This document shows, in pieces, positions 1-64,000 of a stretch of 64,000 nt of DNA; the stretch's first letter is position 1; each line of letters starts with the position of its first letter. Where the stretch lies: IMG/VR virus record IMGVR_UViG_3300032163_000010, positions 1 through 64,000 of that record, one strand, 5' to 3'. Under the pieces are notes generated by a model. That model saw only the letters and a program-made list of their open reading frames with translations. It ran no database searches and was not told where the DNA came from. The translations under genes were made by a program, and so were the position numbers. The stretch comes from a virus.

Positions 1-827
1 CCATCTACGACAGTGGTTTTGTCCTTTCTATACCTGAGCCCCGCGTCGGCTTTGAAGTCCTTCGGAATACCTAATTTCTTCAGTACAGCATCTGCAACGG
101 TATCCTTTGTATACGTTACCGCCCCAACAGCTAATATTGCATCTGCTAAAAACGCCTTTGTCTTACGTGAAACTAATACCGCATCAGCTGTGAATGCCTT
201 ATCCTTATAGAACTTCAGAGTTTGCGGACACTCAAAATACGCTGCTGCAGAGCCAACAGTAGTTTGATCTACAACATCCGTCGTACCATCATAATAAGTA
301 TGGGCCGTATACGCAGCTGTCTTAACGTTGTTAAGGTAATACCATATCTCTACGACGATCCTGTCTCCATCAAGAACAGAGAAATCCCCAACTGCACCAG
401 TAGATGTATCTATAACTCCAGTCTCAGCAGTGTAGTCTCCATGTGTGTCAGTTACCGGTCCTACGATGGTTTTTACATTCCCGGAACCTTGCCGATAAAC
501 GTATACAAAAATATCCGCGTATTGGTTTTGCAGGGTGCTGCTCTCCATCTGCGCGGTAGCAACTTTCCAGTTCGCTTGTCCACCGGTTAACGTCTGTGCT
601 GCTAGTTCTGGGGTTATAAACAACCTCATCAGTACATATCTAGCAACACCAGCGTTGTTATAGCTCCCTGAGATGTCCTCTTGACCGGCATCGGGCGCAG
701 GGAGCATATCATGTACGACGTTCTTATCAGACGGCACCGTCGGGAAGTAATCGCTTCTGCCACTTACGCCCCCAGTTGGATAGTTTCCAGTGGCGTGTGA
801 CTCTCTAAGATATAACTTCGTTACCAA
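1..827 (-). CDS. Virion structural protein, 3' end outside window, with K-x-F-T-A-D-A-V-L repeats; missing from the ORF track
   Basis: Manual translation from TTG at 827 gives MVTKLYLRESHATGNYP...DKAFTADAVLVSRKTKAFLADAILAVG...TKDTVADAVLKK...PKDFKADAGL, open to the window edge. The same repeat occurs in the 56.8-60.5 kb tail fibre. Confidence 0.8.
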   Translation of the reverse strand, partial: MVTKLYLRESHATGNYPTGGVSGRSDYFPTVPSDKNVVHDMLPAPDAGQEDISGSYNNAGVARYVLMRLFITPELAAQTLTGGQANWKVATAQMESSTLQNQYADIFVYVYRQGSGNVKTIVGPVTDTHGDYTAETGVIDTSTGAVGDFSVLDGDRIVVEIWYYLNNVKTAAYTAHTYYDGTTDVVDQTTVGSAAAYFECPQTLKFYKDKAFTADAVLVSRKTKAFLADAILAVGAVTYTKDTVADAVLKKLGIPKDFKADAGLRYRKDKTTVVD

Positions 828-1098
828 TCACAGCCACCATCCATTCCCGCGATTTCCACATCGGGAATAGCTTCTCATCGTTCCAATTTTTCCAAGTAAT
901 CCTGGTCTCTGGGTAATCAGAATCTTCGAACCAAAATGTATACCCGGATTCTAACATAGCAGGATTCGCAGGATAGATATGGCATTCATTAGGCCGATGC
1001 TCGTAATTGTCGCATAATCCTTGAGGAGTAAGATGTATGCAGTTCTCTGGACAGCATATCTTGCCACATCTGGCACACTCACCCTGCCGAACTAGCAT
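805..1098 (-). CDS. YkgJ/FliB-like cysteine-cluster (Zn or Fe-S) protein
   Basis: CARCGKICC...CIHL....LCDNYEHRPNECHIYP matches the CxxCxxCC...C...CxxYxxRPxxCxxYP pattern. Confidence 0.7.
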   Translation of the reverse strand: MLVRQGECARCGKICCPENCIHLTPQGLCDNYEHRPNECHIYPANPAMLESGYTFWFEDSDYPETRITWKNWNDEKLFPMWKSREWMVAVIGNEVIS

Positions 1099-1490
1099 TA
1101 TTCCTTCATCTCATCGTCAGTCAGAATCACATTTCCATATAGAATATGATCCCCTACAAAGTGGTTTATAGTCTCTATATGGCCATCGGGAAATACGAAG
1201 TTCACGACTTGGAAATTAATGCCATTCTTGGTCTCCTGCCAGCCAACGAGCCATACAACACCCCGTTGACCATCGTTTCGGATGAATGTTCGTCTTCGAG
1301 CGATAAGTCTCATCCCTTTTTGGAGATGCAAAATAACTTTTGGCTCTCCAGTGGTCGTTTCAACTAAATCAAATCTTACAAGTCTCTCCCTATCGATATC
1401 CTTGTAAAGATTCTCCCGACCACTTATGTCAATTTGAGGTAGCGTAGTCCCATCTTGGTAGACCGCCACCCAGAAAAACAAAAGACTCAT
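1098..1490 (-). CDS. Hypothetical protein of the virion module
   Basis: 130-aa ORF, translationally coupled to its neighbour in the structural operon. Confidence 0.6.
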   Translation of the reverse strand: MSLLFFWVAVYQDGTTLPQIDISGRENLYKDIDRERLVRFDLVETTTGEPKVILHLQKGMRLIARRRTFIRNDGQRGVVWLVGWQETKNGINFQVVNFVFPDGHIETINHFVGDHILYGNVILTDDEMKE

Positions 1491-1529
1491 TGTATTGAGC
1501 CCCTCTTGGGTCCTTTTCTCTATTTCCTC

Positions 1530-2123
1530 TTAGATTTCGTCGTACCTATACGTCCAGGTTTCGTCTGCTAGATCTCCAGGGCTTGCAGTATCGATGACCT
1601 CCATCTGGACCACCGCGTAGTTCGTAGTCTCACCGATAGCATCCATCTTCGATCCCGACTCGGAAATCGTGATCGCCTTCGGTGCTGCTGAACTAAACGA
1701 GAATATGTTCGTCCTTGCCGTAATGTCAGTGTGTTTATTCCCACCTGAATCCATCCTATCTCCAGTATCCCCTGGCGTTCCCGTCGCGAGATCATACCCT
1801 GTAGTTACCGTTGAACTATGCAACGGCTGTTCGTCGCCTATGTATGTCGCTATCCCAGTCCCGAACGGAGTTGTATCCGTGTACAGCTTGACGTTGTCTA
1901 TCTGCGTGAACGTCCCCGCTGTGACTTTGAGATAGATCTGCTTCCAGTACGAGTACTTTGTCACCGAAGCGACAATCGGTATAGGGTCGACCGTATCTAT
2001 CGTCGCATTGTCATTCGTTTTGAATCGTAGATTCGGTGGGCCTAACGCGTCAACATCCTGCGGCGTACCTGGCGAGTTATCCGTTCCGCCGAAATCAAAG
2101 AACACGTGTACTGTTGCAACCAT
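1530..2123 (-). CDS. Putative virion structural protein (beta-rich, Thr/Gly/Asp-rich)
   Basis: 197-aa ORF with GGAGTG RBS, located in the head-tail gene cluster. Confidence 0.6.
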   Translation of the reverse strand: MVATVHVFFDFGGTDNSPGTPQDVDALGPPNLRFKTNDNATIDTVDPIPIVASVTKYSYWKQIYLKVTAGTFTQIDNVKLYTDTTPFGTGIATYIGDEQPLHSSTVTTGYDLATGTPGDTGDRMDSGGNKHTDITARTNIFSFSSAAPKAITISESGSKMDAIGETTNYAVVQMEVIDTASPGDLADETWTYRYDEI

Positions 2124-2201
2124 TTTTATTCACTCCTTGACGCGTTTACTTCCTGTTTCCAGGCCAGGAGCGTCATCCCCCCTCTGACACACATCAAAGG
2201 C

Positions 2202-2525
2202 TCACCCAAAGAAACGCGCAATCAACTGTCCCAATATCGCTGTTACACTTGCGATGACGGCCACAATTATCGCAGCCTTCTCCCTCCACCGCAGCGGGTC
2301 CCTTCGTGAATCCTTAGCAGATTGAATCTCCCCTCTCAATTTTGTAATCTCGTGGTTGACAAAACTATTCAGTCGGACATTGATCGCCTCGATTGCTGCA
2401 GCTTGAAGCTCCTTACAGGCTTTTTCAGTTTCAGTTATTATTCCCAATCGCACATCTATCCCATCCGTACGAGTCTCCAATACTGCAACCCGTTCACCTA
2501 TTTCCTTAGGTTTCTTGCTCATCAA
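2202..2525 (-). CDS. Coiled-coil protein with C-terminal transmembrane helix
   Basis: Heptad-like N-terminus (ERVAVLE) and hydrophobic AAIIVAVIASVTAILGQLI at the C-terminus. Confidence 0.6.
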   Translation of the reverse strand: MMSKKPKEIGERVAVLETRTDGIDVRLGIITETEKACKELQAAAIEAINVRLNSFVNHEITKLRGEIQSAKDSRRDPLRWREKAAIIVAVIASVTAILGQLIARFFG

Positions 2526-2533
2526 GTCACCTA

Positions 2534-2914
2534 CTACAGTGTACCAGCTTCGAACCAGAACGTCCCCGTACCATGTGTGTCGTTAACATTCGGTTTAACA
2601 GAGATCCTCGCATGCCTCCAGTATCCTCGAATCTCCGTGTTACCGATGTCCTCTCTCAACACCCAAGCTCCTGCGGCAACAACAATATCCGTTAGTCTCG
2701 TCGACCAATAGGTCCCGTCTGGAGAGAATTCTATTTGAAATTTGAGATCGTTCGTCGCTGCGGTTAGAACTAGGGTCTTTGATTTGAGACCTCGAATCCC
2801 AAACACCCCAGCGGCATCTCCACCAGTGACAGGAACAGGAACATAAGTATTAACCGTTGTTAACTTCGAGCCTTCAGCATGACCTAATACTGGTTTTACA
2901 AACATATCAGTCAA
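2534..2914 (-). CDS. Putative virion structural protein
   Basis: 126-aa beta-rich ORF (FQIEFSPDGTYW...RHARISVK) downstream of the capsid genes. Confidence 0.5.
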   Translation of the reverse strand: MTDMFVKPVLGHAEGSKLTTVNTYVPVPVTGGDAAGVFGIRGLKSKTLVLTAATNDLKFQIEFSPDGTYWSTRLTDIVVAAGAWVLREDIGNTEIRGYWRHARISVKPNVNDTHGTGTFWFEAGTL

Positions 2915-3004
2915 TTCTTTTCACCTGACACTACCAGTGGGATATTACGCCCCCACTACGGCTTTAGAGGTTGTTAAAAGACTAGACCTCCACTAGTCAT
3001 CGGA

Positions 3005-3952
3005 TCACTTCAACGCAACGTATATATCGTCGGCAGAAGCTACCCCTGTAAGCGCTATCCCTGCCATGGCATTCGAGTCGTCCTGTTCATCAGCGATTAG
3101 CCCCGATGCTGTTCTAGCAGCCTCTAAGTCACCTATATGTACATATGTCACAGTAGCGTACTTACCTACCGTCGGTATCTCTGCTGCACCATTCAACTGG
3201 ATTTCCTCACTCTGAGCAGCCCCGGTCTCACTGTAGCCATAAACAGCAATGTACTTCGTTGACGCTGCCGATGCTACGAAGTCAGGCTTCGCACAGTGTG
3301 CTCTACCGTCAGCTACGGCGATCCTGCCAACACTAAGCGTTCCAGTAGCAATAGTGACTATAGCTAGCCCACCGGAGTGCTCGTGAGCTATCACGTTCCC
3401 CGCATGAGCAGCTGAGATCACCACTGCGTGAATCCTCACGAAAGCCTTGGCCCCCGTATCCTCGGTGAGGCCATTCAACGTGTAAGTTTCTGTTTCTAAT
3501 GCAGCTCCCACAAGCCCGTAGACAGTGACCGTCTGACCTACATCTCCCGCGTCATCACTGACTACGTCTACCGTGTCACCTGCTGGTTGGTTAGCAAAAT
3601 CCCCTCCGGTCTTTGTCGTGAAGTCTCCTAGAGCCCCACCGACTAAATTAGCATCGAGGAATCTTACAGCCTTCCCACCAGGGCCTGCTTTGATTGGCTT
3701 ACCAACTTCGAGCTTCCCATACGTCGCTACAGGTGTTATTCCACAGGACTTGAAGGTAATCGGTTCTGCAGAACCGTGAGCGAGTCCTCGGCTCTCTGCT
3801 CCGATCACATCAATTGCACTAGCTGTTGCCGCGACTATCCCAGTTCCATCGTGCCTTACGAGACAATGTGCTGTAGTACTGCCATTCGTCGCTAAGGAGT
3901 ACTCGGAGTCCTTAATAAGACCCCTTAGTATCAGACCGATGTCCTCTACCAT
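3005..3952 (-). CDS. Putative head decoration/minor capsid protein
   Basis: Ala/Gly-rich 315 aa directly after the MCP. VGKPIKAGPGGKAV...AGIALTG resembles capsid-cement repeats, with a central insertion. Confidence 0.5.
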   Translation of the reverse strand: MVEDIGLILRGLIKDSEYSLATNGSTTAHCLVRHDGTGIVAATASAIDVIGAESRGLAHGSAEPITFKSCGITPVATYGKLEVGKPIKAGPGGKAVRFLDANLVGGALGDFTTKTGGDFANQPAGDTVDVVSDDAGDVGQTVTVYGLVGAALETETYTLNGLTEDTGAKAFVRIHAVVISAAHAGNVIAHEHSGGLAIVTIATGTLSVGRIAVADGRAHCAKPDFVASAASTKYIAVYGYSETGAAQSEEIQLNGAAEIPTVGKYATVTYVHIGDLEAARTASGLIADEQDDSNAMAGIALTGVASADDIYVALK

Positions 3953-3966
3953 GTCTAGTGACCTCC

Positions 3967-4920
3967 TTAACAGACGTTCGCGATCTTCACTATGCCCACA
4001 TTCGTTGCATCGCCGGAGCTATTCGGCTGTATCTTCGTTCCGAAGAGTTGTCTAGCTACCCACTCTTCTCCACCGTCATCTAAGTCCTTGTGCGCAGCTG
4101 CAGGTATCACTCCACCCGTGTAGACACCGTGTTCGCCGACATCCTCCGAGTTGACCACCAAGTACGCATCATCACTGATCCCTGCAGGACTCCCTGCCAA
4201 GGTGTAGATGCTCCCAGGTGGGTGAGTTATCGCGTCGGTATACAATGTCGGTAACAAGCTGATACTATAGTTCCCCTTGATGTAGTCTCTAAGCCTCTGT
4301 TGGACGTTTCCTATCAGCATCAGTTTATTAACTTGACCGAAGACCTTAGCTGGAACTACCAAGTTGATGTTCGCCAATGTCTCCATCGTGGTATAGCCAT
4401 TCGACAACAGGTTGTTCCAGGCGTCGACGATGTTTCCCTCTATGTCAACGGTAGCTCCACCTGAGTTCCACTCGGAGCCAACACCAACCGTGACAGTCGA
4501 TGCAGCATAGGTTCCTGCGATGAGCTTGTCTAGTATGTCCTTGTCTTTCCAGAAGGCCAGTGCCTCTTGGACTCTCCGTATCGCAGCTTGCTGATCTTGC
4601 TGAGCGGCCTGACGGATCTTACCCTCACCAGTTATCGCCCAACGGGCTTCAAACTTGTATAGGGTATATCCATACGGAGTCCACGTGACACGCTCGACCT
4701 GTACCTTCGCACCAGGGGCTAACGGATAGTTACCTATCAAGTTCCCTGGGAAGGAGCTTGCTATGTCGATTGTTGGGTATGTCTTAGTCGGTAGCATCTT
4801 CACTCCTACACTGAGGAAATCCGCATTACGCCAGATGACTCGTTCGACTACGGCATTCTTTCTGACATTGTCAGAAGTCATCATTCCGTCAGCCATTGCT
4901 ACTTTCATTGGGTTGGACAT
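3967..4920 (-). CDS. Major capsid protein (HK97-like fold, inferred)
   Basis: 317 aa in the canonical position after portal, protease/scaffold and decoration genes; segments such as LAFWKDKDILDKL and NLVVPAKVFGQV. Confidence 0.7.
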   Translation of the reverse strand: MSNPMKVAMADGMMTSDNVRKNAVVERVIWRNADFLSVGVKMLPTKTYPTIDIASSFPGNLIGNYPLAPGAKVQVERVTWTPYGYTLYKFEARWAITGEGKIRQAAQQDQQAAIRRVQEALAFWKDKDILDKLIAGTYAASTVTVGVGSEWNSGGATVDIEGNIVDAWNNLLSNGYTTMETLANINLVVPAKVFGQVNKLMLIGNVQQRLRDYIKGNYSISLLPTLYTDAITHPPGSIYTLAGSPAGISDDAYLVVNSEDVGEHGVYTGGVIPAAAHKDLDDGGEEWVARQLFGTKIQPNSSGDATNVGIVKIANVC

Positions 4921-4922
4921 GC

Positions 4923-5387
4923 TTAGCAGCCTCCTATCTTGAGCATCATCTTAATGACGCCCCCTGTGTTGTTTGTCTTCGCTTCGAGAGCTCTTCCTAC
5001 GACAGACCTGAGCTCTACGAGTGTCGGAGTGGCACCTGCGTAGGTGATCTTATCGACCGTTCCACCTGCGGTCGACTGCAATGTATCACCGATGACAATG
5101 TCAACGTTCGTTCCTAAAAGCTGCACTAGTGATTCACCTTCCCGTTGAATGAGACAAGGTTTCGCGGCCTGTGCTGTCCATACGCCTCCACCGTAGCCGT
5201 CACCAATGAACTCCTTCGTCGACTTTGTCGCTATACCGTAGACCTGCTCATCAGCTCCACAGAGGTCCACGTGGCCAGTTGTCATGAGTTTGAGAACTCT
5301 ACCGCCGTAGTCGATTGCAGAATCTGCAATCCTAGACTCGAACTCTTCGCCTCCGAGGCTCATTCTCAGAACTCCACCGTCTACCAT
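4923..5387 (-). CDS. Capsid cement/decoration protein
   Basis: 154 aa between scaffold and MCP; IVIGDTLQSTAGG...VVGRALEA motif typical of head decoration proteins. Confidence 0.6.
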   Translation of the reverse strand: MVDGGVLRMSLGGEEFESRIADSAIDYGGRVLKLMTTGHVDLCGADEQVYGIATKSTKEFIGDGYGGGVWTAQAAKPCLIQREGESLVQLLGTNVDIVIGDTLQSTAGGTVDKITYAGATPTLVELRSVVGRALEAKTNNTGGVIKMMLKIGGC

Positions 5388-6307
5388 TACTTCTTACCTC
5401 CTAAGAACATCGTTTCCATTGGTACACCAAACATCTCGAGTGCCGCAGGCTTAAGGTCCTCATCCTTGACTTGAACCACAGTCCCCGCACTTGGGAGTGT
5501 CGGTGTGAACTTGGCTAGCTGGGTCTTGTATGCATTCAGCATACGCATCTTCATCGCATGGTCAGCAATTCCCTCGCAGTAGGTCTCGATCTTGAACTCC
5601 TTGTCCACCCCTGTGATCTCGCTAACTGCCCTTGCAATCTCCGCAACCTCATTCGCTACCTTCATAGCTCCTAAAGTCGTCTTGACAATTTCGAGATCAG
5701 TCTTCAGTGTGTCTACCGTCTTACCCTTCTCGGCAAGCGCTTTCAATACAACGTAGTCCTCTTCGGCAAGCGCTACAACCTTCCCCTTGGGTTCGCCTAT
5801 AATCGTTGCGCTTTCTAGAAGTGCTTTTCTCTGTGCTTCATCCATTTCCATTTTCACACTCTCTATTCTGTCGATCATAGCGGGTCGACACGCGGGATTC
5901 GCTCTTCCTATGGCAACCGCTGTGCCTTGAATCTTCAATGCGTTCATCTGGTCATCCACCCAGACATCGGCCTCCATCGATTGCCCTAAGGGGTATTCAC
6001 TGGCAACTATCTTAGCTATAATCTCCTTATCCCAGATATAACCCCTGTTACGGATGCAACCATTCTGATACCACGCTGCGGCGTTGAATCCCTTAACGGC
6101 CGCCCTCGTTTGATCAAAATGGCTGTCTACTAACGATGTCCCGGAGAACGTCGGTGCTCCTTCGGCTATTACGGCGGGGCTTACGTACTTGATTTCATTG
6201 CCGTCTACGCCTCTCCATGTCCCAGGGCAGAGGATTGTGCCTTCGTATTTGATTACCTCACCCAGGGTCTCATAGGAAGTAATCTCTCCACTCAGAACAG
6301 CTTTCAT
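5387..6307 (-). CDS. Prohead protease/scaffold protein
   Basis: N-terminal globular domain (LVDSH, GQSMEA, AIGRANPAC) plus a C-terminal coiled-coil. Start placed at ATG 6307 after an AGGTG RBS. Confidence 0.6.
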   Translation of the reverse strand: MKAVLSGEITSYETLGEVIKYEGTILCPGTWRGVDGNEIKYVSPAVIAEGAPTFSGTSLVDSHFDQTRAAVKGFNAAAWYQNGCIRNRGYIWDKEIIAKIVASEYPLGQSMEADVWVDDQMNALKIQGTAVAIGRANPACRPAMIDRIESVKMEMDEAQRKALLESATIIGEPKGKVVALAEEDYVVLKALAEKGKTVDTLKTDLEIVKTTLGAMKVANEVAEIARAVSEITGVDKEFKIETYCEGIADHAMKMRMLNAYKTQLAKFTPTLPSAGTVVQVKDEDLKPAALEMFGVPMETMFLGGKK

Positions 6308-6378
6308 CCGATGCACCTGATTGACGTTTTTCCGGGGGTACCACTAACCCCCTTCCGCGTATCCGTATTCTTTTTTAA

Positions 6379-6392
6379 CATTTATAAAGCCT
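6379..6392 (-). promoter_or_regulatory. Possible late TATA box for the capsid operon
   Basis: Minus strand GGCTTTATAAATG about 75 nt upstream of the 6307 start, followed by a GGGGG-TTAGTGGTA-CCCCC hairpin. Confidence 0.4.
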
Positions 6393-6397
6393 GGGCC

Positions 6398-7141
6398 CTA
6401 TGAGAAGTCCTCGGCAAGACCTTGTAACAACCTTGCGACAAGATCCATCGCTTGAGCGTTGACCTCATGACCACATCTCTTCATTGCTCCTTTAATTTTT
6501 GTCTTCATAGCTGACCATTCGGCATCTGAGTACCCTCCAGCTGATTGGTTGGCGTCATGATGAATGTACTGCCATGCGGAAACCACATGCGCACAATCAA
6601 CAGGGTATTTATAATTCGTGGGATCAGCAAACTGTGAATCAGGGATGTCTTTGTACTTCGCAGGCTTAGTCTTATGACCTTCTTCTTTCTTCCCTATAGC
6701 ATAAAGTACCGCTCGTTTGTCCTGGTCAGGTTCTTCTTCAACTGGATTCGAAGTTAACAGGACTTGTTTCCCATCTACAGGGTTATACCCGCGGGACTCC
6801 AACTCAGGGACATACTTCGACAACCCAACAAGACAGGGTTTCTCGAGAGCCGCCTCATACGCAAGTATCAAATCATAACTCGATGCATTCTTGGCTTCAT
6901 CAAAAGCCTGAGCTTGTTCCTTTACCGTATGGTCATGTAGCCACTTCGATACACTATCCCTCGTAGGGAACTTGTCCTTATGGAAGACAATCGACTGTAT
7001 TGCCCATTCGTCTTTGCCTTTATACTTGCCGAAGACGAAGCTCACCCCGCCATTCGTCTCCTTCGTGCGGAAATCCTCAAAGAGGCCAGGATCCCTAACC
7101 CTGTACCTCCACGTGTTCTCTTTCTCTTCTATTCCCGGCAT
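6398..7141 (-). CDS. Head-morphogenesis-associated two-domain protein (C-terminal domain DUF6582-like)
   Basis: N-terminal WRYRVRDPGLF...QSIVFHKDKF...WL domain and C-terminal IPDSQFADP..YKYPVD..HV..AW domain, both recalled from phage head genes; lies between portal and protease. Confidence 0.55.
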   Translation of the reverse strand: MPGIEEKENTWRYRVRDPGLFEDFRTKETNGGVSFVFGKYKGKDEWAIQSIVFHKDKFPTRDSVSKWLHDHTVKEQAQAFDEAKNASSYDLILAYEAALEKPCLVGLSKYVPELESRGYNPVDGKQVLLTSNPVEEEPDQDKRAVLYAIGKKEEGHKTKPAKYKDIPDSQFADPTNYKYPVDCAHVVSAWQYIHHDANQSAGGYSDAEWSAMKTKIKGAMKRCGHEVNAQAMDLVARLLQGLAEDFS

Positions 7142-7156
7142 GTTATCAACTCCTCT

Positions 7157-8635
7157 TTACGTTTTCTGACTTGTGAACTTATTCTCCGGAGTCACGGCGT
7201 CACTCGTAGACCCGGGTTTCCCTCTCTTTGCCTGTGCGGCCTCCTCCTCCGAAGTGTTCGCATTAGGCCCCAATATATTCTGAGACGCGTTCTTAAGCCT
7301 CTCTAGTTCCTTGAACAGAAGCTCCCTGTCGTCCTCCGTGAGAGGGTCCTTCCCTAAAATCTCCCTCATTTCATTAATCGTGTATATCTTCGAACTGGCG
7401 ACTACGGCGACCTGCCTTGTCAAAGTTTCTACATCCTTCGGCAAGATCAACTGTAACTTAAGATCTAGCTGGTTGATCACCTCTAGGTCCCCCTCCAAGG
7501 ACTCCTTGAGTACCGTCAACAGACTGTCCTTGATAATCCCTGCATAATGCTCAGCAGCAAGTTGTTCGTACGAAGAACTGACCAACTCTGCAGCATAGCT
7601 CTCCTTGATTTCCGAACCAACCTTGCTAAAGTAGGTATCCGTGACCGCCTGTCCCAACTGTCTCAGCAAATCATTCGGTGTGACATATGTCGTTGATTTT
7701 GGTTCGATAACGGATATTTCGACACCCTTAACATCTCCGACTTTCGGCGTGACATATCCCTGATCGGGCATCTGATTCTTCAACTTTTCTATATAAGCGT
7801 CAATAGCCGTTGCCCCTGCTTTCAACGCGGCGGCTTTGCGTTCGTCAATTGTATCCCCTTGGTAGAGACCAGGATTGAGAACATCCGTCAGATCGATCAC
7901 ATGATGCTCCCTCGGCAGGTAGAGTTTCCTCCAAACCATGTCGTTAACCATAGTTTGAAGTCTCCAAAATAGGATCGGTCGGAGGGCTTCAATCGGTGAC
8001 TGGGACCAAATCCCCCATGTTACCCTCCCTTGGTTATCCGTAACCTCATCGACATCATTTCCTATAGCTACATGGACGACATCAGAAGCTTTATAGACCT
8101 TCCATCCAGAGGCTCCTGCGGCTTCGTTATATATATAAACCCCCGGAGGTCCCGATACAATCTCCGGATGGTTCTCCAGGTCTTTCATACTATTTAGTGC
8201 CGTCATCATTCCCATCGGTAGCACATTTAATCTTGCATTTGGTAAATCCTTCGTTAGGACTACATCGCCGTCTATAAGAAGTCTCCTGGCGCAGGAATAG
8301 AACAACTCTCTGAATCTGAACGCCTCAGCTTTCTTCTGAGCTGCGGTTAATATTGTATTCTCAGCCCCAGAGAGATCCTCCCCTGGATGCAGTATGACCC
8401 CCTTGTAAGCTCTCGCTGCCATCATTGCCATCTTAGTTAGAGCAGCATTCAACATCGAATCCCGTCGGACGAGTCTATTGTACAACTGGTACCTGTTTAA
8501 CCCTGTCTGAAATACCTCAGAAAGGATATCCGTTGCTCCAGGGATTTTGTGGAACAATGTAGGGATGTCAGTTAACGCGACATCCATCTTCGCTGAATCA
8601 TACTTGATGTGTATTGGTCCTAGATCAATTTGCAT
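7157..8635 (-). CDS. Portal protein
   Basis: 492 aa directly after TerL; LLIDGDVVL, DVVHV, WSQSPIEAL and IYTINEMREILGKDPL are portal-like segments. Confidence 0.8.
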   Translation of the reverse strand: MQIDLGPIHIKYDSAKMDVALTDIPTLFHKIPGATDILSEVFQTGLNRYQLYNRLVRRDSMLNAALTKMAMMAARAYKGVILHPGEDLSGAENTILTAAQKKAEAFRFRELFYSCARRLLIDGDVVLTKDLPNARLNVLPMGMMTALNSMKDLENHPEIVSGPPGVYIYNEAAGASGWKVYKASDVVHVAIGNDVDEVTDNQGRVTWGIWSQSPIEALRPILFWRLQTMVNDMVWRKLYLPREHHVIDLTDVLNPGLYQGDTIDERKAAALKAGATAIDAYIEKLKNQMPDQGYVTPKVGDVKGVEISVIEPKSTTYVTPNDLLRQLGQAVTDTYFSKVGSEIKESYAAELVSSSYEQLAAEHYAGIIKDSLLTVLKESLEGDLEVINQLDLKLQLILPKDVETLTRQVAVVASSKIYTINEMREILGKDPLTEDDRELLFKELERLKNASQNILGPNANTSEEEAAQAKRGKPGSTSDAVTPENKFTSQKT

Positions 8636-8639
8636 TCAA

Positions 8640-10172
8640 TCACCTCACGATACTAAACGGAGCGATCAATGGAGGAACCCACGGGGCAGGAGGCTCCACG
8701 CTCGCCGCCCACACGACGTTACACACAGCATCCGAGAGGTCCTTCGATCCACCCTTCGGATGATCAACGTGTTTTGCATTCAATTGAATGAGATTCTTCC
8801 ATTCTTCGAGCAGCTTCGTATTCGGGGCAACATGTAATTGCTCCGCGTATTGCAACTTGCGGATGATCTCATAATGTTCAAGCTTGACTAGGTTGTTATA
8901 GACCATGACCCCAGCAAGTTGCAACTCCTTCTGTAACTCCGGATACTGCCAGGTATCGGAGACGAACATCCCAATTCGAAGATCATTAACAATTCCCGGA
9001 TAATGAATACTATCCCTAGGATCCCCAAGGATGTCTCTCCTCACGACTAACGGATTGATCTCCATAGCGACCTTCTTACCGGCCTTCTTGATCAATAATG
9101 GATCCTTAACTGCCTCTGGGTCGTACCTCTTAACTCCGATAATGTAATACTCATCAGTGTCTGAATCTAAATATCCCAACGCCAACCCGAAGGAGTCCAT
9201 CGTTCCTGCCGGATCGGCAGCAAGGATCAGATTGACCGGATTAGTTCTTTGCCTTGCTTTCCAATACGCCCATGTAGACCCTGATTCGAATACATTTAAC
9301 ATTGAGTCATTGAACTTAAGGATGCTGTCGTCCTTGTAGAACCTGTCCACTGCAGCTTGCGGGATAGCACCGTAATCCCTCCAGAAGGTGATCGGATCCT
9401 CCTTGAGCTTCGCCTGCAGGAACTCCCCGTCGAACGGAAGGTTCGGATTCATCTCCCATGTTGGGAGATTATAGCACTGCGCGTATGGGCTGTTAAGATT
9501 ATCCCTGTATAACATCCATGATTTGGTCTCAGTATACAACGGAGACGTGATGACGACATTCTTGCCGAAAAACTGGAAACTCGAGGTCGATTTTGACAAT
9601 GAACTGAATACTAACTCAGCTGAACGCTTGCCTTCCGTGCGTTCGAGCCTGTCTAATTCATCGAAAATGTTGCATTTGACTGTTCGCCCAACAAGAGCTA
9701 ACGCAGAACTGAGTCCCGCTTTGATTTCGATGTTGTACTTAGGGAACCTGATCTCATTTGCATAGCACTCTGCGCCATATTTCTCGAAAAACGGCGATTT
9801 CAGGACGGATTTCTTGACCTCCCAGTAGATTGTGTCTTCGGCTTGTTCTTCGGATGTGGCTACACAGACGATGTAGAACTTGGAACCCTTCTCCAGATGG
9901 AACTTTTCCTCGATATCTGGCGAAGTTAGGAGGTCAAACGCCTCATAGCAGGCGATATCTGCACCGAGGCGAGTCTTACCCCCACGCATTCCCGCGATCA
10001 ACACGAGCAAGATCGTCTTCGGGACGCGGTAAAATGTCTCAAATATGTATTTCTGCATGGGGTAGGGCTTGCGACCCAGGAAATACTCATTCTCGACGAA
10101 CGAGGCAGGGTCAGTCCTCGCTTGCATCTCCAGATACATCTGCATAGTCGAGGAGTAAACCATCAAAATCAC
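8640..10172 (-). CDS. terL: Terminase large subunit
   Basis: Walker A AGMRGGKT, Walker B NIFDE, coupling motif ITSP, LPTWEMNP, nuclease AADPA and C-terminal DHPKGGSKDLSDA. Confidence 0.92.
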   Translation of the reverse strand: MILMVYSSTMQMYLEMQARTDPASFVENEYFLGRKPYPMQKYIFETFYRVPKTILLVLIAGMRGGKTRLGADIACYEAFDLLTSPDIEEKFHLEKGSKFYIVCVATSEEQAEDTIYWEVKKSVLKSPFFEKYGAECYANEIRFPKYNIEIKAGLSSALALVGRTVKCNIFDELDRLERTEGKRSAELVFSSLSKSTSSFQFFGKNVVITSPLYTETKSWMLYRDNLNSPYAQCYNLPTWEMNPNLPFDGEFLQAKLKEDPITFWRDYGAIPQAAVDRFYKDDSILKFNDSMLNVFESGSTWAYWKARQRTNPVNLILAADPAGTMDSFGLALGYLDSDTDEYYIIGVKRYDPEAVKDPLLIKKAGKKVAMEINPLVVRRDILGDPRDSIHYPGIVNDLRIGMFVSDTWQYPELQKELQLAGVMVYNNLVKLEHYEIIRKLQYAEQLHVAPNTKLLEEWKNLIQLNAKHVDHPKGGSKDLSDAVCNVVWAASVEPPAPWVPPLIAPFSIVR

Positions 10173-10173
10173 G

Positions 10174-10689
10174 CTATTTCTGACCTAATTCCTTGCCGAG
10201 GAATGCAAGAACCTTCCCACGACAGTCCTCACACAAGTTTGACATGATGAATCCTTGTAACTGATTGATCTGATTCTGTTGGATCCTTAGTTCGACGATG
10301 TACTTGGTCTCGATATCACCGTTTAACTCTGCAATAGTCCGAGCTGATGAGCGAATTTCCTTAGCTAGATTTGTCGTTGGACCAATGAGGCTAATATCGA
10401 AGTCTCCTTCTGAATCGAGTTTTGTGAGCAGTCTATTCGCAATGTTGTTCATCCTATTAGCGAGATTCGTGAGAACACCCACACCATCGAGCGTTTTCTT
10501 CTCCACTGCACAAATCGCGCCGTCAGAACCTGTGGCGACCCTTATATGTTCCTTGAGATGTTTCTCGAAGACCTCTCGATCCACGACGTTGAGTCTTGCC
10601 ATGGCTTCGGTTACGGAGATCCTCCCTGCGAGAACGAGATTAACCGTGTCAAGATTCTGTGGGTTACTGCACACTGGGCAATCTACCAA
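10174..10689 (-). CDS. Putative terminase small subunit
   Basis: CPVC..H N-terminal metal/HTH region plus helical body, directly upstream of terL. Confidence 0.6.
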   Translation of the reverse strand: MVDCPVCSNPQNLDTVNLVLAGRISVTEAMARLNVVDREVFEKHLKEHIRVATGSDGAICAVEKKTLDGVGVLTNLANRMNNIANRLLTKLDSEGDFDISLIGPTTNLAKEIRSSARTIAELNGDIETKYIVELRIQQNQINQLQGFIMSNLCEDCRGKVLAFLGKELGQK

Positions 10690-10724
10690 ATGGGATCCCT
10701 CTAAGGAGGATAAGAGCCTCAGGG

Positions 10725-10739
10725 TATTTAAAAACTTCG
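10725..10739 (-). promoter_or_regulatory. Archaeal BRE/TATA promoter of the packaging/virion operon
   Basis: Minus strand CGAAGTTTTTAAATA about 35 nt upstream of the 10689 start. Confidence 0.7.
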
Positions 10740-10975
10740 TCCCTCAAACTGAGAATTTCTATGATTGGGCTTGTGGGCTTGTGACTTCGTCCGTCGAACT
10801 TAGTGGGGTAATCATGAGGAACTGAGCTGCAGACAACTGGATTCCTCGACGGGACAAATTTTGACACGGTGAATTAGTCAGTGAGCGATAGGTTTTGGGA
10901 AGGTGACGGGTTTTAACTAGGGTGCATCATGTAATAATGAGGATCATCAATAGGGATCAGGGTGTGAGGTCATAG

Positions 10976-11069
10976 ATAGAGACCCTCAATAGAGATCCTC
11001 AAGAGCATAGATAAATAGCGTAGATAAATAGCATAGATAAAGAGTATAGATAAAGAGTATAGAGAAAGA
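10976..11069 (+). repeat. 13-bp-period tandem repeats (2 + 5 units)
   Basis: ATAGAGACCCTCA and ATAGAGATCCTCA, then GCATAGATAAATA, GCGTAGATAAATA, GCATAGATAAAGA, GTATAGATAAAGA and GTATAGAGAAAGA. Confidence 0.85.
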
Positions 11070-11088
11070 GAGAGTAAGTGAGAAAGAA

Positions 11089-11448
11089 ATGAGAACAGCA
11101 ACAGCAGCCAGAAACTCTGTATCGCAAGTAGATACAGAAAAAGAGTACATCGTTTCTCTAGATAGAGAGACGACAGCAACTATCTCTGCGGTTGAGAAGT
11201 CTCAACTCCAGAGAAGTCAGATATCTATAGATGGAAAGGTTCCTTGGATGACATCAATTCTACCAAGAATAAGAGGAGAGAAACTAACAGTGTGGAGATT
11301 ATATGTCTCTATACAGCATACCTACGGAGAAAACAGCATCAGTCGAATGAGAGTATATAAATACCTCAATTCACTAGTTACAAAGAAGATTGCAACGAAA
11401 GAGTTCGATGTATACCAAGGAGCAGATGTCTACACGATAGATAAGTAG
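11089..11448 (+). CDS. Winged-helix DNA-binding protein, paralogue 1
   Basis: TISAVEKSQLQR...KVPW...LTVWRLY...ISRMRVYKYLNSLVTKKIA...DVY; near-duplicate of 11724..12119. Confidence 0.75.
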   Translation: MRTATAARNSVSQVDTEKEYIVSLDRETTATISAVEKSQLQRSQISIDGKVPWMTSILPRIRGEKLTVWRLYVSIQHTYGENSISRMRVYKYLNSLVTKKIATKEFDVYQGADVYTIDK

Positions 11449-11676
11449 AACAAGTAGATTAGGTAAGTCTACATCCACTCGTTTTTTAGAGACAGCAAGA
11501 GCTGATAGATCAAGGATCTAGATGAGGCACAGATAGAGAGAGAGACGATGAGGAGGTGAGAGAGAGATGAAGTACGGAGTAGAACTAGCAGAAGTACAGC
11601 TTCCGGTTAGAGAACCGAAAGTTCGGAAGAAATAGATACACGAAGAGTGTATATCGATAGAGGATCACGATTTTTT

Positions 11677-11703
11677 AGGAATATACGCGAGATGATGCGT
11701 ATG
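11677..11703 (+). promoter_or_regulatory. Conserved hairpin element, copy 1 (loop GAGATGAT)
   Basis: TTTTTT-AGGA-A-TATACGC-GAGATGAT-GCGTATG; 7-bp stem including one G-U. Confidence 0.75.
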
Positions 11704-11723
11704 AATAGATAGAGAGCCGATAG

Positions 11724-12119
11724 ATGAAGAATCTAGATGAGGCACAGATAGAGAGAGTAGTGAGAGAAATGACAGCAAGGAAAGCATCCCAGAATACTGT
11801 AGGTAGTGTACCTACAGACCAGGTAGAGATAGTCTCTCTAGATAGAGAGACTCAAGCAACGATATCTGCAGTTGAGAGAACTCAACTCCAGAGAGGTTCG
11901 GTAGACGGCAAGATTCCGTGGAGCAAGATTCTACCGAAGTTGAAAGGCGAGAGAGTCTCGGTATACAGACTGTATACGTCTGTACAGCGAGTCTACGGAG
12001 CGGGTAGCATCAGTCGGATGAGATGCTATAAATACCTCAACGGACTCGTGACCAAGAACCTCGCAACGGTAGAATTCGACGTTTTCAACGGAGAGAACGT
12101 CTACATCGTTGCTAAGTAA
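11724..12119 (+). CDS. Winged-helix DNA-binding protein, paralogue 2 (start may be ATG 11769)
   Basis: IVSLDRETQATISAVERTQLQR...KIPW...ISRMRCYKYLNGLVTKNLA...NVY. Confidence 0.75.
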   Translation: MKNLDEAQIERVVREMTARKASQNTVGSVPTDQVEIVSLDRETQATISAVERTQLQRGSVDGKIPWSKILPKLKGERVSVYRLYTSVQRVYGAGSISRMRCYKYLNGLVTKNLATVEFDVFNGENVYIVAK

Positions 12120-12149
12120 GCCGAACAGGCTTACATCAACATTTTCTTG

Positions 12150-12176
12150 AGGAATGTGTTCGAGATGATGAACATA
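12150..12176 (+). promoter_or_regulatory. Conserved hairpin element, copy 2 (loop GAGATGAT)
   Basis: TTTTCTTG-AGGA-A-TGTGTTC-GAGATGAT-GAACATA; 7-bp stem including one G-U. Confidence 0.75.
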
Positions 12177-12189
12177 ACTAGAGAGAGAG

Positions 12190-12324
12190 ATGAGTAACAT
12201 GCAGCCAAATGTATGTCTAGCAACAAGAGAAGACTGTAAGGTTTGTCGGAAGACATGGGGAACATCTCCGTGTCAAGTCGCGCCTGCGATAGCGAACGGT
12301 AAAGTCGCTATACTGCTATCGTAG
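12190..12324 (+). CDS. Small Cys-rich protein, below the ORF-track cutoff
   Basis: MSNMQPNVCLATREDCKVCRKTWGTSPCQVAPAIANGKVAILLS*; followed by a CCTCG-GAGA-CGAGG hairpin and T6. Confidence 0.5.
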   Translation: MSNMQPNVCLATREDCKVCRKTWGTSPCQVAPAIANGKVAILLS

Positions 12325-12341
12325 ACAAGCCTTGTAGGTAT

Positions 12342-12373
12342 CCTCGGAGACGAGGCATCGATCCCCGTTTTTT
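12342..12373 (+). terminator. Hairpin plus T-tract terminator
   Basis: CCTCG-GAGA-CGAGG GNRA hairpin followed by CCCGTTTTTT. Confidence 0.5.
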
Positions 12374-12715
12374 ATACTACTCGATCTACGGATTCCGTAT
12401 CGCTAGATCCAAGATGAGCGAGTATTCGTTATCCGTTCTATAGCTCTATCGATACTAGATATCCGCAGGAAGGATTTTCGATACCACCGGAGGAGCGAGA
12501 TGCGGTCCTTAGAACTTCTCGATCTTCTCGTGAGGGATCTCGATTCGGACTTGACATCGTCCAGTCCAAAAACTCTCTATATGTTAAAAGTGGTTATGAT
12601 GATGACTACTACTATGACTCCAACATCATCATCTCAAGTTCAAGTTCTTTCTTTGAACGAACGACTTCCATACACAACATATCACCTGAAACTTAAGGGA
12701 CGTCCTACCGGTCAT

Positions 12716-12731
12716 AAGTTTTATATAGTTA
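12716..12731 (+). promoter_or_regulatory. Archaeal BRE/TATA promoter
   Basis: AAGTTTTATATAGTTA, identical to the 16-mer at 17220-17235. Confidence 0.75.
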
Positions 12732-12859
12732 ATCTACGATATCTTATCGATATACATTATCGAGAGAGTTAGATGAGGGAAACTAGAGAACGATCGTCTC
12801 TAGAGGCCATCGATCTAAGCCTGGTCGACGCGTCGACGACAAGTAAGAGAGTGAAAGAA

Positions 12860-15800
12860 ATGGAAACCAAAGACGAAGAAATGAATCTGTATAGCTACAC
12901 GGCTGATATGTATCAGGATCTGTTTGATATGATCACTGAATACATGGGAGAAGCGGAGCATATCAGCGAAGACAACGTACGGATTAAGGTGAGCGATCTA
13001 CCATCATCGGTAGAAGCGATGAAAGAACTGAGGAAGAAGTTACTCAGAAAGGATTTCATCGCGTACTGGCAGATCGCGATAGAGGAAGGCAACTAAGTTT
13101 TTAAGGACTCTCAGCGAGATGATGCTGAGCGAAAGAACGGAGAGAACGAGAGATGAAGAAAGTCTTGGATATCGGAATACCTCTACGAAGAGGCATCGAC
13201 GATGCTCTCCATTGTGGAGAGCAAATAGAGAAAGATCTGCAACTACGGCCGAGAGACGCTGGTTGCGGATTCGGCTTCCGAGATATGCAGATCCCAATAG
13301 GTGACAAGGACGAGAAGAAGATCGTTGAAGAGGTCAAGACGATCCTCCGAAAGTGTCACTTAATCAAGGGATCTTACGTCTCGGTATATGATGAAGATGA
13401 GGAGGTGAACTAGATGAAGGAAGACACGAAGATCTTGCTGATTGCAGATGCTGTGTTAGAGAAATGGACGAGTGGGAGCTACGAGGGCGTAGTTGAGAAT
13501 TCAGATGTGATATACTGCAACGATGAGGAGCTCCCTGCGGATGATGTATGGAGCATGCTGCAATCAAACGACAAATTGATTGAGAGGCTCTCCGATGGGT
13601 TAATTGAGACAATCAGGGAGCAAGTAAGAAAAGAATTCGCTCCTAGAGTGATAGTAAATATCGGCCCTGGAGATTCAGAGGACGAAGTAGAGCTGTTCTT
13701 TGAAGATCAAGAGGAGAAACATCCGAAAAAGTGAAAGAACGATGTACGAAGTAAGGCAAGATCAGTTGAATGTTCTAGACAAGAACATTCTGAATAGGAA
13801 GAATGCTATAGTAATAGCAAAGATCAGACATGCAGAGCAACCGGGGTCTTATCATGAAGTGCATGAGACTGGTATCGGAGGAGTCTACCAGTTGAAACCG
13901 AATGAAGACCTTCGCGGGGTGCCAGTGTGGGATGATGGATGTACACATTGGAACCTCGCAGAGGAGATAGAGAGAATATTAAGTAAGTGAAAAGAGAGAT
14001 GTCTGAGAGACCGAACAAGGTAGTGTACATGAAGATTCTCGTCGCTGTTAAGGCGAACGAGAAGCAAGTTACCCCAGAGTGGTTCAAGGCCATCCTGGCG
14101 GACATTGAGGAATGCTTCGACGATCAGTTCGAAGCGAAAGCATTACTCAAGGGGTTCGATATAGAACATATAAGGAGGTGAACAAGATGGAGAGAGATGA
14201 ATTGAGCGAATTAGAGAAAGAGTTGGAGAATGCGATGGATAATCTAGACATCGTAATACGAAAGTTCGAAGACCAGAACGAAGCTGTGGAGAGAGTCTAC
14301 AGCTGGTTAGACTGCAGGAGGAAGTGAAAGAAAGATGAAGAAAGTCGTTTGGACGATCGCCTTCGATATCTTCGAAGGAGACGAGGAGAATCCATCGACG
14401 GATGGATGTTTCATCAACCCTGGGCAACTGGGAGATGAACTGAGGAAGAAACTCGAGGAGAGAATCCACGAGTTAGTAGAGAAAGGAGAGTACGAGGCAT
14501 AGAAAATGTCTGTAGAGATAAAGAACGGTATGGAGTATACTAGGTATACAGAGAAAGGCACTGGCACACGCAAGTGGAAAGTCGGTCAACGGATAGAAAC
14601 GGAGTTCGTCACGAAGGCTCAGAAGGCCACTGGGAAATGGATAGACTACGAACCTATCCAACGGAGGAAGCAACAGGCAACGATAGTCGCCATCACGGTT
14701 AGGAAGAATCCTCCGTATAGGGATGTCTGGTTCAAGTTAGACTTCGTCGACGGATTTGGTTTCTGGACAACGAACGTCCACAGGGTTACAAGATATATAT
14801 AGGAGGTGAGAACGAATGAGCTATCGTTTCAAATGGTGGGCTGGAGCGATCTGGGCGGGGATAACAACGGTCGTCTTGGTCTGGTTGTTTGACCAGATAT
14901 TCAGCATCTTCTAGAGGTAAGGTAACATGCCTGAAAGAAATGCCAAGGAAATAGAATTTGACAGGCAGTTGCTTGTCAAGCTAAAGGACCTGCGGGATTT
15001 TTACCGCATCGAGGGTATGAGAGATGCTCTCTACTTCGAGGTAGTGAGCAAGATTGGGTATCTAGAAAGAAGAGAGTGAGAAGAAATGAGACAAGGAAAA
15101 GGATGGAAGTTCAGCGCACCTAGCTGGGAGTTACAGATAGACAAGATATCAGATAAGGAGCTGGGGGAGCTGTACGACACATTCGTAGGCTACTCGGATG
15201 ACATGATCGTTGTCAGAGAAAGCCTAAAGAAAGAAATAGAACGGAGGGAGGTGAAGACGAACGAAAGTCACGACAACTGAGATAGACACCAAAGACAGGG
15301 AAGGAAATGACAATCCAACGGAGTCCGTTGTGAGAGATAGGATGACCGCGGTGACTGAGGAACTAGGTTGGGATATTCTAATCACCGAGGTAGAGGAAAC
15401 AAAGAAGGGGTTCCTATTCAAGGTAGAAATAGAGATCCCTGTGGAGGTGATAAGAAAATGAAAATACAGATAATAGTCCTGACGGAACAACAGAAGAATT
15501 TCCTTGAATCAGATGCTGATCTTGGTGACATCGATCACTGGTTGGAGACCCAAACAAAGACTGCGCCAGTAGTGGAAGTTTTCGTCAGAGAAGAAGGCAC
15601 AGCGAAGGAATCCGTCTGGGGATTGTCCCCAGCAGGGGTCAATGCCATCGAGAGAGAAATTGAAGATGTCATCGTGACAGAGCAAGAGATGAACGCAGAG
15701 GAGGAAGAGAACCATGAGTCAGATCCAAAAACAAGTTGATGACCAGATTAACGGCAAGATCTGGATATGCAAGAACGACCAATGTGCCAAGGGTTGTGAT

Positions 15801-16631
15801 TCACACCCTTGCCTGATAGAACATAATATGATGGAGGTGATAAGAAAATGAGTGAGCAACCAGCACTGAAACTTAGTCTGACGGTAACGTTAGACGTGAA
15901 GTTCTGTGAGCAGGATTTCGAAGGAGCGAATAAGACCTGGGAGGAATGGAAGTCATTGATCACAGGTAACAAGAAGGAGGCTATAGAGACGTTCCTGGGA
16001 AATCTAGACTATGATGGAATGGATAACATCATAGCTGAGGTGATAGATGCCGGAGGTGAGTTAAAGCTCACTGAAGGAACGTATGATGACAAGACAAGGA
16101 GGTGGAAGTTCGAATGAGAGATCTAATCGAGTGGATATGTGAGAAGATAGCTTTCTCACGGCTAAGACCCCTGTTTTTGAAACAAGAACGATGGATGAGG
16201 CATTCGGTGTGCCTTGTCTGCAGGAGATGTAGATGGTAAGGAGGTGAAACAAATGGGTAGAAATCTAACGACAGTAGAGTATAATATGACGATGATTCGC
16301 CACAGGACCGCCGGAACAATAGGATTCATCGTAGGAACAGACTATGGGGGGTTCAGAGTCAAGACGGAGAGTGATGGAGTCGTGAGGCTCCTCAGATTCG
16401 TCGATATAGACAATTGGGAGACATTGACTCCGTGCGATCAGTGCGCAGTGCTTCCAGAGGACAAACGAAATGGCGAATGTATCACGTGCAGGAGGGAGGC
16501 TGTAGGAAATGGAACCTTGCATTAGGAGAAAATACATGTCAAGAGAACTAGGGTATTACTGTGAAGACAAACAAGAATACGTTACTAGGTATGTCTGCGA
16601 CAAGTGCAAGAAGCCACCATCGAGAGACTGA
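12860..16631 (+). other. Cluster of about 15 small, co-oriented hypothetical early genes
   Basis: Tightly packed, often overlapping short ORFs with GGAGGTG RBSs, e.g. 12860-13096, 13153-13413, 13414-13734, 14506-14802, 15848-16117, 16253-16525; includes several Cys-rich microproteins. Confidence 0.7.
13104..13131 (+). promoter_or_regulatory. Conserved hairpin element, copy 3 (loop GAGATGAT)
   Basis: TTTTTA-AGGA-CT-CTCAGC-GAGATGAT-GCTGAG; 6-bp stem. Confidence 0.75.
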
Positions 16632-16683
16632 AGAGGTAAGCTTTAACTTTTTCGCAAACTTGTCCCTTATCTTTGACCCTAGT

Positions 16684-16742
16684 ACCCCGATCTCTCCGCG
16701 TAACCGTATCGAAAATGTTAAATACTCGACCGGCGGTCTTTC
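16684..16742 (+). promoter_or_regulatory. BRE/TATA promoter with downstream palindrome, homologous to 20955-21007
   Basis: ACCCCGATCTCTCC...CGAAAATGTTAAATA-CTC-GACCGGCGGTC-TTTC. Confidence 0.7.
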
Positions 16743-16834
16743 TTATCGATGAACGCTCGAAGCTCGAAGTTCAGGAAACCCGTCAAGAGAACACAGGGTA
16801 GAGCCTTTGGTTCTCTGATAGGGGGTAAAGAACA

Positions 16835-17128
16835 ATGCCCATAAGTTTAGCGGAGTTCCGGAAGTTGGAACAAGCCCCTGCGAAAGCAGGACCAGGAAGC
16901 AAGTTCGTTAGGAAATGTGACTGGTCGAAGGTCACAAGCGAACTGGCCGGCCAGGGATGGACGGTGAAAGAAGCTCTCGCGGTAGCGATGAAGCATGTCG
17001 GGAAAGACCAGAGTATATCGAGGGTCAGGACCAAGAGGTTCCTCGACAAGCTCGTCGAGAAGAAGCTTGCCGTGAAGATGTTCGACGGCATGGGTTACGT
17101 GTACTACGTGAATCCACCGGCGAAGTAA
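16835..17128 (+). CDS. Winged-helix protein, MPIS family, paralogue 3
   Basis: MPISLAEFRKL...KCDW...WTVKEAL...ISRVRTKRFLDKLVEKKLA...YVY. Confidence 0.8.
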   Translation: MPISLAEFRKLEQAPAKAGPGSKFVRKCDWSKVTSELAGQGWTVKEALAVAMKHVGKDQSISRVRTKRFLDKLVEKKLAVKMFDGMGYVYYVNPPAK

Positions 17129-17217
17129 TCGTCCAATTTTTTGTCCCCAGTTTTTATGTCATAGCTCCGGATTCGAGAGAGTCATTTCATATCAAAGTCA
17201 GGAGACCATCCCGGTTC

Positions 17218-17235
17218 GAAAGTTTTATATAGTTA
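17218..17235 (+). promoter_or_regulatory. Archaeal BRE/TATA promoter
   Basis: GAAAGTTTTATATAGTTA, followed by a leader with the hairpin CCTTG..CAGGGT/ATCCTGCAAGG. Confidence 0.75.
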
Positions 17236-17339
17236 CCCAGCGGTCTATTAAACTGATAGATGCTAAACTCAATTAAGCACCGACGAGAGGGTCCTTGTAC
17301 AGGGTTCACAATCCTGCAAGGGCAAGGAGGTGTTAGGTA

Positions 17340-17792
17340 ACGGATAAGAACAAAGTTCCGAAAGGAACACCAGGGTCACTTGCGTATTATAAGAAGAGAC
17401 TGCAAGTGGCAGGATTCGAAATAGGGACGTCATTTAATGACTTCCGAGCCACAGGGCACCGAAGGAAGATGGACGTCTGGAAATGGGAAGAAGATTCTAG
17501 TAACCCGAAATGGAGACAAAGGAAGGTACTAAGTGACGAGGACAAAGCCACTATAAATGACGCAATGGAAGGAGCATATGCATTGAACGTATTCATCAAT
17601 GCCTATCTTGGAGACGCAGCGGAGATCACTTGGATAGAACCGGAGTTAAGACTCAATCCCGATGAAGTCCAGGTGTTGGTGGCGACAGCGCCAACTGTAG
17701 GGAGAGCTTTGGAGAAGATCGATCTGCAACAGAAGATGCTCGATTGGCTCATCGAAGTAGCGAAGAACTCTGCGGTGACAATGAATGAATAG
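17340..17792 (+). CDS. Hypothetical protein, probable ACG start (track start GTG 17406)
   Basis: AGGAGGTG RBS at 17325-17332 lies 7 nt before an in-frame ACG; the frame is closed upstream by TAG at 17334. Confidence 0.55.
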   Translation, partial: TDKNKVPKGTPGSLAYYKKRLQVAGFEIGTSFNDFRATGHRRKMDVWKWEEDSSNPKWRQRKVLSDEDKATINDAMEGAYALNVFINAYLGDAAEITWIEPELRLNPDEVQVLVATAPTVGRALEKIDLQQKMLDWLIEVAKNSAVTMNE

Positions 17793-18018
17793 GGTCTTTG
17801 TTATCAAGATAGACAAAGAACACGCAGATAGATTCGATAAAGCTCTCAACGCTAGGAACAGAGGGCATTTTGGAACATCGGCTAGTATCCATGAGCTGAT
17901 CCAGAATGAGCTCAACAGCTGGGGCGAGAGCAACAGGGAGTTCCAACGAGCGAAGTACTCGGTTAAGGAGATCTTCGACCAGAATGATTTCGTGTTCGAT
18001 GAGGAGGCCACGAAGTGA
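17785..18018 (+). CDS. Ribbon-helix-helix-like protein
   Basis: Alternating beta-strand RVFVIKID followed by two amphipathic helices. Confidence 0.45.
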   Translation: MNRVFVIKIDKEHADRFDKALNARNRGHFGTSASIHELIQNELNSWGESNREFQRAKYSVKEIFDQNDFVFDEEATK

Positions 18019-18617
18019 CAGTAGCTAAGGATGCCAAGGAATTCGTTGATGTCTGGTACGCAGAGCTGAACAGGACGAGTATGCTGTGGAATTCGTTGCC
18101 AGAGGAAGAGACCAAGAGATTCAGGGAGTTCTTGGAGGAGTACAAAGGGTTCATAGGGATAGCTGCTGTTCACACATATTCGAAAGAGCAGATCATCGAG
18201 GCGTTGAACTCAGGGATCGATCCGGAAGTCTTCGGAGCCAAAGAGGCTAATCCCAATTGCCCAAAGTGTGGAGGGGAATCAGATGAACTCAAGGTTGGTG
18301 AGGCGATAGATGACATGGGAACGTATATCTGCAAGGGATGCGGATGTGCATTCACAAAGGACGACGTGGATAACAAGGAACTTCGAGAGCAACTCGAGGT
18401 CGAGGCAACAGGTAAGGAAGGATCTACGATAGTTCAAGGAGCGGTGAAGAAACCATGTTGGCATTATCCTAGGGGATTATGTAAGCACAACGACCCGAAT
18501 AACTGTTCACATGAAGGCATCTTATGCCCGAAGGACACAGTGAAGATTACAACTACAGGTGTAAAGGGAGCCGGGATGACTCATGGGGCGGTCAAATTCT
18601 GGGGGAAGGATCGATGA
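18015..18617 (+). CDS. Zn-finger hypothetical protein
   Basis: CPKC...CKGC, plus a C-terminal Cys/His cluster. Confidence 0.55.
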   Translation: MTVAKDAKEFVDVWYAELNRTSMLWNSLPEEETKRFREFLEEYKGFIGIAAVHTYSKEQIIEALNSGIDPEVFGAKEANPNCPKCGGESDELKVGEAIDDMGTYICKGCGCAFTKDDVDNKELREQLEVEATGKEGSTIVQGAVKKPCWHYPRGLCKHNDPNNCSHEGILCPKDTVKITTTGVKGAGMTHGAVKFWGKDR

Positions 18618-19274
18618 ACCAAGAACAATTGGTCCGCAGGATTAAAGTCCTCATTGGAAGGGACGATTGGTCGGAGATTGTGATAACCAAGGAGGGTCAC
18701 GGATATAAACTCGAGATTAACGATCCGAATCGAGGAGTGCCATTTTCGAAGAAACTTCTTGAGGACAAGGATCCGCTGAAGCCTGATAAGTCCTTACGTG
18801 GAACAATGAAGGGGTGGTAAAAGATGAAGTACACAAAACAGGAATTTGATAAAGCCTCCGAGGGTTACGAAGACCCTGTAGAATTGCTTGCCAGAATTAA
18901 AGTCATTGAGCTGCTCGATAGCCAAGTTAGTGACATTGAAATCAAAGACGTCTCGATGTATGGAGGAGGGTATCTTATCGAACTGGAGTTCATAGTAACA
19001 ATGGAACTTGGTGAGTCAAATGAACTGGTTGACATCATCAAGGAAAGCATCGAGGGATGGAAGGACGCCGACTTCTACAACGAAATGAAGTTGCAATTAG
19101 ATGCTATCGAGGCGAAGCCAACGTTGGAGGACATCGTAGAGTTCTTCAGGAAGAACGGTTGGACGATGGATGACATGATAGAAATCCTGTTGGACATGAA
19201 GGACAAAGAAACCGCTAAGCAAGCGTTCGGGGTCGCTATAGAAAAGACATGGGATACATAGGAGGCAAAGATGG

Positions 19275-19757
19275 ATGGGTAGGAAACGCTCCGTAGCACA
19301 AGAGGTCATCGTTAGGGAACAGAAGAGACGTCGAGCAAAGGCAGTCAAATTATTGAATGGATGGCACTATTGCCCAAGGTGTAGGAGGAATTCTATCGAG
19401 ACGGATTTTGTCATGAATCGCAAGGGAGTCAAGATTACGGAGAAGACGATCAGACCGGGGCCTTCGGGTAACGAGATTGTCAAGGTTCATCTCGCGGGGT
19501 CAATTTGCAGGAGTTGTGGGGAGAAGGAGCTAGTGTGGCTACTCCCCGGAGAGGAACTCATCGACCTGTATCATATATTACATGATAGGATACAAGTAGA
19601 TGTCAGGATTAGAGACATGATGGAATGGTTGTTCGCGGTACCACAGGATTCAGCGGAGGACAGGAGAAAGGAAGCAAAGAGGAAGGAAGAGGCCGAGCTG
19701 GAGAAATGGAGGAAGGAAGCTCCAGTGATCACGATTCCTGATAAGAAGGAAGAATAA
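19275..19757 (+). CDS. elf1: Elf1-like transcription elongation factor (Zn ribbon) with C-terminal extension
   Basis: Basic MGRKRS N-terminus, YCPRC...S, CRSCG, then P.EELIDLYH...D; colinear with the Elf1 pattern MGxRK...FxCPxC...CxxC...ExIDxYxxxxD. Confidence 0.65.
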   Translation: MGRKRSVAQEVIVREQKRRRAKAVKLLNGWHYCPRCRRNSIETDFVMNRKGVKITEKTIRPGPSGNEIVKVHLAGSICRSCGEKELVWLLPGEELIDLYHILHDRIQVDVRIRDMMEWLFAVPQDSAEDRRKEAKRKEEAELEKWRKEAPVITIPDKKEE

Positions 19758-19771
19758 CCGAGGTTGATAGA

Positions 19772-20041
19772 ATGATCACGTGCACAAATTGCAAGTCAGA
19801 AGTCTTCAAAGCAGAGAAGCTGAAAAGCGAGCATGGAACTATCACGGTGAGATTGACATGTGCGAAGTGCGGTCATCGAGTGCAAGTGTGGATTGAAAAC
19901 GCCGCGCTTAAAGAATTGGTGAAAGAGATAAAGGCATACAATGAGATACAACATGGACTAAGTGAAACAATACAGATGGTAATAGACTATGAATCGAAAT
20001 CTTGGTGGCGGAAGATCCTCGGAGGTCGATGGGTAGAATGA
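19772..20041 (+). CDS. Zn-ribbon protein
   Basis: CTNC...CAKCGH and a C-terminal WWRK. Confidence 0.6.
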   Translation: MITCTNCKSEVFKAEKLKSEHGTITVRLTCAKCGHRVQVWIENAALKELVKEIKAYNEIQHGLSETIQMVIDYESKSWWRKILGGRWVE

Positions 20042-20310
20042 GTGAAAAACCATTACGAAATCGATGGGAGATACAGGCTGACATCATTGATACATGTCCT
20101 GCAATAGTTACAAGAATCATGACTAATGCAAGTGTGGGTTGGAGGCCACTTGTAGGGATACTTGGTCATCTTATTGAGAAAGGATACCTGATTAGGCAAA
20201 TAGGAAAATCTGTTAGTATAACAAGTCACAGCATGGTAACGATATACTATTCAACCCAACGAGGGAGAGAGTACGTGGCACTTGTGAGAAGAGTAGCTGA
20301 GGCGTCATAA
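20038..20310 (+). CDS. Archaeal winged-helix regulator (HTH_45/ArnR-like)
   Basis: RNRWEIQADII...TRIMTNASV...LIEKGYL...YYSTQRG. Confidence 0.75.
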   Translation: MSEKPLRNRWEIQADIIDTCPAIVTRIMTNASVGWRPLVGILGHLIEKGYLIRQIGKSVSITSHSMVTIYYSTQRGREYVALVRRVAEAS

Positions 20311-20599
20311 GGGATGAGCCACTTACGGGATGTAGCTGAGCTGCGCAGTCAGCCAAAGGAATTTAAGTCGCATGTCGAAGCGGACATATACTGCAAGTTG
20401 GCAAAGCAAGATGTCACGCTAGTCTGCAATGCAAACGGCGTGGTGGTTTGTCGATCATGGAAGAAATGTAGGCAACATTCATTGGATACCTGCCCGGAGA
20501 AGATAGCCTATCAAGCGATGTTGGCAGAAATGAAGAAGAAAGGCGAGGAACGGCAAGCTGCCCATGTGAGTCTATTAGGAATACTGAGGAGGTGAGAAG

Positions 20600-20749
20600 A
20601 TGAGTGGAGATTTTACGGCTAAGATTGACGCTCTAGACTTCGTTATAGACGTACTGAAGGAACACGAGAAGGAACTAGATGCGGCTTTATCAAAAATGGA
20701 GGAATTGATCACTCGGCTTGAGGAACTAGAGAGAAAATTAGGGAAGTGA
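20600..20749 (+). CDS. Small coiled-coil protein, below the track cutoff
   Basis: GGAGGTG RBS; MSGDFTAKIDALDFVIDVLKEHEKELDAALSKMEELITRLEELERKLGK*. Confidence 0.7.
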   Translation: MSGDFTAKIDALDFVIDVLKEHEKELDAALSKMEELITRLEELERKLGK

Positions 20750-20954
20750 ATACTACTGAATGGCTAGGACGTACGTTGTTGACTCCCGCACGTTGAGATA
20801 CTGGTTGGCTCGTTTCAATCAGATCCCAAAGTGCAAACTCTGCGGTGAGGGGTTCAAAATAGGCGACAAAGTTAGAACGACGCAAAGACCGAAGAATACT
20901 TCTGTGAGCCACCGACATGTTCGGTGTATTGAGGAAGGCTCAGTACCTAGGGAA

Positions 20955-21007
20955 ACCCCTATCTCTCCCCTGAGCGAAAGTTTTAAATAGCAGACCGGGC
21001 GTCTTTC
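20955..21007 (+). promoter_or_regulatory. BRE/TATA promoter with downstream palindrome
   Basis: ACCCCTATCTCTCC...CGAAAGTTTTAAATAG-C-AGACCGGGCGTCT-TTC. Confidence 0.75.
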
Positions 21008-21011
21008 AATC

Positions 21012-21132
21012 GAACGCAAGCATGAAGGAATGAGCGACAATGGGAGACACGGTTCAACGGAGTAAAGGTCCTAGCGATCGGCTGTTGGATCGTATGCTTA
21101 CATTCAAGGGCAACGCGGGCGCTTGCAAGTTC
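21012..21132 (+). ncRNA. Structured 5' leader RNA
   Basis: Nested helices GAAC-GCAAGC/GCTTGC-AA-GTTC and GAATG-AGC/GCT-TA-CATTC, and a 12-bp ACGGTTCAACGG/CTGTTGGATCGT helix with 3 G-U pairs. Confidence 0.6.
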
Positions 21133-21151
21133 AGACAGGAGGTAACATGAT

Positions 21152-21490
21152 ATGCCAATAAGTATGTCAGAGTTCCAGAAGCTACAGAAGGTAATCCCGG
21201 GCACCCGCAAGGGCGGGAAGAAGATCGACTGGGACGGGGTCTTCAAGGCAATGACGGGCAAAGGAGGCTTCACGACAAAGGAAGTCTATGCCCTAGCGAC
21301 GACTCACGCGTTGGGCAACGGGAAGCCGTTGAAGGACGCTGAGGGAAAGGATATCCCGGTGATATCCAAGTTCAGAACCCAGAGATGGCTCCAACAGCAA
21401 GTAGAGAAGAAGCTGATGGAAGTCAAGATAGGCCCCAGTGGGGATTACGTCTACGCGGTAGCGGTCATACCGAAGATCCCGACAGCGTAG
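21152..21490 (+). CDS. Winged-helix protein, MPIS family, paralogue 4
   Basis: MPISMSEFQKL...KIDW...FTTKEVY...ISKFRTQRWLQQQVEKKLM...YVY. Confidence 0.8.
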   Translation: MPISMSEFQKLQKVIPGTRKGGKKIDWDGVFKAMTGKGGFTTKEVYALATTHALGNGKPLKDAEGKDIPVISKFRTQRWLQQQVEKKLMEVKIGPSGDYVYAVAVIPKIPTA

Positions 21491-21498
21491 GAACAAAG

Positions 21499-21786
21499 CC
21501 GGTCGATGAGGGTCAGGGAGCAGATCCTTGCCCTCACGATAGACGGTCCGAATCCTTAGTAGTGGGGGATAAAAAACTGGTAGTGCACCCAGCCTAGACC
21601 ACAACCACGCAAAAAACTGTGGCAGGAATAGGACCGTTGAGACCGCCTGAGGGGGTCAGATGCCTCGGCGTTTGGCTCTCCAGGAGACGGTCATGCGGGA
21701 GAGTAAATCGAGACAGCGTGAAATGGCGGGCCAGGGGCCCTTCGCCTGTCAACGGACTGCTCGGAACTCAGATCCCGCGATGCCGG
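21499..21786 (+). ncRNA. Candidate ~290-nt multi-domain structured ncRNA, family unknown
   Basis: Four helical domains rich in G-U pairs, with pairing 5' and 3' ends; no credible ORF or RBS inside. Confidence 0.65.
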
Positions 21787-21798
21787 AGGTCATGACAC

Positions 21799-22311
21799 AT
21801 GACGTGGATTAATGGGAGTTTTCTGCTAGGAGAAGCAGATAAGGTTCTCGAGTTTTTTAACCAGAAAGGAACGGATTACTGGAATGAGGCGAACGCTGAA
21901 GCACTCATTCTAGCGGAGACCATGAGGGAGATGGTCGAGAAGGGTCTCCCTCCGGAGACAGCGGTCTATGTTTACGGAAAGAGCCTCGAGGTGAAACCAA
22001 GCAAACCGCAGGAGGAGGTTCCGAAGGAGGAACATGAGCTCGTACTGAAGGTCCTCTTAGATGAATCACCTGGGGGGTTGAAGAAGTCCTTGAGTAAAGG
22101 AATAGGAACTTGGTGGCCTGATAAGGCAAGCTACGAGGGAAAGAATCGCTTAGGAGTCAGGGTGGAGTATTCAGCGATACCACCGGGGTGTAGGGTCGAG
22201 GAACGGGAGGAGATTGTTCCTGCGAAACCTGCTGAGCCGGAGAGAACAGTAATGAAGAAAGTTCTCATCTGCGAAGGCAAGAACGGAACAACGGAGGAGA
22301 TCGTCGAATGA
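21799..22311 (+). CDS. Hypothetical protein
   Basis: 170-aa ORF with GGAGGT RBS. Confidence 0.65.
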   Translation: MTWINGSFLLGEADKVLEFFNQKGTDYWNEANAEALILAETMREMVEKGLPPETAVYVYGKSLEVKPSKPQEEVPKEEHELVLKVLLDESPGGLKKSLSKGIGTWWPDKASYEGKNRLGVRVEYSAIPPGCRVEEREEIVPAKPAEPERTVMKKVLICEGKNGTTEEIVE

Positions 22312-22567
22312 TGATAGCAGACGATGAGTATAAGAAGGCCCTCGATGAAGGAAGGCAACACAGAGCAACAATGTTCTGGAATAACATGTTCGATAGGAGA
22401 ATTGAAATGATTAAAGAGAAGATGGGAGCAATTCCAGAACCGGAGAGGAGCAAGGCTGCTGAGATGTATGTTAAGGGAATGGAGATAAGATCCGTGTCGG
22501 AGCACATCGAGGCGTTGAAGCAGAAATGGGGAATCAATCTCAAGGTAGTGTTAGATGAGGGTTCGCC

Positions 22568-22996
22568 ATGATAGACGTCGTTGAGGCTACGGGAAGGAGT
22601 TCTTGTAAGAAGTGCAAGGAAAAACTCCCTCAAGGAGAGCAAGTAGTCAAAGAAGGGAAGTCGATCATGGGTCACACGGAGTACTCGTACGAGCATGTCC
22701 TGTGTTGGGTTGAGGAGCATCCTAAGATAGTGAAAGCAATCCAAGATCAACAGATGTTCATGGATATCACCTCCCCTAAGGTCATTCAATTGGTCATCAG
22801 TGATGACTCGAAGGTAGTTTGGATCAATGGCCCAACAGGGCATTGCCTCCTTAGGGCCTGCCAAATAGGAATGTTACTCATAGACGACCGGAGAGGGATA
22901 CCAAAGGGAGAGAATACTGTTCAGCAGATCATGGATGGCAAGTATGACAACCACGTGAGGCTCCGCATGGAAGTTCTATCGAAGGTGATCGAATGA
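22568..22996 (+). CDS. PARP-type zinc-finger protein
   Basis: ATGRSSCKKCKEKLPQGE...YEHVLCW fits zf-PARP (A.SgRs.CkkC...I.kge...wyH..C). Confidence 0.65.
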   Translation: MIDVVEATGRSSCKKCKEKLPQGEQVVKEGKSIMGHTEYSYEHVLCWVEEHPKIVKAIQDQQMFMDITSPKVIQLVISDDSKVVWINGPTGHCLLRACQIGMLLIDDRRGIPKGENTVQQIMDGKYDNHVRLRMEVLSKVIE

Positions 22997-23117
22997 CAGA
23001 TCTAACGTTCAAGGTCAGAGTCTGGACGAATGTTCAGCATATGAACCAAAGCGTGATCATGGAAAAGATGGAAAAGGCTTTGTATGATATGATCATTGAG
23101 GCAAGCAAGGACTACAT

Positions 23118-26100
23118 ATGGAACTTCGAGATTCTCGAGGTGAAGAAGACATGAGTCTGCCAAGTGATATAGTTCTAAAGTTTCTGAAATTCACTGAGAT
23201 CAAAACTGGCCCATATAGAACAGCGCTGTGTTATCAAACTAGACCTAGTGTGTTCACTCTCCAAACAAGCTATGAGCCGATAGATCTAGAAGGGGAAGAT
23301 TTCAAGAGGCTGTTGGCAGACTTTGACAAGGAGGTGAAGAATACATGACGTTCGTAGATATGGCTTTGGTTCCAACGAATCAGTCGAAATCAAAGTGGGC
23401 GATAGTCCTAGAGAGTATTCCTGAAGGTATGGCTGCTGTACTCGAAGGCAAGGCCGCAACACAGATGTTATCGTCCCTAGCAGCAATGCATAGGAGGGAC
23501 AAGTTCAAGGAGTTCGCAGGAAGTAAGCGAGGGAACAAGTACTACGTTGCCAGAGTAAGCGATTGGGCGAAGGTGAAAGGAACTTGAAGATCAAAGCAGT
23601 GCATGTGTTAGATGCCGCTACGGATGTGTATTATCTCGTGGGGAAGCCTGAAATAGAGGACTTCGCTCCAATGCAGTGGATTGGTTGGGGGATGAGGTTC
23701 ACAAAAGAGGAACTCCCTAAGGTCACCTCACCGACGTTGATAGTCAAGCCGAGAGCTAATACGACATATTGTGCGATGAGCCACTTCGATGTCCCGGAGA
23801 TAGATTTGGAAGAACGAGGGAATATCGAGGTTGATCACACGAGTCTGGCATTAGCAAGAGCAGTAAGGAATATTCCTTTTGAGATGATCCCTGATGAGTA
23901 TGATTTCACACAGGTGGTGCTTAGCTGATGGCTGCAGAAATGAAGACTACAACTACGGTTAAAAGGAGGATCTGGAATATGGATGACGAATATAACGTTG
24001 TCGAAGTGCAGGTCATGGAGCCATTCAAGGAAGGTAACAAAGTAGAAGTCACTGTAAGGAGAATTGAATAAGATGTCACAAACGCTTGTTAAATGCCCTA
24101 AGTGCGGATCAACGAATATAATCCCAAATCCGATGACAGGGAGATGTCACTGTCTCTCATGTGGGAAGGAATTCGATGAGGAGGACTTAGAATGAGCCCC
24201 TGGTATGTCGTTGTTGCAATGAATGAAAAGGATATCCATAATGCTGTGACATCACTATGGGGAGGGGCGGAGAATGCTAAGCAGGCCATCAAATGGGCTC
24301 TCGATAACGGAAATACACCGAAAAAGGTCAACCAAGGGAATCGACTGAGGATCGACGCGTACGAAGTTAAGAATGTCTCAACTTGGCTGGAGGGAATGGG
24401 GTTCGTTGTGATTGACGGCCAGCCGGGGTTAGATATGCACTGAGGGAGGATCAAATGGAAATCGAAGTGATCAAGTCAAAGAGAGATGAAAAGGTCCTAA
24501 TTTATTACCCGGTCACTAGTGATTTTGTCGCGGAGCTAGTCGCGTCAATAGAGTTAGTATGCGAAATGAGAGGCGTAGGAGTAAGCGTATCACGAAGAGA
24601 GTCAATAGTCGTAAGGGAGGACAGAGGTTAATGGAATCAACAATGAAGGAAGCTATTGATAATGCGGTAAAGGAAGTTGCTGATTGGTGGGATGCGTTGT
24701 CTCAAGAGGAACAGAGCATGCTCAAACAACTAGTTGAGGATGTTCTTCCTGGGACGACGGTTGTCTTGACCAAGAATGTGAAGGTCAAATCTGAAACGTA
24801 TCATGGAACGTTGATGTTCTGGTACGGATTTAAAGCTGGATACATGCTCGGATCGAGAGATCAGGCGAAGAAGGATAAGTACCCGCTAACGGAGATGAAG
24901 AAGCCATGAGTTGGGACGTAGTGAGAGCAAGAGTAGAAGATCGGATGGAGCATGATCCGCTTCTGAAATCATTAGCTCCGCAAATTAAGGAGGCCCTAGC
25001 GAAGATACTAGCCAAAGAAGTCACGGATGAGCGAAGAATGAAACTAGGATACGGACAGGTGTATTTTGTGGATCCGTCCCTGAGGTTCAGTTGCGAATCG
25101 AAAACGATTGGGTTGACAAGGAAATCCGGCGGAGAAGTGCAATTCACACTGATGGATTTCGATCAGGAGAGAACAGCGAAGAGATTCAGGACATTTAGAA
25201 TTAAGATTAAGGAACAATTTGAGCACTTATGGAAGGCGATAGAGTCACTTCCTCCGGGGGACTAGAGATGGAAGCTGAGGATTTACCGAGGATTGAACTC
25301 AAGGGTACCCACCCGAATACAGGGAGAAAGATCTCCTTGTTTTTGGAGCCGTATTTTCCAGACAAGAGAATGATCGAACCATATGTGACGGTGTCAATAG
25401 GCAAGTCGATACTCAAGGTTGCAATTAGGATTCAAGAACTAAGGAACTCCCTGACAGTTATTGAGAACGCAGGGGATATGGAGGTCAATGGTCAATGAAA
25501 GCCATTGTTATGGATCTGCGACCGTATGAGTCTCTAACGAAGATTCTTGAGGATGTCAATGTGAGGCTCAAGAAGCTAGGGCCTGTGAACTGCGTGAGTT
25601 GCTACTTCTCACAGAGTGAGGGGAGATTTGTAGGGTTTATATTCACTTATGATACGTACTCAAGGGAGAATTTCCTCTTTCAGGTTGATGGGATTAGGGT
25701 TCCTAATCCGGATGAGGTTGAGGGAATTCTGAACGAGGAAATGGGTAAAATCGAAGAAGCTGGGATAAGGATGAGATACGTACGGTTGTATTGGCGAGCG
25801 GAGTATGTGCTCATCCTGATGACAACAGGGAGGAGAGTGTAGGTGAAGTTTAAAAACGACTTAGAAATGTGGCATCAGTTCAGGGAATTCGCAAAATTGC
25901 TTCGGCAAGTAGCGGAGTTTCAAGAACATCAACTTGCTCACGAGTGTGTTGATTATGCATTCGATTCTGGAGCTTCGGAAGAGATGTGCAGTAATTCGGA
26001 TATAACTAGGGCGACAGATTTCGACTCTTCGGAAGAGTGTTGGAAGTGCCCGAGTTATACTAAGCACTTACCAAGAAAAACTTCTAGGAGGTGATAGATA

Positions 26101-26851
26101 GAGATGAAAAACGTAGTGTTTGATAGGAAGAACGGTCACGTCGGCATCAAGCGACTTGCAACGCAGAAAGAGGAAAAGACATTCTTCTGCAACTATGTTG
26201 TTGATGTATTGGATCCAGTAATGTTTGGAGTTACAACGACGGTAACGGCAATTAGCGGCAACGAATACGACTGGCAGTCATTACCGATCAATGATCCGCG
26301 TGTACAGTATGTCAACTTGTTTGATGTGATCGAAAGTGCAGATTGGTATCATCACACAACAGCTCATGATGAAAGCGCTATTGTTGATGAGGCGTACATT
26401 GAGAACACTCACGAGGTGTTCGATAGGATCAGAAAGATATTCAAGACGTGAAGGAGGTGAGGGGATGAAAGGAAAAGTTGTATTACCAACGCTAGAAGAT
26501 ATCCTTGAAACTATGAATGCACGTGGCATAGACCCGACTAGCAAGGATAACATTGACGCGTTTAGGAAGTTCACTAGTGTATTGTGGGAGATAATCGACA
26601 AACAGTCAAGGGCATCGTTAGAGATAATATCCAAGCAAGTGGTCGACGATCAAATGATGGAACGTCTGTTGCTGGCTGTTCATTTCAACCAAGAAAAAGT
26701 GCTGAGTAAAATTATGGAGAGTATCTACGTCGAGTATGCGAATATTCTCATAGGTAACTGTAAGGACTGTAGCAGTAAGTTCTGCCCTCGTAGTAGCAAG
26801 TACAAGGATAAACTCACGAAGAAGGAGCCTCGGAGAATACCGATAGGGTGA
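23118..26851 (+). other. Cluster of small co-oriented hypothetical genes
   Basis: Contiguous coupled ORFs, e.g. 23345-23587, 24192-24443, 24906-25265, 25495-25842, 26104-26451, with no recognisable family. Confidence 0.6.
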
Positions 26852-26855
26852 GAGA

Positions 26856-27272
26856 ATGAAAATAGGATTCACAGGGACAAGGAAGGGGATGACCATAGCT
26901 CAACAAATATTTGTTGAGGACCTACTAGTGAAGTACCTCCCTGAAGAAGTCCATCATGGTGATTGCGTAGGGGCAGATGCACAATTCGACGAAATCTCCA
27001 AGAATCTGAAGATAAGAAGAGTGATTCACCCACCTGATAAGGCAATCTATCGGGCGTTCTGCAGAGGAGAAGTGATACTCCCAGAGAAGCCTTATCTTGT
27101 TCGAAATCACGACATTGTCAACGCGGTTGAGGTATTGCTTGCATGTCCTGCTGGGGTACAGGAGTTCCGGCAAAGTGGAACCTGGGCGACGGTAAGGTAC
27201 GCGAGGGCACATGTACCGCTTCCGAAGGTAGTTATAGTCTTCCCGGATGGAGTAACAAGGTGGGAGAAATGA
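26856..27272 (+). CDS. SLOG-superfamily (DprA/YspA-like) nucleotide-binding protein
   Basis: IGFTGTR, HHGDCVGAD, RNHDIV and SGTWATVRYA motifs. Confidence 0.8.
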   Translation: MKIGFTGTRKGMTIAQQIFVEDLLVKYLPEEVHHGDCVGADAQFDEISKNLKIRRVIHPPDKAIYRAFCRGEVILPEKPYLVRNHDIVNAVEVLLACPAGVQEFRQSGTWATVRYARAHVPLPKVVIVFPDGVTRWEK

Positions 27273-27778
27273 CAAGACAGACTAGCGCGAATAGACGTCG
27301 TGGGGAAGAAGCTGAGGAACGATTCATGGCGTTTGCTAGAGATCATCGATGGGGGATTAAGAGGGTCAATCCGAGTCACTTGCAAGGGATCGAATCTCCG
27401 GACTTCGAGGTCACGAGGTTCGAAGACACTGACATTCATCGAACGTATGGAGTAGAATTCAAATCTTGTGCTGGGATCACAAAAGGAAAATCCGGAGGAA
27501 TCGATCTTACAGAGGAACAATGGGGGGCGAATGTCACCTATTGTCTCAACAAGGGGATCTATCCGGCGTTGGTCGTGGAGATCAGAGTTCGTCCGGGGAA
27601 TCTTCTCTTGTGGATCTCACTCAGGGGGCTAGATAGACCTTGGAGACCGAACATATGGAGCTTGATTCCTATCGCTGATCGCATCTATCGGATTCATAGC
27701 TTGGCGTTCTATCGTGGTATCGATAAATCTGACGTCCCTCCGTCAAAAAGTTTAAATAGTAGTACAGGGGAGCATTAA
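27269..27778 (+). CDS. Holliday-junction resolvase-like PD-(D/E)XK nuclease
   Basis: NRRRGEEAE...SPDF...GVEFKS; start ATG 27269 is coupled to the SLOG stop. Confidence 0.7.
   Translation: MTRQTSANRRRGEEAEERFMAFARDHRWGIKRVNPSHLQGIESPDFEVTRFEDTDIHRTYGVEFKSCAGITKGKSGGIDLTEEQWGANVTYCLNKGIYPALVVEIRVRPGNLLLWISLRGLDRPWRPNIWSLIPIADRIYRIHSLAFYRGIDKSDVPPSKSLNSSTGEH
27745..27759 (+). promoter_or_regulatory. Archaeal BRE/TATA promoter
   Basis: AAAAAGTTTAAATAG. Confidence 0.65.
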
Positions 27779-27812
27779 TCGTAGATATAATTGTCTCATA
27801 GAGGACAGACAG

Positions 27813-28163
27813 TTGACTGAGATAATCAAGGCCAAGATTGAAATAGTCGATGGTGTTAGATGGTATATTTGTGCGATGTGTGGGCACAAGTGGCCTCCAA
27901 GGAAACCTAGTCCTAAGGAATGTCCAGCGTGTAAAAGACATCTCATAATTACAGAGGCTATGCAGGAGAGAATGAAGAAGAGAAATGAAATGATGATCCC
28001 TGAAGTGGTAGATGCAAGAGATGTATTGCCGGAGATGTTCACTGCAGCGTGTGCTTTTCCGGATTGCAAGGAAGACGCTGTGGGGAAATATCGAGGAGCG
28101 TTTCTTTGTGAGATACATCTATTGAGGAAGATGAAAGAAGGGGGGTTGTTAAAGGATATCTAA
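27813..28163 (+). CDS. Zn-finger protein
   Basis: CAMCGHKW.PR...PKECPACK and a C-terminal CAFPDC...LCEIH. Confidence 0.65.
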   Translation: MTEIIKAKIEIVDGVRWYICAMCGHKWPPRKPSPKECPACKRHLIITEAMQERMKKRNEMMIPEVVDARDVLPEMFTAACAFPDCKEDAVGKYRGAFLCEIHLLRKMKEGGLLKDI

Positions 28164-28526
28164 ATCAGATAGGACTAAGGAGAGAAGGAAGAGGAAATTC
28201 AAGAGATGGTGTTTGAAGAACGGAGTGAAGTTGAGGAATGTCTGAAGAAGAGAAAGTTCTTGAAGCATTAAAACCATTCTTCGTAGTGCTTAGAGAACTA
28301 GCTGATATGATCATGGAAGGTCTTTCGGCAGTAGTTTTGTGGTTTGAAGACCTCTACGAGAACATCGAGGAGGTGAAGTAGATCAATGAGGGCTAAGTGG
28401 TCGAAGGAAGACACCCTCAAGGCTATTGAGAGAGAGATGAAAGGCATTGGAGCGATTAAGGCTGCAGTCATCATGGCTTTGGTCATTGCCTACGGAGAGA
28501 GCTGTGCTGAAGAGGTTGGTCATTGA

Positions 28527-28892
28527 TTGCCTGTAATATGGTATGTTGACGGATCAGGGAAGGGGAGAGTTGTAGCTGTTAACGCAGCGAGGACGAAGGT
28601 CATAGATAAGTATACCCGGGCGAAGACGAATAATGAGGCCGAATGGGAGGCAGTCTTAGCCGCACTGGGTTACGTGGCAGAGGGATGCGAGGTAGAGGTA
28701 AGGACGGATTCCTTGGATGTTGTCAAGTGGATCGATGGAACCTATCGCACGGTGGATTCGAGAATGAGGGATTACAAGGAGAGGGTCTTATTTATGATTA
28801 AGCAGAAGAGATTAACATGTAAGGTCGTGCATGTGGCCAGAGAGGAGAACCTAGCGGGGATGATAATGGAGGGTAAGCTGAGAATTGAGTAA
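28527..28892 (+). CDS. rnhA: Ribonuclease HI
   Basis: YVDGS, TNNEAE, TDS and HVAREEN.A catalytic motifs. Confidence 0.85.
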   Translation: MPVIWYVDGSGKGRVVAVNAARTKVIDKYTRAKTNNEAEWEAVLAALGYVAEGCEVEVRTDSLDVVKWIDGTYRTVDSRMRDYKERVLFMIKQKRLTCKVVHVAREENLAGMIMEGKLRIE

Positions 28893-29074
28893 CCTACCAG
28901 ATTGGAAAGATCTGTTACCAGAGGGACTCCGGCGTTTATCGCATAAAGAACAACAAGAGAGATTCCTCAAGATGATGGGAGAATTACCGAAAGGCTCCCC
29001 GTTGAGGATAGCGATCAAGACGTTCCTAAATGCACAATATGGAACGATGGTAGTAACGAAGGAGAAGGAAAAAA

Positions 29075-29539
29075 TTGGCTGAGCAGGTTGAAAAGGGCCC
29101 TCGAGGACAAATATCTTCGAACGTTCGGGAATCTTCGAGTCTCAGATTAGACTTGAGTGGGGGAGGGCTTGAAGTGTTCTTGGGGAGGTTGGGGGCCAAG
29201 ATCGTCGAGGTCGTCGGGGAGTTATACAAAGCGAAAAACTACTTTGTTGAGATGAAGGAGATTATGGATAGGTTAGAGATCGAAGTAGGAGAAGAACTCC
29301 CATCGCGAACGGCGGTTTTGAATAGGATCATAGAATTAGGTGAGATGAATGTTCTCTTTGTCCAGGAGGTTATTGGGCATGGGGGCAAGAAAATTCAAGT
29401 AGGGCCGAATGGGGAAAAGAAAACGTTGTTTGAAGAACTAACTGACGAAACGATAGAGAGATTGAATCAGGAACTAGAACTCCTAGGATCGGAGTTCTCG
29501 ATAGAGAACACAAGGAGGGATAACGATACACGCATTTGA
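29075..29539 (+). CDS. Putative winged-helix protein
   Basis: MKEIMDRL...SRTAVLNRIIELGEMNVL followed by a beta hairpin. Confidence 0.5.
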   Translation: MAEQVEKGPRGQISSNVRESSSLRLDLSGGGLEVFLGRLGAKIVEVVGELYKAKNYFVEMKEIMDRLEIEVGEELPSRTAVLNRIIELGEMNVLFVQEVIGHGGKKIQVGPNGEKKTLFEELTDETIERLNQELELLGSEFSIENTRRDNDTRI

Positions 29540-29807
29540 GTGTCCTGATTGCGGAGAGGTAGTTCATCTACCGGCAGGAGCAAAGACCGCTCAGTGTGAG
29601 ATGTGCCATAGGGAAGTTAAAGTCTCTTGGCAAAAGGAGAAGAACTTCGAAGGGAGACCTGTGGGGTTCGTACATTATAGAGAGAGCCGAACGACAACTA
29701 CAGCGGATGTGTATCTTGATAAAGAGACATTGATGGCCTCAAAGAGGAAGATCTCTAATGTCGACAAAGGTAGAAGTAAGATGGTTTCTCGAGGAACATC
29801 CAAATGA
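29526..29807 (+). CDS. Zn-ribbon protein, probable ATA start (track start 29601 truncates the motif)
   Basis: In-frame HAFECPDCGEVVHLPAGAKTAQCEMCHRE; AAGGAGGG RBS 6 nt before ATA; TAG at 29502 closes the frame. Confidence 0.65.
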   Translation: MHAFECPDCGEVVHLPAGAKTAQCEMCHREVKVSWQKEKNFEGRPVGFVHYRESRTTTTADVYLDKETLMASKRKISNVDKGRSKMVSRGTSK

Positions 29808-30087
29808 AGCGTTTTGTGCTAAGGAACTTTTGGGGGTGATACTGTCTGGCGAACCTAGGATTAGAAAGGCCCTCAATGAATTATCTGATGAAGGGATTAT
29901 CGAGTGTCATCAAGGGGAGATTCTCTATTATGGATTTGTGGGAGTTCCATGCGAGTATCGATCGAAGTGTGGAGAGTTTGTTGAAGGAGATGATTGTTTG
30001 AAAAGATCATTCATGTGTCGCACAAGGCAGGACATGGAGGACAAGGAACTCGAGGAGGAGGTAAAGGATGTCACTGAAGCAGAGTAG
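29758..30087 (+). CDS. Winged-helix protein with Cys-rich tail
   Basis: FLEEHPNEAFCAKEL...IRKALNELSDEGII...YY. Confidence 0.65.
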   Translation: MSTKVEVRWFLEEHPNEAFCAKELLGVILSGEPRIRKALNELSDEGIIECHQGEILYYGFVGVPCEYRSKCGEFVEGDDCLKRSFMCRTRQDMEDKELEEEVKDVTEAE

Positions 30088-31178
30088 GCTATTTGGGTTC
30101 GGAGGGATCAAGGAAAAACTCTATTGCGGGTTTTGTAGAGCGAAGGCTGAAGTTGAAGAGAGCAGGCAGGAGGGGGAGATAGAGTTGTTGAGATTGTCTT
30201 GTGGGCATGTAACATTGAGAGATCTCTCAGGAAGGGAGGAAATCGCGGATAGGTTGATGGAGGAAAGGAAACGTGAGCGAAAAAAGATGTGACCTCTCGG
30301 ATGCAGTCTGCGGATGCATCAGGGAGATCAACAGAGAAGAATGTCTACTCTGTATTATATCCCAACAGGCTTCGATGTTGCATGTTGCGTCGAAACTGAT
30401 GGTTGCAAATGCTATCCTGCAAGGAGGAGAGGCAGGATTTGAAGTTATAGTGACATCTGACAGGATTTTACATAGAACTGGGGAATGGATTAAGAAATAT
30501 AGACAAGATTTGGAAAAAGAAGCTAGAGAAACAGGCAAGGAGGAAAGGGGGCTGGAAATGAGAGCGTTGGGTCCGATGACCAGGGAGGAGCTAATGGCGG
30601 CACTCATAGCGTCAGGTGAGTCGAAGGTGAAACCAATTTGAGTGAGAAGTATATGGATATATGGACTGAGGGGGCGAAAGAGAAAGTAGGGAACGCTCCT
30701 TTTGAGATTCTCTCGAAGTTAGATGCTCTCGTGAAGGAGCATGGGAAGGATCTGACCCATCCGTCAGTCTACGCGAAGTGTCCTGTGGATGGGGATAAAT
30801 GGACAGTGTATTTTGAAGTCCATGAGGAAGAGTGGAGCGGAGTGTCAGAAGAGATTGTGGAGTTCATCAAAAAGAACAACGTGGAGGTTGAGACGTTCGC
30901 ATGACAAAGTTTGAAATGGAGTTGCCTGATGAGCTAATTAGGTTACTCAAAGAGATAAGGACTGATTTGTCAGCTGACAGGTATTACTCGTTGGATTATG
31001 ATCTCAGGGAGAATTACAAACCTGCCACTGATGAGGACGTTATCAAGTATTTACTCAAGCGAGACAAGTATCTGAGATCTTGGGAGTGCGATATGAGTGA
31101 TAATCTCATCAAAATAGTTGATGTTGAAGGATACAAGAAGAAACACGCAAAAGATAAATTGACAGGAGGAATCAACTA

Positions 31179-32123
31179 ATGTTGGTTGAGAAATACCGCC
31201 CCAAGAGTTTTGCTGAGGTCTATGGACATAAGAGGATCATAGACTCACTGAAAGGGTTTGTCACATTGAAAGAAATGCCGAATCTTTTGTTCGTAGGGAA
31301 GAACGGGGTAGGGAAGACCGCCGTGGCGAATGCTTTGGCTCACGAACTAGGGATCGTGTTCCCTCAAGATTACTTAGAGATCAACTCAAGTGAAGAGAGA
31401 GGGATCGATACAATCAGGGAGAAGGTCATCGGATTTGCCAAAACAAAGGGTATCAGCCCCACGAAATGGAAGATCCTTCTTTTGGATGAAGCGGATGGAA
31501 TAACGAAACAGGCACAACAATCTCTGAGAAAAGTGATGGAACAACATGAAAAATCAGTTAGGTTTATTCTGACGTCGAATGATCTGTCGAGAGTTTCAGA
31601 GGCGCTGCAGGATAGGTGTTCGATATATATGTTCCAGGGGGTTCATTTCACTCAGATCGAATCGTTGATTAAGGATGTGGCATACAAGGAGAAGCAAGTC
31701 TTCCTGAGTGACTTCGTAGTCAAAGCGATCAGGGAGATTTCAAGGGGATCTGCGAGGAAGGCTCTGAACACCCTTGAGGCAGTGTTGACGTTAGAGAATC
31801 CTACAGTTGAAGATGTCTACCAGTTGGTCGGTTCGGCGAATGAAGAGTCAGTGTTCCATTTGGTGTTTAGTGCGTTGAAGGGTCATGTGACAGCTCTTCA
31901 AGTTCTCGATAATCTTTTGGAATCAGGAACAGATGCCACGGATGTCATCAATTTGATATACTACGGCACAGTGAGGAACACAATCCCGAGATTGACAAGT
32001 TCTGAGCGGTTAGTTCTATTGAACGCGGTGGGTTCTGTTCCTGGATCGACAGATGAACAGAGACTCGGGGGAATTATTGCAAGAGTGATACAGATCATCG
32101 GACCAGTGGAGGCTTCGGAATGA
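31179..32123 (+). CDS. rfcS: Replication factor C small subunit (clamp loader)
   Basis: VEKYRP, GKNGVGKT, EINSSEERGID, LLDEAD, AQQSLRK, ALQDRC and GSARKALN. Confidence 0.92.
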   Translation: MLVEKYRPKSFAEVYGHKRIIDSLKGFVTLKEMPNLLFVGKNGVGKTAVANALAHELGIVFPQDYLEINSSEERGIDTIREKVIGFAKTKGISPTKWKILLLDEADGITKQAQQSLRKVMEQHEKSVRFILTSNDLSRVSEALQDRCSIYMFQGVHFTQIESLIKDVAYKEKQVFLSDFVVKAIREISRGSARKALNTLEAVLTLENPTVEDVYQLVGSANEESVFHLVFSALKGHVTALQVLDNLLESGTDATDVINLIYYGTVRNTIPRLTSSERLVLLNAVGSVPGSTDEQRLGGIIARVIQIIGPVEASE

Positions 32124-32145
32124 AAATAAGAGTTATCAATATCAC

Positions 32146-33057
32146 TTGGACTCAGAGGTTAAAGTAAAGACAGCTATTGGAACTGTGATAATAAAATCGC
32201 AGGAGATGTTGCAACTGGGAAAAAATGAAGTTGGTTTCTTAGAAGGCAAAAGAAAACATCATCAACAAGGAGTGTTCATGCAAGGGGGAATAATCAATGC
32301 GGGCTGGGGAGGTACAGCTAAGATGGGAATTAATGGATGTACGTTATGTGAGTTGACGAGAAAGAGTATCGTTAAGGGAAATGGTAATCCTAAAGCTCGA
32401 TTAATGATCATCGGAGAGGCTCCAGGAGAGGAAGAAGACCTACAAGGAAAGCCATTCGTTGGCCGATCAGGCAAGTTGTTGAACGCAACTCTGGCCAAGA
32501 TGGGGATCAAGAGGGAAGATATCTACGTGACGAATATCATGAAATGTCATCCACCAGGGAATAGAAGACCTCTTCAGACGGAGATTGATAACTGCACTAT
32601 GTATCTACTAGAGGAAATCCGAAGTGTTGATCCAGAAGTCATCGCAACATTGGGATTGTCTGCAGCGAACTGGTTCTTGCCAGGAGAGACCATGGGGGAG
32701 ATGAACGGTAGGGTATTTAACATTCAAATCAATGATAAATCAAGGAAGATAGTTCCAGTGTACCATCCGAGTGCGGTGTTGAGGAATCCGAACATCAAAG
32801 ATTCGTTCGAACGAGCAATGAAGGTAGCCATTGAGGAGAGCCGAGAAGTAATGAAGATTAACGAAGGAGATTTTGTAGCTGCGGCCGCTGATGGGTTTAT
32901 CAGGAAAGCGAGGAAGAACGATAGACCTGTAGGGACAGTGGTTAACAAGGATACATTCACTAGTGGGACAATTGTGAAGATGAAAACCAAAGATGGAACG
33001 GAGTATTGGGTGACAATAACAGGATATGTTCCTGAGTTTGTGGAGGTGAAACCCTAA
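32146..33057 (+). CDS. udg: Family-4 uracil-DNA glycosylase with an N-terminal dCTP-deaminase/dUTPase-like fragment and a C-terminal extension
   Basis: CTLC, IIGEAPG, PFVGRSG, TNIMKCHPPGNR and YHPS motifs; N-terminal GFLEGKR...GVF..GGIINAGWGG. Confidence 0.88.
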   Translation: MDSEVKVKTAIGTVIIKSQEMLQLGKNEVGFLEGKRKHHQQGVFMQGGIINAGWGGTAKMGINGCTLCELTRKSIVKGNGNPKARLMIIGEAPGEEEDLQGKPFVGRSGKLLNATLAKMGIKREDIYVTNIMKCHPPGNRRPLQTEIDNCTMYLLEEIRSVDPEVIATLGLSAANWFLPGETMGEMNGRVFNIQINDKSRKIVPVYHPSAVLRNPNIKDSFERAMKVAIEESREVMKINEGDFVAAAADGFIRKARKNDRPVGTVVNKDTFTSGTIVKMKTKDGTEYWVTITGYVPEFVEVKP

Positions 33058-33452
33058 TGGTAGGAATCACTACAAGGAGAAACCCTGATGGGTTAGTTCT
33101 GTATAAAGGGGCCAAGAACGCAAAAACAGGTTTGCCTGAAGGTGGAATTCACGTGGAGGTCTTCTTAGACAGAGATGAATGTGAAAAAGTTCTAGAGTCC
33201 ATTAGGGAGGCAAAGAGGCACTATTGGAGGAACGGGGAGAAGAAACCAATGAAACCCGATAAGGGCAGTATATTGAAAGTGGAACTCCCTGATTCATTGA
33301 GGGAAGCTGACAAGAAATGAACCCAAGATATATCCTAGCTGCGGTTTTGTTGGCAAGCTGTACTGTAGTTTATGCTGTTGTGGCTTGGACTATGGTTTCT
33401 GCAATTCTTCATGCCATAGCTGAGGATCTATACTTGTTGGGGGTCTAGAGAC

Positions 33453-33752
33453 ATGAGACAGGAACTAGCATGTTCAGACTGTGGGAGAAGACTAGTCTTT
33501 GATATGAACTTCAGCCAAGATGGTAACCATGAGATCACGTGTCCGGCATGTGGTCACGTTCATTACAGGGTAGTAAGGAATGGACAGATTACAGGTGATA
33601 GGTGGCAGGCGGCAATGCAAACTTTCATGGCAACGAATATCACGGTATATAGTGGTGGAACTACATGTGATACATGGGCTTCGAACATGAATGTTGGCAC
33701 AGCTACCCAATTCATGCGTTTCTCATGGTTGCAGACAGGAACAGGAGGGTAG
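33453..33752 (+). CDS. Zn-ribbon hypothetical protein
   Basis: CSDC...CPACGHVHYR. Confidence 0.6.
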   Translation: MRQELACSDCGRRLVFDMNFSQDGNHEITCPACGHVHYRVVRNGQITGDRWQAAMQTFMATNITVYSGGTTCDTWASNMNVGTATQFMRFSWLQTGTGG

Positions 33753-34208
33753 GAGGTGAGAAGATGAAGATAGAAATATACGCAAGAGGGGAACCGAGAA
33801 CAGGGAAGTCTTTCGTCTTAGTTAGATTAGCGAAGGTTTTGAATTCATATGGGTTCGAGACCTCAGCAGTGGTCAATATCGAAACTGATGTCGAGAAACT
33901 GGAGGCTATGAGGCTGGAAGATCGGTCGGCGTTCATAACTGGCGACAGAATGGTGCAATTCGGAGATTGGACGTTCGAATTAGACAAGGACGACGTTCTA
34001 ACGAAGGTCCTATTTAAAGGAATGACAGTTCATTCGACCGAAGTAGTGATAGGACTCAGTATAACAGCCCAGCCTGAGTTGACGTTGAGGGGCGCTATCA
34101 CGGAATGAAACTTGAAACTTCCGTAGACTTTGGCAAAATTTTTCAAAAGCCAAAGACTCCAAATAACCCCTTCTGTCGTTTACTTCCTGCGTCTGCCTGA
34201 AACAATGT

Positions 34209-34226
34209 CGAAAGTTTTATATATAA
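34209..34226 (+). promoter_or_regulatory. Archaeal BRE/TATA promoter of the replication operon
   Basis: CGAAAGTTTTATATATAA, followed by a GCAT.CCC/GGGATGC leader hairpin. Confidence 0.75.
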
Positions 34227-34288
34227 AGAGCGGGGAGACTTAAATGCATACCCACTTAGAAGAGAGGGATGCGAATAGGTGAAAGAAA

Positions 34289-34576
34289 GTGCCAATAAGT
34301 CTAGAAGACTTTAAGAAACTCGCGCCGAAAGGCGAGAAGACGGCGACAGTGCCAACAGACAAGCTCCTTGCAGAGCTGAAGAAAGCAGCCATGACCACGA
34401 AAGAAGTTGCGAAGCTTCTTGGTGTTCAGAGTGGTACGGCGTATTCTAGGTTGCAGAAGCTTGAGAAGGCAGGCGCCGTTGAGAGAGGTATGAACGGTGC
34501 GACGTCCTATTGGGCGTTCAAAGCCGGATACATCCCAAAACCCGAGGCCAAAGTAGAAGAGAAGAAAGCAGCGTGA
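34289..34576 (+). CDS. Winged-helix protein, MPIS family, paralogue 5
   Basis: MPISLEDFKKL...MTTKEVAKLLGVQSGTAYSRLQKLEKAGAVER...YW. Confidence 0.8.
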   Translation: MPISLEDFKKLAPKGEKTATVPTDKLLAELKKAAMTTKEVAKLLGVQSGTAYSRLQKLEKAGAVERGMNGATSYWAFKAGYIPKPEAKVEEKKAA

Positions 34577-34581
34577 GATAG

Positions 34582-34773
34582 ATGGCATCTTGGGAGGAAA
34601 TTCTCCGTGGGCAAGCGTTGACCTGCGGGGAAATAGCCGAACGTTGTGGGAAATCAAGACCCACAATGTTGAAGCTCCTCCAAGATGCAGTCTCACGAGG
34701 CGACCTTGAGATTAGGGAACAAGACTCCAGTTTGTTTTATGCAGTGAAAGAAAAGAGTAAGGATGTGTTGTAG
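34582..34773 (+). CDS. Small winged-helix protein
   Basis: LTCGEIAERCGKSRPTMLKLLQDAVSRGDL. Confidence 0.7.
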   Translation: MASWEEILRGQALTCGEIAERCGKSRPTMLKLLQDAVSRGDLEIREQDSSLFYAVKEKSKDVL

Positions 34774-34776
34774 AAA

Positions 34777-35928
34777 TTGTCGTATCCAGAAGAGTTGAAG
34801 ACATGGGCAGACGTTCTTGGAAAATCTGTTGAAGAACTACAGACAGAGTTTAACAAGAAGGTCTCTGAGGTAGCAAAGAACCATCCGGAGATGCAACCGG
34901 AGGCGGTCAGCCAAAGAGCTCTGAAGATCCTTTATGCGGAGATCAAGTCCGAGATGCGGTCCAGAGCCGAGCCTTTCGACTTTGTCTCGATGGGTGTCTC
35001 TTCGAAGAGAGACATGAATGCGAGGAAGAAGGAGGATATGCTCTCGAAATGGGCAAATCCTGAGACAAGGGATGAAGCAGTAACAGGCTTGGATGGCGTA
35101 AGGATCAAAGTCACGGTCAACCAGGAGACTGGTGAGGAGAAGGCCATTGTCGTTGATGACCGTGAGTGGATCGAGTTCGAAAGGGATGGCAAGCCTGCGA
35201 GGTTCAAGAACAGGAACTACGGCAAGGAACTTGCGGAGACATGGGTTAGGGATAGCGTTGCAATTGGCAAACGATCGAACTCCGCAGAGGGGTTCAGAAT
35301 GCTGCGGATCAATGCAATGCGGGGCCAAGCGGATTCTTACCCGCAGTTAGGAAAGTCCCTTAGGGCGAGGTTCACAGTTAGGAAGGAAGACGAACTATCG
35401 GCTGAGCTGAGAACTGTCGAGGCAACTACGTGGAATAATCCGATAACGATTTCTGGAATTCCAGATGCCACGAGCGAAAAGGCCATGTATGAACTACTTG
35501 GGAAGTTACCTGATTGGTTGAAGGTCTCGTTAGGATCGGAGGAATTGAAGGACTACCACGAAAAGTTCAAGGATGACTACGGACGGATTGCATTAGTGGA
35601 AGGCGATGTCACGTATATTACACATGAACCGAATGAGAATGGATCTTATATGATTGTCTTCGAAGATGAGTCGAACTTTGATCTAGAAGCAGAGGGAATT
35701 CAGGGATACATACCAAGGGAAGTAGAGAATTGGACACACTTCTCTCCAGGAACACACGTAAGAGCACTAGTGAGGACAGGGGAGACAGCGGTCAGAGACC
35801 GGGAGACAGGAGAGCTAACGGACGCAAAGAGAACGATATTCAACGTATTCATGGTCTGTGCAGATCCTGACTCAAAGGTTCCATATGTTCCGGTAGTTGA
35901 CGAAGCCGAAGAGATAGCCCAGAAGTAA
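34777..35928 (+). CDS. Putative ssDNA-binding (RPA/OB-fold-like) protein
   Basis: Helical N-terminus, OB-like strands (ALVEGDVTYI...YMIVFED...FSPGTHVRALVRT) and an acidic tail; lies next to the recombination ATPase. Confidence 0.5.
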   Translation: MSYPEELKTWADVLGKSVEELQTEFNKKVSEVAKNHPEMQPEAVSQRALKILYAEIKSEMRSRAEPFDFVSMGVSSKRDMNARKKEDMLSKWANPETRDEAVTGLDGVRIKVTVNQETGEEKAIVVDDREWIEFERDGKPARFKNRNYGKELAETWVRDSVAIGKRSNSAEGFRMLRINAMRGQADSYPQLGKSLRARFTVRKEDELSAELRTVEATTWNNPITISGIPDATSEKAMYELLGKLPDWLKVSLGSEELKDYHEKFKDDYGRIALVEGDVTYITHEPNENGSYMIVFEDESNFDLEAEGIQGYIPREVENWTHFSPGTHVRALVRTGETAVRDRETGELTDAKRTIFNVFMVCADPDSKVPYVPVVDEAEEIAQK

Positions 35929-36002
35929 ACATCACCCCGTGCTGAGATCACATCAAAGAGCGAGGTCCCTTAAAATCTTATTTTTATGAACTCGTTTGGG
36001 GG

Positions 36003-36911
36003 TTGTTGCGTATGGATGAAATGACGTTCGGTAAGTCAAAGAATGGGAGTCATGACCTCGTCCGCGGGACGTTGTCTAGCGGACCGCCCAAGGATCCAAA
36101 TGCTTATTTTAAAGGAGGTTCTCAAGTGAAGCAACTCAAGGGGTTGCGAGTAGGCGCCTGGGGATCGCAAGGGACAGGGAAGAGTCACTGTGCGTTGACT
36201 TTCCCCAAGCCCATTTTCGCTGTGAACACGGACTTCGGCATGTATCCGTTGTTGGAAGAGAAAGAATTCGCAGTGTGGTGTAAGCCGTATACCGAGGAAG
36301 ATTGGATTAGAATATTCGAAGCCGGAGTCTTAGATGAGACATCAGCGGAGCCGGATCCTCTGAGGTCACTTCAAGCAACGGAAGAGGCGTTGACAGCTCT
36401 CGCTGGAGCTTCTCAAGGAACGATAGTCTTAGACTCGGGGGAGGATATATGGTCGTGGATAGGCACTTGGCTTGAAGAAGTCGCGACGAAGAGATCAGAG
36501 AAGACTGGAGAGAAGTACCAATACGAATGGGGGAAGGCGAATGCCAGGTATCGGTTGTTGATGATGCGGATATTGAGTAAGCCAATGAACTTCGTGATCA
36601 CAGGCCAATCGCAGGCAGTATATGATGAACACGGCAAGGTGGTGCCAGGAACAAAGGCTGATTGGCAGAAGAAAACGCCATACTGGGTAGATTTGGAACT
36701 CGAGATGCAGCGGAGAACTGATGGAGTGTTTCAGGCGAAGGTCCGCAAGTGTCGCCTCGGGGCGAACAAGAAAGATTTGATTATTAACCCGACGTATGAG
36801 AATATAGTCAAATGGATCAAAGAGGAGTTCCCAGAGAGAACAATTTTCACGCAAGGGATTACGAAGTTAGAAGACGTGATGAAACCTCTGGAAGTCCAAC
36901 CTGTTGTCTAG
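36003..36911 (+). CDS. AAA ATPase (Sak4/RecA-like recombination protein)
   Basis: Walker A GSQGTGKS, Walker B TIVLDS and KVRKCR. Confidence 0.75.
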   Translation: MLRMDEMTFGKSKNGSHDLVRGTLSSGPPKDPNAYFKGGSQVKQLKGLRVGAWGSQGTGKSHCALTFPKPIFAVNTDFGMYPLLEEKEFAVWCKPYTEEDWIRIFEAGVLDETSAEPDPLRSLQATEEALTALAGASQGTIVLDSGEDIWSWIGTWLEEVATKRSEKTGEKYQYEWGKANARYRLLMMRILSKPMNFVITGQSQAVYDEHGKVVPGTKADWQKKTPYWVDLELEMQRRTDGVFQAKVRKCRLGANKKDLIINPTYENIVKWIKEEFPERTIFTQGITKLEDVMKPLEVQPVV

Positions 36912-36922
36912 GAGGGGTCCCA

Positions 36923-37636
36923 ATGAAAATCTGTTTGATCCCACCAGATAGTTGGCTACATGCAGGAACGGATATGCATTATGTCCTAGCACAGAGGGTC
37001 CTTCAGTCAGATGTGTATAAGGACTTCTATGCGAAGGAGGACAAGTTCAAGATTATGGATCATGGCATTTACGAAAATGACATGATGGATTTTGACGATA
37101 CGATGAAAATAGCGGATGAGATAAACGCTGACGAGATTGTTCTTCCGGATGAGATTAAGATAAGACAGCCTCTTGAGTTTTACGCGGACTTGATTGAATC
37201 GTTACCGAGGAATTATAGGTATATGATTGTCCCACAGGGAGATGATCCGGAAGAGTGGCGGCAATCCTATCTGGAGTTGTGTAACTTAGACGGGATAGAT
37301 ACTATAGGAATACCGGTTTGGTTGTACAAAGATTTCTCGGCGAGAGCGACTGTGGTTAATTATATGTTTAGGAAAGGGGAACTGAACCTTCAGAAGGATC
37401 ATCATTTGCTAGGACTGGATAATTATTGGGAGTTGATCAACTACCCTCCAGGGGTTATTCGAAGTGTCGATACTAGTTTACCATTTTCGATGGTCATGGC
37501 AGGAGAGAAATCCGCTTGGGGTTATGATCCACCTGAGCACAAAAGAGCGTCGTCAGATGCAGCGTTGTTCGATATCTCCGCGGAAGATTTGGCGAGAGAG
37601 CTAAAGATGTTCAAGGAGATAGCAAGACTAGTCTAG
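36923..37636 (+). CDS. dpdA: TGT-fold 7-deazaguanine transglycosylase (DpdA-like)
   Basis: KIMDHG, IVLPD, MIVPQG, HHLLG and RSVDTS are colinear with TGT motifs DSGG, xD, QG, YLMG and the nucleophile Asp. No C-terminal Zn site. que genes are in the same genome. Confidence 0.65.
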   Translation: MKICLIPPDSWLHAGTDMHYVLAQRVLQSDVYKDFYAKEDKFKIMDHGIYENDMMDFDDTMKIADEINADEIVLPDEIKIRQPLEFYADLIESLPRNYRYMIVPQGDDPEEWRQSYLELCNLDGIDTIGIPVWLYKDFSARATVVNYMFRKGELNLQKDHHLLGLDNYWELINYPPGVIRSVDTSLPFSMVMAGEKSAWGYDPPEHKRASSDAALFDISAEDLARELKMFKEIARLV

Positions 37637-37867
37637 GTATGGATAGGGAGGTTAAGAGATGAGCGCTGGCAAGATAATATCCTGCTGGGATCTGATGGAA
37701 GAAGCAGCAAAGACGATGATCTCACAATCACAGGAGCTTGTCAACGAACACCTGAAAGTCATCAGGAACCTGAATATGATTATCGAGCGATGCGAAAAGA
37801 CGAAATCACTTGAAGAACAGATTAGGGAAAAGGATAAACAAATACAGGATCTCAAAAACAACGAGGG

Positions 37868-40800
37868 ATGATAATGACGATTAAAACTGACTTGATGAAT
37901 ACAGACTACGTCGAGGAGGACAATAAGCCATGCTTATGGTGGTTCCTCAGGGATGTAGAAGGGAAGAGGGTCAAAAGAAAGTTCTCTTGGGTCAAGCCAC
38001 ACGCGTGGAACAACGATCCGAGCTCAGGGCCGGCGACCAAGGATATATTTGGACGCACGGTATATGAGTGGACGACAAGGATGCCTTCGGAAATAGGCGG
38101 AGGGCGAGACAGATATTCGATGACATGCGAGGCAGATGTTCTGTTTCCAATGAGGGCTATGATAGACTTGGACGTCTACTGTGGGGTAGAGATTGCAGAG
38201 GATAATTCGATCAAGGCAGTAGAAAATCACGGAATCCCACCGGTATATTCGTTGTTTGATTTTGAGTACTTTTCACCGAAAGAGATTATGCCAATGCCAG
38301 GAGATCCGAAGTGGCCTGCGGTTACAGTACAATGGGGTCTCACGTCGGACAATATTATACATGTTATCGTACTGAATTTCGTGAGCCAGACACAAGCTCC
38401 TGCAGGGATCTTAACTGAGAAGTTGATCGCTGAATCGATTATACGGAAATTCATCTGGGAGAACTTCAAATCGATCACTGTCCATATCGAGCTCAAGGAT
38501 GAGAAAACTGGCAAGTGGCTCATTGAACCGCAGGATCTCACGTATCCGGTAGAGGTAACCATCGTTGAGGATGAGAGGGATCTATTCATCAAGTTCGCTG
38601 AATGGCATGAGTCGGCCGATGTAGATGGCTGGGCAGGATATAACTCTAATAACTATGATTGGCCTATGTACTTTCGTCGAGCCGATCGATTGGGTATCAG
38701 TTGGCTGGTCGCTCAACACATTAGCCCGTTGCATCGGGCATCAGCTAGGTTCAATCAACAATATAAGAAATGGGATGTCCATATATGGGGTCAGACGATT
38801 ACTGACCTGAATGAGATTTACAAAAAGTACATCAAACCCTCCGGAGAGCGAACGTCCTATGATTTCAAAATCGTTGTCAAAGACGAGTGTGGGTTCGCAT
38901 ATGATGACCTTGGAGCGTTCATTAAAACAACTTACGAGAATGACCCACAAGCTTTGATCGAGTACGCTGCCAAAGACGTCATAGCATTGAAATTGTTGAA
39001 TGAGAAGTGCGATTTGCTTCCTTACATTGATGTGTTGAGGCGAGTCGCGGGGACTCCGTTTGACAAAGCCACTTCGAACAAGGCCCTCATCGATACAATG
39101 TGTCTGAGACTTGCAGATGCCCCGTTGCCAACTGGAATCAAACATTTGAAGACCAAGAAGGCAACTGGTGCGTTGGTCATCATGCCCGAAGTAGGGCTGC
39201 ATGAATGGGTCATATTGCTTGATCTCAAGTCAATCTATCCGACGATGATTATTGCATACAACCTAAGTCCGGAGTGTAAAGATCCTAACGGAGAGATTCA
39301 AATCCCAATCGTGGATGCATTTGGTCGCATAGTGGAGTACGTTGGATTCAGAAAGAGCCCTCAAGGAGTCCTCCCGAAGGTTGCCGCACACATGATGGTG
39401 CTGAGAGAACACTACCGCACGTTGGGACGAGAGATCGAGTCACAAGCGAACTTCGATAAACAATACAGAGAACGGATTAAATCTCAGGAAACCGTAGCGA
39501 AGTTCCTTGCGTGTGCAATTAATGGAGTCCTAGCTTATCCAGGGTTCAGATTATATGATCCTGAAGTATTCAACTGTGTCACATCGATCACGCGATCTGT
39601 GATTTGGAAGATCCGAGGGTTCCTTGAACCGAAGGGGTTCAAGACCATGTATGGAGACAGTGTCTCAGCAGATTCCCCGGTATTAATAAAGAGGGATAAT
39701 GAAATCGATATACTCCCGATAAGTGAATTAGCCCCGACCGCTGAGGGAAGATACGCATTAGATAATATTGAAGTATGGACGAGAAATGGGTTTAAACAAG
39801 GACATTATGTTAAGGTCTCAAATCCTCATAAAACGATGTATAGAGTAAATACAATAGACGGAATTGTAGATGTAACTGAAGATCATTCATTGTTCGATCT
39901 AGAAGGAAAAGAAGTCAAACCAACAGAATTACCGAAAAGAATAGAAACGGTAGTATATCCTATAAGACTAGGACAAACAGAGATATCAGAAGATGAAGCT
40001 TGGTTGCTAGGATTGATTTGTGCCGAAGGAAGCCTTATAGGGAATAACGAACAACCAGTTATAAGTTGTGATGAAGATAAATTAAGATGGGCGAAAGAAA
40101 TACTTGATGGAATGGGGTATGAATCATGGTTACATGATTACACTGAATCATCGAAGTGTTGGAGATTATGTGTATCGACTAAAGCGAGAGGTTTATTTAG
40201 GGAATGCACAACAGGGTTATCTGGTTGGAAAGGAAGAAATAAGAAGGTTCCAAAACGAATCCTTAACTCCGGCAAGGATGCTATGATAGGGTTCTTAAGG
40301 GGGTTGTGGGCAGGAGACGCCCCAGTTGATCAGGGAAATTATATTGATGAGTTTAAGAGAATTGATTTACGGTCACAGTCATTAATAGTGGGGGTGGAAT
40401 ATATAATGTATCAATTAGGATTCGTGACATCTTGGAGAAGTGCAGGATCAAACAAATTATCATATGGATTAAGAATAGGGAAAACCAAGAAGATTGCATC
40501 AGGGGTGGTAAGGGAAGTAAAAGAGATTCAATACAAAGATCTAGTGTACGATATCGGTACAAATGATGGAACGTTCGCTATAGGCAGGGTTGTAGCACAC
40601 AACACCGATTCGATCTTTATTAAACTGACCGCAACGAATAAAGAGGACGCAGCGAGGCAAGGTTTCGAGATCGAAACGATGGTTCAAGAATATATTACTG
40701 AATGGACGAGGTCCCTTGGAGCAACGTATCCGATAGATGTCAAGTTCGAACATTTGTTTGATCGGATTTTGTGGAAGAAAAGAGCCAAGGGAGATGACCC

Positions 40801-41383
40801 CGCGAAGAAGCACTACGGAGGTCACTATATCATGAAGGACGGTGCATGGAAGGAAGGGCTCAAGATCTCCGGATTGGCTCCTAAGTCATCGGCAAGTGCT
40901 TTGTTCACGAGGAAATTGACTAGTCAGTTCCTTGAGTTAGTTCTTGAGAAACATGACATCGATTCAGCAGTAATGATCGTGAGCCAAGCTTGGGAAGGGA
41001 TCTTGCTGACCAAGGACGTTTCAACTATTGGGATTCCCAAGGGGTTACATCAAGTAGTGGCCGATCCAGAAGACGCTCACGGATCGACTAAGCCGTGGAT
41101 CGAAGGGGTATTCCATGCAAAGAAGGTCTTTCAGTGGAGGTTTTCTGAAGATGACAAGCCTAAGTTGATTTATACGGTTCCTACAAAGGAGTTCCCATAT
41201 AAGACTCTATGTTTGAATGTTGATCAAACGACAATCCCTAAGGGGGTTCGGGTCGATTGGAACCTTCAACGGGAGAAGGTCATCAAGAACAAGTTTTTCG
41301 AACTACTTGAAGCCATAGGTCGTGATTGGTCAGAGATCGAATTCAAAGTCCGCAAGACAAGGATGGATCAGTTCTTTGGTTAA
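37868..41383 (+). CDS. polB: Family B DNA polymerase with intein
   Basis: Exo I FDFE, Exo II GYNSNNYDW, Exo III YAAKD, motif A DLKSIYP, motif C YGD|TDS and KKHY; motif B is atypical (KFLACAING). Confidence 0.93.
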   Translation: MIMTIKTDLMNTDYVEEDNKPCLWWFLRDVEGKRVKRKFSWVKPHAWNNDPSSGPATKDIFGRTVYEWTTRMPSEIGGGRDRYSMTCEADVLFPMRAMIDLDVYCGVEIAEDNSIKAVENHGIPPVYSLFDFEYFSPKEIMPMPGDPKWPAVTVQWGLTSDNIIHVIVLNFVSQTQAPAGILTEKLIAESIIRKFIWENFKSITVHIELKDEKTGKWLIEPQDLTYPVEVTIVEDERDLFIKFAEWHESADVDGWAGYNSNNYDWPMYFRRADRLGISWLVAQHISPLHRASARFNQQYKKWDVHIWGQTITDLNEIYKKYIKPSGERTSYDFKIVVKDECGFAYDDLGAFIKTTYENDPQALIEYAAKDVIALKLLNEKCDLLPYIDVLRRVAGTPFDKATSNKALIDTMCLRLADAPLPTGIKHLKTKKATGALVIMPEVGLHEWVILLDLKSIYPTMIIAYNLSPECKDPNGEIQIPIVDAFGRIVEYVGFRKSPQGVLPKVAAHMMVLREHYRTLGREIESQANFDKQYRERIKSQETVAKFLACAINGVLAYPGFRLYDPEVFNCVTSITRSVIWKIRGFLEPKGFKTMYGDSVSADSPVLIKRDNEIDILPISELAPTAEGRYALDNIEVWTRNGFKQGHYVKVSNPHKTMYRVNTIDGIVDVTEDHSLFDLEGKEVKPTELPKRIETVVYPIRLGQTEISEDEAWLLGLICAEGSLIGNNEQPVISCDEDKLRWAKEILDGMGYESWLHDYTESSKCWRLCVSTKARGLFRECTTGLSGWKGRNKKVPKRILNSGKDAMIGFLRGLWAGDAPVDQGNYIDEFKRIDLRSQSLIVGVEYIMYQLGFVTSWRSAGSNKLSYGLRIGKTKKIASGVVREVKEIQYKDLVYDIGTNDGTFAIGRVVAHNTDSIFIKLTATNKEDAARQGFEIETMVQEYITEWTRSLGATYPIDVKFEHLFDRILWKKRAKGDDPAKKHYGGHYIMKDGAWKEGLKISGLAPKSSASALFTRKLTSQFLELVLEKHDIDSAVMIVSQAWEGILLTKDVSTIGIPKGLHQVVADPEDAHGSTKPWIEGVFHAKKVFQWRFSEDDKPKLIYTVPTKEFPYKTLCLNVDQTTIPKGVRVDWNLQREKVIKNKFFELLEAIGRDWSEIEFKVRKTRMDQFFG
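39659..40603 (+). mobile_element. Intein with LAGLIDADG homing endonuclease in PolB motif C (315 aa)
   Basis: YGD|SVSADSP...VTEDHSL...LLGLICAEG...FLRGLWAGD...VYDI...VVAHN|TDS; more AT-rich than the exteins. Confidence 0.92.
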
Positions 41384-41807
41384 AACTGTTGCTGTGGACT
41401 TCGATGGAGTAATTGCATTCTATGATGGTTGGAGAGGGGGGTATCATATCGGGGAACCGAACCCTGAGGGGGCTGCGTTACTTTGGTTGTTCCAAGAAGC
41501 AGGGATCAGGGTCATCATCTATACTTGCCGAACGAACAGATCGAAACCTCAGGAGTATGATTATGATAAAGTCGAGGAACTGATCAAAGAATGGATGAAG
41601 AAACACAACTTGCCGTATGATTACCTCTGTGTACAGATGGACGGTAAGCCCTATGCGGATGTCTACGTGGATGATAAGACGGCGTATTTTGCACCGAATA
41701 TAGGACCAGCGAAAGCGGTCTTTGAGGAGGTTGTGAGAATCATCAATAGCCATCCCGATAGGGGTACTACGGGAACTGATATGCCGAGGGCAGGTGAGAG
41801 GCCATGA
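41376..41807 (+). CDS. HAD-superfamily phosphatase (nucleotidase-like)
   Basis: VAVDFDGVI, IYTCR and KPYADVYVDD. Confidence 0.85.
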   Translation: MVKTVAVDFDGVIAFYDGWRGGYHIGEPNPEGAALLWLFQEAGIRVIIYTCRTNRSKPQEYDYDKVEELIKEWMKKHNLPYDYLCVQMDGKPYADVYVDDKTAYFAPNIGPAKAVFEEVVRIINSHPDRGTTGTDMPRAGERP

Positions 41808-43959
41808 CAATGATTGAGTTAACGGAGCAACAGAAGGAATGCAAGCATCGAGCCTTGTCTGTTCGTGTCTCGGCTGAGACTTATTCAAAGTACGGTAAGA
41901 CATTCCATAAGGTCGAGGTGGTTTGCCCTGACTGCGGAGTCTGTGTAGCAAGGGCTGGTGAGGTTTGGTTCAATCGTAGAATGACAATCTACGGTATTCT
42001 TGATGAGCATTGGCCGAAGTTGCTCTTACAACCGGGAATGAAGAAGGATTAACTTGCGATAGGTGAGAAATTATGAAGAAACCTGAAGGCGTCAAGTGTC
42101 GTGATTGTGCGTATTTCTATTGGTACGCAGGTATGTGTGAATCTTATCATGGTTTCATCCATGGAGACAATAAGGACTGCAATCGATTTGTACTCAAGAC
42201 AAAGAGTGAACCGGGATATGAGTACTATGACCCGTTGCCCTCCCCTGAGATAGTAGCATTAGTTAAGGCAGCTGTTGGAAAAGACAACTGCAGAATCTGT
42301 GGAACAAAGCTCGATTGGGCAGATACTGAGGAAGTTTCTGGGTGCAAAGAACAAGTATGCGGGAACTGCTGTTCACTTGGAAGATGTACTGTTGATTGTG
42401 ACTTTGCCTATGTGCCGTTAAAGTAAAGGTGTCAATAATGGTAGCTAAGTTATCAATCGGATGGAACAATCGTGGTTACCAACTAGGCACGGGCATTCAT
42501 TCAGGTTGGGAGATGGTCTATCACTGGATTAAGGATCGTAATATAGAGGAGCTATACTGGAGGCAATTGGAGTTAGAATGCCCAATCTGCGACAGCCCAA
42601 TTTCTAGTGCTAAAGTACCTGCTCCAGTATCAGTGGTAATCTTCAGATGTAAGAACGGGCATAAGTTTAGTTACGAGAATACTGATTGATTGGAGAGACC
42701 TACTATGGATGAGATAGAGATACTTAATTCATGGAAGGAGCGACTTAATAAGTTCTTCCGTGAGCTCCAGGCAGATGGCTGGATCTTAGATGATGAGAAT
42801 GAGTTATTATTAGTGTTTTCCTCAAAGATACTTGAGCTTGGAAGGATACCAATTGAGACTGTTGGTAAGTTGATGGTGAAAGACCCTACTATGCATCCAA
42901 CTGAAATTGTACTGAAGATAAGAGCACATCTGCTTCTTAAGGAGAGATGAAAGGTTGATCGCACGAGATTTGATGGAGCGAGTGAAGATGGCACATCCGA
43001 CCCGGACGCGATGCCTCAACCTTGGGAGGGAGTGTATGTCCTCACTCCCGTGGACTGGGGTTTGGGGAACGCATACTGGAAAAGAAGCGCAGGGTTGTAC
43101 TCGAGGTCCAGTCAAGACACTTACTCCTAACTCGAGATGTGATTAGCCTTATGGGGGATGAGGGTTGTGAATGATGCACAAAGGAAAACTATAAATACAA
43201 TCCGTGAGACTGAAATGTATCAGGAGTTCACATATTCCGAAGGGCCTGGAAGCGTTGTAAAGATAGGTATTAATGGTGTTGAGTACTTTATTAAGGAGGA
43301 CGGTACAATTCACTCTCCTTCGAGGATTATTTGTGACATGTGTAAACATTCGTTCGAGATGAGGAAATGACACCATGCAGAGTCGCAATATCGGAGCATA
43401 TGCTGAAAGTTGTGACGACTTTAAAGACGCTCAATGTAAGGGTTATATTGGAGTAGAAGGTGATTATCAGTGTCCAAAGAAATACGAAGTTTGTTGTGCA
43501 TATTGCGAAGAGAACACAGGGTGTCCAGAGTTCTGCCCGATGTTAACAGTTCCGAAGAGTGAGAACATTGCAGATGATAATTCGCGTACATGAGAACAGA
43601 GCCAAATTCGATTGGGGAGGATGGTTGCAATGGAAACCCTCAGGAACGAAAACATGGTATATGATGCATCGAGGAGCCATCGTTCCATTAGAGATGCGAG
43701 ATAGGTTCCAAGAGTGCATAGATGAGATGTTATCATACCAAGTGGCATATGAGGTGAGAGGGGAGTGGAACAAGGAAGAGAAGAAAATGCTAATAGAGAG
43801 CATCGTGGGCCCAATCGGGTAGAGTTCCCATTTGATCATAGGGAAGGGACAATAGGGCCATCCTTATGGTATGATCACCCTCAGCAATGCTGGACCGCAC
43901 CAAAATGGGAAGAACAAACCAAAGGAGGTCTAGGGATAGTGGATCATGAGGGGGTCTAG
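41804..43959 (+). other. Cluster of small, mostly Cys-rich hypothetical genes
   Basis: ORFs 41804-42052, 42073-42426, 42429-42689, 42690-42950, 43158-43370 and 43375-43593, several with CxxC motifs. Confidence 0.6.
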
Positions 43960-43962
43960 GGG

Positions 43963-44253
43963 TTGCTTGAAAAAACAGACGAGGGGAAGATAAAATCCGT
44001 TGACGACGATGCAACGGCATTGTTGATCAAGAGATCGGGTGTCTATGGAACGCAATTCCCAGCATGGAGATTCATGTCTATTGATGCTATATTGTGTGGG
44101 GTCATCTATAAAAGTGACCGCGCTCGAGTAACCAAGGATTTAAATAAAAAGTACGACGATATCAAAGATGCTATCAATTATCTGCGGTTCGTCGGAGTAA
44201 GGGTCAAGGAGGAGATAGAATGTCAGAAAAGCCTGTCAAAACCTCCACAGTAG
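43963..44253 (+). CDS. MazG-like / nucleotide-modification-associated helical domain protein
   Basis: LLIKRSGVYG...KSDR...DDIKDAINY resembles the K...YG...K..R...D...D..NY pattern. Confidence 0.55.
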   Translation: MLEKTDEGKIKSVDDDATALLIKRSGVYGTQFPAWRFMSIDAILCGVIYKSDRARVTKDLNKKYDDIKDAINYLRFVGVRVKEEIECQKSLSKPPQ

Positions 44254-44330
44254 ATGCAGTGCTGAAAACTTCAACAACGAAGACAATTACAGTGGATGCT
44301 GTGATGAAGAAACTAGAGGAAGAGAAATGA
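44220..44330 (+). CDS. 36-aa microprotein made of two tail-fibre-type repeats
   Basis: AAGGAGGAG RBS; MSEKPVKTSTVDAVLKTSTTKTITVDAVMKKLEEEK*. Confidence 0.6.
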   Translation: MSEKPVKTSTVDAVLKTSTTKTITVDAVMKKLEEEK

Positions 44331-44510
44331 TATGGATTTCAAAAAAGGAAAGTTCTGTTTGCATATCGAAGAGTCAACAGATGCCAGTAAATTCACAACC
44401 ACGTCTATACAGTATGACAATAATCGGTTACTTAACTTGACAAGAGATGATCTTGAGGTTCTCAGAATTCTAGTGAACAGGGTTATTAGTTATCTGAACG
44501 AGGACTAGGG

Positions 44511-45335
44511 ATGAACGAGAGAAATCCCGACAAGTTGTTTATTCACAAGTCCGGGCTTAGCGCATGGAGACAATGTCCGAGGAAGTTTTATTGGATGTAT
44601 CTTAAACCACAGGATCCTGCGATGACAGAGGAGAGCATCGCGATGGAGCATGGAGCGACGTTTCACGATGTCGCTAGGAGGTTTACGTACCTCTATGATG
44701 TCGATGTGCTCTTTAGCTACCCGACATGGATGGACAGGTTGAAGTACCTATCGGGGTGTATCCCTGTGGGATTGACGAAAACCATATGGGATTGGATGCA
44801 GAATCTCGCGGACTTCGAAGCGAGGAGGTCTCTGGGATGGAAATTAGATCGATCGATGTTCAAACCGGTTGTGATGGAGAAATACCTTGAATCTGAAGAG
44901 TTCGGCTACGCGGGGACGTTAGATAGGATAGATCATTATGATGAGACGTCGTATGTAGTGATTGATTATAAACCAAGGATATATAACTTGAGCAGTTTGA
45001 GACAGGAACAGGCGATATATTGGGTCTTGGCGAACGATCAATTGAAGTTGGATAAGCCGGTCAACTACTGGGGGGTCATAGCTTACGATGAGGGCATTTA
45101 CCGAACTGAGGAGTTCAAGAAGGTCACGTTCACAGCTCTGAGGAAGAATACCGCGTATCTACAAACGGATATTGATAAGTACAAGAAGGAGCCATCCGAG
45201 GAACTCTTTCCGTTAAAGGTAGGCGAATATTGCGACTGGTGTGGGTTTTTGTCAATTTGTTATCAAGACCCAAAGTACGTTGAAATAGCTTTAGGAGGAG
45301 GTAAAGATGGAGAAGAAGCTGATATTGGCGAGTGA
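44511..45335 (+). CDS. Cas4/AddB-like PD-(D/E)XK exonuclease with Fe-S cysteines
   Basis: QCPRKF, HGATFH, GTLDRID, VIDYK and CDWCGFLSIC. Confidence 0.85.
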   Translation: MNERNPDKLFIHKSGLSAWRQCPRKFYWMYLKPQDPAMTEESIAMEHGATFHDVARRFTYLYDVDVLFSYPTWMDRLKYLSGCIPVGLTKTIWDWMQNLADFEARRSLGWKLDRSMFKPVVMEKYLESEEFGYAGTLDRIDHYDETSYVVIDYKPRIYNLSSLRQEQAIYWVLANDQLKLDKPVNYWGVIAYDEGIYRTEEFKKVTFTALRKNTAYLQTDIDKYKKEPSEELFPLKVGEYCDWCGFLSICYQDPKYVEIALGGGKDGEEADIGE

Positions 45336-46008
45336 AGAAAAGACATTGAAGGAACGGGTCCTCTCAGAGTTATCGTTCAGAAATCATAAGGTCCTTATTA
45401 GGTGTGAGAGGGTTCCTCAGATGAGGGATGTTATTCTCAAGTGGACGAGCGACAGAAGTCCTATGGTAGTCAATGTCAACGTTCAACGATGTGGTCTAGT
45501 GGTATTGTTCGCCACAGGTACGACATTGACTTTCGTAGTTAACGACGTAGGTGATACATCGAAGTATGACCTAGTCATTGACGAGCGTGAGAAAAATGAA
45601 GTGGAATGAGGTTCTGAAGGGGTCGCAAGATCCCGTTTTTTTCCTTCCTTCGTCAGGGGTGAAGAAACACGCACTGATAAAGGTTCCGACAGGGAGGAAA
45701 ATCGATATGGGAAAACTGAGAACTCTGATTGGAGTTCCAGTAGTACAAGTAACGGATATGAAGACTCTACCAGAAAGGATGAGAGACCAGCAAATATTGA
45801 TAGTTCAGATAGACGATATTGGGATGTCTCAGGAAGTGTTGTCTGTTGGGCGAACACTGGATTCAGGGATGGTCTTGGTTAATACAACCATGGGTGAGAT
45901 GTTCTATAATTCGTTTGCCATATTATGGGTCATCTATTCACAGGGAACCCCGTCTGAGGAACTCAAGAAGTCCTGTGTCGAAGTGGAGATATCCGAGGAG
46001 GAAGATAT

Positions 46009-46731
46009 ATGGGAGGAAAAGCAATAGCAATCTGTTCAGGTGGGCTCGATTCCACGGTGATGTTGTATGAGATGGTTCATCGGGGGATTGAGACAATAGT
46101 TCTAAGTTTCGATTACGGACAGAAGCACAAGATCGAACTTGATTACATCGAGAGAACAGCGAAGAAGTTAGGGTTGCTATGGATCTTAGAACGCATGCCT
46201 ACGTTCTCAAGTGCCCTCACAAATCTCTCGGAGACTATCCCAATGACAGATTATGATGACAAAGCTCAGAGGGTTACGGTCGTACCGAATAGGAATATGA
46301 TAATGATTGCTATTGCCGCAGGATATGCGATACAAAATAAAGCAAGGGAAGTATGGTATGCAGCACATACGGGAGATCATGCGATATATCCGGATTGTAG
46401 AGAGGAGTTCGTGAGACCCTTGGCAGAGGCGTTGTATAAGGGAACGTATGAGAATATAATTCTAGTTGCTCCGTTCATCGACTTAACAAAGACGGATATA
46501 GTCTTGAGGGGAGCTCATCTAGGAGTGCCATTCCAAGATACATGGTCTTGTTATAGCCCAGTTGTGATGTATCAAGCTTATACGGTTAATATCCCGCAGA
46601 AAATAGTCCTTTATCACTGTGGGCAATGTGGGACATGCAGAGAGAGGATCGAGGCGTTCAGAGAAGCGAGAGTCGCTGATCCAACTGCGTATATTAACAC
46701 ATGTGGAGTGGTAGTTAAAAATGTGTTATGA
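46009..46731 (+). CDS. queC: 7-cyano-7-deazaguanine synthase
   Basis: SGGLDS, FDYGQKH, VPNRN, YPDCR, TWSCY and CGQCGTC. Confidence 0.95.
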   Translation: MGGKAIAICSGGLDSTVMLYEMVHRGIETIVLSFDYGQKHKIELDYIERTAKKLGLLWILERMPTFSSALTNLSETIPMTDYDDKAQRVTVVPNRNMIMIAIAAGYAIQNKAREVWYAAHTGDHAIYPDCREEFVRPLAEALYKGTYENIILVAPFIDLTKTDIVLRGAHLGVPFQDTWSCYSPVVMYQAYTVNIPQKIVLYHCGQCGTCRERIEAFREARVADPTAYINTCGVVVKNVL

Positions 46732-46964
46732 TGACTACTACGATTCATACACCGGAGGCGTTCATCGATGATCGTCGATGACGTGAATTGCATCTGCGGA
46801 GGATGTCCGAAGGACGCAAGTGTCTGTCTGAAAAACGATCACTGTAGCATCCAGAGGAGTGTCATTCTAGTTCAAAACCTCCTGAGGATTATTGCACCTG
46901 ATGATGTCATTATCGAATGTCGAGTAGAGAAATGCCCGTCCAGGATTCTGAAGGAGGTAAAAGA

Positions 46965-47297
46965 ATGACAATTTATATACTTAATGCACCCGTAGCCACA
47001 AACTTCGGACTGTTTAGATACAGTAGACTAACAAGCAATGAAGTGGTAGAATTGATGAAAAGAGGCTATGTGAATGCGATAGGGCATGAGGCTACAGCTA
47101 AGTTGTTCTCCTTGGTTACCGGAATAGAGGTTAAAGCGAACAGATTACAAGTAAAAATGATTGCTGGTGACTCCGCTATAGTGTTCTGCTTGAATAGCAG
47201 ACAGCCGGAGGGCATGGTTATAACTTCCGTGGAGACACTAGAGCAGATAGGATATAGCTTTGGGTTGCTTAAAATGCTAGAAGAGGAAGTGAGATGA
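46965..47297 (+). CDS. acrIII-1: DUF1874 / AcrIII-1 viral ring nuclease (anti-type III CRISPR)
   Basis: YILNA...NAIGHEATA...NRLQVKM..GD.A.V...RQPEG.V is colinear with STIV B116/SIRV gp29; start ATG 46965 follows GGAGGT. Confidence 0.88.
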   Translation: MTIYILNAPVATNFGLFRYSRLTSNEVVELMKRGYVNAIGHEATAKLFSLVTGIEVKANRLQVKMIAGDSAIVFCLNSRQPEGMVITSVETLEQIGYSFGLLKMLEEEVR

Positions 47298-47707
47298 TGA
47301 AGCTCAGTTTCGAAGAGGATATAAAGTTTAGTGCGGCACACTACATTCCGGATCATCCGAAATGTGGCGGCATACACGGACACACGTATTTTGTTAGGAA
47401 TCTGACTGTCGAAGTCGATGAGTTTGACAAGAATGGAATGTCGATAGACTTCGGAATTATTAAGGATTACTTCAAGAGAGAATGGGATCACAAGTTTATC
47501 ATTCCTACAGAGGACGCTGATTTCTGGAAACACATTTACGAAGAGTGTGGTAACAATGCAGTTGCAGATAATCGTAAGCTTGTTAAGCATACTACCGCCG
47601 AGTATATGGCAGAGAAGATGCAAGAAGACCTAATCAATATATTCGAGCGAAGATACACGCCACACTTCACGTTGTGTGAGGGCCCAGATCAGGGAGTGGA
47701 AGTATGA
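47294..47707 (+). CDS. queD: 6-carboxytetrahydropterin synthase
   Basis: FSAAH, KCGGIHGHTY, DFG..K...DH and TAE. Confidence 0.92.
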   Translation: MMKLSFEEDIKFSAAHYIPDHPKCGGIHGHTYFVRNLTVEVDEFDKNGMSIDFGIIKDYFKREWDHKFIIPTEDADFWKHIYEECGNNAVADNRKLVKHTTAEYMAEKMQEDLINIFERRYTPHFTLCEGPDQGVEV

Positions 47708-48104
47708 CGAGGAAACTTTTGTTAATCGGTTTTCCTGATTTCCAAGAGAATCAGGTTAGGAAAATCTATGATATCATCGAGAAAGCGGTACAAGAATACA
47801 CTGGAGATCCGACGTGGTACGCGAAACTTGCACCTGGTGGAGAGACTACAGACATTACGTTAGACGACTTAAAAGAAATCGTCCGACAGATGGAATCAGG
47901 TGAAGACACAACTCACCCACGGGTAACTGGAACGTACTTTGAGGATACACTAGTGTCAGTGACACTTACTGACAAGAAGGGAGCTGGTTCTTCAGAAGAA
48001 TACCATGAGGAGTTCATCAAGATGGTGGATCTTCCCGAAGATGTTAGAGAACTGGTTTCAACGGCTTTATTGAAAGCATTAGCGGGTAGAAAGACGGTGG
48101 TTAT

Positions 48105-48275
48105 ATGAATCGCAAACTTAGGTTCATATTGTTCTCTGGCATTGGATGCACAGCCCTCATCTTGGCAGTAGTAGTGCACAATCCTGACTTAGTCAATGTA
48201 TTGATTGCAATAGGAGCTACAATCCTCGCATGGGATGCGGTGTTCATAATAGGGGATGGGATACGCGATGAGTAG
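48105..48275 (+). CDS. Small two-TM membrane protein, below the track cutoff
   Basis: MNRKLRFILFSGIGCTALILAVVVHNPDLVNVLIAIGATILAWDAVFIIGDGIRDE*. Confidence 0.55.
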   Translation: MNRKLRFILFSGIGCTALILAVVVHNPDLVNVLIAIGATILAWDAVFIIGDGIRDE

Positions 48276-48614
48276 AGTAAAAGTTCCTGCGTTTGACCCA
48301 AGTAAGGTGATAATCAAAGAAACCCATGAAGGAGACAAGCTTCGCCTAGAGGCAGCTGTGAGCATCGTTGTAGTTAGTGATATAGATAAAATTGTAATCG
48401 CAACCAACCCAGAGGTTATTGAGCACCAGAAGCACAGAATAAGAGATGCACTTGAAGTGGGTTTCATAGATTCATTCGTCGGGTACCTTAAGAGTCGAGG
48501 ACAGCAGTTCTCTAAGTTCCCGGTGCCACAGAAGGTCTTTGTTGTCAGAGAGGACCTTCAGGAAGATATTATAATAATGTCAGCGAAAAGATATGCCGAG
48601 GAGGTAAAGAAGAG

Positions 48615-49313
48615 ATGATCAGCATTGTTGAGGTATTTAGATCAATCCAAGGAGAGGGCCTCTATATAGGGCATCCCGCGATCTTCGTCCGAACCCACGG
48701 ATGCAATCTCTCGTGTGACTTCTGTGACACGAAGTACGCGTGGTATACGAACAAAGGGGAAGGTTACAGGGAAGTCGATCAGAAAGAACTTGTGAAAGAA
48801 ATAGAAGAACTGAACCAGGAGAAGGACATCATCGTACTGACAGGAGGAGAACCGATGATCTGGCAGGATCAACTAGGGGAGATTGTTAAAAAATTCCCTA
48901 TACATGTGGAAACTAATGGCACGATTCACGCAAATCTATTGATGAAGAGATATGTTAAGCATTTTACTGTGTCACCGAAGGAGTGGAATAAGATGAGCAC
49001 AGTAAGTGATGTTGAATGGTGGATCAAGGAGCTCAATACAAAAGTAGCACTGAAATTCGTTATAACTACTGAAGGGGACGTCGAGGAGATATCCGAGACG
49101 TTTAGTTTACGTAAGGCGAAAGATGTCATTCTGCAACCGGAGAGATATGCGGCAACACAGGCAGGTGATCAGCCCTGGATAACACCGCAAGGGTTGTACT
49201 TGAAGCGATTATTGGAGATAGTTGGATGGGCTAATCAGTATCTCAATGGAGTCAATTGGCGAGTTCTCCCACAATTGCACTATCTCTTGTGGGGAAATAG
49301 GAAGGGAATTTGA
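48615..49313 (+). CDS. queE: 7-carboxy-7-deazaguanine synthase (radical SAM)
   Basis: SIQGEG, FVR..GCNLSCDFCDT, LTGGEP, ETNG, VSPK and PQLH. Confidence 0.95.
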   Translation: MISIVEVFRSIQGEGLYIGHPAIFVRTHGCNLSCDFCDTKYAWYTNKGEGYREVDQKELVKEIEELNQEKDIIVLTGGEPMIWQDQLGEIVKKFPIHVETNGTIHANLLMKRYVKHFTVSPKEWNKMSTVSDVEWWIKELNTKVALKFVITTEGDVEEISETFSLRKAKDVILQPERYAATQAGDQPWITPQGLYLKRLLEIVGWANQYLNGVNWRVLPQLHYLLWGNRKGI

Positions 49314-49314
49314 A

Positions 49315-49971
49315 ATGGTAAAAAGAAACGTTTGTGCACCGGAAGATGTCATCGAACGAAGTGAGGAACATACTCCTCATCACTTTGTTCTGAGTAACAA
49401 GGATGAGATTATGGATAAGTTCCGAGAAATCTTGTCACTGGCGGGGTTCAATCCTGAGTCAGCCCCGATGAAGAGGACTCCTGAGAGACAATGGGAGGTT
49501 CTCCGAACTTTGACTGAAGGGTATGTTATCGATCCGACTCTCGACCGGATGTATAGAGACTATGCTTTAGGAGACCTTGCTGGCGTAAGGATCTGTCCAG
49601 GGATCCATTTCGTTTCTTGGTGTGAACACCATCTGATGCCATTCCATGGCACTGTAGACATCGCCTATGTTCCTGGTAACGGCAAAGTCACTGGGTTATC
49701 GAAACTTCCTCAACTAGTGCAGAAGTACGCCCGGAGACCTCAATTACAAGAGAAAATGGTTAGCCAGATCGCTGATGAATTAATGACTCGCTGTGAGGCC
49801 ATCGGAGTAATGGTCATCGCTTCTGGCTACCACACTTGTGAGATGATCGAGGGAATTCACGAGGGGTTCCATCGAGATAAGCCTTATATCACTCCAGAGA
49901 TTAGGGGATTGTTTGTAGCAAATGTGGCACTCAAGGATGAAGTTCTCTCGCACTTGGCGAGGTTGACATAA
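49315..49971 (+). CDS. folE: GTP cyclohydrolase I
   Basis: TPER, CEHHLMPFHG, GLSKL, RRPQLQE and HTC; start ATG 49315. Confidence 0.93.
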   Translation: MVKRNVCAPEDVIERSEEHTPHHFVLSNKDEIMDKFREILSLAGFNPESAPMKRTPERQWEVLRTLTEGYVIDPTLDRMYRDYALGDLAGVRICPGIHFVSWCEHHLMPFHGTVDIAYVPGNGKVTGLSKLPQLVQKYARRPQLQEKMVSQIADELMTRCEAIGVMVIASGYHTCEMIEGIHEGFHRDKPYITPEIRGLFVANVALKDEVLSHLARLT

Positions 49972-49972
49972 G

Positions 49973-50356
49973 ATGGATGAACCTAGTCCTAGGGTCACCC
50001 TCTGGTCAGTAGACTTCATCACGGTTACACTAGAGGAACTAGCGGAGATTAAGATGGAACGTGGATCGCAAAAGTTCAATAATCCTGATAATTATGTGAC
50101 AGGAGATATGATCGGTAGGTATTTGAAACACATAGGCGAATTCCTAGTAGCACTTGAAGATATGGACTATACCCGCATGATGGAATATATCGCCGACGTG
50201 CAGAACGTCGGAACATTGTTGTTCCCGAAAGTCCAGGAAGACTATATTAAACAGATGTATGAGGAAACGCAAGCTGTCGGTAGTCTGGATACCTCTGATG
50301 AGACCGCTCGGAAATCGAAACAATCCGTAGAGGAGCGAACGAGCGGACCGGAATAG
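49973..50356 (+). CDS. Putative MazG-like dNTP diphosphohydrolase (dATP/dGTP diphosphohydrolase-like)
   Basis: All-alpha; RGSQKF..PDNY...RYLKH...EYIADVQN; directly after folE. Confidence 0.45.
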   Translation: MDEPSPRVTLWSVDFITVTLEELAEIKMERGSQKFNNPDNYVTGDMIGRYLKHIGEFLVALEDMDYTRMMEYIADVQNVGTLLFPKVQEDYIKQMYEETQAVGSLDTSDETARKSKQSVEERTSGPE

Positions 50357-50363
50357 GTCGGAA

Positions 50364-50380
50364 CAAAGACTTTATTTATT
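50364..50380 (+). promoter_or_regulatory. TATA-like promoter, probably leaderless transcript
   Basis: CAAAGACTTTATTTATT about 25-30 nt before ATG 50402, with no RBS. Confidence 0.5.
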
Positions 50381-50401
50381 TCAAGGGGGAATAAATATAG
50401 A

Positions 50402-51049
50402 ATGATTTACGTCGATAGCCGTGAGCCTGCCGAAGTGATGCAGAGAGTCTGGGATAGGAAGATATCTCATATAGTGAAGAAACTCGAGGTGGCGGATTTT
50501 CAAAATGAAAAAGAAACGGCGTTTATCGAAAGGAAGAAACCAGAAGACATCTGGGGAAGAGTCCTCAATAAGAACAACGGATGGGATGATCAAATGGGGA
50601 GGCTCTCTGAATATGCTTATGCACATAATGCCATGCCTTGGCTCATCGTTGAAGGGAGCTTTGATGCCGCTATACGCCGCACCAACGGGAAGATCCATGT
50701 CGATGAGACTCGAGGAGCGATTGTCAGCGCTGCTGTTAGGTATGGAATCGCGGTCTGGAATGCCGACTCGTTGGATGACCTCCTCACCGTGGTCTGTGCT
50801 ATCTGCGACAAAGCAGATAGAGAACTAGGAGTTCCAAGGAGATTACCATTCTCTCACTTAGCTATGGATAAACGCGCAGCAATCTTGATGAACGTGTGTC
50901 ATGTAAGTTCGAGACAAGCCGAGTCGTTGTTGAATTACTTTGGATCAGTTAGAAATGTGTTGTTAGCTTCAGAAGATCAACTAGCGATTGTGAATAATGT
51001 TGGGAGGATAACTGCGAGAAAGATATGCCAGTATAAGGACTCGGTGTGA
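50402..51049 (+). CDS. ERCC4/XPF-family structure-specific nuclease with HhH domain
   Basis: IYVDSRE, ADF, IERK, LIVEG and the HhH segment LLNYFGSVRNVLLASEDQLAIVNNVG. Confidence 0.9.
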   Translation: MIYVDSREPAEVMQRVWDRKISHIVKKLEVADFQNEKETAFIERKKPEDIWGRVLNKNNGWDDQMGRLSEYAYAHNAMPWLIVEGSFDAAIRRTNGKIHVDETRGAIVSAAVRYGIAVWNADSLDDLLTVVCAICDKADRELGVPRRLPFSHLAMDKRAAILMNVCHVSSRQAESLLNYFGSVRNVLLASEDQLAIVNNVGRITARKICQYKDSV

Positions 51050-53109
51050 GGCTAGTGCATATATATGATCGGATGACAGAGGAATTCGTTCATAGGAAGT
51101 GTGCACATGCTGATATCTATCCCGCGCATTATGCTTGTTCACTGGGAGGACATATATTTAACTTGGTGAACCAGAAGACAGAGGTTCTTATGGCTAATGC
51201 TATCCCAGTTGATACAAGGTTGCACACAATGTTCGTTGCTCCACCAGGATGTTGCTTAGACCAATGGTCGATAGTCACTATGGCCGATCAGTCGAAGACG
51301 TTCCTCAGAGATGTAGTTATAGGAGATAAATTGGCATCACAGAATGGGCAAGAGAACATAGTAACAAACGTAATGAAATCTCTGAAGATCAATATGCTGA
51401 GAATACAGCCACATAACATGTGTGTATCTGCAGAGCACGAGATCAAAACAAAAGATGATTGGGCATTTGCCGGAGACCTTCAAGAAGGAGATTTGATAGA
51501 GACTAGGTATTCCAAGGAGGGATTGCAATTCCTTGGATGGTGGATTGCCGAAGGGAGATTCGAAGGCAAATGGTGGACGCCGGTCATCGCAAACAAAGAT
51601 GAATCTGTGATTGAAGAATTAGAAACTGTTGCGAACAAATATGGATGTTCATGGAACGACGCAGGACCTATGGAGTATAGATTCACTCATGGTAAGAATT
51701 CTTCTGAGAGAAACAAACTAGCTGAATGGTTGAGATACTTTGGGTATGAGAAAGGTAGAGATACTAATTCAGGGAACAAACATGTACCTGAGGAATTGAT
51801 GAAATATTTAGAGTTAGATGGGTTAGTTTGGATTCTTAGCCAGATGTGGAGAGGAGATGGTACTGATAGAACACAGATGAGGTATGCATCGAAATCTAGA
51901 ATGTTACTTGAACAAGTATGTGACATTCTAGATTTAGTTCATGTAGAGTATAGCGTATATGACTACGGCAAAGACACAGCTGAAGTATACGTACATGAAG
52001 AGTTTAGAGAAAGATTATATGATGCATTTGAGAGAGCAAGTCACTTCACCCAATTTAAAGGACTAATGAAAATAGACACTGTCCGTGAAGTATTATATCG
52101 CAGATACGCTATTGACCTAGAAACCACACAAAGCCATTTTGTTGCGAATGATGTTGTGGTGCATAATAGCAAGACCTTCTGGCAAGAGCAGTTCCTTCGA
52201 GGCAAGTGGTGTATATTGGAAGGCACGATGACACAACATGGGTTCGAAGGATCGACGACAGAAGCAGGGTTTGTAGGATCGGCGACGATGTCTGAAAATG
52301 GAGATCCCGTCGTGACTCCGGGGTTAGCTAAAGTCTACGAAGAGGGGATCGTGGGATTTGAGGAATTCTCGGCGTTGACGGCGATGATGAAATCTAGCCA
52401 TTCTCAGCAATTAGATGCAGCGTTGTTGTTGGCCCTTGATAGGGGTTACGTCGTTAAGAGACTCAGGGCGGGAAAGATCGGTTATAAGACTAATGTGACC
52501 GTATGGGCGGGAACCCAACCTTCAAGGTTCGATCTAACTTCGGGATTAGGACGAAGATTCTACTATCTTTTGCTGATCCCCACTGAAGAGGACAGGAGAG
52601 TGCTAAGAGAGAAGATAAGAGCTGGTTGGGGGGTCAGGATGGACGTGGAGAGGACTAATAAGATCAGAGCTAGTATAGATGAATTGAAGGATCGCCTATT
52701 TAAGGTAAAGACAGTTAAAAAGGATCCGTCGGTGAACTTGTTATTAGATGAACTGAATATGCCACCGTATGAAGAACAATTGTATGTCAGATTGATATTG
52801 GGATATAAGGTGATCACTGAGGACTTCGGAGAGACGTTGACGTTAGACATCGATCCAACAGTGGAGATGCTGTGCAGACAGGAGTCGATATGGAGGAAGG
52901 CAATCAGGAGGGGTCCAGAGATAGCCGAGGTTGTCTCTTTGCTACGGGCAAATGGCAATAGTATGTCCATGATCGAGTTGAGAGATGCAATGATGGAATT
53001 CGGAATGGATTGGAAACGATCGAGTGAGTTAATCACCGAGTTGTCGAAGATGAAGATCCTCGCAATGGGGGAAACGAATGTCTCATTAAGAGGGAAGTGG
53101 GATGGGTAA
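51046..53109 (+). CDS. MCM-like AAA+ helicase with intein and C-terminal wH domain
   Basis: Spliced P-loop APPGC|SKT, STTEAGFVG, GIVGFEEF and GLGRRF; lacks the large MCM N-terminal domain. Confidence 0.7.
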   Translation: MRLVHIYDRMTEEFVHRKCAHADIYPAHYACSLGGHIFNLVNQKTEVLMANAIPVDTRLHTMFVAPPGCCLDQWSIVTMADQSKTFLRDVVIGDKLASQNGQENIVTNVMKSLKINMLRIQPHNMCVSAEHEIKTKDDWAFAGDLQEGDLIETRYSKEGLQFLGWWIAEGRFEGKWWTPVIANKDESVIEELETVANKYGCSWNDAGPMEYRFTHGKNSSERNKLAEWLRYFGYEKGRDTNSGNKHVPEELMKYLELDGLVWILSQMWRGDGTDRTQMRYASKSRMLLEQVCDILDLVHVEYSVYDYGKDTAEVYVHEEFRERLYDAFERASHFTQFKGLMKIDTVREVLYRRYAIDLETTQSHFVANDVVVHNSKTFWQEQFLRGKWCILEGTMTQHGFEGSTTEAGFVGSATMSENGDPVVTPGLAKVYEEGIVGFEEFSALTAMMKSSHSQQLDAALLLALDRGYVVKRLRAGKIGYKTNVTVWAGTQPSRFDLTSGLGRRFYYLLLIPTEEDRRVLREKIRAGWGVRMDVERTNKIRASIDELKDRLFKVKTVKKDPSVNLLLDELNMPPYEEQLYVRLILGYKVITEDFGETLTLDIDPTVEMLCRQESIWRKAIRRGPEIAEVVSLLRANGNSMSMIELRDAMMEFGMDWKRSSELITELSKMKILAMGETNVSLRGKWDG
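51253..52167 (+). mobile_element. Intein with LAGLIDADG endonuclease in the helicase P-loop (305 aa)
   Basis: C|CLDQWS...VSAEH...FLGWWIAEG...MWRGDG...AIDLE...FVANDVVVHN|S. Confidence 0.9.
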
Positions 53110-53569
53110 AAAGGGTACAATGTTAAGTCTGGACGAAGACCTCGTCGAGCAGGCGAAGAGCCTAAACATCAACATGTCGAATGTGATGAACACGACATTG
53201 CAGTACTTGATCGAGGGGTCTTCCCTACAACCGGTCAGGACGGATTTGTTGCTGACCACGCAGGACATAAAGAGGGTCAGAGATGCTATAGATGAGAGGG
53301 TGTTAGAACTCGAGGGGCTGAAATATAGACTCGAGCAATTGTTGTTGTTAGAAACGGAACTATCCATACGGCTCGCTGCCGCTGATAGAGATACTGCGTT
53401 GGCTAAGGGATTCGAGCAACTACGGTCGATGATAGTAACTCGAGTCTCCAACGACGAGATTCTCAAATCGGCGACAGTGGGGGATATGAATAAGCTATTG
53501 AATATGGTTATAGATAACGAGTGGCTCGATAGCTATAGAGGAAGTGTAATGAAGAATGAACAAGTATAG
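53102..53569 (+). CDS. RHH (CcdA-like) regulator with coiled-coil
   Basis: TMLSLDEDLVEQAKSLNINMS. Confidence 0.65.
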   Translation: MGKKGTMLSLDEDLVEQAKSLNINMSNVMNTTLQYLIEGSSLQPVRTDLLLTTQDIKRVRDAIDERVLELEGLKYRLEQLLLLETELSIRLAAADRDTALAKGFEQLRSMIVTRVSNDEILKSATVGDMNKLLNMVIDNEWLDSYRGSVMKNEQV

Positions 53570-54317
53570 TTTGGGAAAGAAACCGGCGAGGATCGATTCC
53601 AGAACGATTCGATTGAAGGCCGTACTTAAGGTTCTGCCACCGATACCGGAGGCATACCTAATAGATTCAAACCTGAGTCAACAGGTCCCGTTGCCGATGT
53701 TCGCGAATGACAAGTACGGAGATTGTGTGATTGCAGGTCGCGCTCACCAAACACTTCGGTTTGAATGTACCGAACAATCGCGGTGCATACCGATCACGGA
53801 CGAAGAAGTCCTCAATGCGTACTGGGATGAAGGATGTTTCTTAAGGAAATGGTTTCCATGGATCAAACCTGATCGGGGGCTTGTGCTCCTAGATTCGTTG
53901 AAGTCATGGAGAAGTAATGGCTGGACAGCAGGAGGTAAAGGTTATACTATATATGCGTTCGCGGCACTTGATCCAGGAGATCATCAGGATCTCAAAGCTA
54001 CGGTGTATCTTCTCGGCGGGGGCAATGTAGGGATCCAGGTTCCTTCGAGCGTCTGGGATCAGTTTGACCACAACCTACCGTGGGATGTAGTTCCAGGTTC
54101 ATCAATTGAAGGTGGACACTGCATCTTTGTCAACGGATATACCCCCACAGGACCGTTGTGCGTTACCTGGGCGAAACAAGTGCTAATGACATGGGCCTTC
54201 TGGGACAAGTACTGCGATGAGTCATATGCGATTGTTGACAACAGGAACATCTGGCAGGAGAACTCCCCAATAGACGTCGATAAATTGGATGCTATTCTCG
54301 ACGAGATAACGAAGTAA
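53556..54317 (+). CDS. Papain-like (C1-type) cysteine peptidase
   Basis: NDKYGDCVIA (catalytic Cys), GGHCI (His) and CVTW. Confidence 0.75.
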   Translation: MNKYSLGKKPARIDSRTIRLKAVLKVLPPIPEAYLIDSNLSQQVPLPMFANDKYGDCVIAGRAHQTLRFECTEQSRCIPITDEEVLNAYWDEGCFLRKWFPWIKPDRGLVLLDSLKSWRSNGWTAGGKGYTIYAFAALDPGDHQDLKATVYLLGGGNVGIQVPSSVWDQFDHNLPWDVVPGSSIEGGHCIFVNGYTPTGPLCVTWAKQVLMTWAFWDKYCDESYAIVDNRNIWQENSPIDVDKLDAILDEITK

Positions 54318-54516
54318 GAGGAGGTGAATCAAGGGTGACGTTGGCAAAAGGTGACCATGTGGTCATCAAAAGAAACGGAAAGATACTCACGGAAGCCGAT
54401 GAGGCTTACCATGAGTTCGAGGTCTTAGAGAATCCGAACTTTTTGGGGAGGTACGAAGGCGCAGCCCGTTACGAAGTGGTGCTGCAAGTAGTCAAATAAA
54501 GGAGGTGAAACGAACG

Positions 54517-54723
54517 ATGGGAGAACAACCAATAGATATGATAACGTTGGCTAAGTACGCAGTTGGAGCGTTGCTGATCATGGCTGGAGTTGGATTGGTC
54601 TATATAGGAAAGACTACCGAAGGGCTAGCGGTGATCGCAATTGGGCTCGGATTGCTCGGCTACTCGATTGGCGAGAGACAAGGGCTCAAGAAGGGGTTAG
54701 CCCTTTCTAAGGCCTCTGCTTAG
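54517..54723 (+). CDS. Small two-TM membrane protein (holin-like)
   Basis: Two hydrophobic helices and a basic C-terminal tail; lies after the peptidase. Confidence 0.55.
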   Translation: MGEQPIDMITLAKYAVGALLIMAGVGLVYIGKTTEGLAVIAIGLGLLGYSIGERQGLKKGLALSKASA

Positions 54724-54743
54724 TCGATACAAGGTGGAAGCCA

Positions 54744-55226
54744 ATGAAGCCCATGTGGGTGGCATTCATGGCTATTCTTATTTTCTTTGGTGGATTGCAA
54801 GTCTACACGTACAGTTATTATGAGGGCAAGTTGACTGAATTGAACACGAGTCAGAATAGAGTTACTTCCTCGGGTATAATCCTCGAGGGCAACGCTTGGT
54901 TTGGTCTATCAGGTGATCCGGACGGGTTAGTCGACCTTCAACCCCTCAACTTCGGACCTGTTGGAATAATCACAAGCAGCAGCGTAAGCTTCTACATAGT
55001 GAACTCTGGGAAGCCAATGAAGGCGATGATTTATTGGGAGAACCCTTCATGGACGCCGGTCTCGCAGAACGATCTTTTGTTGGTGTGGGATTTAGGTGAT
55101 ACAGTGATCAAAACAGGGGAAATCAAACAGGTAACAGTGACATTGGGTCTTAATGTTGCCTTACCTACAACCATAGCTCAGTTTGTATTTGAGATGCATA
55201 TTCAGGGAGTTGTCATAGGTGGATAA
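54744..55226 (+). CDS. Membrane-anchored Ig-like protein
   Basis: N-terminal TM plus beta-sandwich (FYIVNSG...IKTGEIKQVTVTL...F.FEMHI). Confidence 0.6.
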   Translation: MKPMWVAFMAILIFFGGLQVYTYSYYEGKLTELNTSQNRVTSSGIILEGNAWFGLSGDPDGLVDLQPLNFGPVGIITSSSVSFYIVNSGKPMKAMIYWENPSWTPVSQNDLLLVWDLGDTVIKTGEIKQVTVTLGLNVALPTTIAQFVFEMHIQGVVIGG

Positions 55227-55401
55227 AGGCTGTCCCAAGTGTGGATCGAAGAAATTAATCAGTGAGGAAGTTATATTAGTAGTACATGGAAGAGATGGCA
55301 GGGTGCATCCAGGGAGGAAGGTAACACTTTATAAATGCGGCTCTTGTGGATGGCAAGGGGGATGGAACCAACTAACGAAGATACTTAAGAACCCCCTGTA
55401 G
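55219..55401 (+). CDS. Zn-ribbon microprotein
   Basis: CPKCGS...YKCGSCGW. Confidence 0.65.
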   Translation: MDKGCPKCGSKKLISEEVILVVHGRDGRVHPGRKVTLYKCGSCGWQGGWNQLTKILKNPL

Positions 55402-55960
55402 CGGTCAGCACGATGTCATACGAGAAGTCCGTGATGATAGTAATAGTGGGCAACACATACACTCGGTACATGCATTGTCGAACGGCGTTTGGTTGTAGGG
55501 GAGAGTTATCGTACACCCATTGTATCTGAAAGTACGCGCTTGGGTTCGGCTGTGCACTTGGCTGCCATACCCAATTTATAATCGTCGCGTTGATACTAGT
55601 GATCGGTGTACTACTTTGGTTGATGACCCAGAATGTCTTCGTGAACGTCTGACCAGGGGTCAAACTACCCATAGGGATACTCACTATCACCGGTGTCCCG
55701 GAAAGTGAACTCGATACAACGAATGTCGGTTCACCTGCTGTAACAAGACCCGTACTCATGATAACCTTATCTACAGTCAACCCCATACGCCTCGGTTGGG
55801 CAGACAGATAGATCAATCCTCCTCCTGTTGCAAGAAACAGTGCTCCGAAGAGCATTTGCTGACGGTTCTTGGTTGTCCACGCTGCTGCGAGGACCCAGAG
55901 CCCACAAATGATACAACCCACTCCCAATATCAACGTTGGAAGTTCAGTGATTCCTACCAT
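55385..55960 (-). CDS. Two-TM protein with Ig-like ectodomain
   Basis: Start ATG 55960 after GAGGAGG; two TM helices, then FWVINQS...LQPNAVR...FSYDIVLTATG. Confidence 0.65.
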   Translation of the reverse strand: MVGITELPTLILGVGCIICGLWVLAAAWTTKNRQQMLFGALFLATGGGLIYLSAQPRRMGLTVDKVIMSTGLVTAGEPTFVVSSSLSGTPVIVSIPMGSLTPGQTFTKTFWVINQSSTPITSINATIINWVWQPSAQPNPSAYFQIQWVYDNSPLQPNAVRQCMYRVYVLPTITIITDFSYDIVLTATGGS

Positions 55961-55973
55961 TTTCAATTCCTCC

Positions 55974-56384
55974 TCACCTGGTTGCCTCCAGCACCTGTGT
56001 TCGTGTAAAGGCCACCCCACTACTAGCGGTTCCACCTGATGTCGCTTTCGCATTCCAAGACCCTGGTAACGTTCCATCTGCCGTCCAACTATTGCACGTA
56101 AATTGGCCTTGGGCATTCGTCGTTACAGCCAACAGATCTACTGACAAGCTCGTTGGGGTTGTCAGGGTAACAACAACTGACACCCCCACCTGTGGAGTTG
56201 TCCCGCGTTTCACAGTGCCTGTGAACTGTGGAACCTCTCCCGGGTTATACGAGGTCTTGTCTGTAACTAACGTGACCGCCAAAGGGGGATTGACTATCTC
56301 CCAGACACAAAATGCTACTATACACACAACACAGATGAGGAGGACCACACATATGATATCCTCTGTTTTCATATCATACATCAC
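55974..56384 (-). CDS. Membrane-anchored Ig-like (MG2/carboxypeptidase-regulatory-like) protein
   Basis: TM helix plus TDKTSYNPGE...TGTV...TTNAQGQF...GSWNAKAT. Confidence 0.7.
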   Translation of the reverse strand: MMYDMKTEDIICVVLLICVVCIVAFCVWEIVNPPLAVTLVTDKTSYNPGEVPQFTGTVKRGTTPQVGVSVVVTLTTPTSLSVDLLAVTTNAQGQFTCNSWTADGTLPGSWNAKATSGGTASSGVAFTRTQVLEATR

Positions 56385-56386
56385 CT

Positions 56387-56767
56387 CTAATCCTCTACCG
56401 ATATAGGCGGAAGGTTCTTAGGCTTCCGTTCCTTTTCTTTTTCTAAAAGACCAATCGCACTTAAAGAGCCGTGCAGGTACTTCGATACTCTAAGACCGTC
56501 TTTTGTGATTGACCATATCGTAGTGCTCCAGGTTCTTCGGTCTAAGCCACTTTTCGCTATTTTCTGTCGGTACTGGTTGTCTGCAGATACTGGTTTAGTC
56601 TTCTCTTTAGCGAGGCCTCGTTCCTTTAGGTTTTCGAGAATAACGCGAACTGGGTACCACGAAATATTGGTTTCCCGCATCAGCCCAGTCACGGACATAT
56701 CTTTCCGCGTTAGTGCCAATAAGACATCGAGATGCATCTCAGCCTGTCCGCGTTTCAACCTCATCAC
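56387..56767 (-). CDS. Archaeal winged-helix regulator (HTH_45-like)
   Basis: KRGQAEMHLDVLLAL...TGLMRETNISW...LKERGL...WSITKDG. Confidence 0.7.
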   Translation of the reverse strand: MMRLKRGQAEMHLDVLLALTRKDMSVTGLMRETNISWYPVRVILENLKERGLAKEKTKPVSADNQYRQKIAKSGLDRRTWSTTIWSITKDGLRVSKYLHGSLSAIGLLEKEKERKPKNLPPISVED

Positions 56768-59700
56768 CCTGGGACGAGTATAGCATCGACAGTGAAACCC
56801 TTAGTTGTGCTTTTAAGCAGAAAATACAGAGTACCCAACGTTGGATGCCGGGGTTTTACGTCCGAGATATCCCCGGCACCTGAGGAGGTTTCGATGTAAT
56901 AATTCGCTCCCCAAAAATGCACCTTCGCCTTTGCAGAATCCGGTATTCGTGATGTCCGCAATGCCTGAATGCCACTGGGAGTTTTGACCTTCACAAAGGG
57001 AATGCCAGTGAGCACCGCGTCCACTGTTACTGCTTTTGTGCTCGATGGCGGAGTTGTGATAATAGCATCAGCCGCGAAGGACTTTTCTGCTTCCCAGGGA
57101 AAGTTAAGCGGAAAGTAAGCAAACCGTACCTTCCATGGATTCACCCCACCAGTTAGGTAAACCAAGCCTGTGAAATTGCCATAGGCTCGGTAGAAACACG
57201 TCATGTCGGGCCTTGAATTGCCATAATTGTCGGTAGCTAACGGGTCTGAACTTTGGTTGATCCAATCAACCATGGCACTCCAATTTGCTCCGCCGTCGGT
57301 ACTAGTTTGATAGTAAATATGCTCTGCTACCGCTCCTGGGGGTGTGTTAGTTGTCTTTGTTGACCAGAAACAGTAAAGCGTGGTGTCTCTGATGCTTAAT
57401 ACAGGGAAAGCGTAATAAGGTATATTCGCTTTAACTGTGGTCTCGCTACCCCATAAACCAGTTGAATAGGTTCTCTTACGGGATTTTATGTAACAATATG
57501 GATCTATGTATGTCACAAACTCCAGATAAACGTTGTTGCTGGGGTCAGCGACAACGCTATGCTGAACAGAATCACGTATACTTGAAAAAGAAGCTGTTTC
57601 CTCCCCGCCCATCGAACCTGTCCACAATCTTCCTTTGACAGTATCGCCATTAAAAGCATACGTGATGTACATTTTGCCGTCAGTTAATGGAATTACAGAA
57701 ACATCCCAATAATGGATTACGGTGCTCAGTTGATACGTGCTATGAGATGTCCACGTTCCGTTGTTCTGATCGCATTTATTGACAAAGGGGCAAATGTCAA
57801 ATCCATAATGATTCATATACCCTATCCAAGGATAACCGTTAGAGTCAACCGAAACAAAGGGTTTCGTTATTCCTGACCATGCATCGTAAAGATTCTGCTC
57901 ATTTATGGTACTCCATGTTATTGAACCGTCATATTTCGGAAAGCCACGTCTATAACGCAGACGAACGCCACTTGCATGAGCGTAGTGCAGATATTGTCCA
58001 TCGAACCAAATGGAAAATTCGTAGCCATCCGCGGCTGCTCTAACCGTTGTCGCTGCAGACCAAGTTGCACCGTCTGAGCTTGTTCTGTATACCATATTCG
58101 TGCCGTTACTGTAGAAAACCCAGAACAAACCGCTTGCGCGGAAGCTCTTACGCTGATACTGAAATGTAATTGCAAGATAATCCGTGCTCGTTCCAACTAA
58201 GTGTCCCGCACCGGTTATTCTACCGTCAGCGGTGAAGGTCTTCGTTTTCACTCCGCTTGTAAGAACTGCATCCGCTGTGAAGGTTTTTGTGGATGCGAGT
58301 CTAGCGTCAGCTGTGAAAGGTTTAGTTGATCGTTTTACAATTACAGCATCAACTATAGGCGATTTAGTGAATCGTTTTACAATTACAGCATCAACTGTGA
58401 AGGCCTTGGGTTTCAGCAGAATAGCGTCAGCCGTGAAGTCCTTAAAATGTACACCCAGAGATATAAGATTCGCGTCGACTGTAAATGGCTTAGTGAACCT
58501 CGTTGAAATCCAAGCATCTGCAAGGAGGGCCTTAGTGGGTCTTCTTACAACCCTAGCATCTGCCTTGAAAGTCTTATTGATAGTTTGAAGGCCATTCTTG
58601 AAATACCCAGTGTATATGAAGTACTCAAATGAGGTGTTTCCAGTATAGAGTTCTATGGTTGCGCTTACGGATATTCCCACGGTGATTGTGTAACCGTTAT
58701 ATTCTATCGGTGGGTAGGTTGCTCCTTCGCTTTCGTGTACAAGTATGTATCTAGCAAGTGAGCTACCTCCTTTCCGAGCACCTTCGTTATATTCGGTATC
58801 TGGGGAGTAGTTGCAAAGGATTAAGCTGACAAAGTTGTTTACATCAACAGGTTCATATTTGTATAGATTACCTAGAGATCCCGTTCCTCCATATATTTGC
58901 TCGGAAAGAATACAGAGAGACCGGATAATTGACTCGCTAAGTTTTGGTGCCGCTAAAGTCCAAGCATTAGACCCATTCCATTTTAATAGATAACCGTAAG
59001 AATCTCCGGTTCCACCGTATATCTCCCCGTTGAGAACACAAAGAGAGTAAATGGCACTATCCAAAGTGCCATACTCCGGTGCTACTTGAACCCAAGCATT
59101 AGATCCATTCCACTTCAGCAGGTTGGCGCTGGGATATGTTCCTCCGTATATGTATCCATTTAGTACACAAAGAGAGCGAATGTCGGTCTCGGTACTATAC
59201 TTTGATGCTACTTGAACCCAGGCACTTGTTCCATTCCACTTCAGCAGGTTACCATTCGGAGAAGTTCCGCCATATATTACTCCATTTAGGACACAAAGGG
59301 AATAGATAGCTGTTTCTGAGCCGTATAGTGGTGCTACTTGAACCCAGGCGCTAGATCCATTCCATCTCAGTAAATTGCCGTTAGGGAATGTTCCACCATA
59401 TATTTGACCATTCAGTACACAAAGAGAATCGATATATGTTTCTGACCCATACTTTGACGCAACCTGAACCCAAGCACCAGATCCATTCCATCTTAACAGT
59501 AAACCGTTGGGATTTGTTCCTCCGTATATTTGTCCATTTAGGACAACGAGGCTCCAGATACCTGTTTCTGACCCATATTTGGGTGCTACTTGAACCCACG
59601 CGGTTCCGTTCCACTTAAGAAGGTTCCCATTCGGAATCGTTCCACCATATATCTCGCCATTCAGCACGCAGAGGGAGGTTATATGTGTCTCCGAGCCGTA

Positions 59701-60453
59701 TTGTGCTGCCTTCTGGACCCAAGCCGGCAGAGTAAGTGAGTTCCATGTCGCTGATAAACCCGCCTCGAATGCTTGCCAATTTTCAACGAAGTCGGTCTCC
59801 TGGCCGAAGTATCCAAGATCAATTAGGGATTTGCTTGTGCCTTCGTTAATCCAATACTGGATGATATCTGAGGCATCACTCTTTACGTAGAACATGAGGC
59901 CGGAGCCACCGTTTGCCTCCGGCTCATGGATGTATGATAGTTTGCGCTCTAATGAACTACCCTTTGTTCTGACACCACCGTTCCAAGACACATCTTGATT
60001 CGCTGAGCTGATGATCACACTGTGGACTCTACTGTTAGCAGTTCCCAGGTCAAGATCAGTCCACGCCCCGATGGTAGAGATGGCTGTCGTAGCCATGGTT
60101 TCAATAAAGTCACAGCCCGTGAAGTAGCCAAGTATCCTAAAAGAGTGGAGATCACTAACATCCTCCATGTAGACCTCGATAAGACCTGTCGTTGAGTGAA
60201 CTTTGACAGGCATAGTGTAGACGACTTCCCCACCATCCTCAGCTTCATGGATGCTGATATAGCGATTTAGTGCGGAGCCGTCTGCTCTGACCCCCATCAA
60301 ATTCTCATTAGCAAGTGTACCGTTACAGAGAGCAATCTCAACAATAGCTCCCTTTGGTACTCCGTGGTTGGTGAAGATATCGTAATCAGTCCATACACCA
60401 TCGCTTCCGGGAGCTGTGAAACTAGCTACTAATTCTACATATGCGATGGTCAT
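56764..60453 (-). CDS. Large tail fibre/adhesin: three ~105-aa repeats, an inserted 7-bladed beta-propeller, a KxFTADA repeat stalk and a BNR/sialidase-like propeller
   Basis: Internal repeats visible in the translation; BNR-like boxes TSSDGATWS and TSTDGGANWS; last gene of the tail module; start ATG 60453 after GAGGTG. Confidence 0.8.
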   Translation of the reverse strand: MTIAYVELVASFTAPGSDGVWTDYDIFTNHGVPKGAIVEIALCNGTLANENLMGVRADGSALNRYISIHEAEDGGEVVYTMPVKVHSTTGLIEVYMEDVSDLHSFRILGYFTGCDFIETMATTAISTIGAWTDLDLGTANSRVHSVIISSANQDVSWNGGVRTKGSSLERKLSYIHEPEANGGSGLMFYVKSDASDIIQYWINEGTSKSLIDLGYFGQETDFVENWQAFEAGLSATWNSLTLPAWVQKAAQYGSETHITSLCVLNGEIYGGTIPNGNLLKWNGTAWVQVAPKYGSETGIWSLVVLNGQIYGGTNPNGLLLRWNGSGAWVQVASKYGSETYIDSLCVLNGQIYGGTFPNGNLLRWNGSSAWVQVAPLYGSETAIYSLCVLNGVIYGGTSPNGNLLKWNGTSAWVQVASKYSTETDIRSLCVLNGYIYGGTYPSANLLKWNGSNAWVQVAPEYGTLDSAIYSLCVLNGEIYGGTGDSYGYLLKWNGSNAWTLAAPKLSESIIRSLCILSEQIYGGTGSLGNLYKYEPVDVNNFVSLILCNYSPDTEYNEGARKGGSSLARYILVHESEGATYPPIEYNGYTITVGISVSATIELYTGNTSFEYFIYTGYFKNGLQTINKTFKADARVVRRPTKALLADAWISTRFTKPFTVDANLISLGVHFKDFTADAILLKPKAFTVDAVIVKRFTKSPIVDAVIVKRSTKPFTADARLASTKTFTADAVLTSGVKTKTFTADGRITGAGHLVGTSTDYLAITFQYQRKSFRASGLFWVFYSNGTNMVYRTSSDGATWSAATTVRAAADGYEFSIWFDGQYLHYAHASGVRLRYRRGFPKYDGSITWSTINEQNLYDAWSGITKPFVSVDSNGYPWIGYMNHYGFDICPFVNKCDQNNGTWTSHSTYQLSTVIHYWDVSVIPLTDGKMYITYAFNGDTVKGRLWTGSMGGEETASFSSIRDSVQHSVVADPSNNVYLEFVTYIDPYCYIKSRKRTYSTGLWGSETTVKANIPYYAFPVLSIRDTTLYCFWSTKTTNTPPGAVAEHIYYQTSTDGGANWSAMVDWINQSSDPLATDNYGNSRPDMTCFYRAYGNFTGLVYLTGGVNPWKVRFAYFPLNFPWEAEKSFAADAIITTPPSSTKAVTVDAVLTGIPFVKVKTPSGIQALRTSRIPDSAKAKVHFWGANYYIETSSGAGDISDVKPRHPTLGTLYFLLKSTTKGFTVDAILVPG
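58216..58575 (-). repeat. Nine tandem K-x-F-T-[AV]-D-A-x-[LIV] peptide repeats
   Basis: KTFKADA, KALLADA, KPFTVDA, KDFTADA, KAFTVDA, KSPIVDA, KPFTADA, KTFTADA and KTFTADG; includes a 26-bp exact DNA duplication. Confidence 0.9.
58852..59721 (-). repeat. Seven ~42-aa beta-propeller blade repeats
   Basis: WVQVAxxYGSETxIxSLCVLNGxIYGGTxPNGNLLKWNGxxA repeated seven times. Confidence 0.92.
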
Positions 60454-60463
60454 AGACTGCACC

Positions 60464-62689
60464 TCACGATACGTCTATCCAGATGTCTCCGTTGCGGGGA
60501 GAAGGGGGATCTCCGGATATCAGTGGCAAGAGCAACCGTGCACCGGATACATCTAAGACCGCGTTACCCAATATATCTATATCCCCATCACCTCTAAGTT
60601 TCAATACGTACCCGCCGGACTCCAAGATGATGTCCTTAGTACCACCGACTGTGAGAATTTTGATAGCATCCCTACCGCCCTCCACAGTCATGTCCAATGT
60701 GCCAATTAAGGTTCCGTCATCTTTCACTAGTCTGAAATTGCCAGCTCCATATACGGAAATTTTCCCAGTAGCAGGATCAAAAAAGAACGTCCTCGCTAGT
60801 GGTCCCGATTTGAATCCCCAGATACCAGCAGTGAAATTCCCACCGATTGCATCACCTATTAGTGTTGGGGTTGTGATGATATCCGCAAGGTCTCCAATTA
60901 TACGGATCCCAGCATTGCCACCAGCAATACCAACTAAGGCTTGAGTTGCAATGTCCTTTCCATAAATGGAGTCAGTATCGATATGTATCGTGTTGATTGC
61001 CTTAGCACCAACAAAATCGCTTATCCAGTTAGATCTCTTTCCTGCTATTGCATGGAAGGAAACATCCTGATCCGGATCCACAGACACGTAAGCCTTGCAG
61101 AGAAGACCCACAGTATTGCCGGTAACATTTGCATAGTTATCCGTAGCTTGTAGCGTAGTGCTTCCCAACGAGAAGTAGAGGTACCAAGTATCCAAATCCA
61201 CCATCCCAGTCTTTTGGCCAGCATCAATGGCCTGAGAGCTACCATCTGCAAATACAATCGTCCCTGCATGCCAGTGGATATCCGCATGATTGGAACCGGC
61301 GTGATCCGTCCTATTTTTGTAGAATTCAACTGTAGATTCATACGGCTGGATACCAGGTCTCATAGCGGCAGCGAAGATTGAATCTTCAGCTATGTGATCC
61401 TTGATGATCTTGGTGCCCTTCGCACCGAATGTCTCAATGCCTATCTTCTGGCTTGTGTCTGAGGAGACGGTCAGCTTAGCAATGAGACCTATCTTTGCAG
61501 CTGCATAATCACTAGTGACAGTTAACGTTGCAGAGCCGATAGTAAAATAAACATAATAAGTTCCCGCGGAGCCAAGGTCTCCCGTAGAACCTGCGTTTAT
61601 GGCTAACGTTGTGGCATCAGCAAAGGTAATAGTTCCCGCTCCCCATGTCGCTGTATCCCAATCAACAGCAGTAAACACAAGATTGCTATTCCAAGTCTGG
61701 AGGCTCTTTGGAATCTGGCCAATCGAGATGGGATATATCCCCATTTCTTCATACTTCTTCAGATCTATGATCCTATCCTCAACGGTCTTAACTTTAGACG
61801 TTATTGCTACTATCGTTAGATCTAATCTCCGTTGGAGTCTCGTAATCTTATAACTCCCCGAAAGACCTAACTCAGCGTCTGATAGCGGGACAGTATCTCC
61901 AACAATGATCCATTGTGTGTCCTCCTGAGATGCGTTAATCGCAGAGGGTCCATCGTCAGTATTCAGTTCATTATAATACCTCTGAGCTAGAAGATTCAAT
62001 GTAGCTACGTCGGCTGCTTTCCTCTCCGTGAACGTCCTGATCTTTGTTCCTGGTCCATAACTGCCCTCAATATATGACCCATTCGCGTCTACCCCTCTGA
62101 CATAGACCTTCGTAGGTGTCATCTGTCGGTCTTTAATCCTAGTAGATTCCTCCTCCGGGAGGATAGCTAGCGCACCCTTTGCACTTCCCCTAGTGCCTAC
62201 ATGGATAGTATTTGTTGATTTGACCCCCCATACATCAGCTCCTGCAATATCCGCAAGGAACTTCGCTGCATCTAAGCACGCCGCTCGAGCGAACCTCACA
62301 GAGACTGTCGGATCGGATCCTGCCGTCCATGAATAATTCACACCAGCCGCAGAGGCCACCGCAGCCAGTATCGTCGAACAAGTGACTCCATTATACACTG
62401 CTGTGATGTCCTTATAGAACATTGTATAATAGACAGTCGGGATGACGTTACATATCAGCTCCCCTTTAGTGTGTTTCGCTCCTGTACACGTGCCAATGAA
62501 GATATCGGTCATCCCCCCTAGACCGTCATCCCATTGCAGTGACGCATCAACATCCGATGCAATGAGAGTTCTGTTCGTAGAAGTATTCGGTAGGATTATC
62601 CGACAAACTTCAGTACCATTGAGGTTTTCATCAGTTGCATCTAAGTACCCCACTGTCGTGGATATCTTAGCGACATATCCTTTGGTTAT
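60464..62689 (-). CDS. Tail tip/hub protein, probable ATA start at 62689 (track start GTG 62653)
   Basis: Gene order tape measure, small tail protein, hub; two internal WxAGTI.FAD repeats; GGTGA RBS 6 nt before an in-frame ATA. Confidence 0.65.
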   Translation of the reverse strand: MTKGYVAKISTTVGYLDATDENLNGTEVCRIILPNTSTNRTLIASDVDASLQWDDGLGGMTDIFIGTCTGAKHTKGELICNVIPTVYYTMFYKDITAVYNGVTCSTILAAVASAAGVNYSWTAGSDPTVSVRFARAACLDAAKFLADIAGADVWGVKSTNTIHVGTRGSAKGALAILPEEESTRIKDRQMTPTKVYVRGVDANGSYIEGSYGPGTKIRTFTERKAADVATLNLLAQRYYNELNTDDGPSAINASQEDTQWIIVGDTVPLSDAELGLSGSYKITRLQRRLDLTIVAITSKVKTVEDRIIDLKKYEEMGIYPISIGQIPKSLQTWNSNLVFTAVDWDTATWGAGTITFADATTLAINAGSTGDLGSAGTYYVYFTIGSATLTVTSDYAAAKIGLIAKLTVSSDTSQKIGIETFGAKGTKIIKDHIAEDSIFAAAMRPGIQPYESTVEFYKNRTDHAGSNHADIHWHAGTIVFADGSSQAIDAGQKTGMVDLDTWYLYFSLGSTTLQATDNYANVTGNTVGLLCKAYVSVDPDQDVSFHAIAGKRSNWISDFVGAKAINTIHIDTDSIYGKDIATQALVGIAGGNAGIRIIGDLADIITTPTLIGDAIGGNFTAGIWGFKSGPLARTFFFDPATGKISVYGAGNFRLVKDDGTLIGTLDMTVEGGRDAIKILTVGGTKDIILESGGYVLKLRGDGDIDILGNAVLDVSGARLLLPLISGDPPSPRNGDIWIDVS

Positions 62690-62690
62690 C

Positions 62691-63077
62691 TTATATCACC
62701 ACATGCGTCGATCCACGCCAGAATTCCATATTATAGAAAAATACCCTAGCAAACCCCGGCCGTTCTTCAATATTCATCCCTGCGAACACGAAATCTCTTC
62801 CTGAGTAGAGCATTCCAGTAGATGTGATCGTAACTACCGTATGTATCAGATCCTCTAGCTTCCCTGAGCCAGAGAGATAATCCGTAACCAGATTCGCCTT
62901 AGTGTGTGCAGCTTCTGCTAGGAGGCCTTCTATCTTGAGAACCTCAGCCTTACGACCAAAACTAATCAACAAAGGCAATGCCGAAGGGAACCTCGTGGAT
63001 TTGATATCCGCGTCCATCTTGTGTTCGATTCTCATTGGATACCTAGGTAACGTCACACTCCCTATTTGGAAACTCAT
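62691..63077 (-). CDS. Distal-tail-like protein
   Basis: 128-aa beta-rich ORF directly after the tape measure gene. Confidence 0.5.
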   Translation of the reverse strand: MSFQIGSVTLPRYPMRIEHKMDADIKSTRFPSALPLLISFGRKAEVLKIEGLLAEAAHTKANLVTDYLSGSGKLEDLIHTVVTITSTGMLYSGRDFVFAGMNIEERPGFARVFFYNMEFWRGSTHVVI

Positions 63078-63080
63078 TCA

Positions 63081-64000
63081 TCACTCCCCCGGGCTAACAT
63101 TCCTTCCGAATAAACTATCCGCTGAACCACTAGCAGCGGCATCTTGGAGCCTTTGTAGATCTATATCACTGCTCACACTGTCTATATTAATAGTCTGATA
63201 TACGGTCTGCTGTTGGGAAGTCATACCAGCTCCTACTCCTACTCCCCCTGTTATTGTTGGTTCTGGAGCCTTCGGGAACAACCAACCAAACCACGAGGTC
63301 AGATTACTCCATAGCTCTTGCAACCACTTAATGAGCCCCTGCACTGCCGCAGTAACTTCATCCCAGTAGAAGATCAACAGGGTAATGATACCTATTACAG
63401 CTAATATCGCCCAGCCAACGGGACCTATAGCTGCAAGGAATCCCGATAATACACTGCCTACAGAGGCAACGAGTGGTATCAAAAACCCGAACACATGTCC
63501 TAGTGCTAAAAACAACGGCATTATCAATGCCATGACAGCACCGACTGCCATCATTATCGGCGAGAGCACTAGTAGCACTGCGAGAATTTGTCCGATCAGC
63601 GGTGCCCAAGGTTTGAGGAACTCTGCAAAACTCACTAGATAAGGCATCAATCCAGCTACTGCCTGTACTAATGACATGAGTATTATCCCACCGGCCCCTC
63701 TCATGACCTCCGTTAACCCATTAATGATTTGTATCAAGTACGGCGCAGCTTCAACGGCTAGCCTCAAGAACTCCGCTTGCAACATTCCTAACGACGTCTG
63801 CACTTGTAACCCCACTTCAGGAAGCCTCGCAAGGGTATCCCTCATACCTTCAATATTAGCAATCCCTGCAACATCGAATCCTGCCATTGCCAGCCCCATT
63901 GTCGTCGCGAGACTCTCCATACCCCCCTCCCAATCCTGGAGGGCATTGATAAGCATCTGTATTATACCAGTAGCCATCGACCAGATTATCCTTCCTAAGA
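63081..64000 (-). CDS. Tape measure protein, 5' part outside window
   Basis: Ala/Gly/Leu-rich helical and hydrophobic segments, GPVGWAILAVIGII...YWDEV, C-terminal YQTINI; the frame stays open to the window end. Confidence 0.85.
   Translation of the reverse strand, partial: LGRIIWSMATGIIQMLINALQDWEGGMESLATTMGLAMAGFDVAGIANIEGMRDTLARLPEVGLQVQTSLGMLQAEFLRLAVEAAPYLIQIINGLTEVMRGAGGIILMSLVQAVAGLMPYLVSFAEFLKPWAPLIGQILAVLLVLSPIMMAVGAVMALIMPLFLALGHVFGFLIPLVASVGSVLSGFLAAIGPVGWAILAVIGIITLLIFYWDEVTAAVQGLIKWLQELWSNLTSWFGWLFPKAPEPTITGGVGVGAGMTSQQQTVYQTINIDSVSSDIDLQRLQDAAASGSADSLFGRNVSPGE

What the first reader, a model, noticed from the sequence alone, without database searches (positions are those of the whole stretch)
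36923..50356. 7-deazaguanine DNA-modification system with hints of nucleotide-pool-level (pre-replicative) G replacement
Established: FolE, QueD, QueE and QueC make preQ0, and DpdA transglycosylases insert 7-deazaguanines into viral DNA to block restriction. Seen in sequence: all four enzymes are present. The compact TGT-fold gene sits one small ORF upstream of polB rather than with the que genes. A MazG-like gene follows folE, a second MazG-like gene lies at 43963, and a HAD phosphatase abuts polB. I see no QueF, ArcS or Gat-QueC. Inference: the virus may deplete dGTP and incorporate a modified dNTP through its altered PolB, or finish preQ0 with host or unknown enzymes encoded among 46768, 47704 and 48256.
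Basis: partly seen in the sequence, partly recalled or inferred. Interest (0 to 1): 0.75.

Follow-up and report, generated by a model that had tools for sequence, protein, structure and literature searches.

The report
Archaeal-virus 7-deazaguanine DNA modification module
This uncultured, probably archaeal, tailed virus carries intact genes to make the guanine analogue preQ0 and a minimal DpdA3-type base-swapping enzyme next to its DNA polymerase, a known kind of anti-restriction DNA modification seen here in a new host lineage.

Summary
The core observation holds. [quoted passage not shown] The 237-aa gene at 36923-37636 is a TGT-fold transglycosylase. It belongs to the DpdA3 subfamily: hhalign to Cellulophaga phage phiST DpdA3 gives 99.7% probability over the full length. 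It does not fit the archaeal-virus DpdA4 type. QueF, ArcS, GATase and formyltransferase were not found in the 72-kb genome.

The "MazG-like" calls are weak. 49973 has only non-significant resemblance to AF_0060/MazG-superfamily proteins. 43963 has almost no support. The HAD gene and ORFs 46768, 47704 and 48256 are missing from the two closest relatives, so they are unlikely to be core parts.

New here: in IMG/VR, DpdA3-like genes have a DNA polymerase directly downstream in 50 of 74 usable loci. A canonical MazG lies nearby on the same strand in 39 of 80, mostly just upstream. So the placement next to PolB is the family's hallmark and not an oddity of this virus.

Most likely the virus puts dPreQ0 into its DNA by base exchange, perhaps at high level. 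A nucleotide-pool route is neither shown nor excluded (about 0.2).

This scan has already described the same DpdA3-MazG-polymerase arrangement on other DNA (164 notes). Verdict: new member of a known kind.

The parts
36923..37636 (+). DpdA3-type guanine transglycosylase: 237 aa, a minimal TIM barrel without a Zn or insertion domain
   Evidence: No Pfam hit alone. The profile of 39 homologues hits DpdA 7UI4 at E 7e-6. AF2 pLDDT 92.6. The Foldseek PDB rows listed (ranks 1-50) are all TGT. VIA top hits: ArcTGT Z 17.1, DpdA Z 15.3. Best BFVD hit is phiST M4SLA5, 259 aa. hhalign against phiST CGPG_00065: 99.7%, E 2e-26, 237 columns. Against HVTV-1 DpdA4: 64.7%, 122 columns. D46, D76 and D183 are invariant; position 105 is Q or H.
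37659..37871 (+). 70-aa ORF between dpdA and polB; not conserved
   Evidence: No tblastn match in 80 loci or in L083. In L002, DpdA ends at 5893 and PolB starts at 5903.
37868..41383 (+). Family B DNA polymerase with a LAGLIDADG intein (about 39668-40585) inserted in motif C (YGD|TDS)
   Evidence: Pfam DNA_pol_B 8e-17, exo 2.3e-6, LAGLIDADG_3. The L002 and L083 PolBs lack residues ~601-906.
41322..41807 (+). HAD-superfamily phosphatase (start uncertain); not conserved in relatives
   Evidence: phrog_1238 1.5e-18. HAD_PNKP 0.0044 and HAD-IIIA 0.0022, both below cut-off. DFDGV motif. 0 of 80 loci matched, and no match in L083.
43963..44253 (+).
   Evidence: No Pfam, NCBIfam, PHROG or PDB sequence match. 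Atlas lead: a cluster with DUF1599 in 16% of members. hhalign to the DpdA3-adjacent small family A5: 22%, 20 columns. Homologue in L002 at 58% identity.
44511..45335 (+). PD-(D/E)XK nuclease; conserved in L002 and L083 between polB and the que genes
   Evidence: Pfam PDDEXK_1 1.6e-13; synteny.
46009..46731 (+). QueC, 7-cyano-7-deazaguanine (preQ0) synthase
   Evidence: Pfam 8.3e-54. TIGR00364 166.8 bits, above the 150.3 cut-off. SGGLDS and CxxCxxC motifs.
46768..46968 (+). 66-aa Cys-rich ORF; not conserved
   Evidence: No family match. No match in 80 loci or L083.
46917..47297 (+). STIV B116-like / AcrIII-1-type protein inserted in the que cluster; not part of the pathway
   Evidence: Pfam PF08960 2.9e-23. 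Absent from L002 and L083.
47294..47707 (+). QueD, 6-carboxytetrahydropterin synthase
   Evidence: Pfam PTPS 5.3e-16. TIGR03367 2.8e-17, below cut-off. CGGIHGH motif.
47704..48618 (+). Three ORFs of unknown function (47704-48108, 48105-48275, 48256-48618); not conserved in relatives
   Evidence: No family at E<=0.01, except DUF3099 at 5.6e-4 and Ank at 0.0071 (both below their cut-offs) for the 56-aa ORF. No tblastn match in 80 loci or L083.
48615..49313 (+). [quoted passage not shown]
   Evidence: Pfam Radical_SAM 3.1e-14. Five best NCBIfam hits are QueE models, best 8.5e-33, all below cut-off. GCNLSCDFCDT motif.
49315..49971 (+). FolE, GTP cyclohydrolase I (the ORF is open from 49222; the ATG at 49315 follows the queE stop)
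   Evidence: Pfam 5.5e-43 over residues 65-244 of the long ORF. CEHH motif.
49973..50356 (+). 127-aa helical protein, probably a divergent AF_0060-like member of the MazG superfamily; catalytic competence doubtful
   Evidence: No Pfam, PHROG or NCBIfam match. 8 relatives besides itself in 1.84 billion representatives. 2P06 (AF_0060) is the top hit by profile (E 0.5), by Foldseek (E 0.053) and by VIA (Z 8.2). Atlas: a MazG-bearing cluster (18% of members), score 0.91. hhalign to the DpdA3-adjacent family A5: 51%, E 1.5e-4. Unrelated to phiST CGPG_00068.

Best explanation
The region is the DNA-modification part of the replication module of an uncultured tailed virus, probably of a Thermoproteota-like archaeon.

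Shown:
- The 237-aa gene beside PolB is a DpdA3-subfamily transglycosylase. It has the catalytic Asp pair (general acid/base and nucleophile), the base-binding Asp and a Gln/His.

Inferred:
- DpdA3 exchanges guanine in the viral DNA for preQ0, giving 2'-deoxy-preQ0. No QueF, ArcS, amidotransferase or formyltransferase is present to take the base further.
- The exchange happens on DNA during or just after synthesis by the adjacent PolB.
- The substituted fraction may be high, as in the three DpdA3 viruses measured so far.
- The modified DNA resists host restriction enzymes.

The small helical protein after folE (49973) is probably an accessory of the AF_0060/MazG-like kind that accompanies DpdA3 genes. 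Its activity is unknown. The HAD phosphatase, the AcrIII-1 gene and the small ORFs between the que genes are lineage-specific insertions and not pathway steps.
For: Pathway genes:
- Pfam and NCBIfam matches and catalytic motifs for all four enzymes.

DpdA identity:
- Profile hit to DpdA 7UI4, E 7e-6, aligning HLLG and the nucleophile Asp.
- Confident model, pLDDT 92.6.
- The Foldseek PDB rows listed (ranks 1-50) are all TGT.
- VIA top four are ArcTGT, DpdA, TGT and Cap10, at Z 17.1-14.1.
- Best viral structure match is phiST M4SLA5, TMq 0.81. Its 259-aa length matches CGPG_00065.
- hhalign to that protein: 99.7%, E 2e-26, full length.
- Catalytic residues are as defined for DpdA in PMC10164549, and the matching Asp columns are invariant in 39 homologues.

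Guilt by association:
- 60 of 80 IMG/VR loci encoding relatives hold at least one que gene within 10 kb, always on the same strand.

Conserved module:
- L002 (69% DpdA identity) and L083 (a Thermoprotei MAG scaffold, about 38-40% identity) share this order: g34777, AAA_24, DpdA, PolB, PD-(D/E)XK, QueC/D/E, FolE, ERCC4.

No further-processing enzymes were found in the genome.

Literature: DpdA3 viruses have 100% replacement, and the authors argue for post-replicative insertion (PMC10516641, passages).
Against: - No chemistry is available: nothing shows that this DNA is modified, at what level, or with which base.
- The enzyme lacks the large insertion that makes up 30% of bacterial DpdA, and no DpdB-like partner was identified. 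How it would bind DNA is therefore unexplained.
- The tight, family-wide linkage to MazG and to the polymerase fits a nucleotide-level route at least as well.
- Palindrome avoidance is weak, apart from GCGC at O/E 0.52. This is only loosely consistent with protected DNA.
- The archaeal host is inferred, not shown. The terminase's best matches are bacterial phages at 22-25% identity.
Confidence: 0.6

Rival explanations
1. Pre-replicative (nucleotide-pool) route. The minimal DpdA3 enzyme swaps the base on a free deoxyguanine nucleotide. A MazG-type pyrophosphohydrolase could supply dGMP and lower dGTP. Host kinases then make the modified dNTP, and the adjacent viral polymerase incorporates it, giving complete replacement.
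For: - The DNA polymerase ORF starts within -200 to +1200 nt of the DpdA3-like gene's end in 50 of 74 loci with enough downstream sequence. 47 of these are PolA and 3 are PolB, so the adjacency survives a change of polymerase family (PolA Pfam in 30 of 42 records).
- Canonical MazG is present in 39 of 80 loci, always on the same strand. 36 of 40 hits end 0-1.5 kb upstream of DpdA (Pfam MazG in 4 of 4 tested members; PF03819 in 10 of 42 records).
- The same HMM hits phiST CGPG_00068.
- The enzyme has no nucleic-acid-binding insertion.
- DpdA3 viruses show 100% replacement, and the ADG nucleoside was seen in CP220-infected cells (PMC10516641 passages).
- A modified-dGTP route was proposed earlier for Campylobacter phages (PMC6884629 passage).
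Against: - This virus itself has no canonical MazG: 0 matches for PF03819, PF12643 or DUF1599 in the genome, and the MazG HMM does not hit the window, L002 or L083.
- The 49973 family keeps only part of the acidic motif.
- No nucleotide kinase or phosphoribosyltransferase turned up in the ORFs I scanned. That scan covered only part of the genome.
- No DpdA-MazG fusion occurs in 80 loci.
- TGT-family enzymes are known only on polynucleotides (established knowledge, recalled).
- Gene adjacency can simply reflect co-expression with replication.
Confidence: 0.2
2. The pathway ends in a base other than preQ0. One or more of the unassigned ORFs in or near the cluster (46768, 47704, 48105, 48256, 45307, 45578), or host enzymes such as ArcS or QueF-like, convert preQ0 or dPreQ0 into a further derivative.
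For: - Five small ORFs without any family sit among the que genes.
- Eight different deazaguanine derivatives are already known in viral DNA, and new tailoring enzymes were found next to que genes (PMC10516641 abstract).
- 45307 and 45578 are conserved in L002 just upstream of queC.
Against: - 46768, 47704, 48105 and 48256 have no counterpart in L002 or L083, which keep the rest of the module.
- No QueF, DUF5591, GATase_7 or Formyl_trans_N was found in the genome.
- QueF scores above its cut-off in 0 of 42 related viral records.
Confidence: 0.12
3. The genes serve RNA and not DNA. The virus boosts or alters host tRNA 7-deazaguanine (archaeosine) modification, with the TGT-fold enzyme acting on tRNA.
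For: - The top structural match by VIA is archaeosine tRNA-guanine transglycosylase, Z 17.1.
- Archaeal hosts use preQ0 for tRNA position 15 (PMC6884629 passage).
Against: - The protein lacks the C-terminal domains of ArcTGT: 237 aa against 577.
- It gives no TGT Pfam match.
- It groups full-length with DpdA3 of viruses whose DNA is modified.
- It sits in the replication module beside the polymerase in 50 of 74 loci.
- The window has no tRNA genes.
Confidence: 0.04

Closest known systems
DpdA3 system of Cellulophaga phage phiST (CGPG_00064-00071; DNA 100% 2'-deoxy-7-deazaguanine; PMC10516641)
   Same: - The transglycosylase is homologous over its full length (hhalign 99.7%; best BFVD structure hit).
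- In both, a small ORF separates dpdA3 from the region the paper calls the polymerase genes, and a helical NTP-pyrophosphatase-like gene lies directly beside folE (paper passage).
- FolE, QueD and QueE are present in both.
   Different: - phiST lacks QueC and has the QueD-like DpdL, giving dDG. This virus has QueC and no DpdL, so preQ0 is expected.
- The gene beside folE is a canonical MazG/dUTPase in phiST. It is unrelated to 49973 here (hhalign 0.1%).
- phiST infects a bacterium. This virus has a PolB nearest to haloarchaeal viruses and a syntenic relative on a Thermoprotei MAG scaffold.
[quoted passage not shown]
   Same: DpdA3 together with the complete preQ0 pathway. This shows that DpdA3 systems can start from preQ0 (paper passage).
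   Different: QueF and the formyltransferase DpdN are absent here, so the end product should stop at preQ0. I did not fetch or compare that phage's sequences.
Halovirus HVTV-1 and other Druskaviridae (DpdA4/DUF6610 + preQ1 pathway; about 30% of G; PMC10516641, PMC8651126)
   Same: An archaeal tailed virus with FolE, QueD, QueE and QueC in its replication region. PolB, RFC-like and RecB-like genes lie nearby.
   Different: - A different transglycosylase subfamily. HVTV1_69 is 386 aa and belongs to DUF6610. hhalign to this family gives only 64.7% over 122 columns. There is no DUF6610 match in this genome.
- HVTV-1 has QueF; this virus does not.
Bacterial DpdA/DpdB preQ0 insertase of Salmonella Montevideo (PDB 7UI4; PMC10164549)
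   Same: The same TIM-barrel core and the same catalytic Asp, Asp, Asp and His/Gln positions.
   Different: - Bacterial DpdA carries a 128-residue insertion after strand 8, needs the ATPase DpdB, and modifies under 0.1% of G.
- The protein here is a bare barrel, and no DpdB-like gene was identified.
Z-genome cluster of cyanophage S-2L and relatives (MazZ, PurZ, DatZ; PMC8342488, abstract start only. That some relatives add a dedicated polymerase is recalled.)
   Same: The resemblance is in layout only: a MazG-type pyrophosphohydrolase, a base-changing enzyme and a polymerase clustered together, as seen family-wide for DpdA3.
   Different: No homology between the base-changing enzymes. Pre-replicative synthesis is demonstrated for Z but not for any 7-deazaguanine.

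Membership tests
DpdA3 subfamily of DNA guanine transglycosylases | Full-length homology to the founding member, phiST CGPG_00065 | tested here: met
   hhalign of the 39-sequence profile against CGPG_00065: 99.7%, E 2e-26, 237 columns. Best BFVD structure hit: E 9.4e-14, TMq 0.81. Both proteins hit the same Bacillus phages by tblastn.
DpdA3 subfamily of DNA guanine transglycosylases | TGT-type TIM barrel with the general acid/base Asp, the base-binding Asp, His/Gln and the nucleophile Asp | tested here: met
   D46, D76 and D183 are invariant in 39 sequences. Position 105 is Q or H. They align with the HG and SID motifs of 7UI4. The residue roles come from PMC10164549. Fold shown.
DpdA3 subfamily of DNA guanine transglycosylases | Genetic linkage to 7-deazaguanine biosynthesis genes | tested here: met
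   All four genes lie 8-12 kb downstream here. 60 of 80 related loci hold at least one que gene on the same strand.
DpdA3 subfamily of DNA guanine transglycosylases | Inserts a 7-deazaguanine into DNA; complete replacement of G in virions | not testable with these tools
   Needs nucleoside LC-MS/MS or native-DNA sequencing. No isolate exists.
DpdA4 (Pfam DUF6610, PF20314) | Match to the DUF6610 model, or homology to HVTV1_69 | tested here: not met
   No Pfam match for this protein or anywhere in the genome at E<=10. 4 of 39 family members have weak DUF6610 hits, best 0.0033. hhalign to HVTV1_69: 64.7%, 122 columns.
tRNA-guanine transglycosylase (Pfam TGT, PF01702) | Match to the TGT model; Zn-binding and C-terminal tRNA-binding parts | tested here: not met
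   0 matches in the protein and in the genome. The model is a bare barrel of 237 aa. Only the fold matches.
preQ0 biosynthesis pathway (FolE, QueD, QueE, QueC) | All four enzymes present with catalytic motifs | tested here: met
   Only QueC exceeds its NCBIfam equivalog cut-off. The other three are best hits below cut-off.
MazG / all-alpha NTP pyrophosphohydrolase superfamily (for 49973-50356) | Match to a MazG-type model or structure | tested here: inconclusive
   No Pfam MazG, MazG-like or dUTPase_2 match. 2P06 (AF_0060) is the top hit by three methods, but none is significant: E 0.5, E 0.053, Z 8.2. Other MazG-family structures fill the weak Foldseek list.
MazG / all-alpha NTP pyrophosphohydrolase superfamily (for 49973-50356) | Metal-binding acidic motif EExxE...ExxD (motif recalled) | tested here: inconclusive
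   The family keeps E56 and D75 as invariant, and E21 and E71 at 90% or more. The first acid of the EExxE pair is not conserved.
MazG-like / DUF1599 (for 43963-44253) | Match to PF07659, PF03819 or PF12643 | tested here: not met
   0 matches. The only support is an Atlas lead, score 0.92, to a cluster with DUF1599 in 16% of members, and a 20-column hhalign match at 22% to family A5.
HAD-superfamily phosphatase (for 41322-41807) | Motif I DxDG(T/V) plus a model match | tested here: met
   DFDGV at residues 26-30. phrog_1238 1.5e-18. The Pfam and NCBIfam HAD models score below their cut-offs.

The most novel reading that the evidence does not exclude
DpdA3-type enzymes are not post-replicative DNA editors. 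They belong to a pre- or co-replicative substitution machine made of MazG, a small AF_0060-like partner, DpdA3 and the polymerase. This machine builds or installs the deazaguanine nucleotide as DNA is copied. This archaeal-virus lineage runs a stripped-down version with PolB, whose motif B is altered (KFLACAING).
Probability: 0.2. Interest if true: 0.8.

Novelty: new member of a known kind. Interest (0 to 1): 0.45.

Why it matters
It extends the DpdA3 subfamily to a lineage of probably archaeal tailed viruses. DpdA3 is the only DpdA type linked to complete replacement of guanine, and the literature I could search assigns only DpdA4 to archaeal viruses. "DpdA3" occurs in one relevant work in the library, and the search for "DpdA" with "archaeal virus" showed none placing DpdA3 in archaeal viruses.

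The comparative result gives a concrete handle on an open question: is complete 7-deazaguanine replacement made on DNA or in the nucleotide pool? That result is a polymerase directly downstream in 50 of 74 loci and MazG nearby on the same strand in 39 of 80. It is not special to this window, and this scan has noted it in many phage genomes.

Tried and rejected
DpdA gene
- DpdA4 or ordinary TGT identity was rejected.
- Close cellular relatives were sought with the single protein. 47 pattern matches were found, none confirmed.

49973 and 43963
- Homology of 49973 to phiST's MazG/dUTPase (hhalign 0.1%) and to the canonical DpdA3-linked MazG cluster (1.2%) was rejected.
- 49973 and 43963 as paralogues was rejected (0.3%).
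- An iterated HMM of the DpdA3-adjacent small family (18 loci) found no window ORF even at E<=10.
- The profile of 49973's family found only L002 among the 80 loci, and nothing in L083, L003 or phiST.

Other checks
- Small ORF 37659 against phiST CGPG_00064: no similarity.
- No MazG-DpdA or small-family-DpdA fusions in 80 loci. I therefore could not reproduce the fusions mentioned in an earlier scan note.
- Megablast of 20 kb against phages: no match.
- Rfam at gathering level: nothing in the window.
- tRNA scan: none.
- Palindrome statistics were uninformative apart from GCGC.

Not run
- Complex prediction, because I claim no binding.
- The look-up of sequencing runs and read laying, because short reads cannot show this modification.

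Limits
- Supplements were closed. Supplementary Data S1 and S13 of PMC10516641 list DpdA3 homologues. They could already contain archaeal viruses or note the synteny, and I could not see them.
- I scanned only part of the genome's ORFs against Pfam (40 of the larger ones). Absence of kinases and similar enzymes rests on that scan and on the targeted family searches.

Full report
**What the window is.** The window is the first 64,000 bases of a 72,004-bp IMG/VR virus record that CheckV rates complete. From about 10 kb to 56 kb the genes run on the + strand with positive GC skew. The finding lies in the replication module. That module holds:
- an RFC-like clamp loader and a UDG-family gene upstream;
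- an AAA_24 ATPase, the TGT-fold gene and a PolB with an intein;
- a PD-(D/E)XK nuclease, the que genes and an ERCC4-HhH nuclease;
- a second intein-bearing gene.

**Checking the observation: the pathway genes.** All four preQ0 enzymes are present and look intact.
- QueC: Pfam 8.3e-54. NCBIfam TIGR00364 scores 166.8 bits against a 150.3 cut-off. The PP-loop SGGLDS and the CxxCxxC cysteines are present.
- QueD: PTPS 5.3e-16, with CGGIHGH.
- QueE: Radical_SAM 3.1e-14. The five best NCBIfam hits are all QueE models, though below their cut-offs. GCNLSCDFCDT is present.
- FolE: 5.5e-43, with CEHH. Its ORF is open from 49222, but the ATG at 49315, two bases after the queE stop codon ends at 49313, is the likely start.

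Searches of the whole record found:
- no TGT model match;
- no QueF, beyond a 16.9-bit T-fold cross-match inside FolE;
- no ArcS DUF5591, DUF6610, GATase_7 or Formyl_trans_N.

QueC is a single-domain protein of 240 aa, so it is not a Gat-QueC fusion.

**The TGT-fold gene.** Alone, the 237-aa protein matches no Pfam or NCBIfam family, and only an uncharacterised PHROG. It has 38 homologues (39 listed with itself) in the 5.8-billion-protein collection, none with a Pfam domain. The evidence for its identity is as follows.
- The profile of these sequences hits the solved DNA preQ0 insertase DpdA (7UI4) at E 7e-6. The alignment pairs VPQG with VAHG, HLLG with HLLG and SVDTS with SIDST.
- PMC10164549 (passages read) defines Asp95 as the general acid/base, Asp130 and His181 as base binders, and Asp256 as the nucleophile. 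The corresponding Asp columns (D46, D76, D183) are invariant in the 39-sequence alignment, and position 105 is Q or H.
- The AlphaFold model is confident: pLDDT 92.6, pTM 0.90.
- The Foldseek PDB rows listed (ranks 1-50) are all tRNA-guanine transglycosylase.
- A Foldseek-independent search ranks archaeosine TGT (Z 17.1), DpdA (Z 15.3), bacterial TGT (Z 14.2) and Cap10 (Z 14.1) above generic TIM barrels.

**Which DpdA subfamily.**
- Among predicted viral structures the best match is a 259-aa protein of Cellulophaga phage phiST, at E 9.4e-14 and TMq 0.81. Its length matches CGPG_00065 in the phiST record, the founding DpdA3 of PMC10516641.
- Profile comparison with that protein gives 99.7% probability, E 2e-26, over 237 columns.
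- Against the archaeal-virus DpdA4 of HVTV-1 the result is only 64.7% over 122 columns.
- phiST DpdA3 and my protein reach the same Bacillus phages by tblastn.

The gene is therefore a DpdA3-type enzyme. It is a bare barrel without the 128-residue insertion of bacterial DpdA.

**The accessory claims.** The gene after folE (49973-50356) has no Pfam, PHROG or NCBIfam match. It has only 8 relatives besides itself among 1.84 billion representatives.
- The family's profile (E 0.5), Foldseek on its model (pLDDT 78.9; E 0.053) and VIA (Z 8.2) all put AF_0060 (2P06) first. Other MazG, PRA-PH and dCTPase structures fill the weak Foldseek list.
- The Atlas points to a cluster in which 18% of members carry MazG.
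- None of this is significant, and for helical bundles such Z values are common.
- The family keeps E56, E71 and D75 but not a full EExxE pair.
- It is unrelated to phiST's MazG/dUTPase.

The second candidate (43963-44253) has two database relatives plus an L002 homologue. It has no model or structure match. The only lead is an Atlas cluster with DUF1599 in 16% of members.

The HAD call is reasonable: phrog_1238 at 1.5e-18 and a DFDGV motif.

**Relatives and what is conserved.** A pattern scan of IMG/VR found at least 209 loci encoding relatives, of which 80 were kept.
- L002 has 69% DpdA identity and keeps the module in the same order, more compactly. DpdA abuts an intein-free PolB. It is followed by homologues of 43559, 43963, the PD-(D/E)XK nuclease, 45307, 45578, QueC, QueD, QueE, FolE, 49973 and ERCC4.
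- A genome-contig scan found a 54-kb scaffold of a Thermoprotei MAG, L083, with about 38-40% DpdA identity. It has the same backbone: wHTH, g34777, AAA_24, DpdA, PolB, PD-(D/E)XK, QueD, QueE, FolE, QueC, ERCC4.
- L083 has no counterpart of 49973 or 43963.
- The 70-aa ORF, the HAD gene, 46768, the AcrIII-1-like gene, 47704, 48105 and 48256 have no tblastn counterpart in any of the 80 loci or in L083.

Evidence on the host:
- PolB's best matches among isolates are haloarchaeal tailed viruses, at about 24% identity.
- The terminase's best matches are bacterial phages, at 22-25% identity.
- With L083, an archaeal (Thermoproteota-like) host is likely but not shown.

**Family-wide synteny.** Across the 80 loci:
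- 60 hold at least one que gene within the flanks, always on the DpdA strand. The counts are QueC 49, QueE 44, FolE 41 and QueD 13.
- An HMM of the commonest upstream ORF cluster finds hits in 39 of 80 loci. All 40 hits are on the same strand, and 36 end 0-1.5 kb upstream of DpdA. The cluster is Pfam MazG in 4 of 4 members tested. The HMM also hits phiST CGPG_00068 (E 1.4e-14) and a Eubacteriales MAG locus, but not this window, L002, L003 or L083.
- A second small family (GxEKYG...ExxDxANY; alignment A5) sits between MazG and DpdA in 18 loci, 17 of which also have MazG. It has no Pfam match in 0 of 6 tested. Its only PDB hit is again AF_0060, at E 0.0089.
- The 49973 family resembles A5 at 51% probability, E 1.5e-4. 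43963 resembles it at 22%.
- A DNA polymerase ORF starts within -200 to +1200 nt of the DpdA gene's end in 50 of the 74 loci with at least 1.5 kb downstream. 47 are PolA and 3 are PolB. Pfam PolA occurs in 30 of 42 records.
- QueF exceeds its cut-off in 0 of 42 records.

In this virus the que block has moved 8-12 kb downstream of DpdA and PolB.

**Mechanism.**
- Shown: an intact GTP-to-preQ0 pathway and a catalytically complete DpdA3.
- Inferred: preQ0 replaces G in viral DNA. PMC10516641 reports 100% replacement in all three DpdA3 viruses measured. It argues that all deazaguanine modifications are post-replicative because a DpdA is always present. It also notes that DpdA3 could not be reconstituted in E. 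coli and that the ADG nucleoside was seen in infected cells.
- PMC6884629 had earlier allowed for a modified-dGTP route.
- The bare-barrel enzyme and its linkage to MazG and to whichever polymerase family the virus uses keep a nucleotide-level or replisome-coupled mechanism open.
- This virus lacks the canonical MazG, so it is a weaker case for that route than many phage loci.

My odds: base exchange on DNA 0.6, pool route 0.2, a further-modified base 0.12, a tRNA role 0.04.

**PolB.** Motif B reads KFLACAING here, KFIACSLNG in L002 and KFLACSVYG in L083. The Asn-to-Cys change is shared by the clade, and the Tyr-to-Asn change by the two close relatives only. I could not test what this means.

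**Novelty.** 7-Deazaguanine systems in archaeal tailed viruses are known (PMC8651126, PMC10516641; passages read). What is new is the DpdA3 type in this lineage.
- "DpdA3" occurs in one relevant work in the searchable library.
- A search for DpdA with "archaeal virus" listed none that places DpdA3 there.
- The scan's own notes already describe the DpdA3, two-MazG and polymerase arrangement in phages: 164 notes in at least 139 genomes.

Verdict: a real, well-supported but ordinary member of a known kind. The pool-level idea is unproven.

Noticed in passing
window 39668-40585 (within polB 37868-41383): A LAGLIDADG intein of about 306 aa is inserted in PolB motif C, between YGD and TDS. It is absent from the PolBs of L002 and L083.
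   Followed up: partly
window 51046-53109: A 687-aa gene carries a second intein (Hint, LAGLIDADG and intein-splicing matches). L002 matches only residues 6-68 and 375-394 before its locus ends, and L083 matches 41-77 and 378-455. The L083 stretch shows a P-loop-like motif, so the extein is probably an ATPase. It was not identified.
   Followed up: partly
window 46917-47297: A STIV B116-like (AcrIII-1-type) gene sits between queC and queD (Pfam 2.9e-23). It is absent from L002 and L083, so it is an anti-CRISPR-type insertion into the que operon.
   Followed up: partly
window 39488-39595: PolB motif B is KFLACAING here, KFIACSLNG in L002 and KFLACSVYG in L083, in place of the canonical KxxxNSxYG (canonical form recalled). 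The N-to-C change is shared by all three deazaguanine-module relatives.
   Followed up: partly
loci L007:9511-9885, L017:7104-7376, L035:5465-5737 and 15 others: A family of 80-130-aa proteins (GxEKYG...ExxDxANY) without any Pfam model lies between MazG and DpdA3 in 18 of 80 viral loci. 17 of these also have MazG. Its only PDB hit is AF_0060, at E 0.0089.
   Followed up: partly
alignment A2 (relatives of 49973-50356): 7 of the 11 family members end in a conserved acidic tail, (E/D)(S/D)(S/T/R)R(F/L)(M)E, after a variable linker. The window's protein and its three closest relatives lack it.
   Followed up: no
L003:15951-17564: A related viral contig has DpdA3 directly upstream of an intein-sized-longer PolB. 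It carries two tandem QueC paralogues, at 34% and 31% identity to the window's QueC.
   Followed up: no
window 31179-33057: An RFC-like clamp-loader ATPase (AAA, DNA_pol3_delta2, RFC lid) is followed by a 303-aa UDG-superfamily protein (2e-37), upstream of the module.
   Followed up: no
whole window: GCGC is the only strongly under-represented 4-mer palindrome (46 observed, 87.8 expected, z -4.5). GATC occurs 384 times.
   Followed up: no
window 50275-50346: An earlier scan note proposes a hammerhead ribozyme in the 3' end of the 49973 ORF. Rfam at gathering threshold reports no family anywhere in the window.
   Followed up: partly
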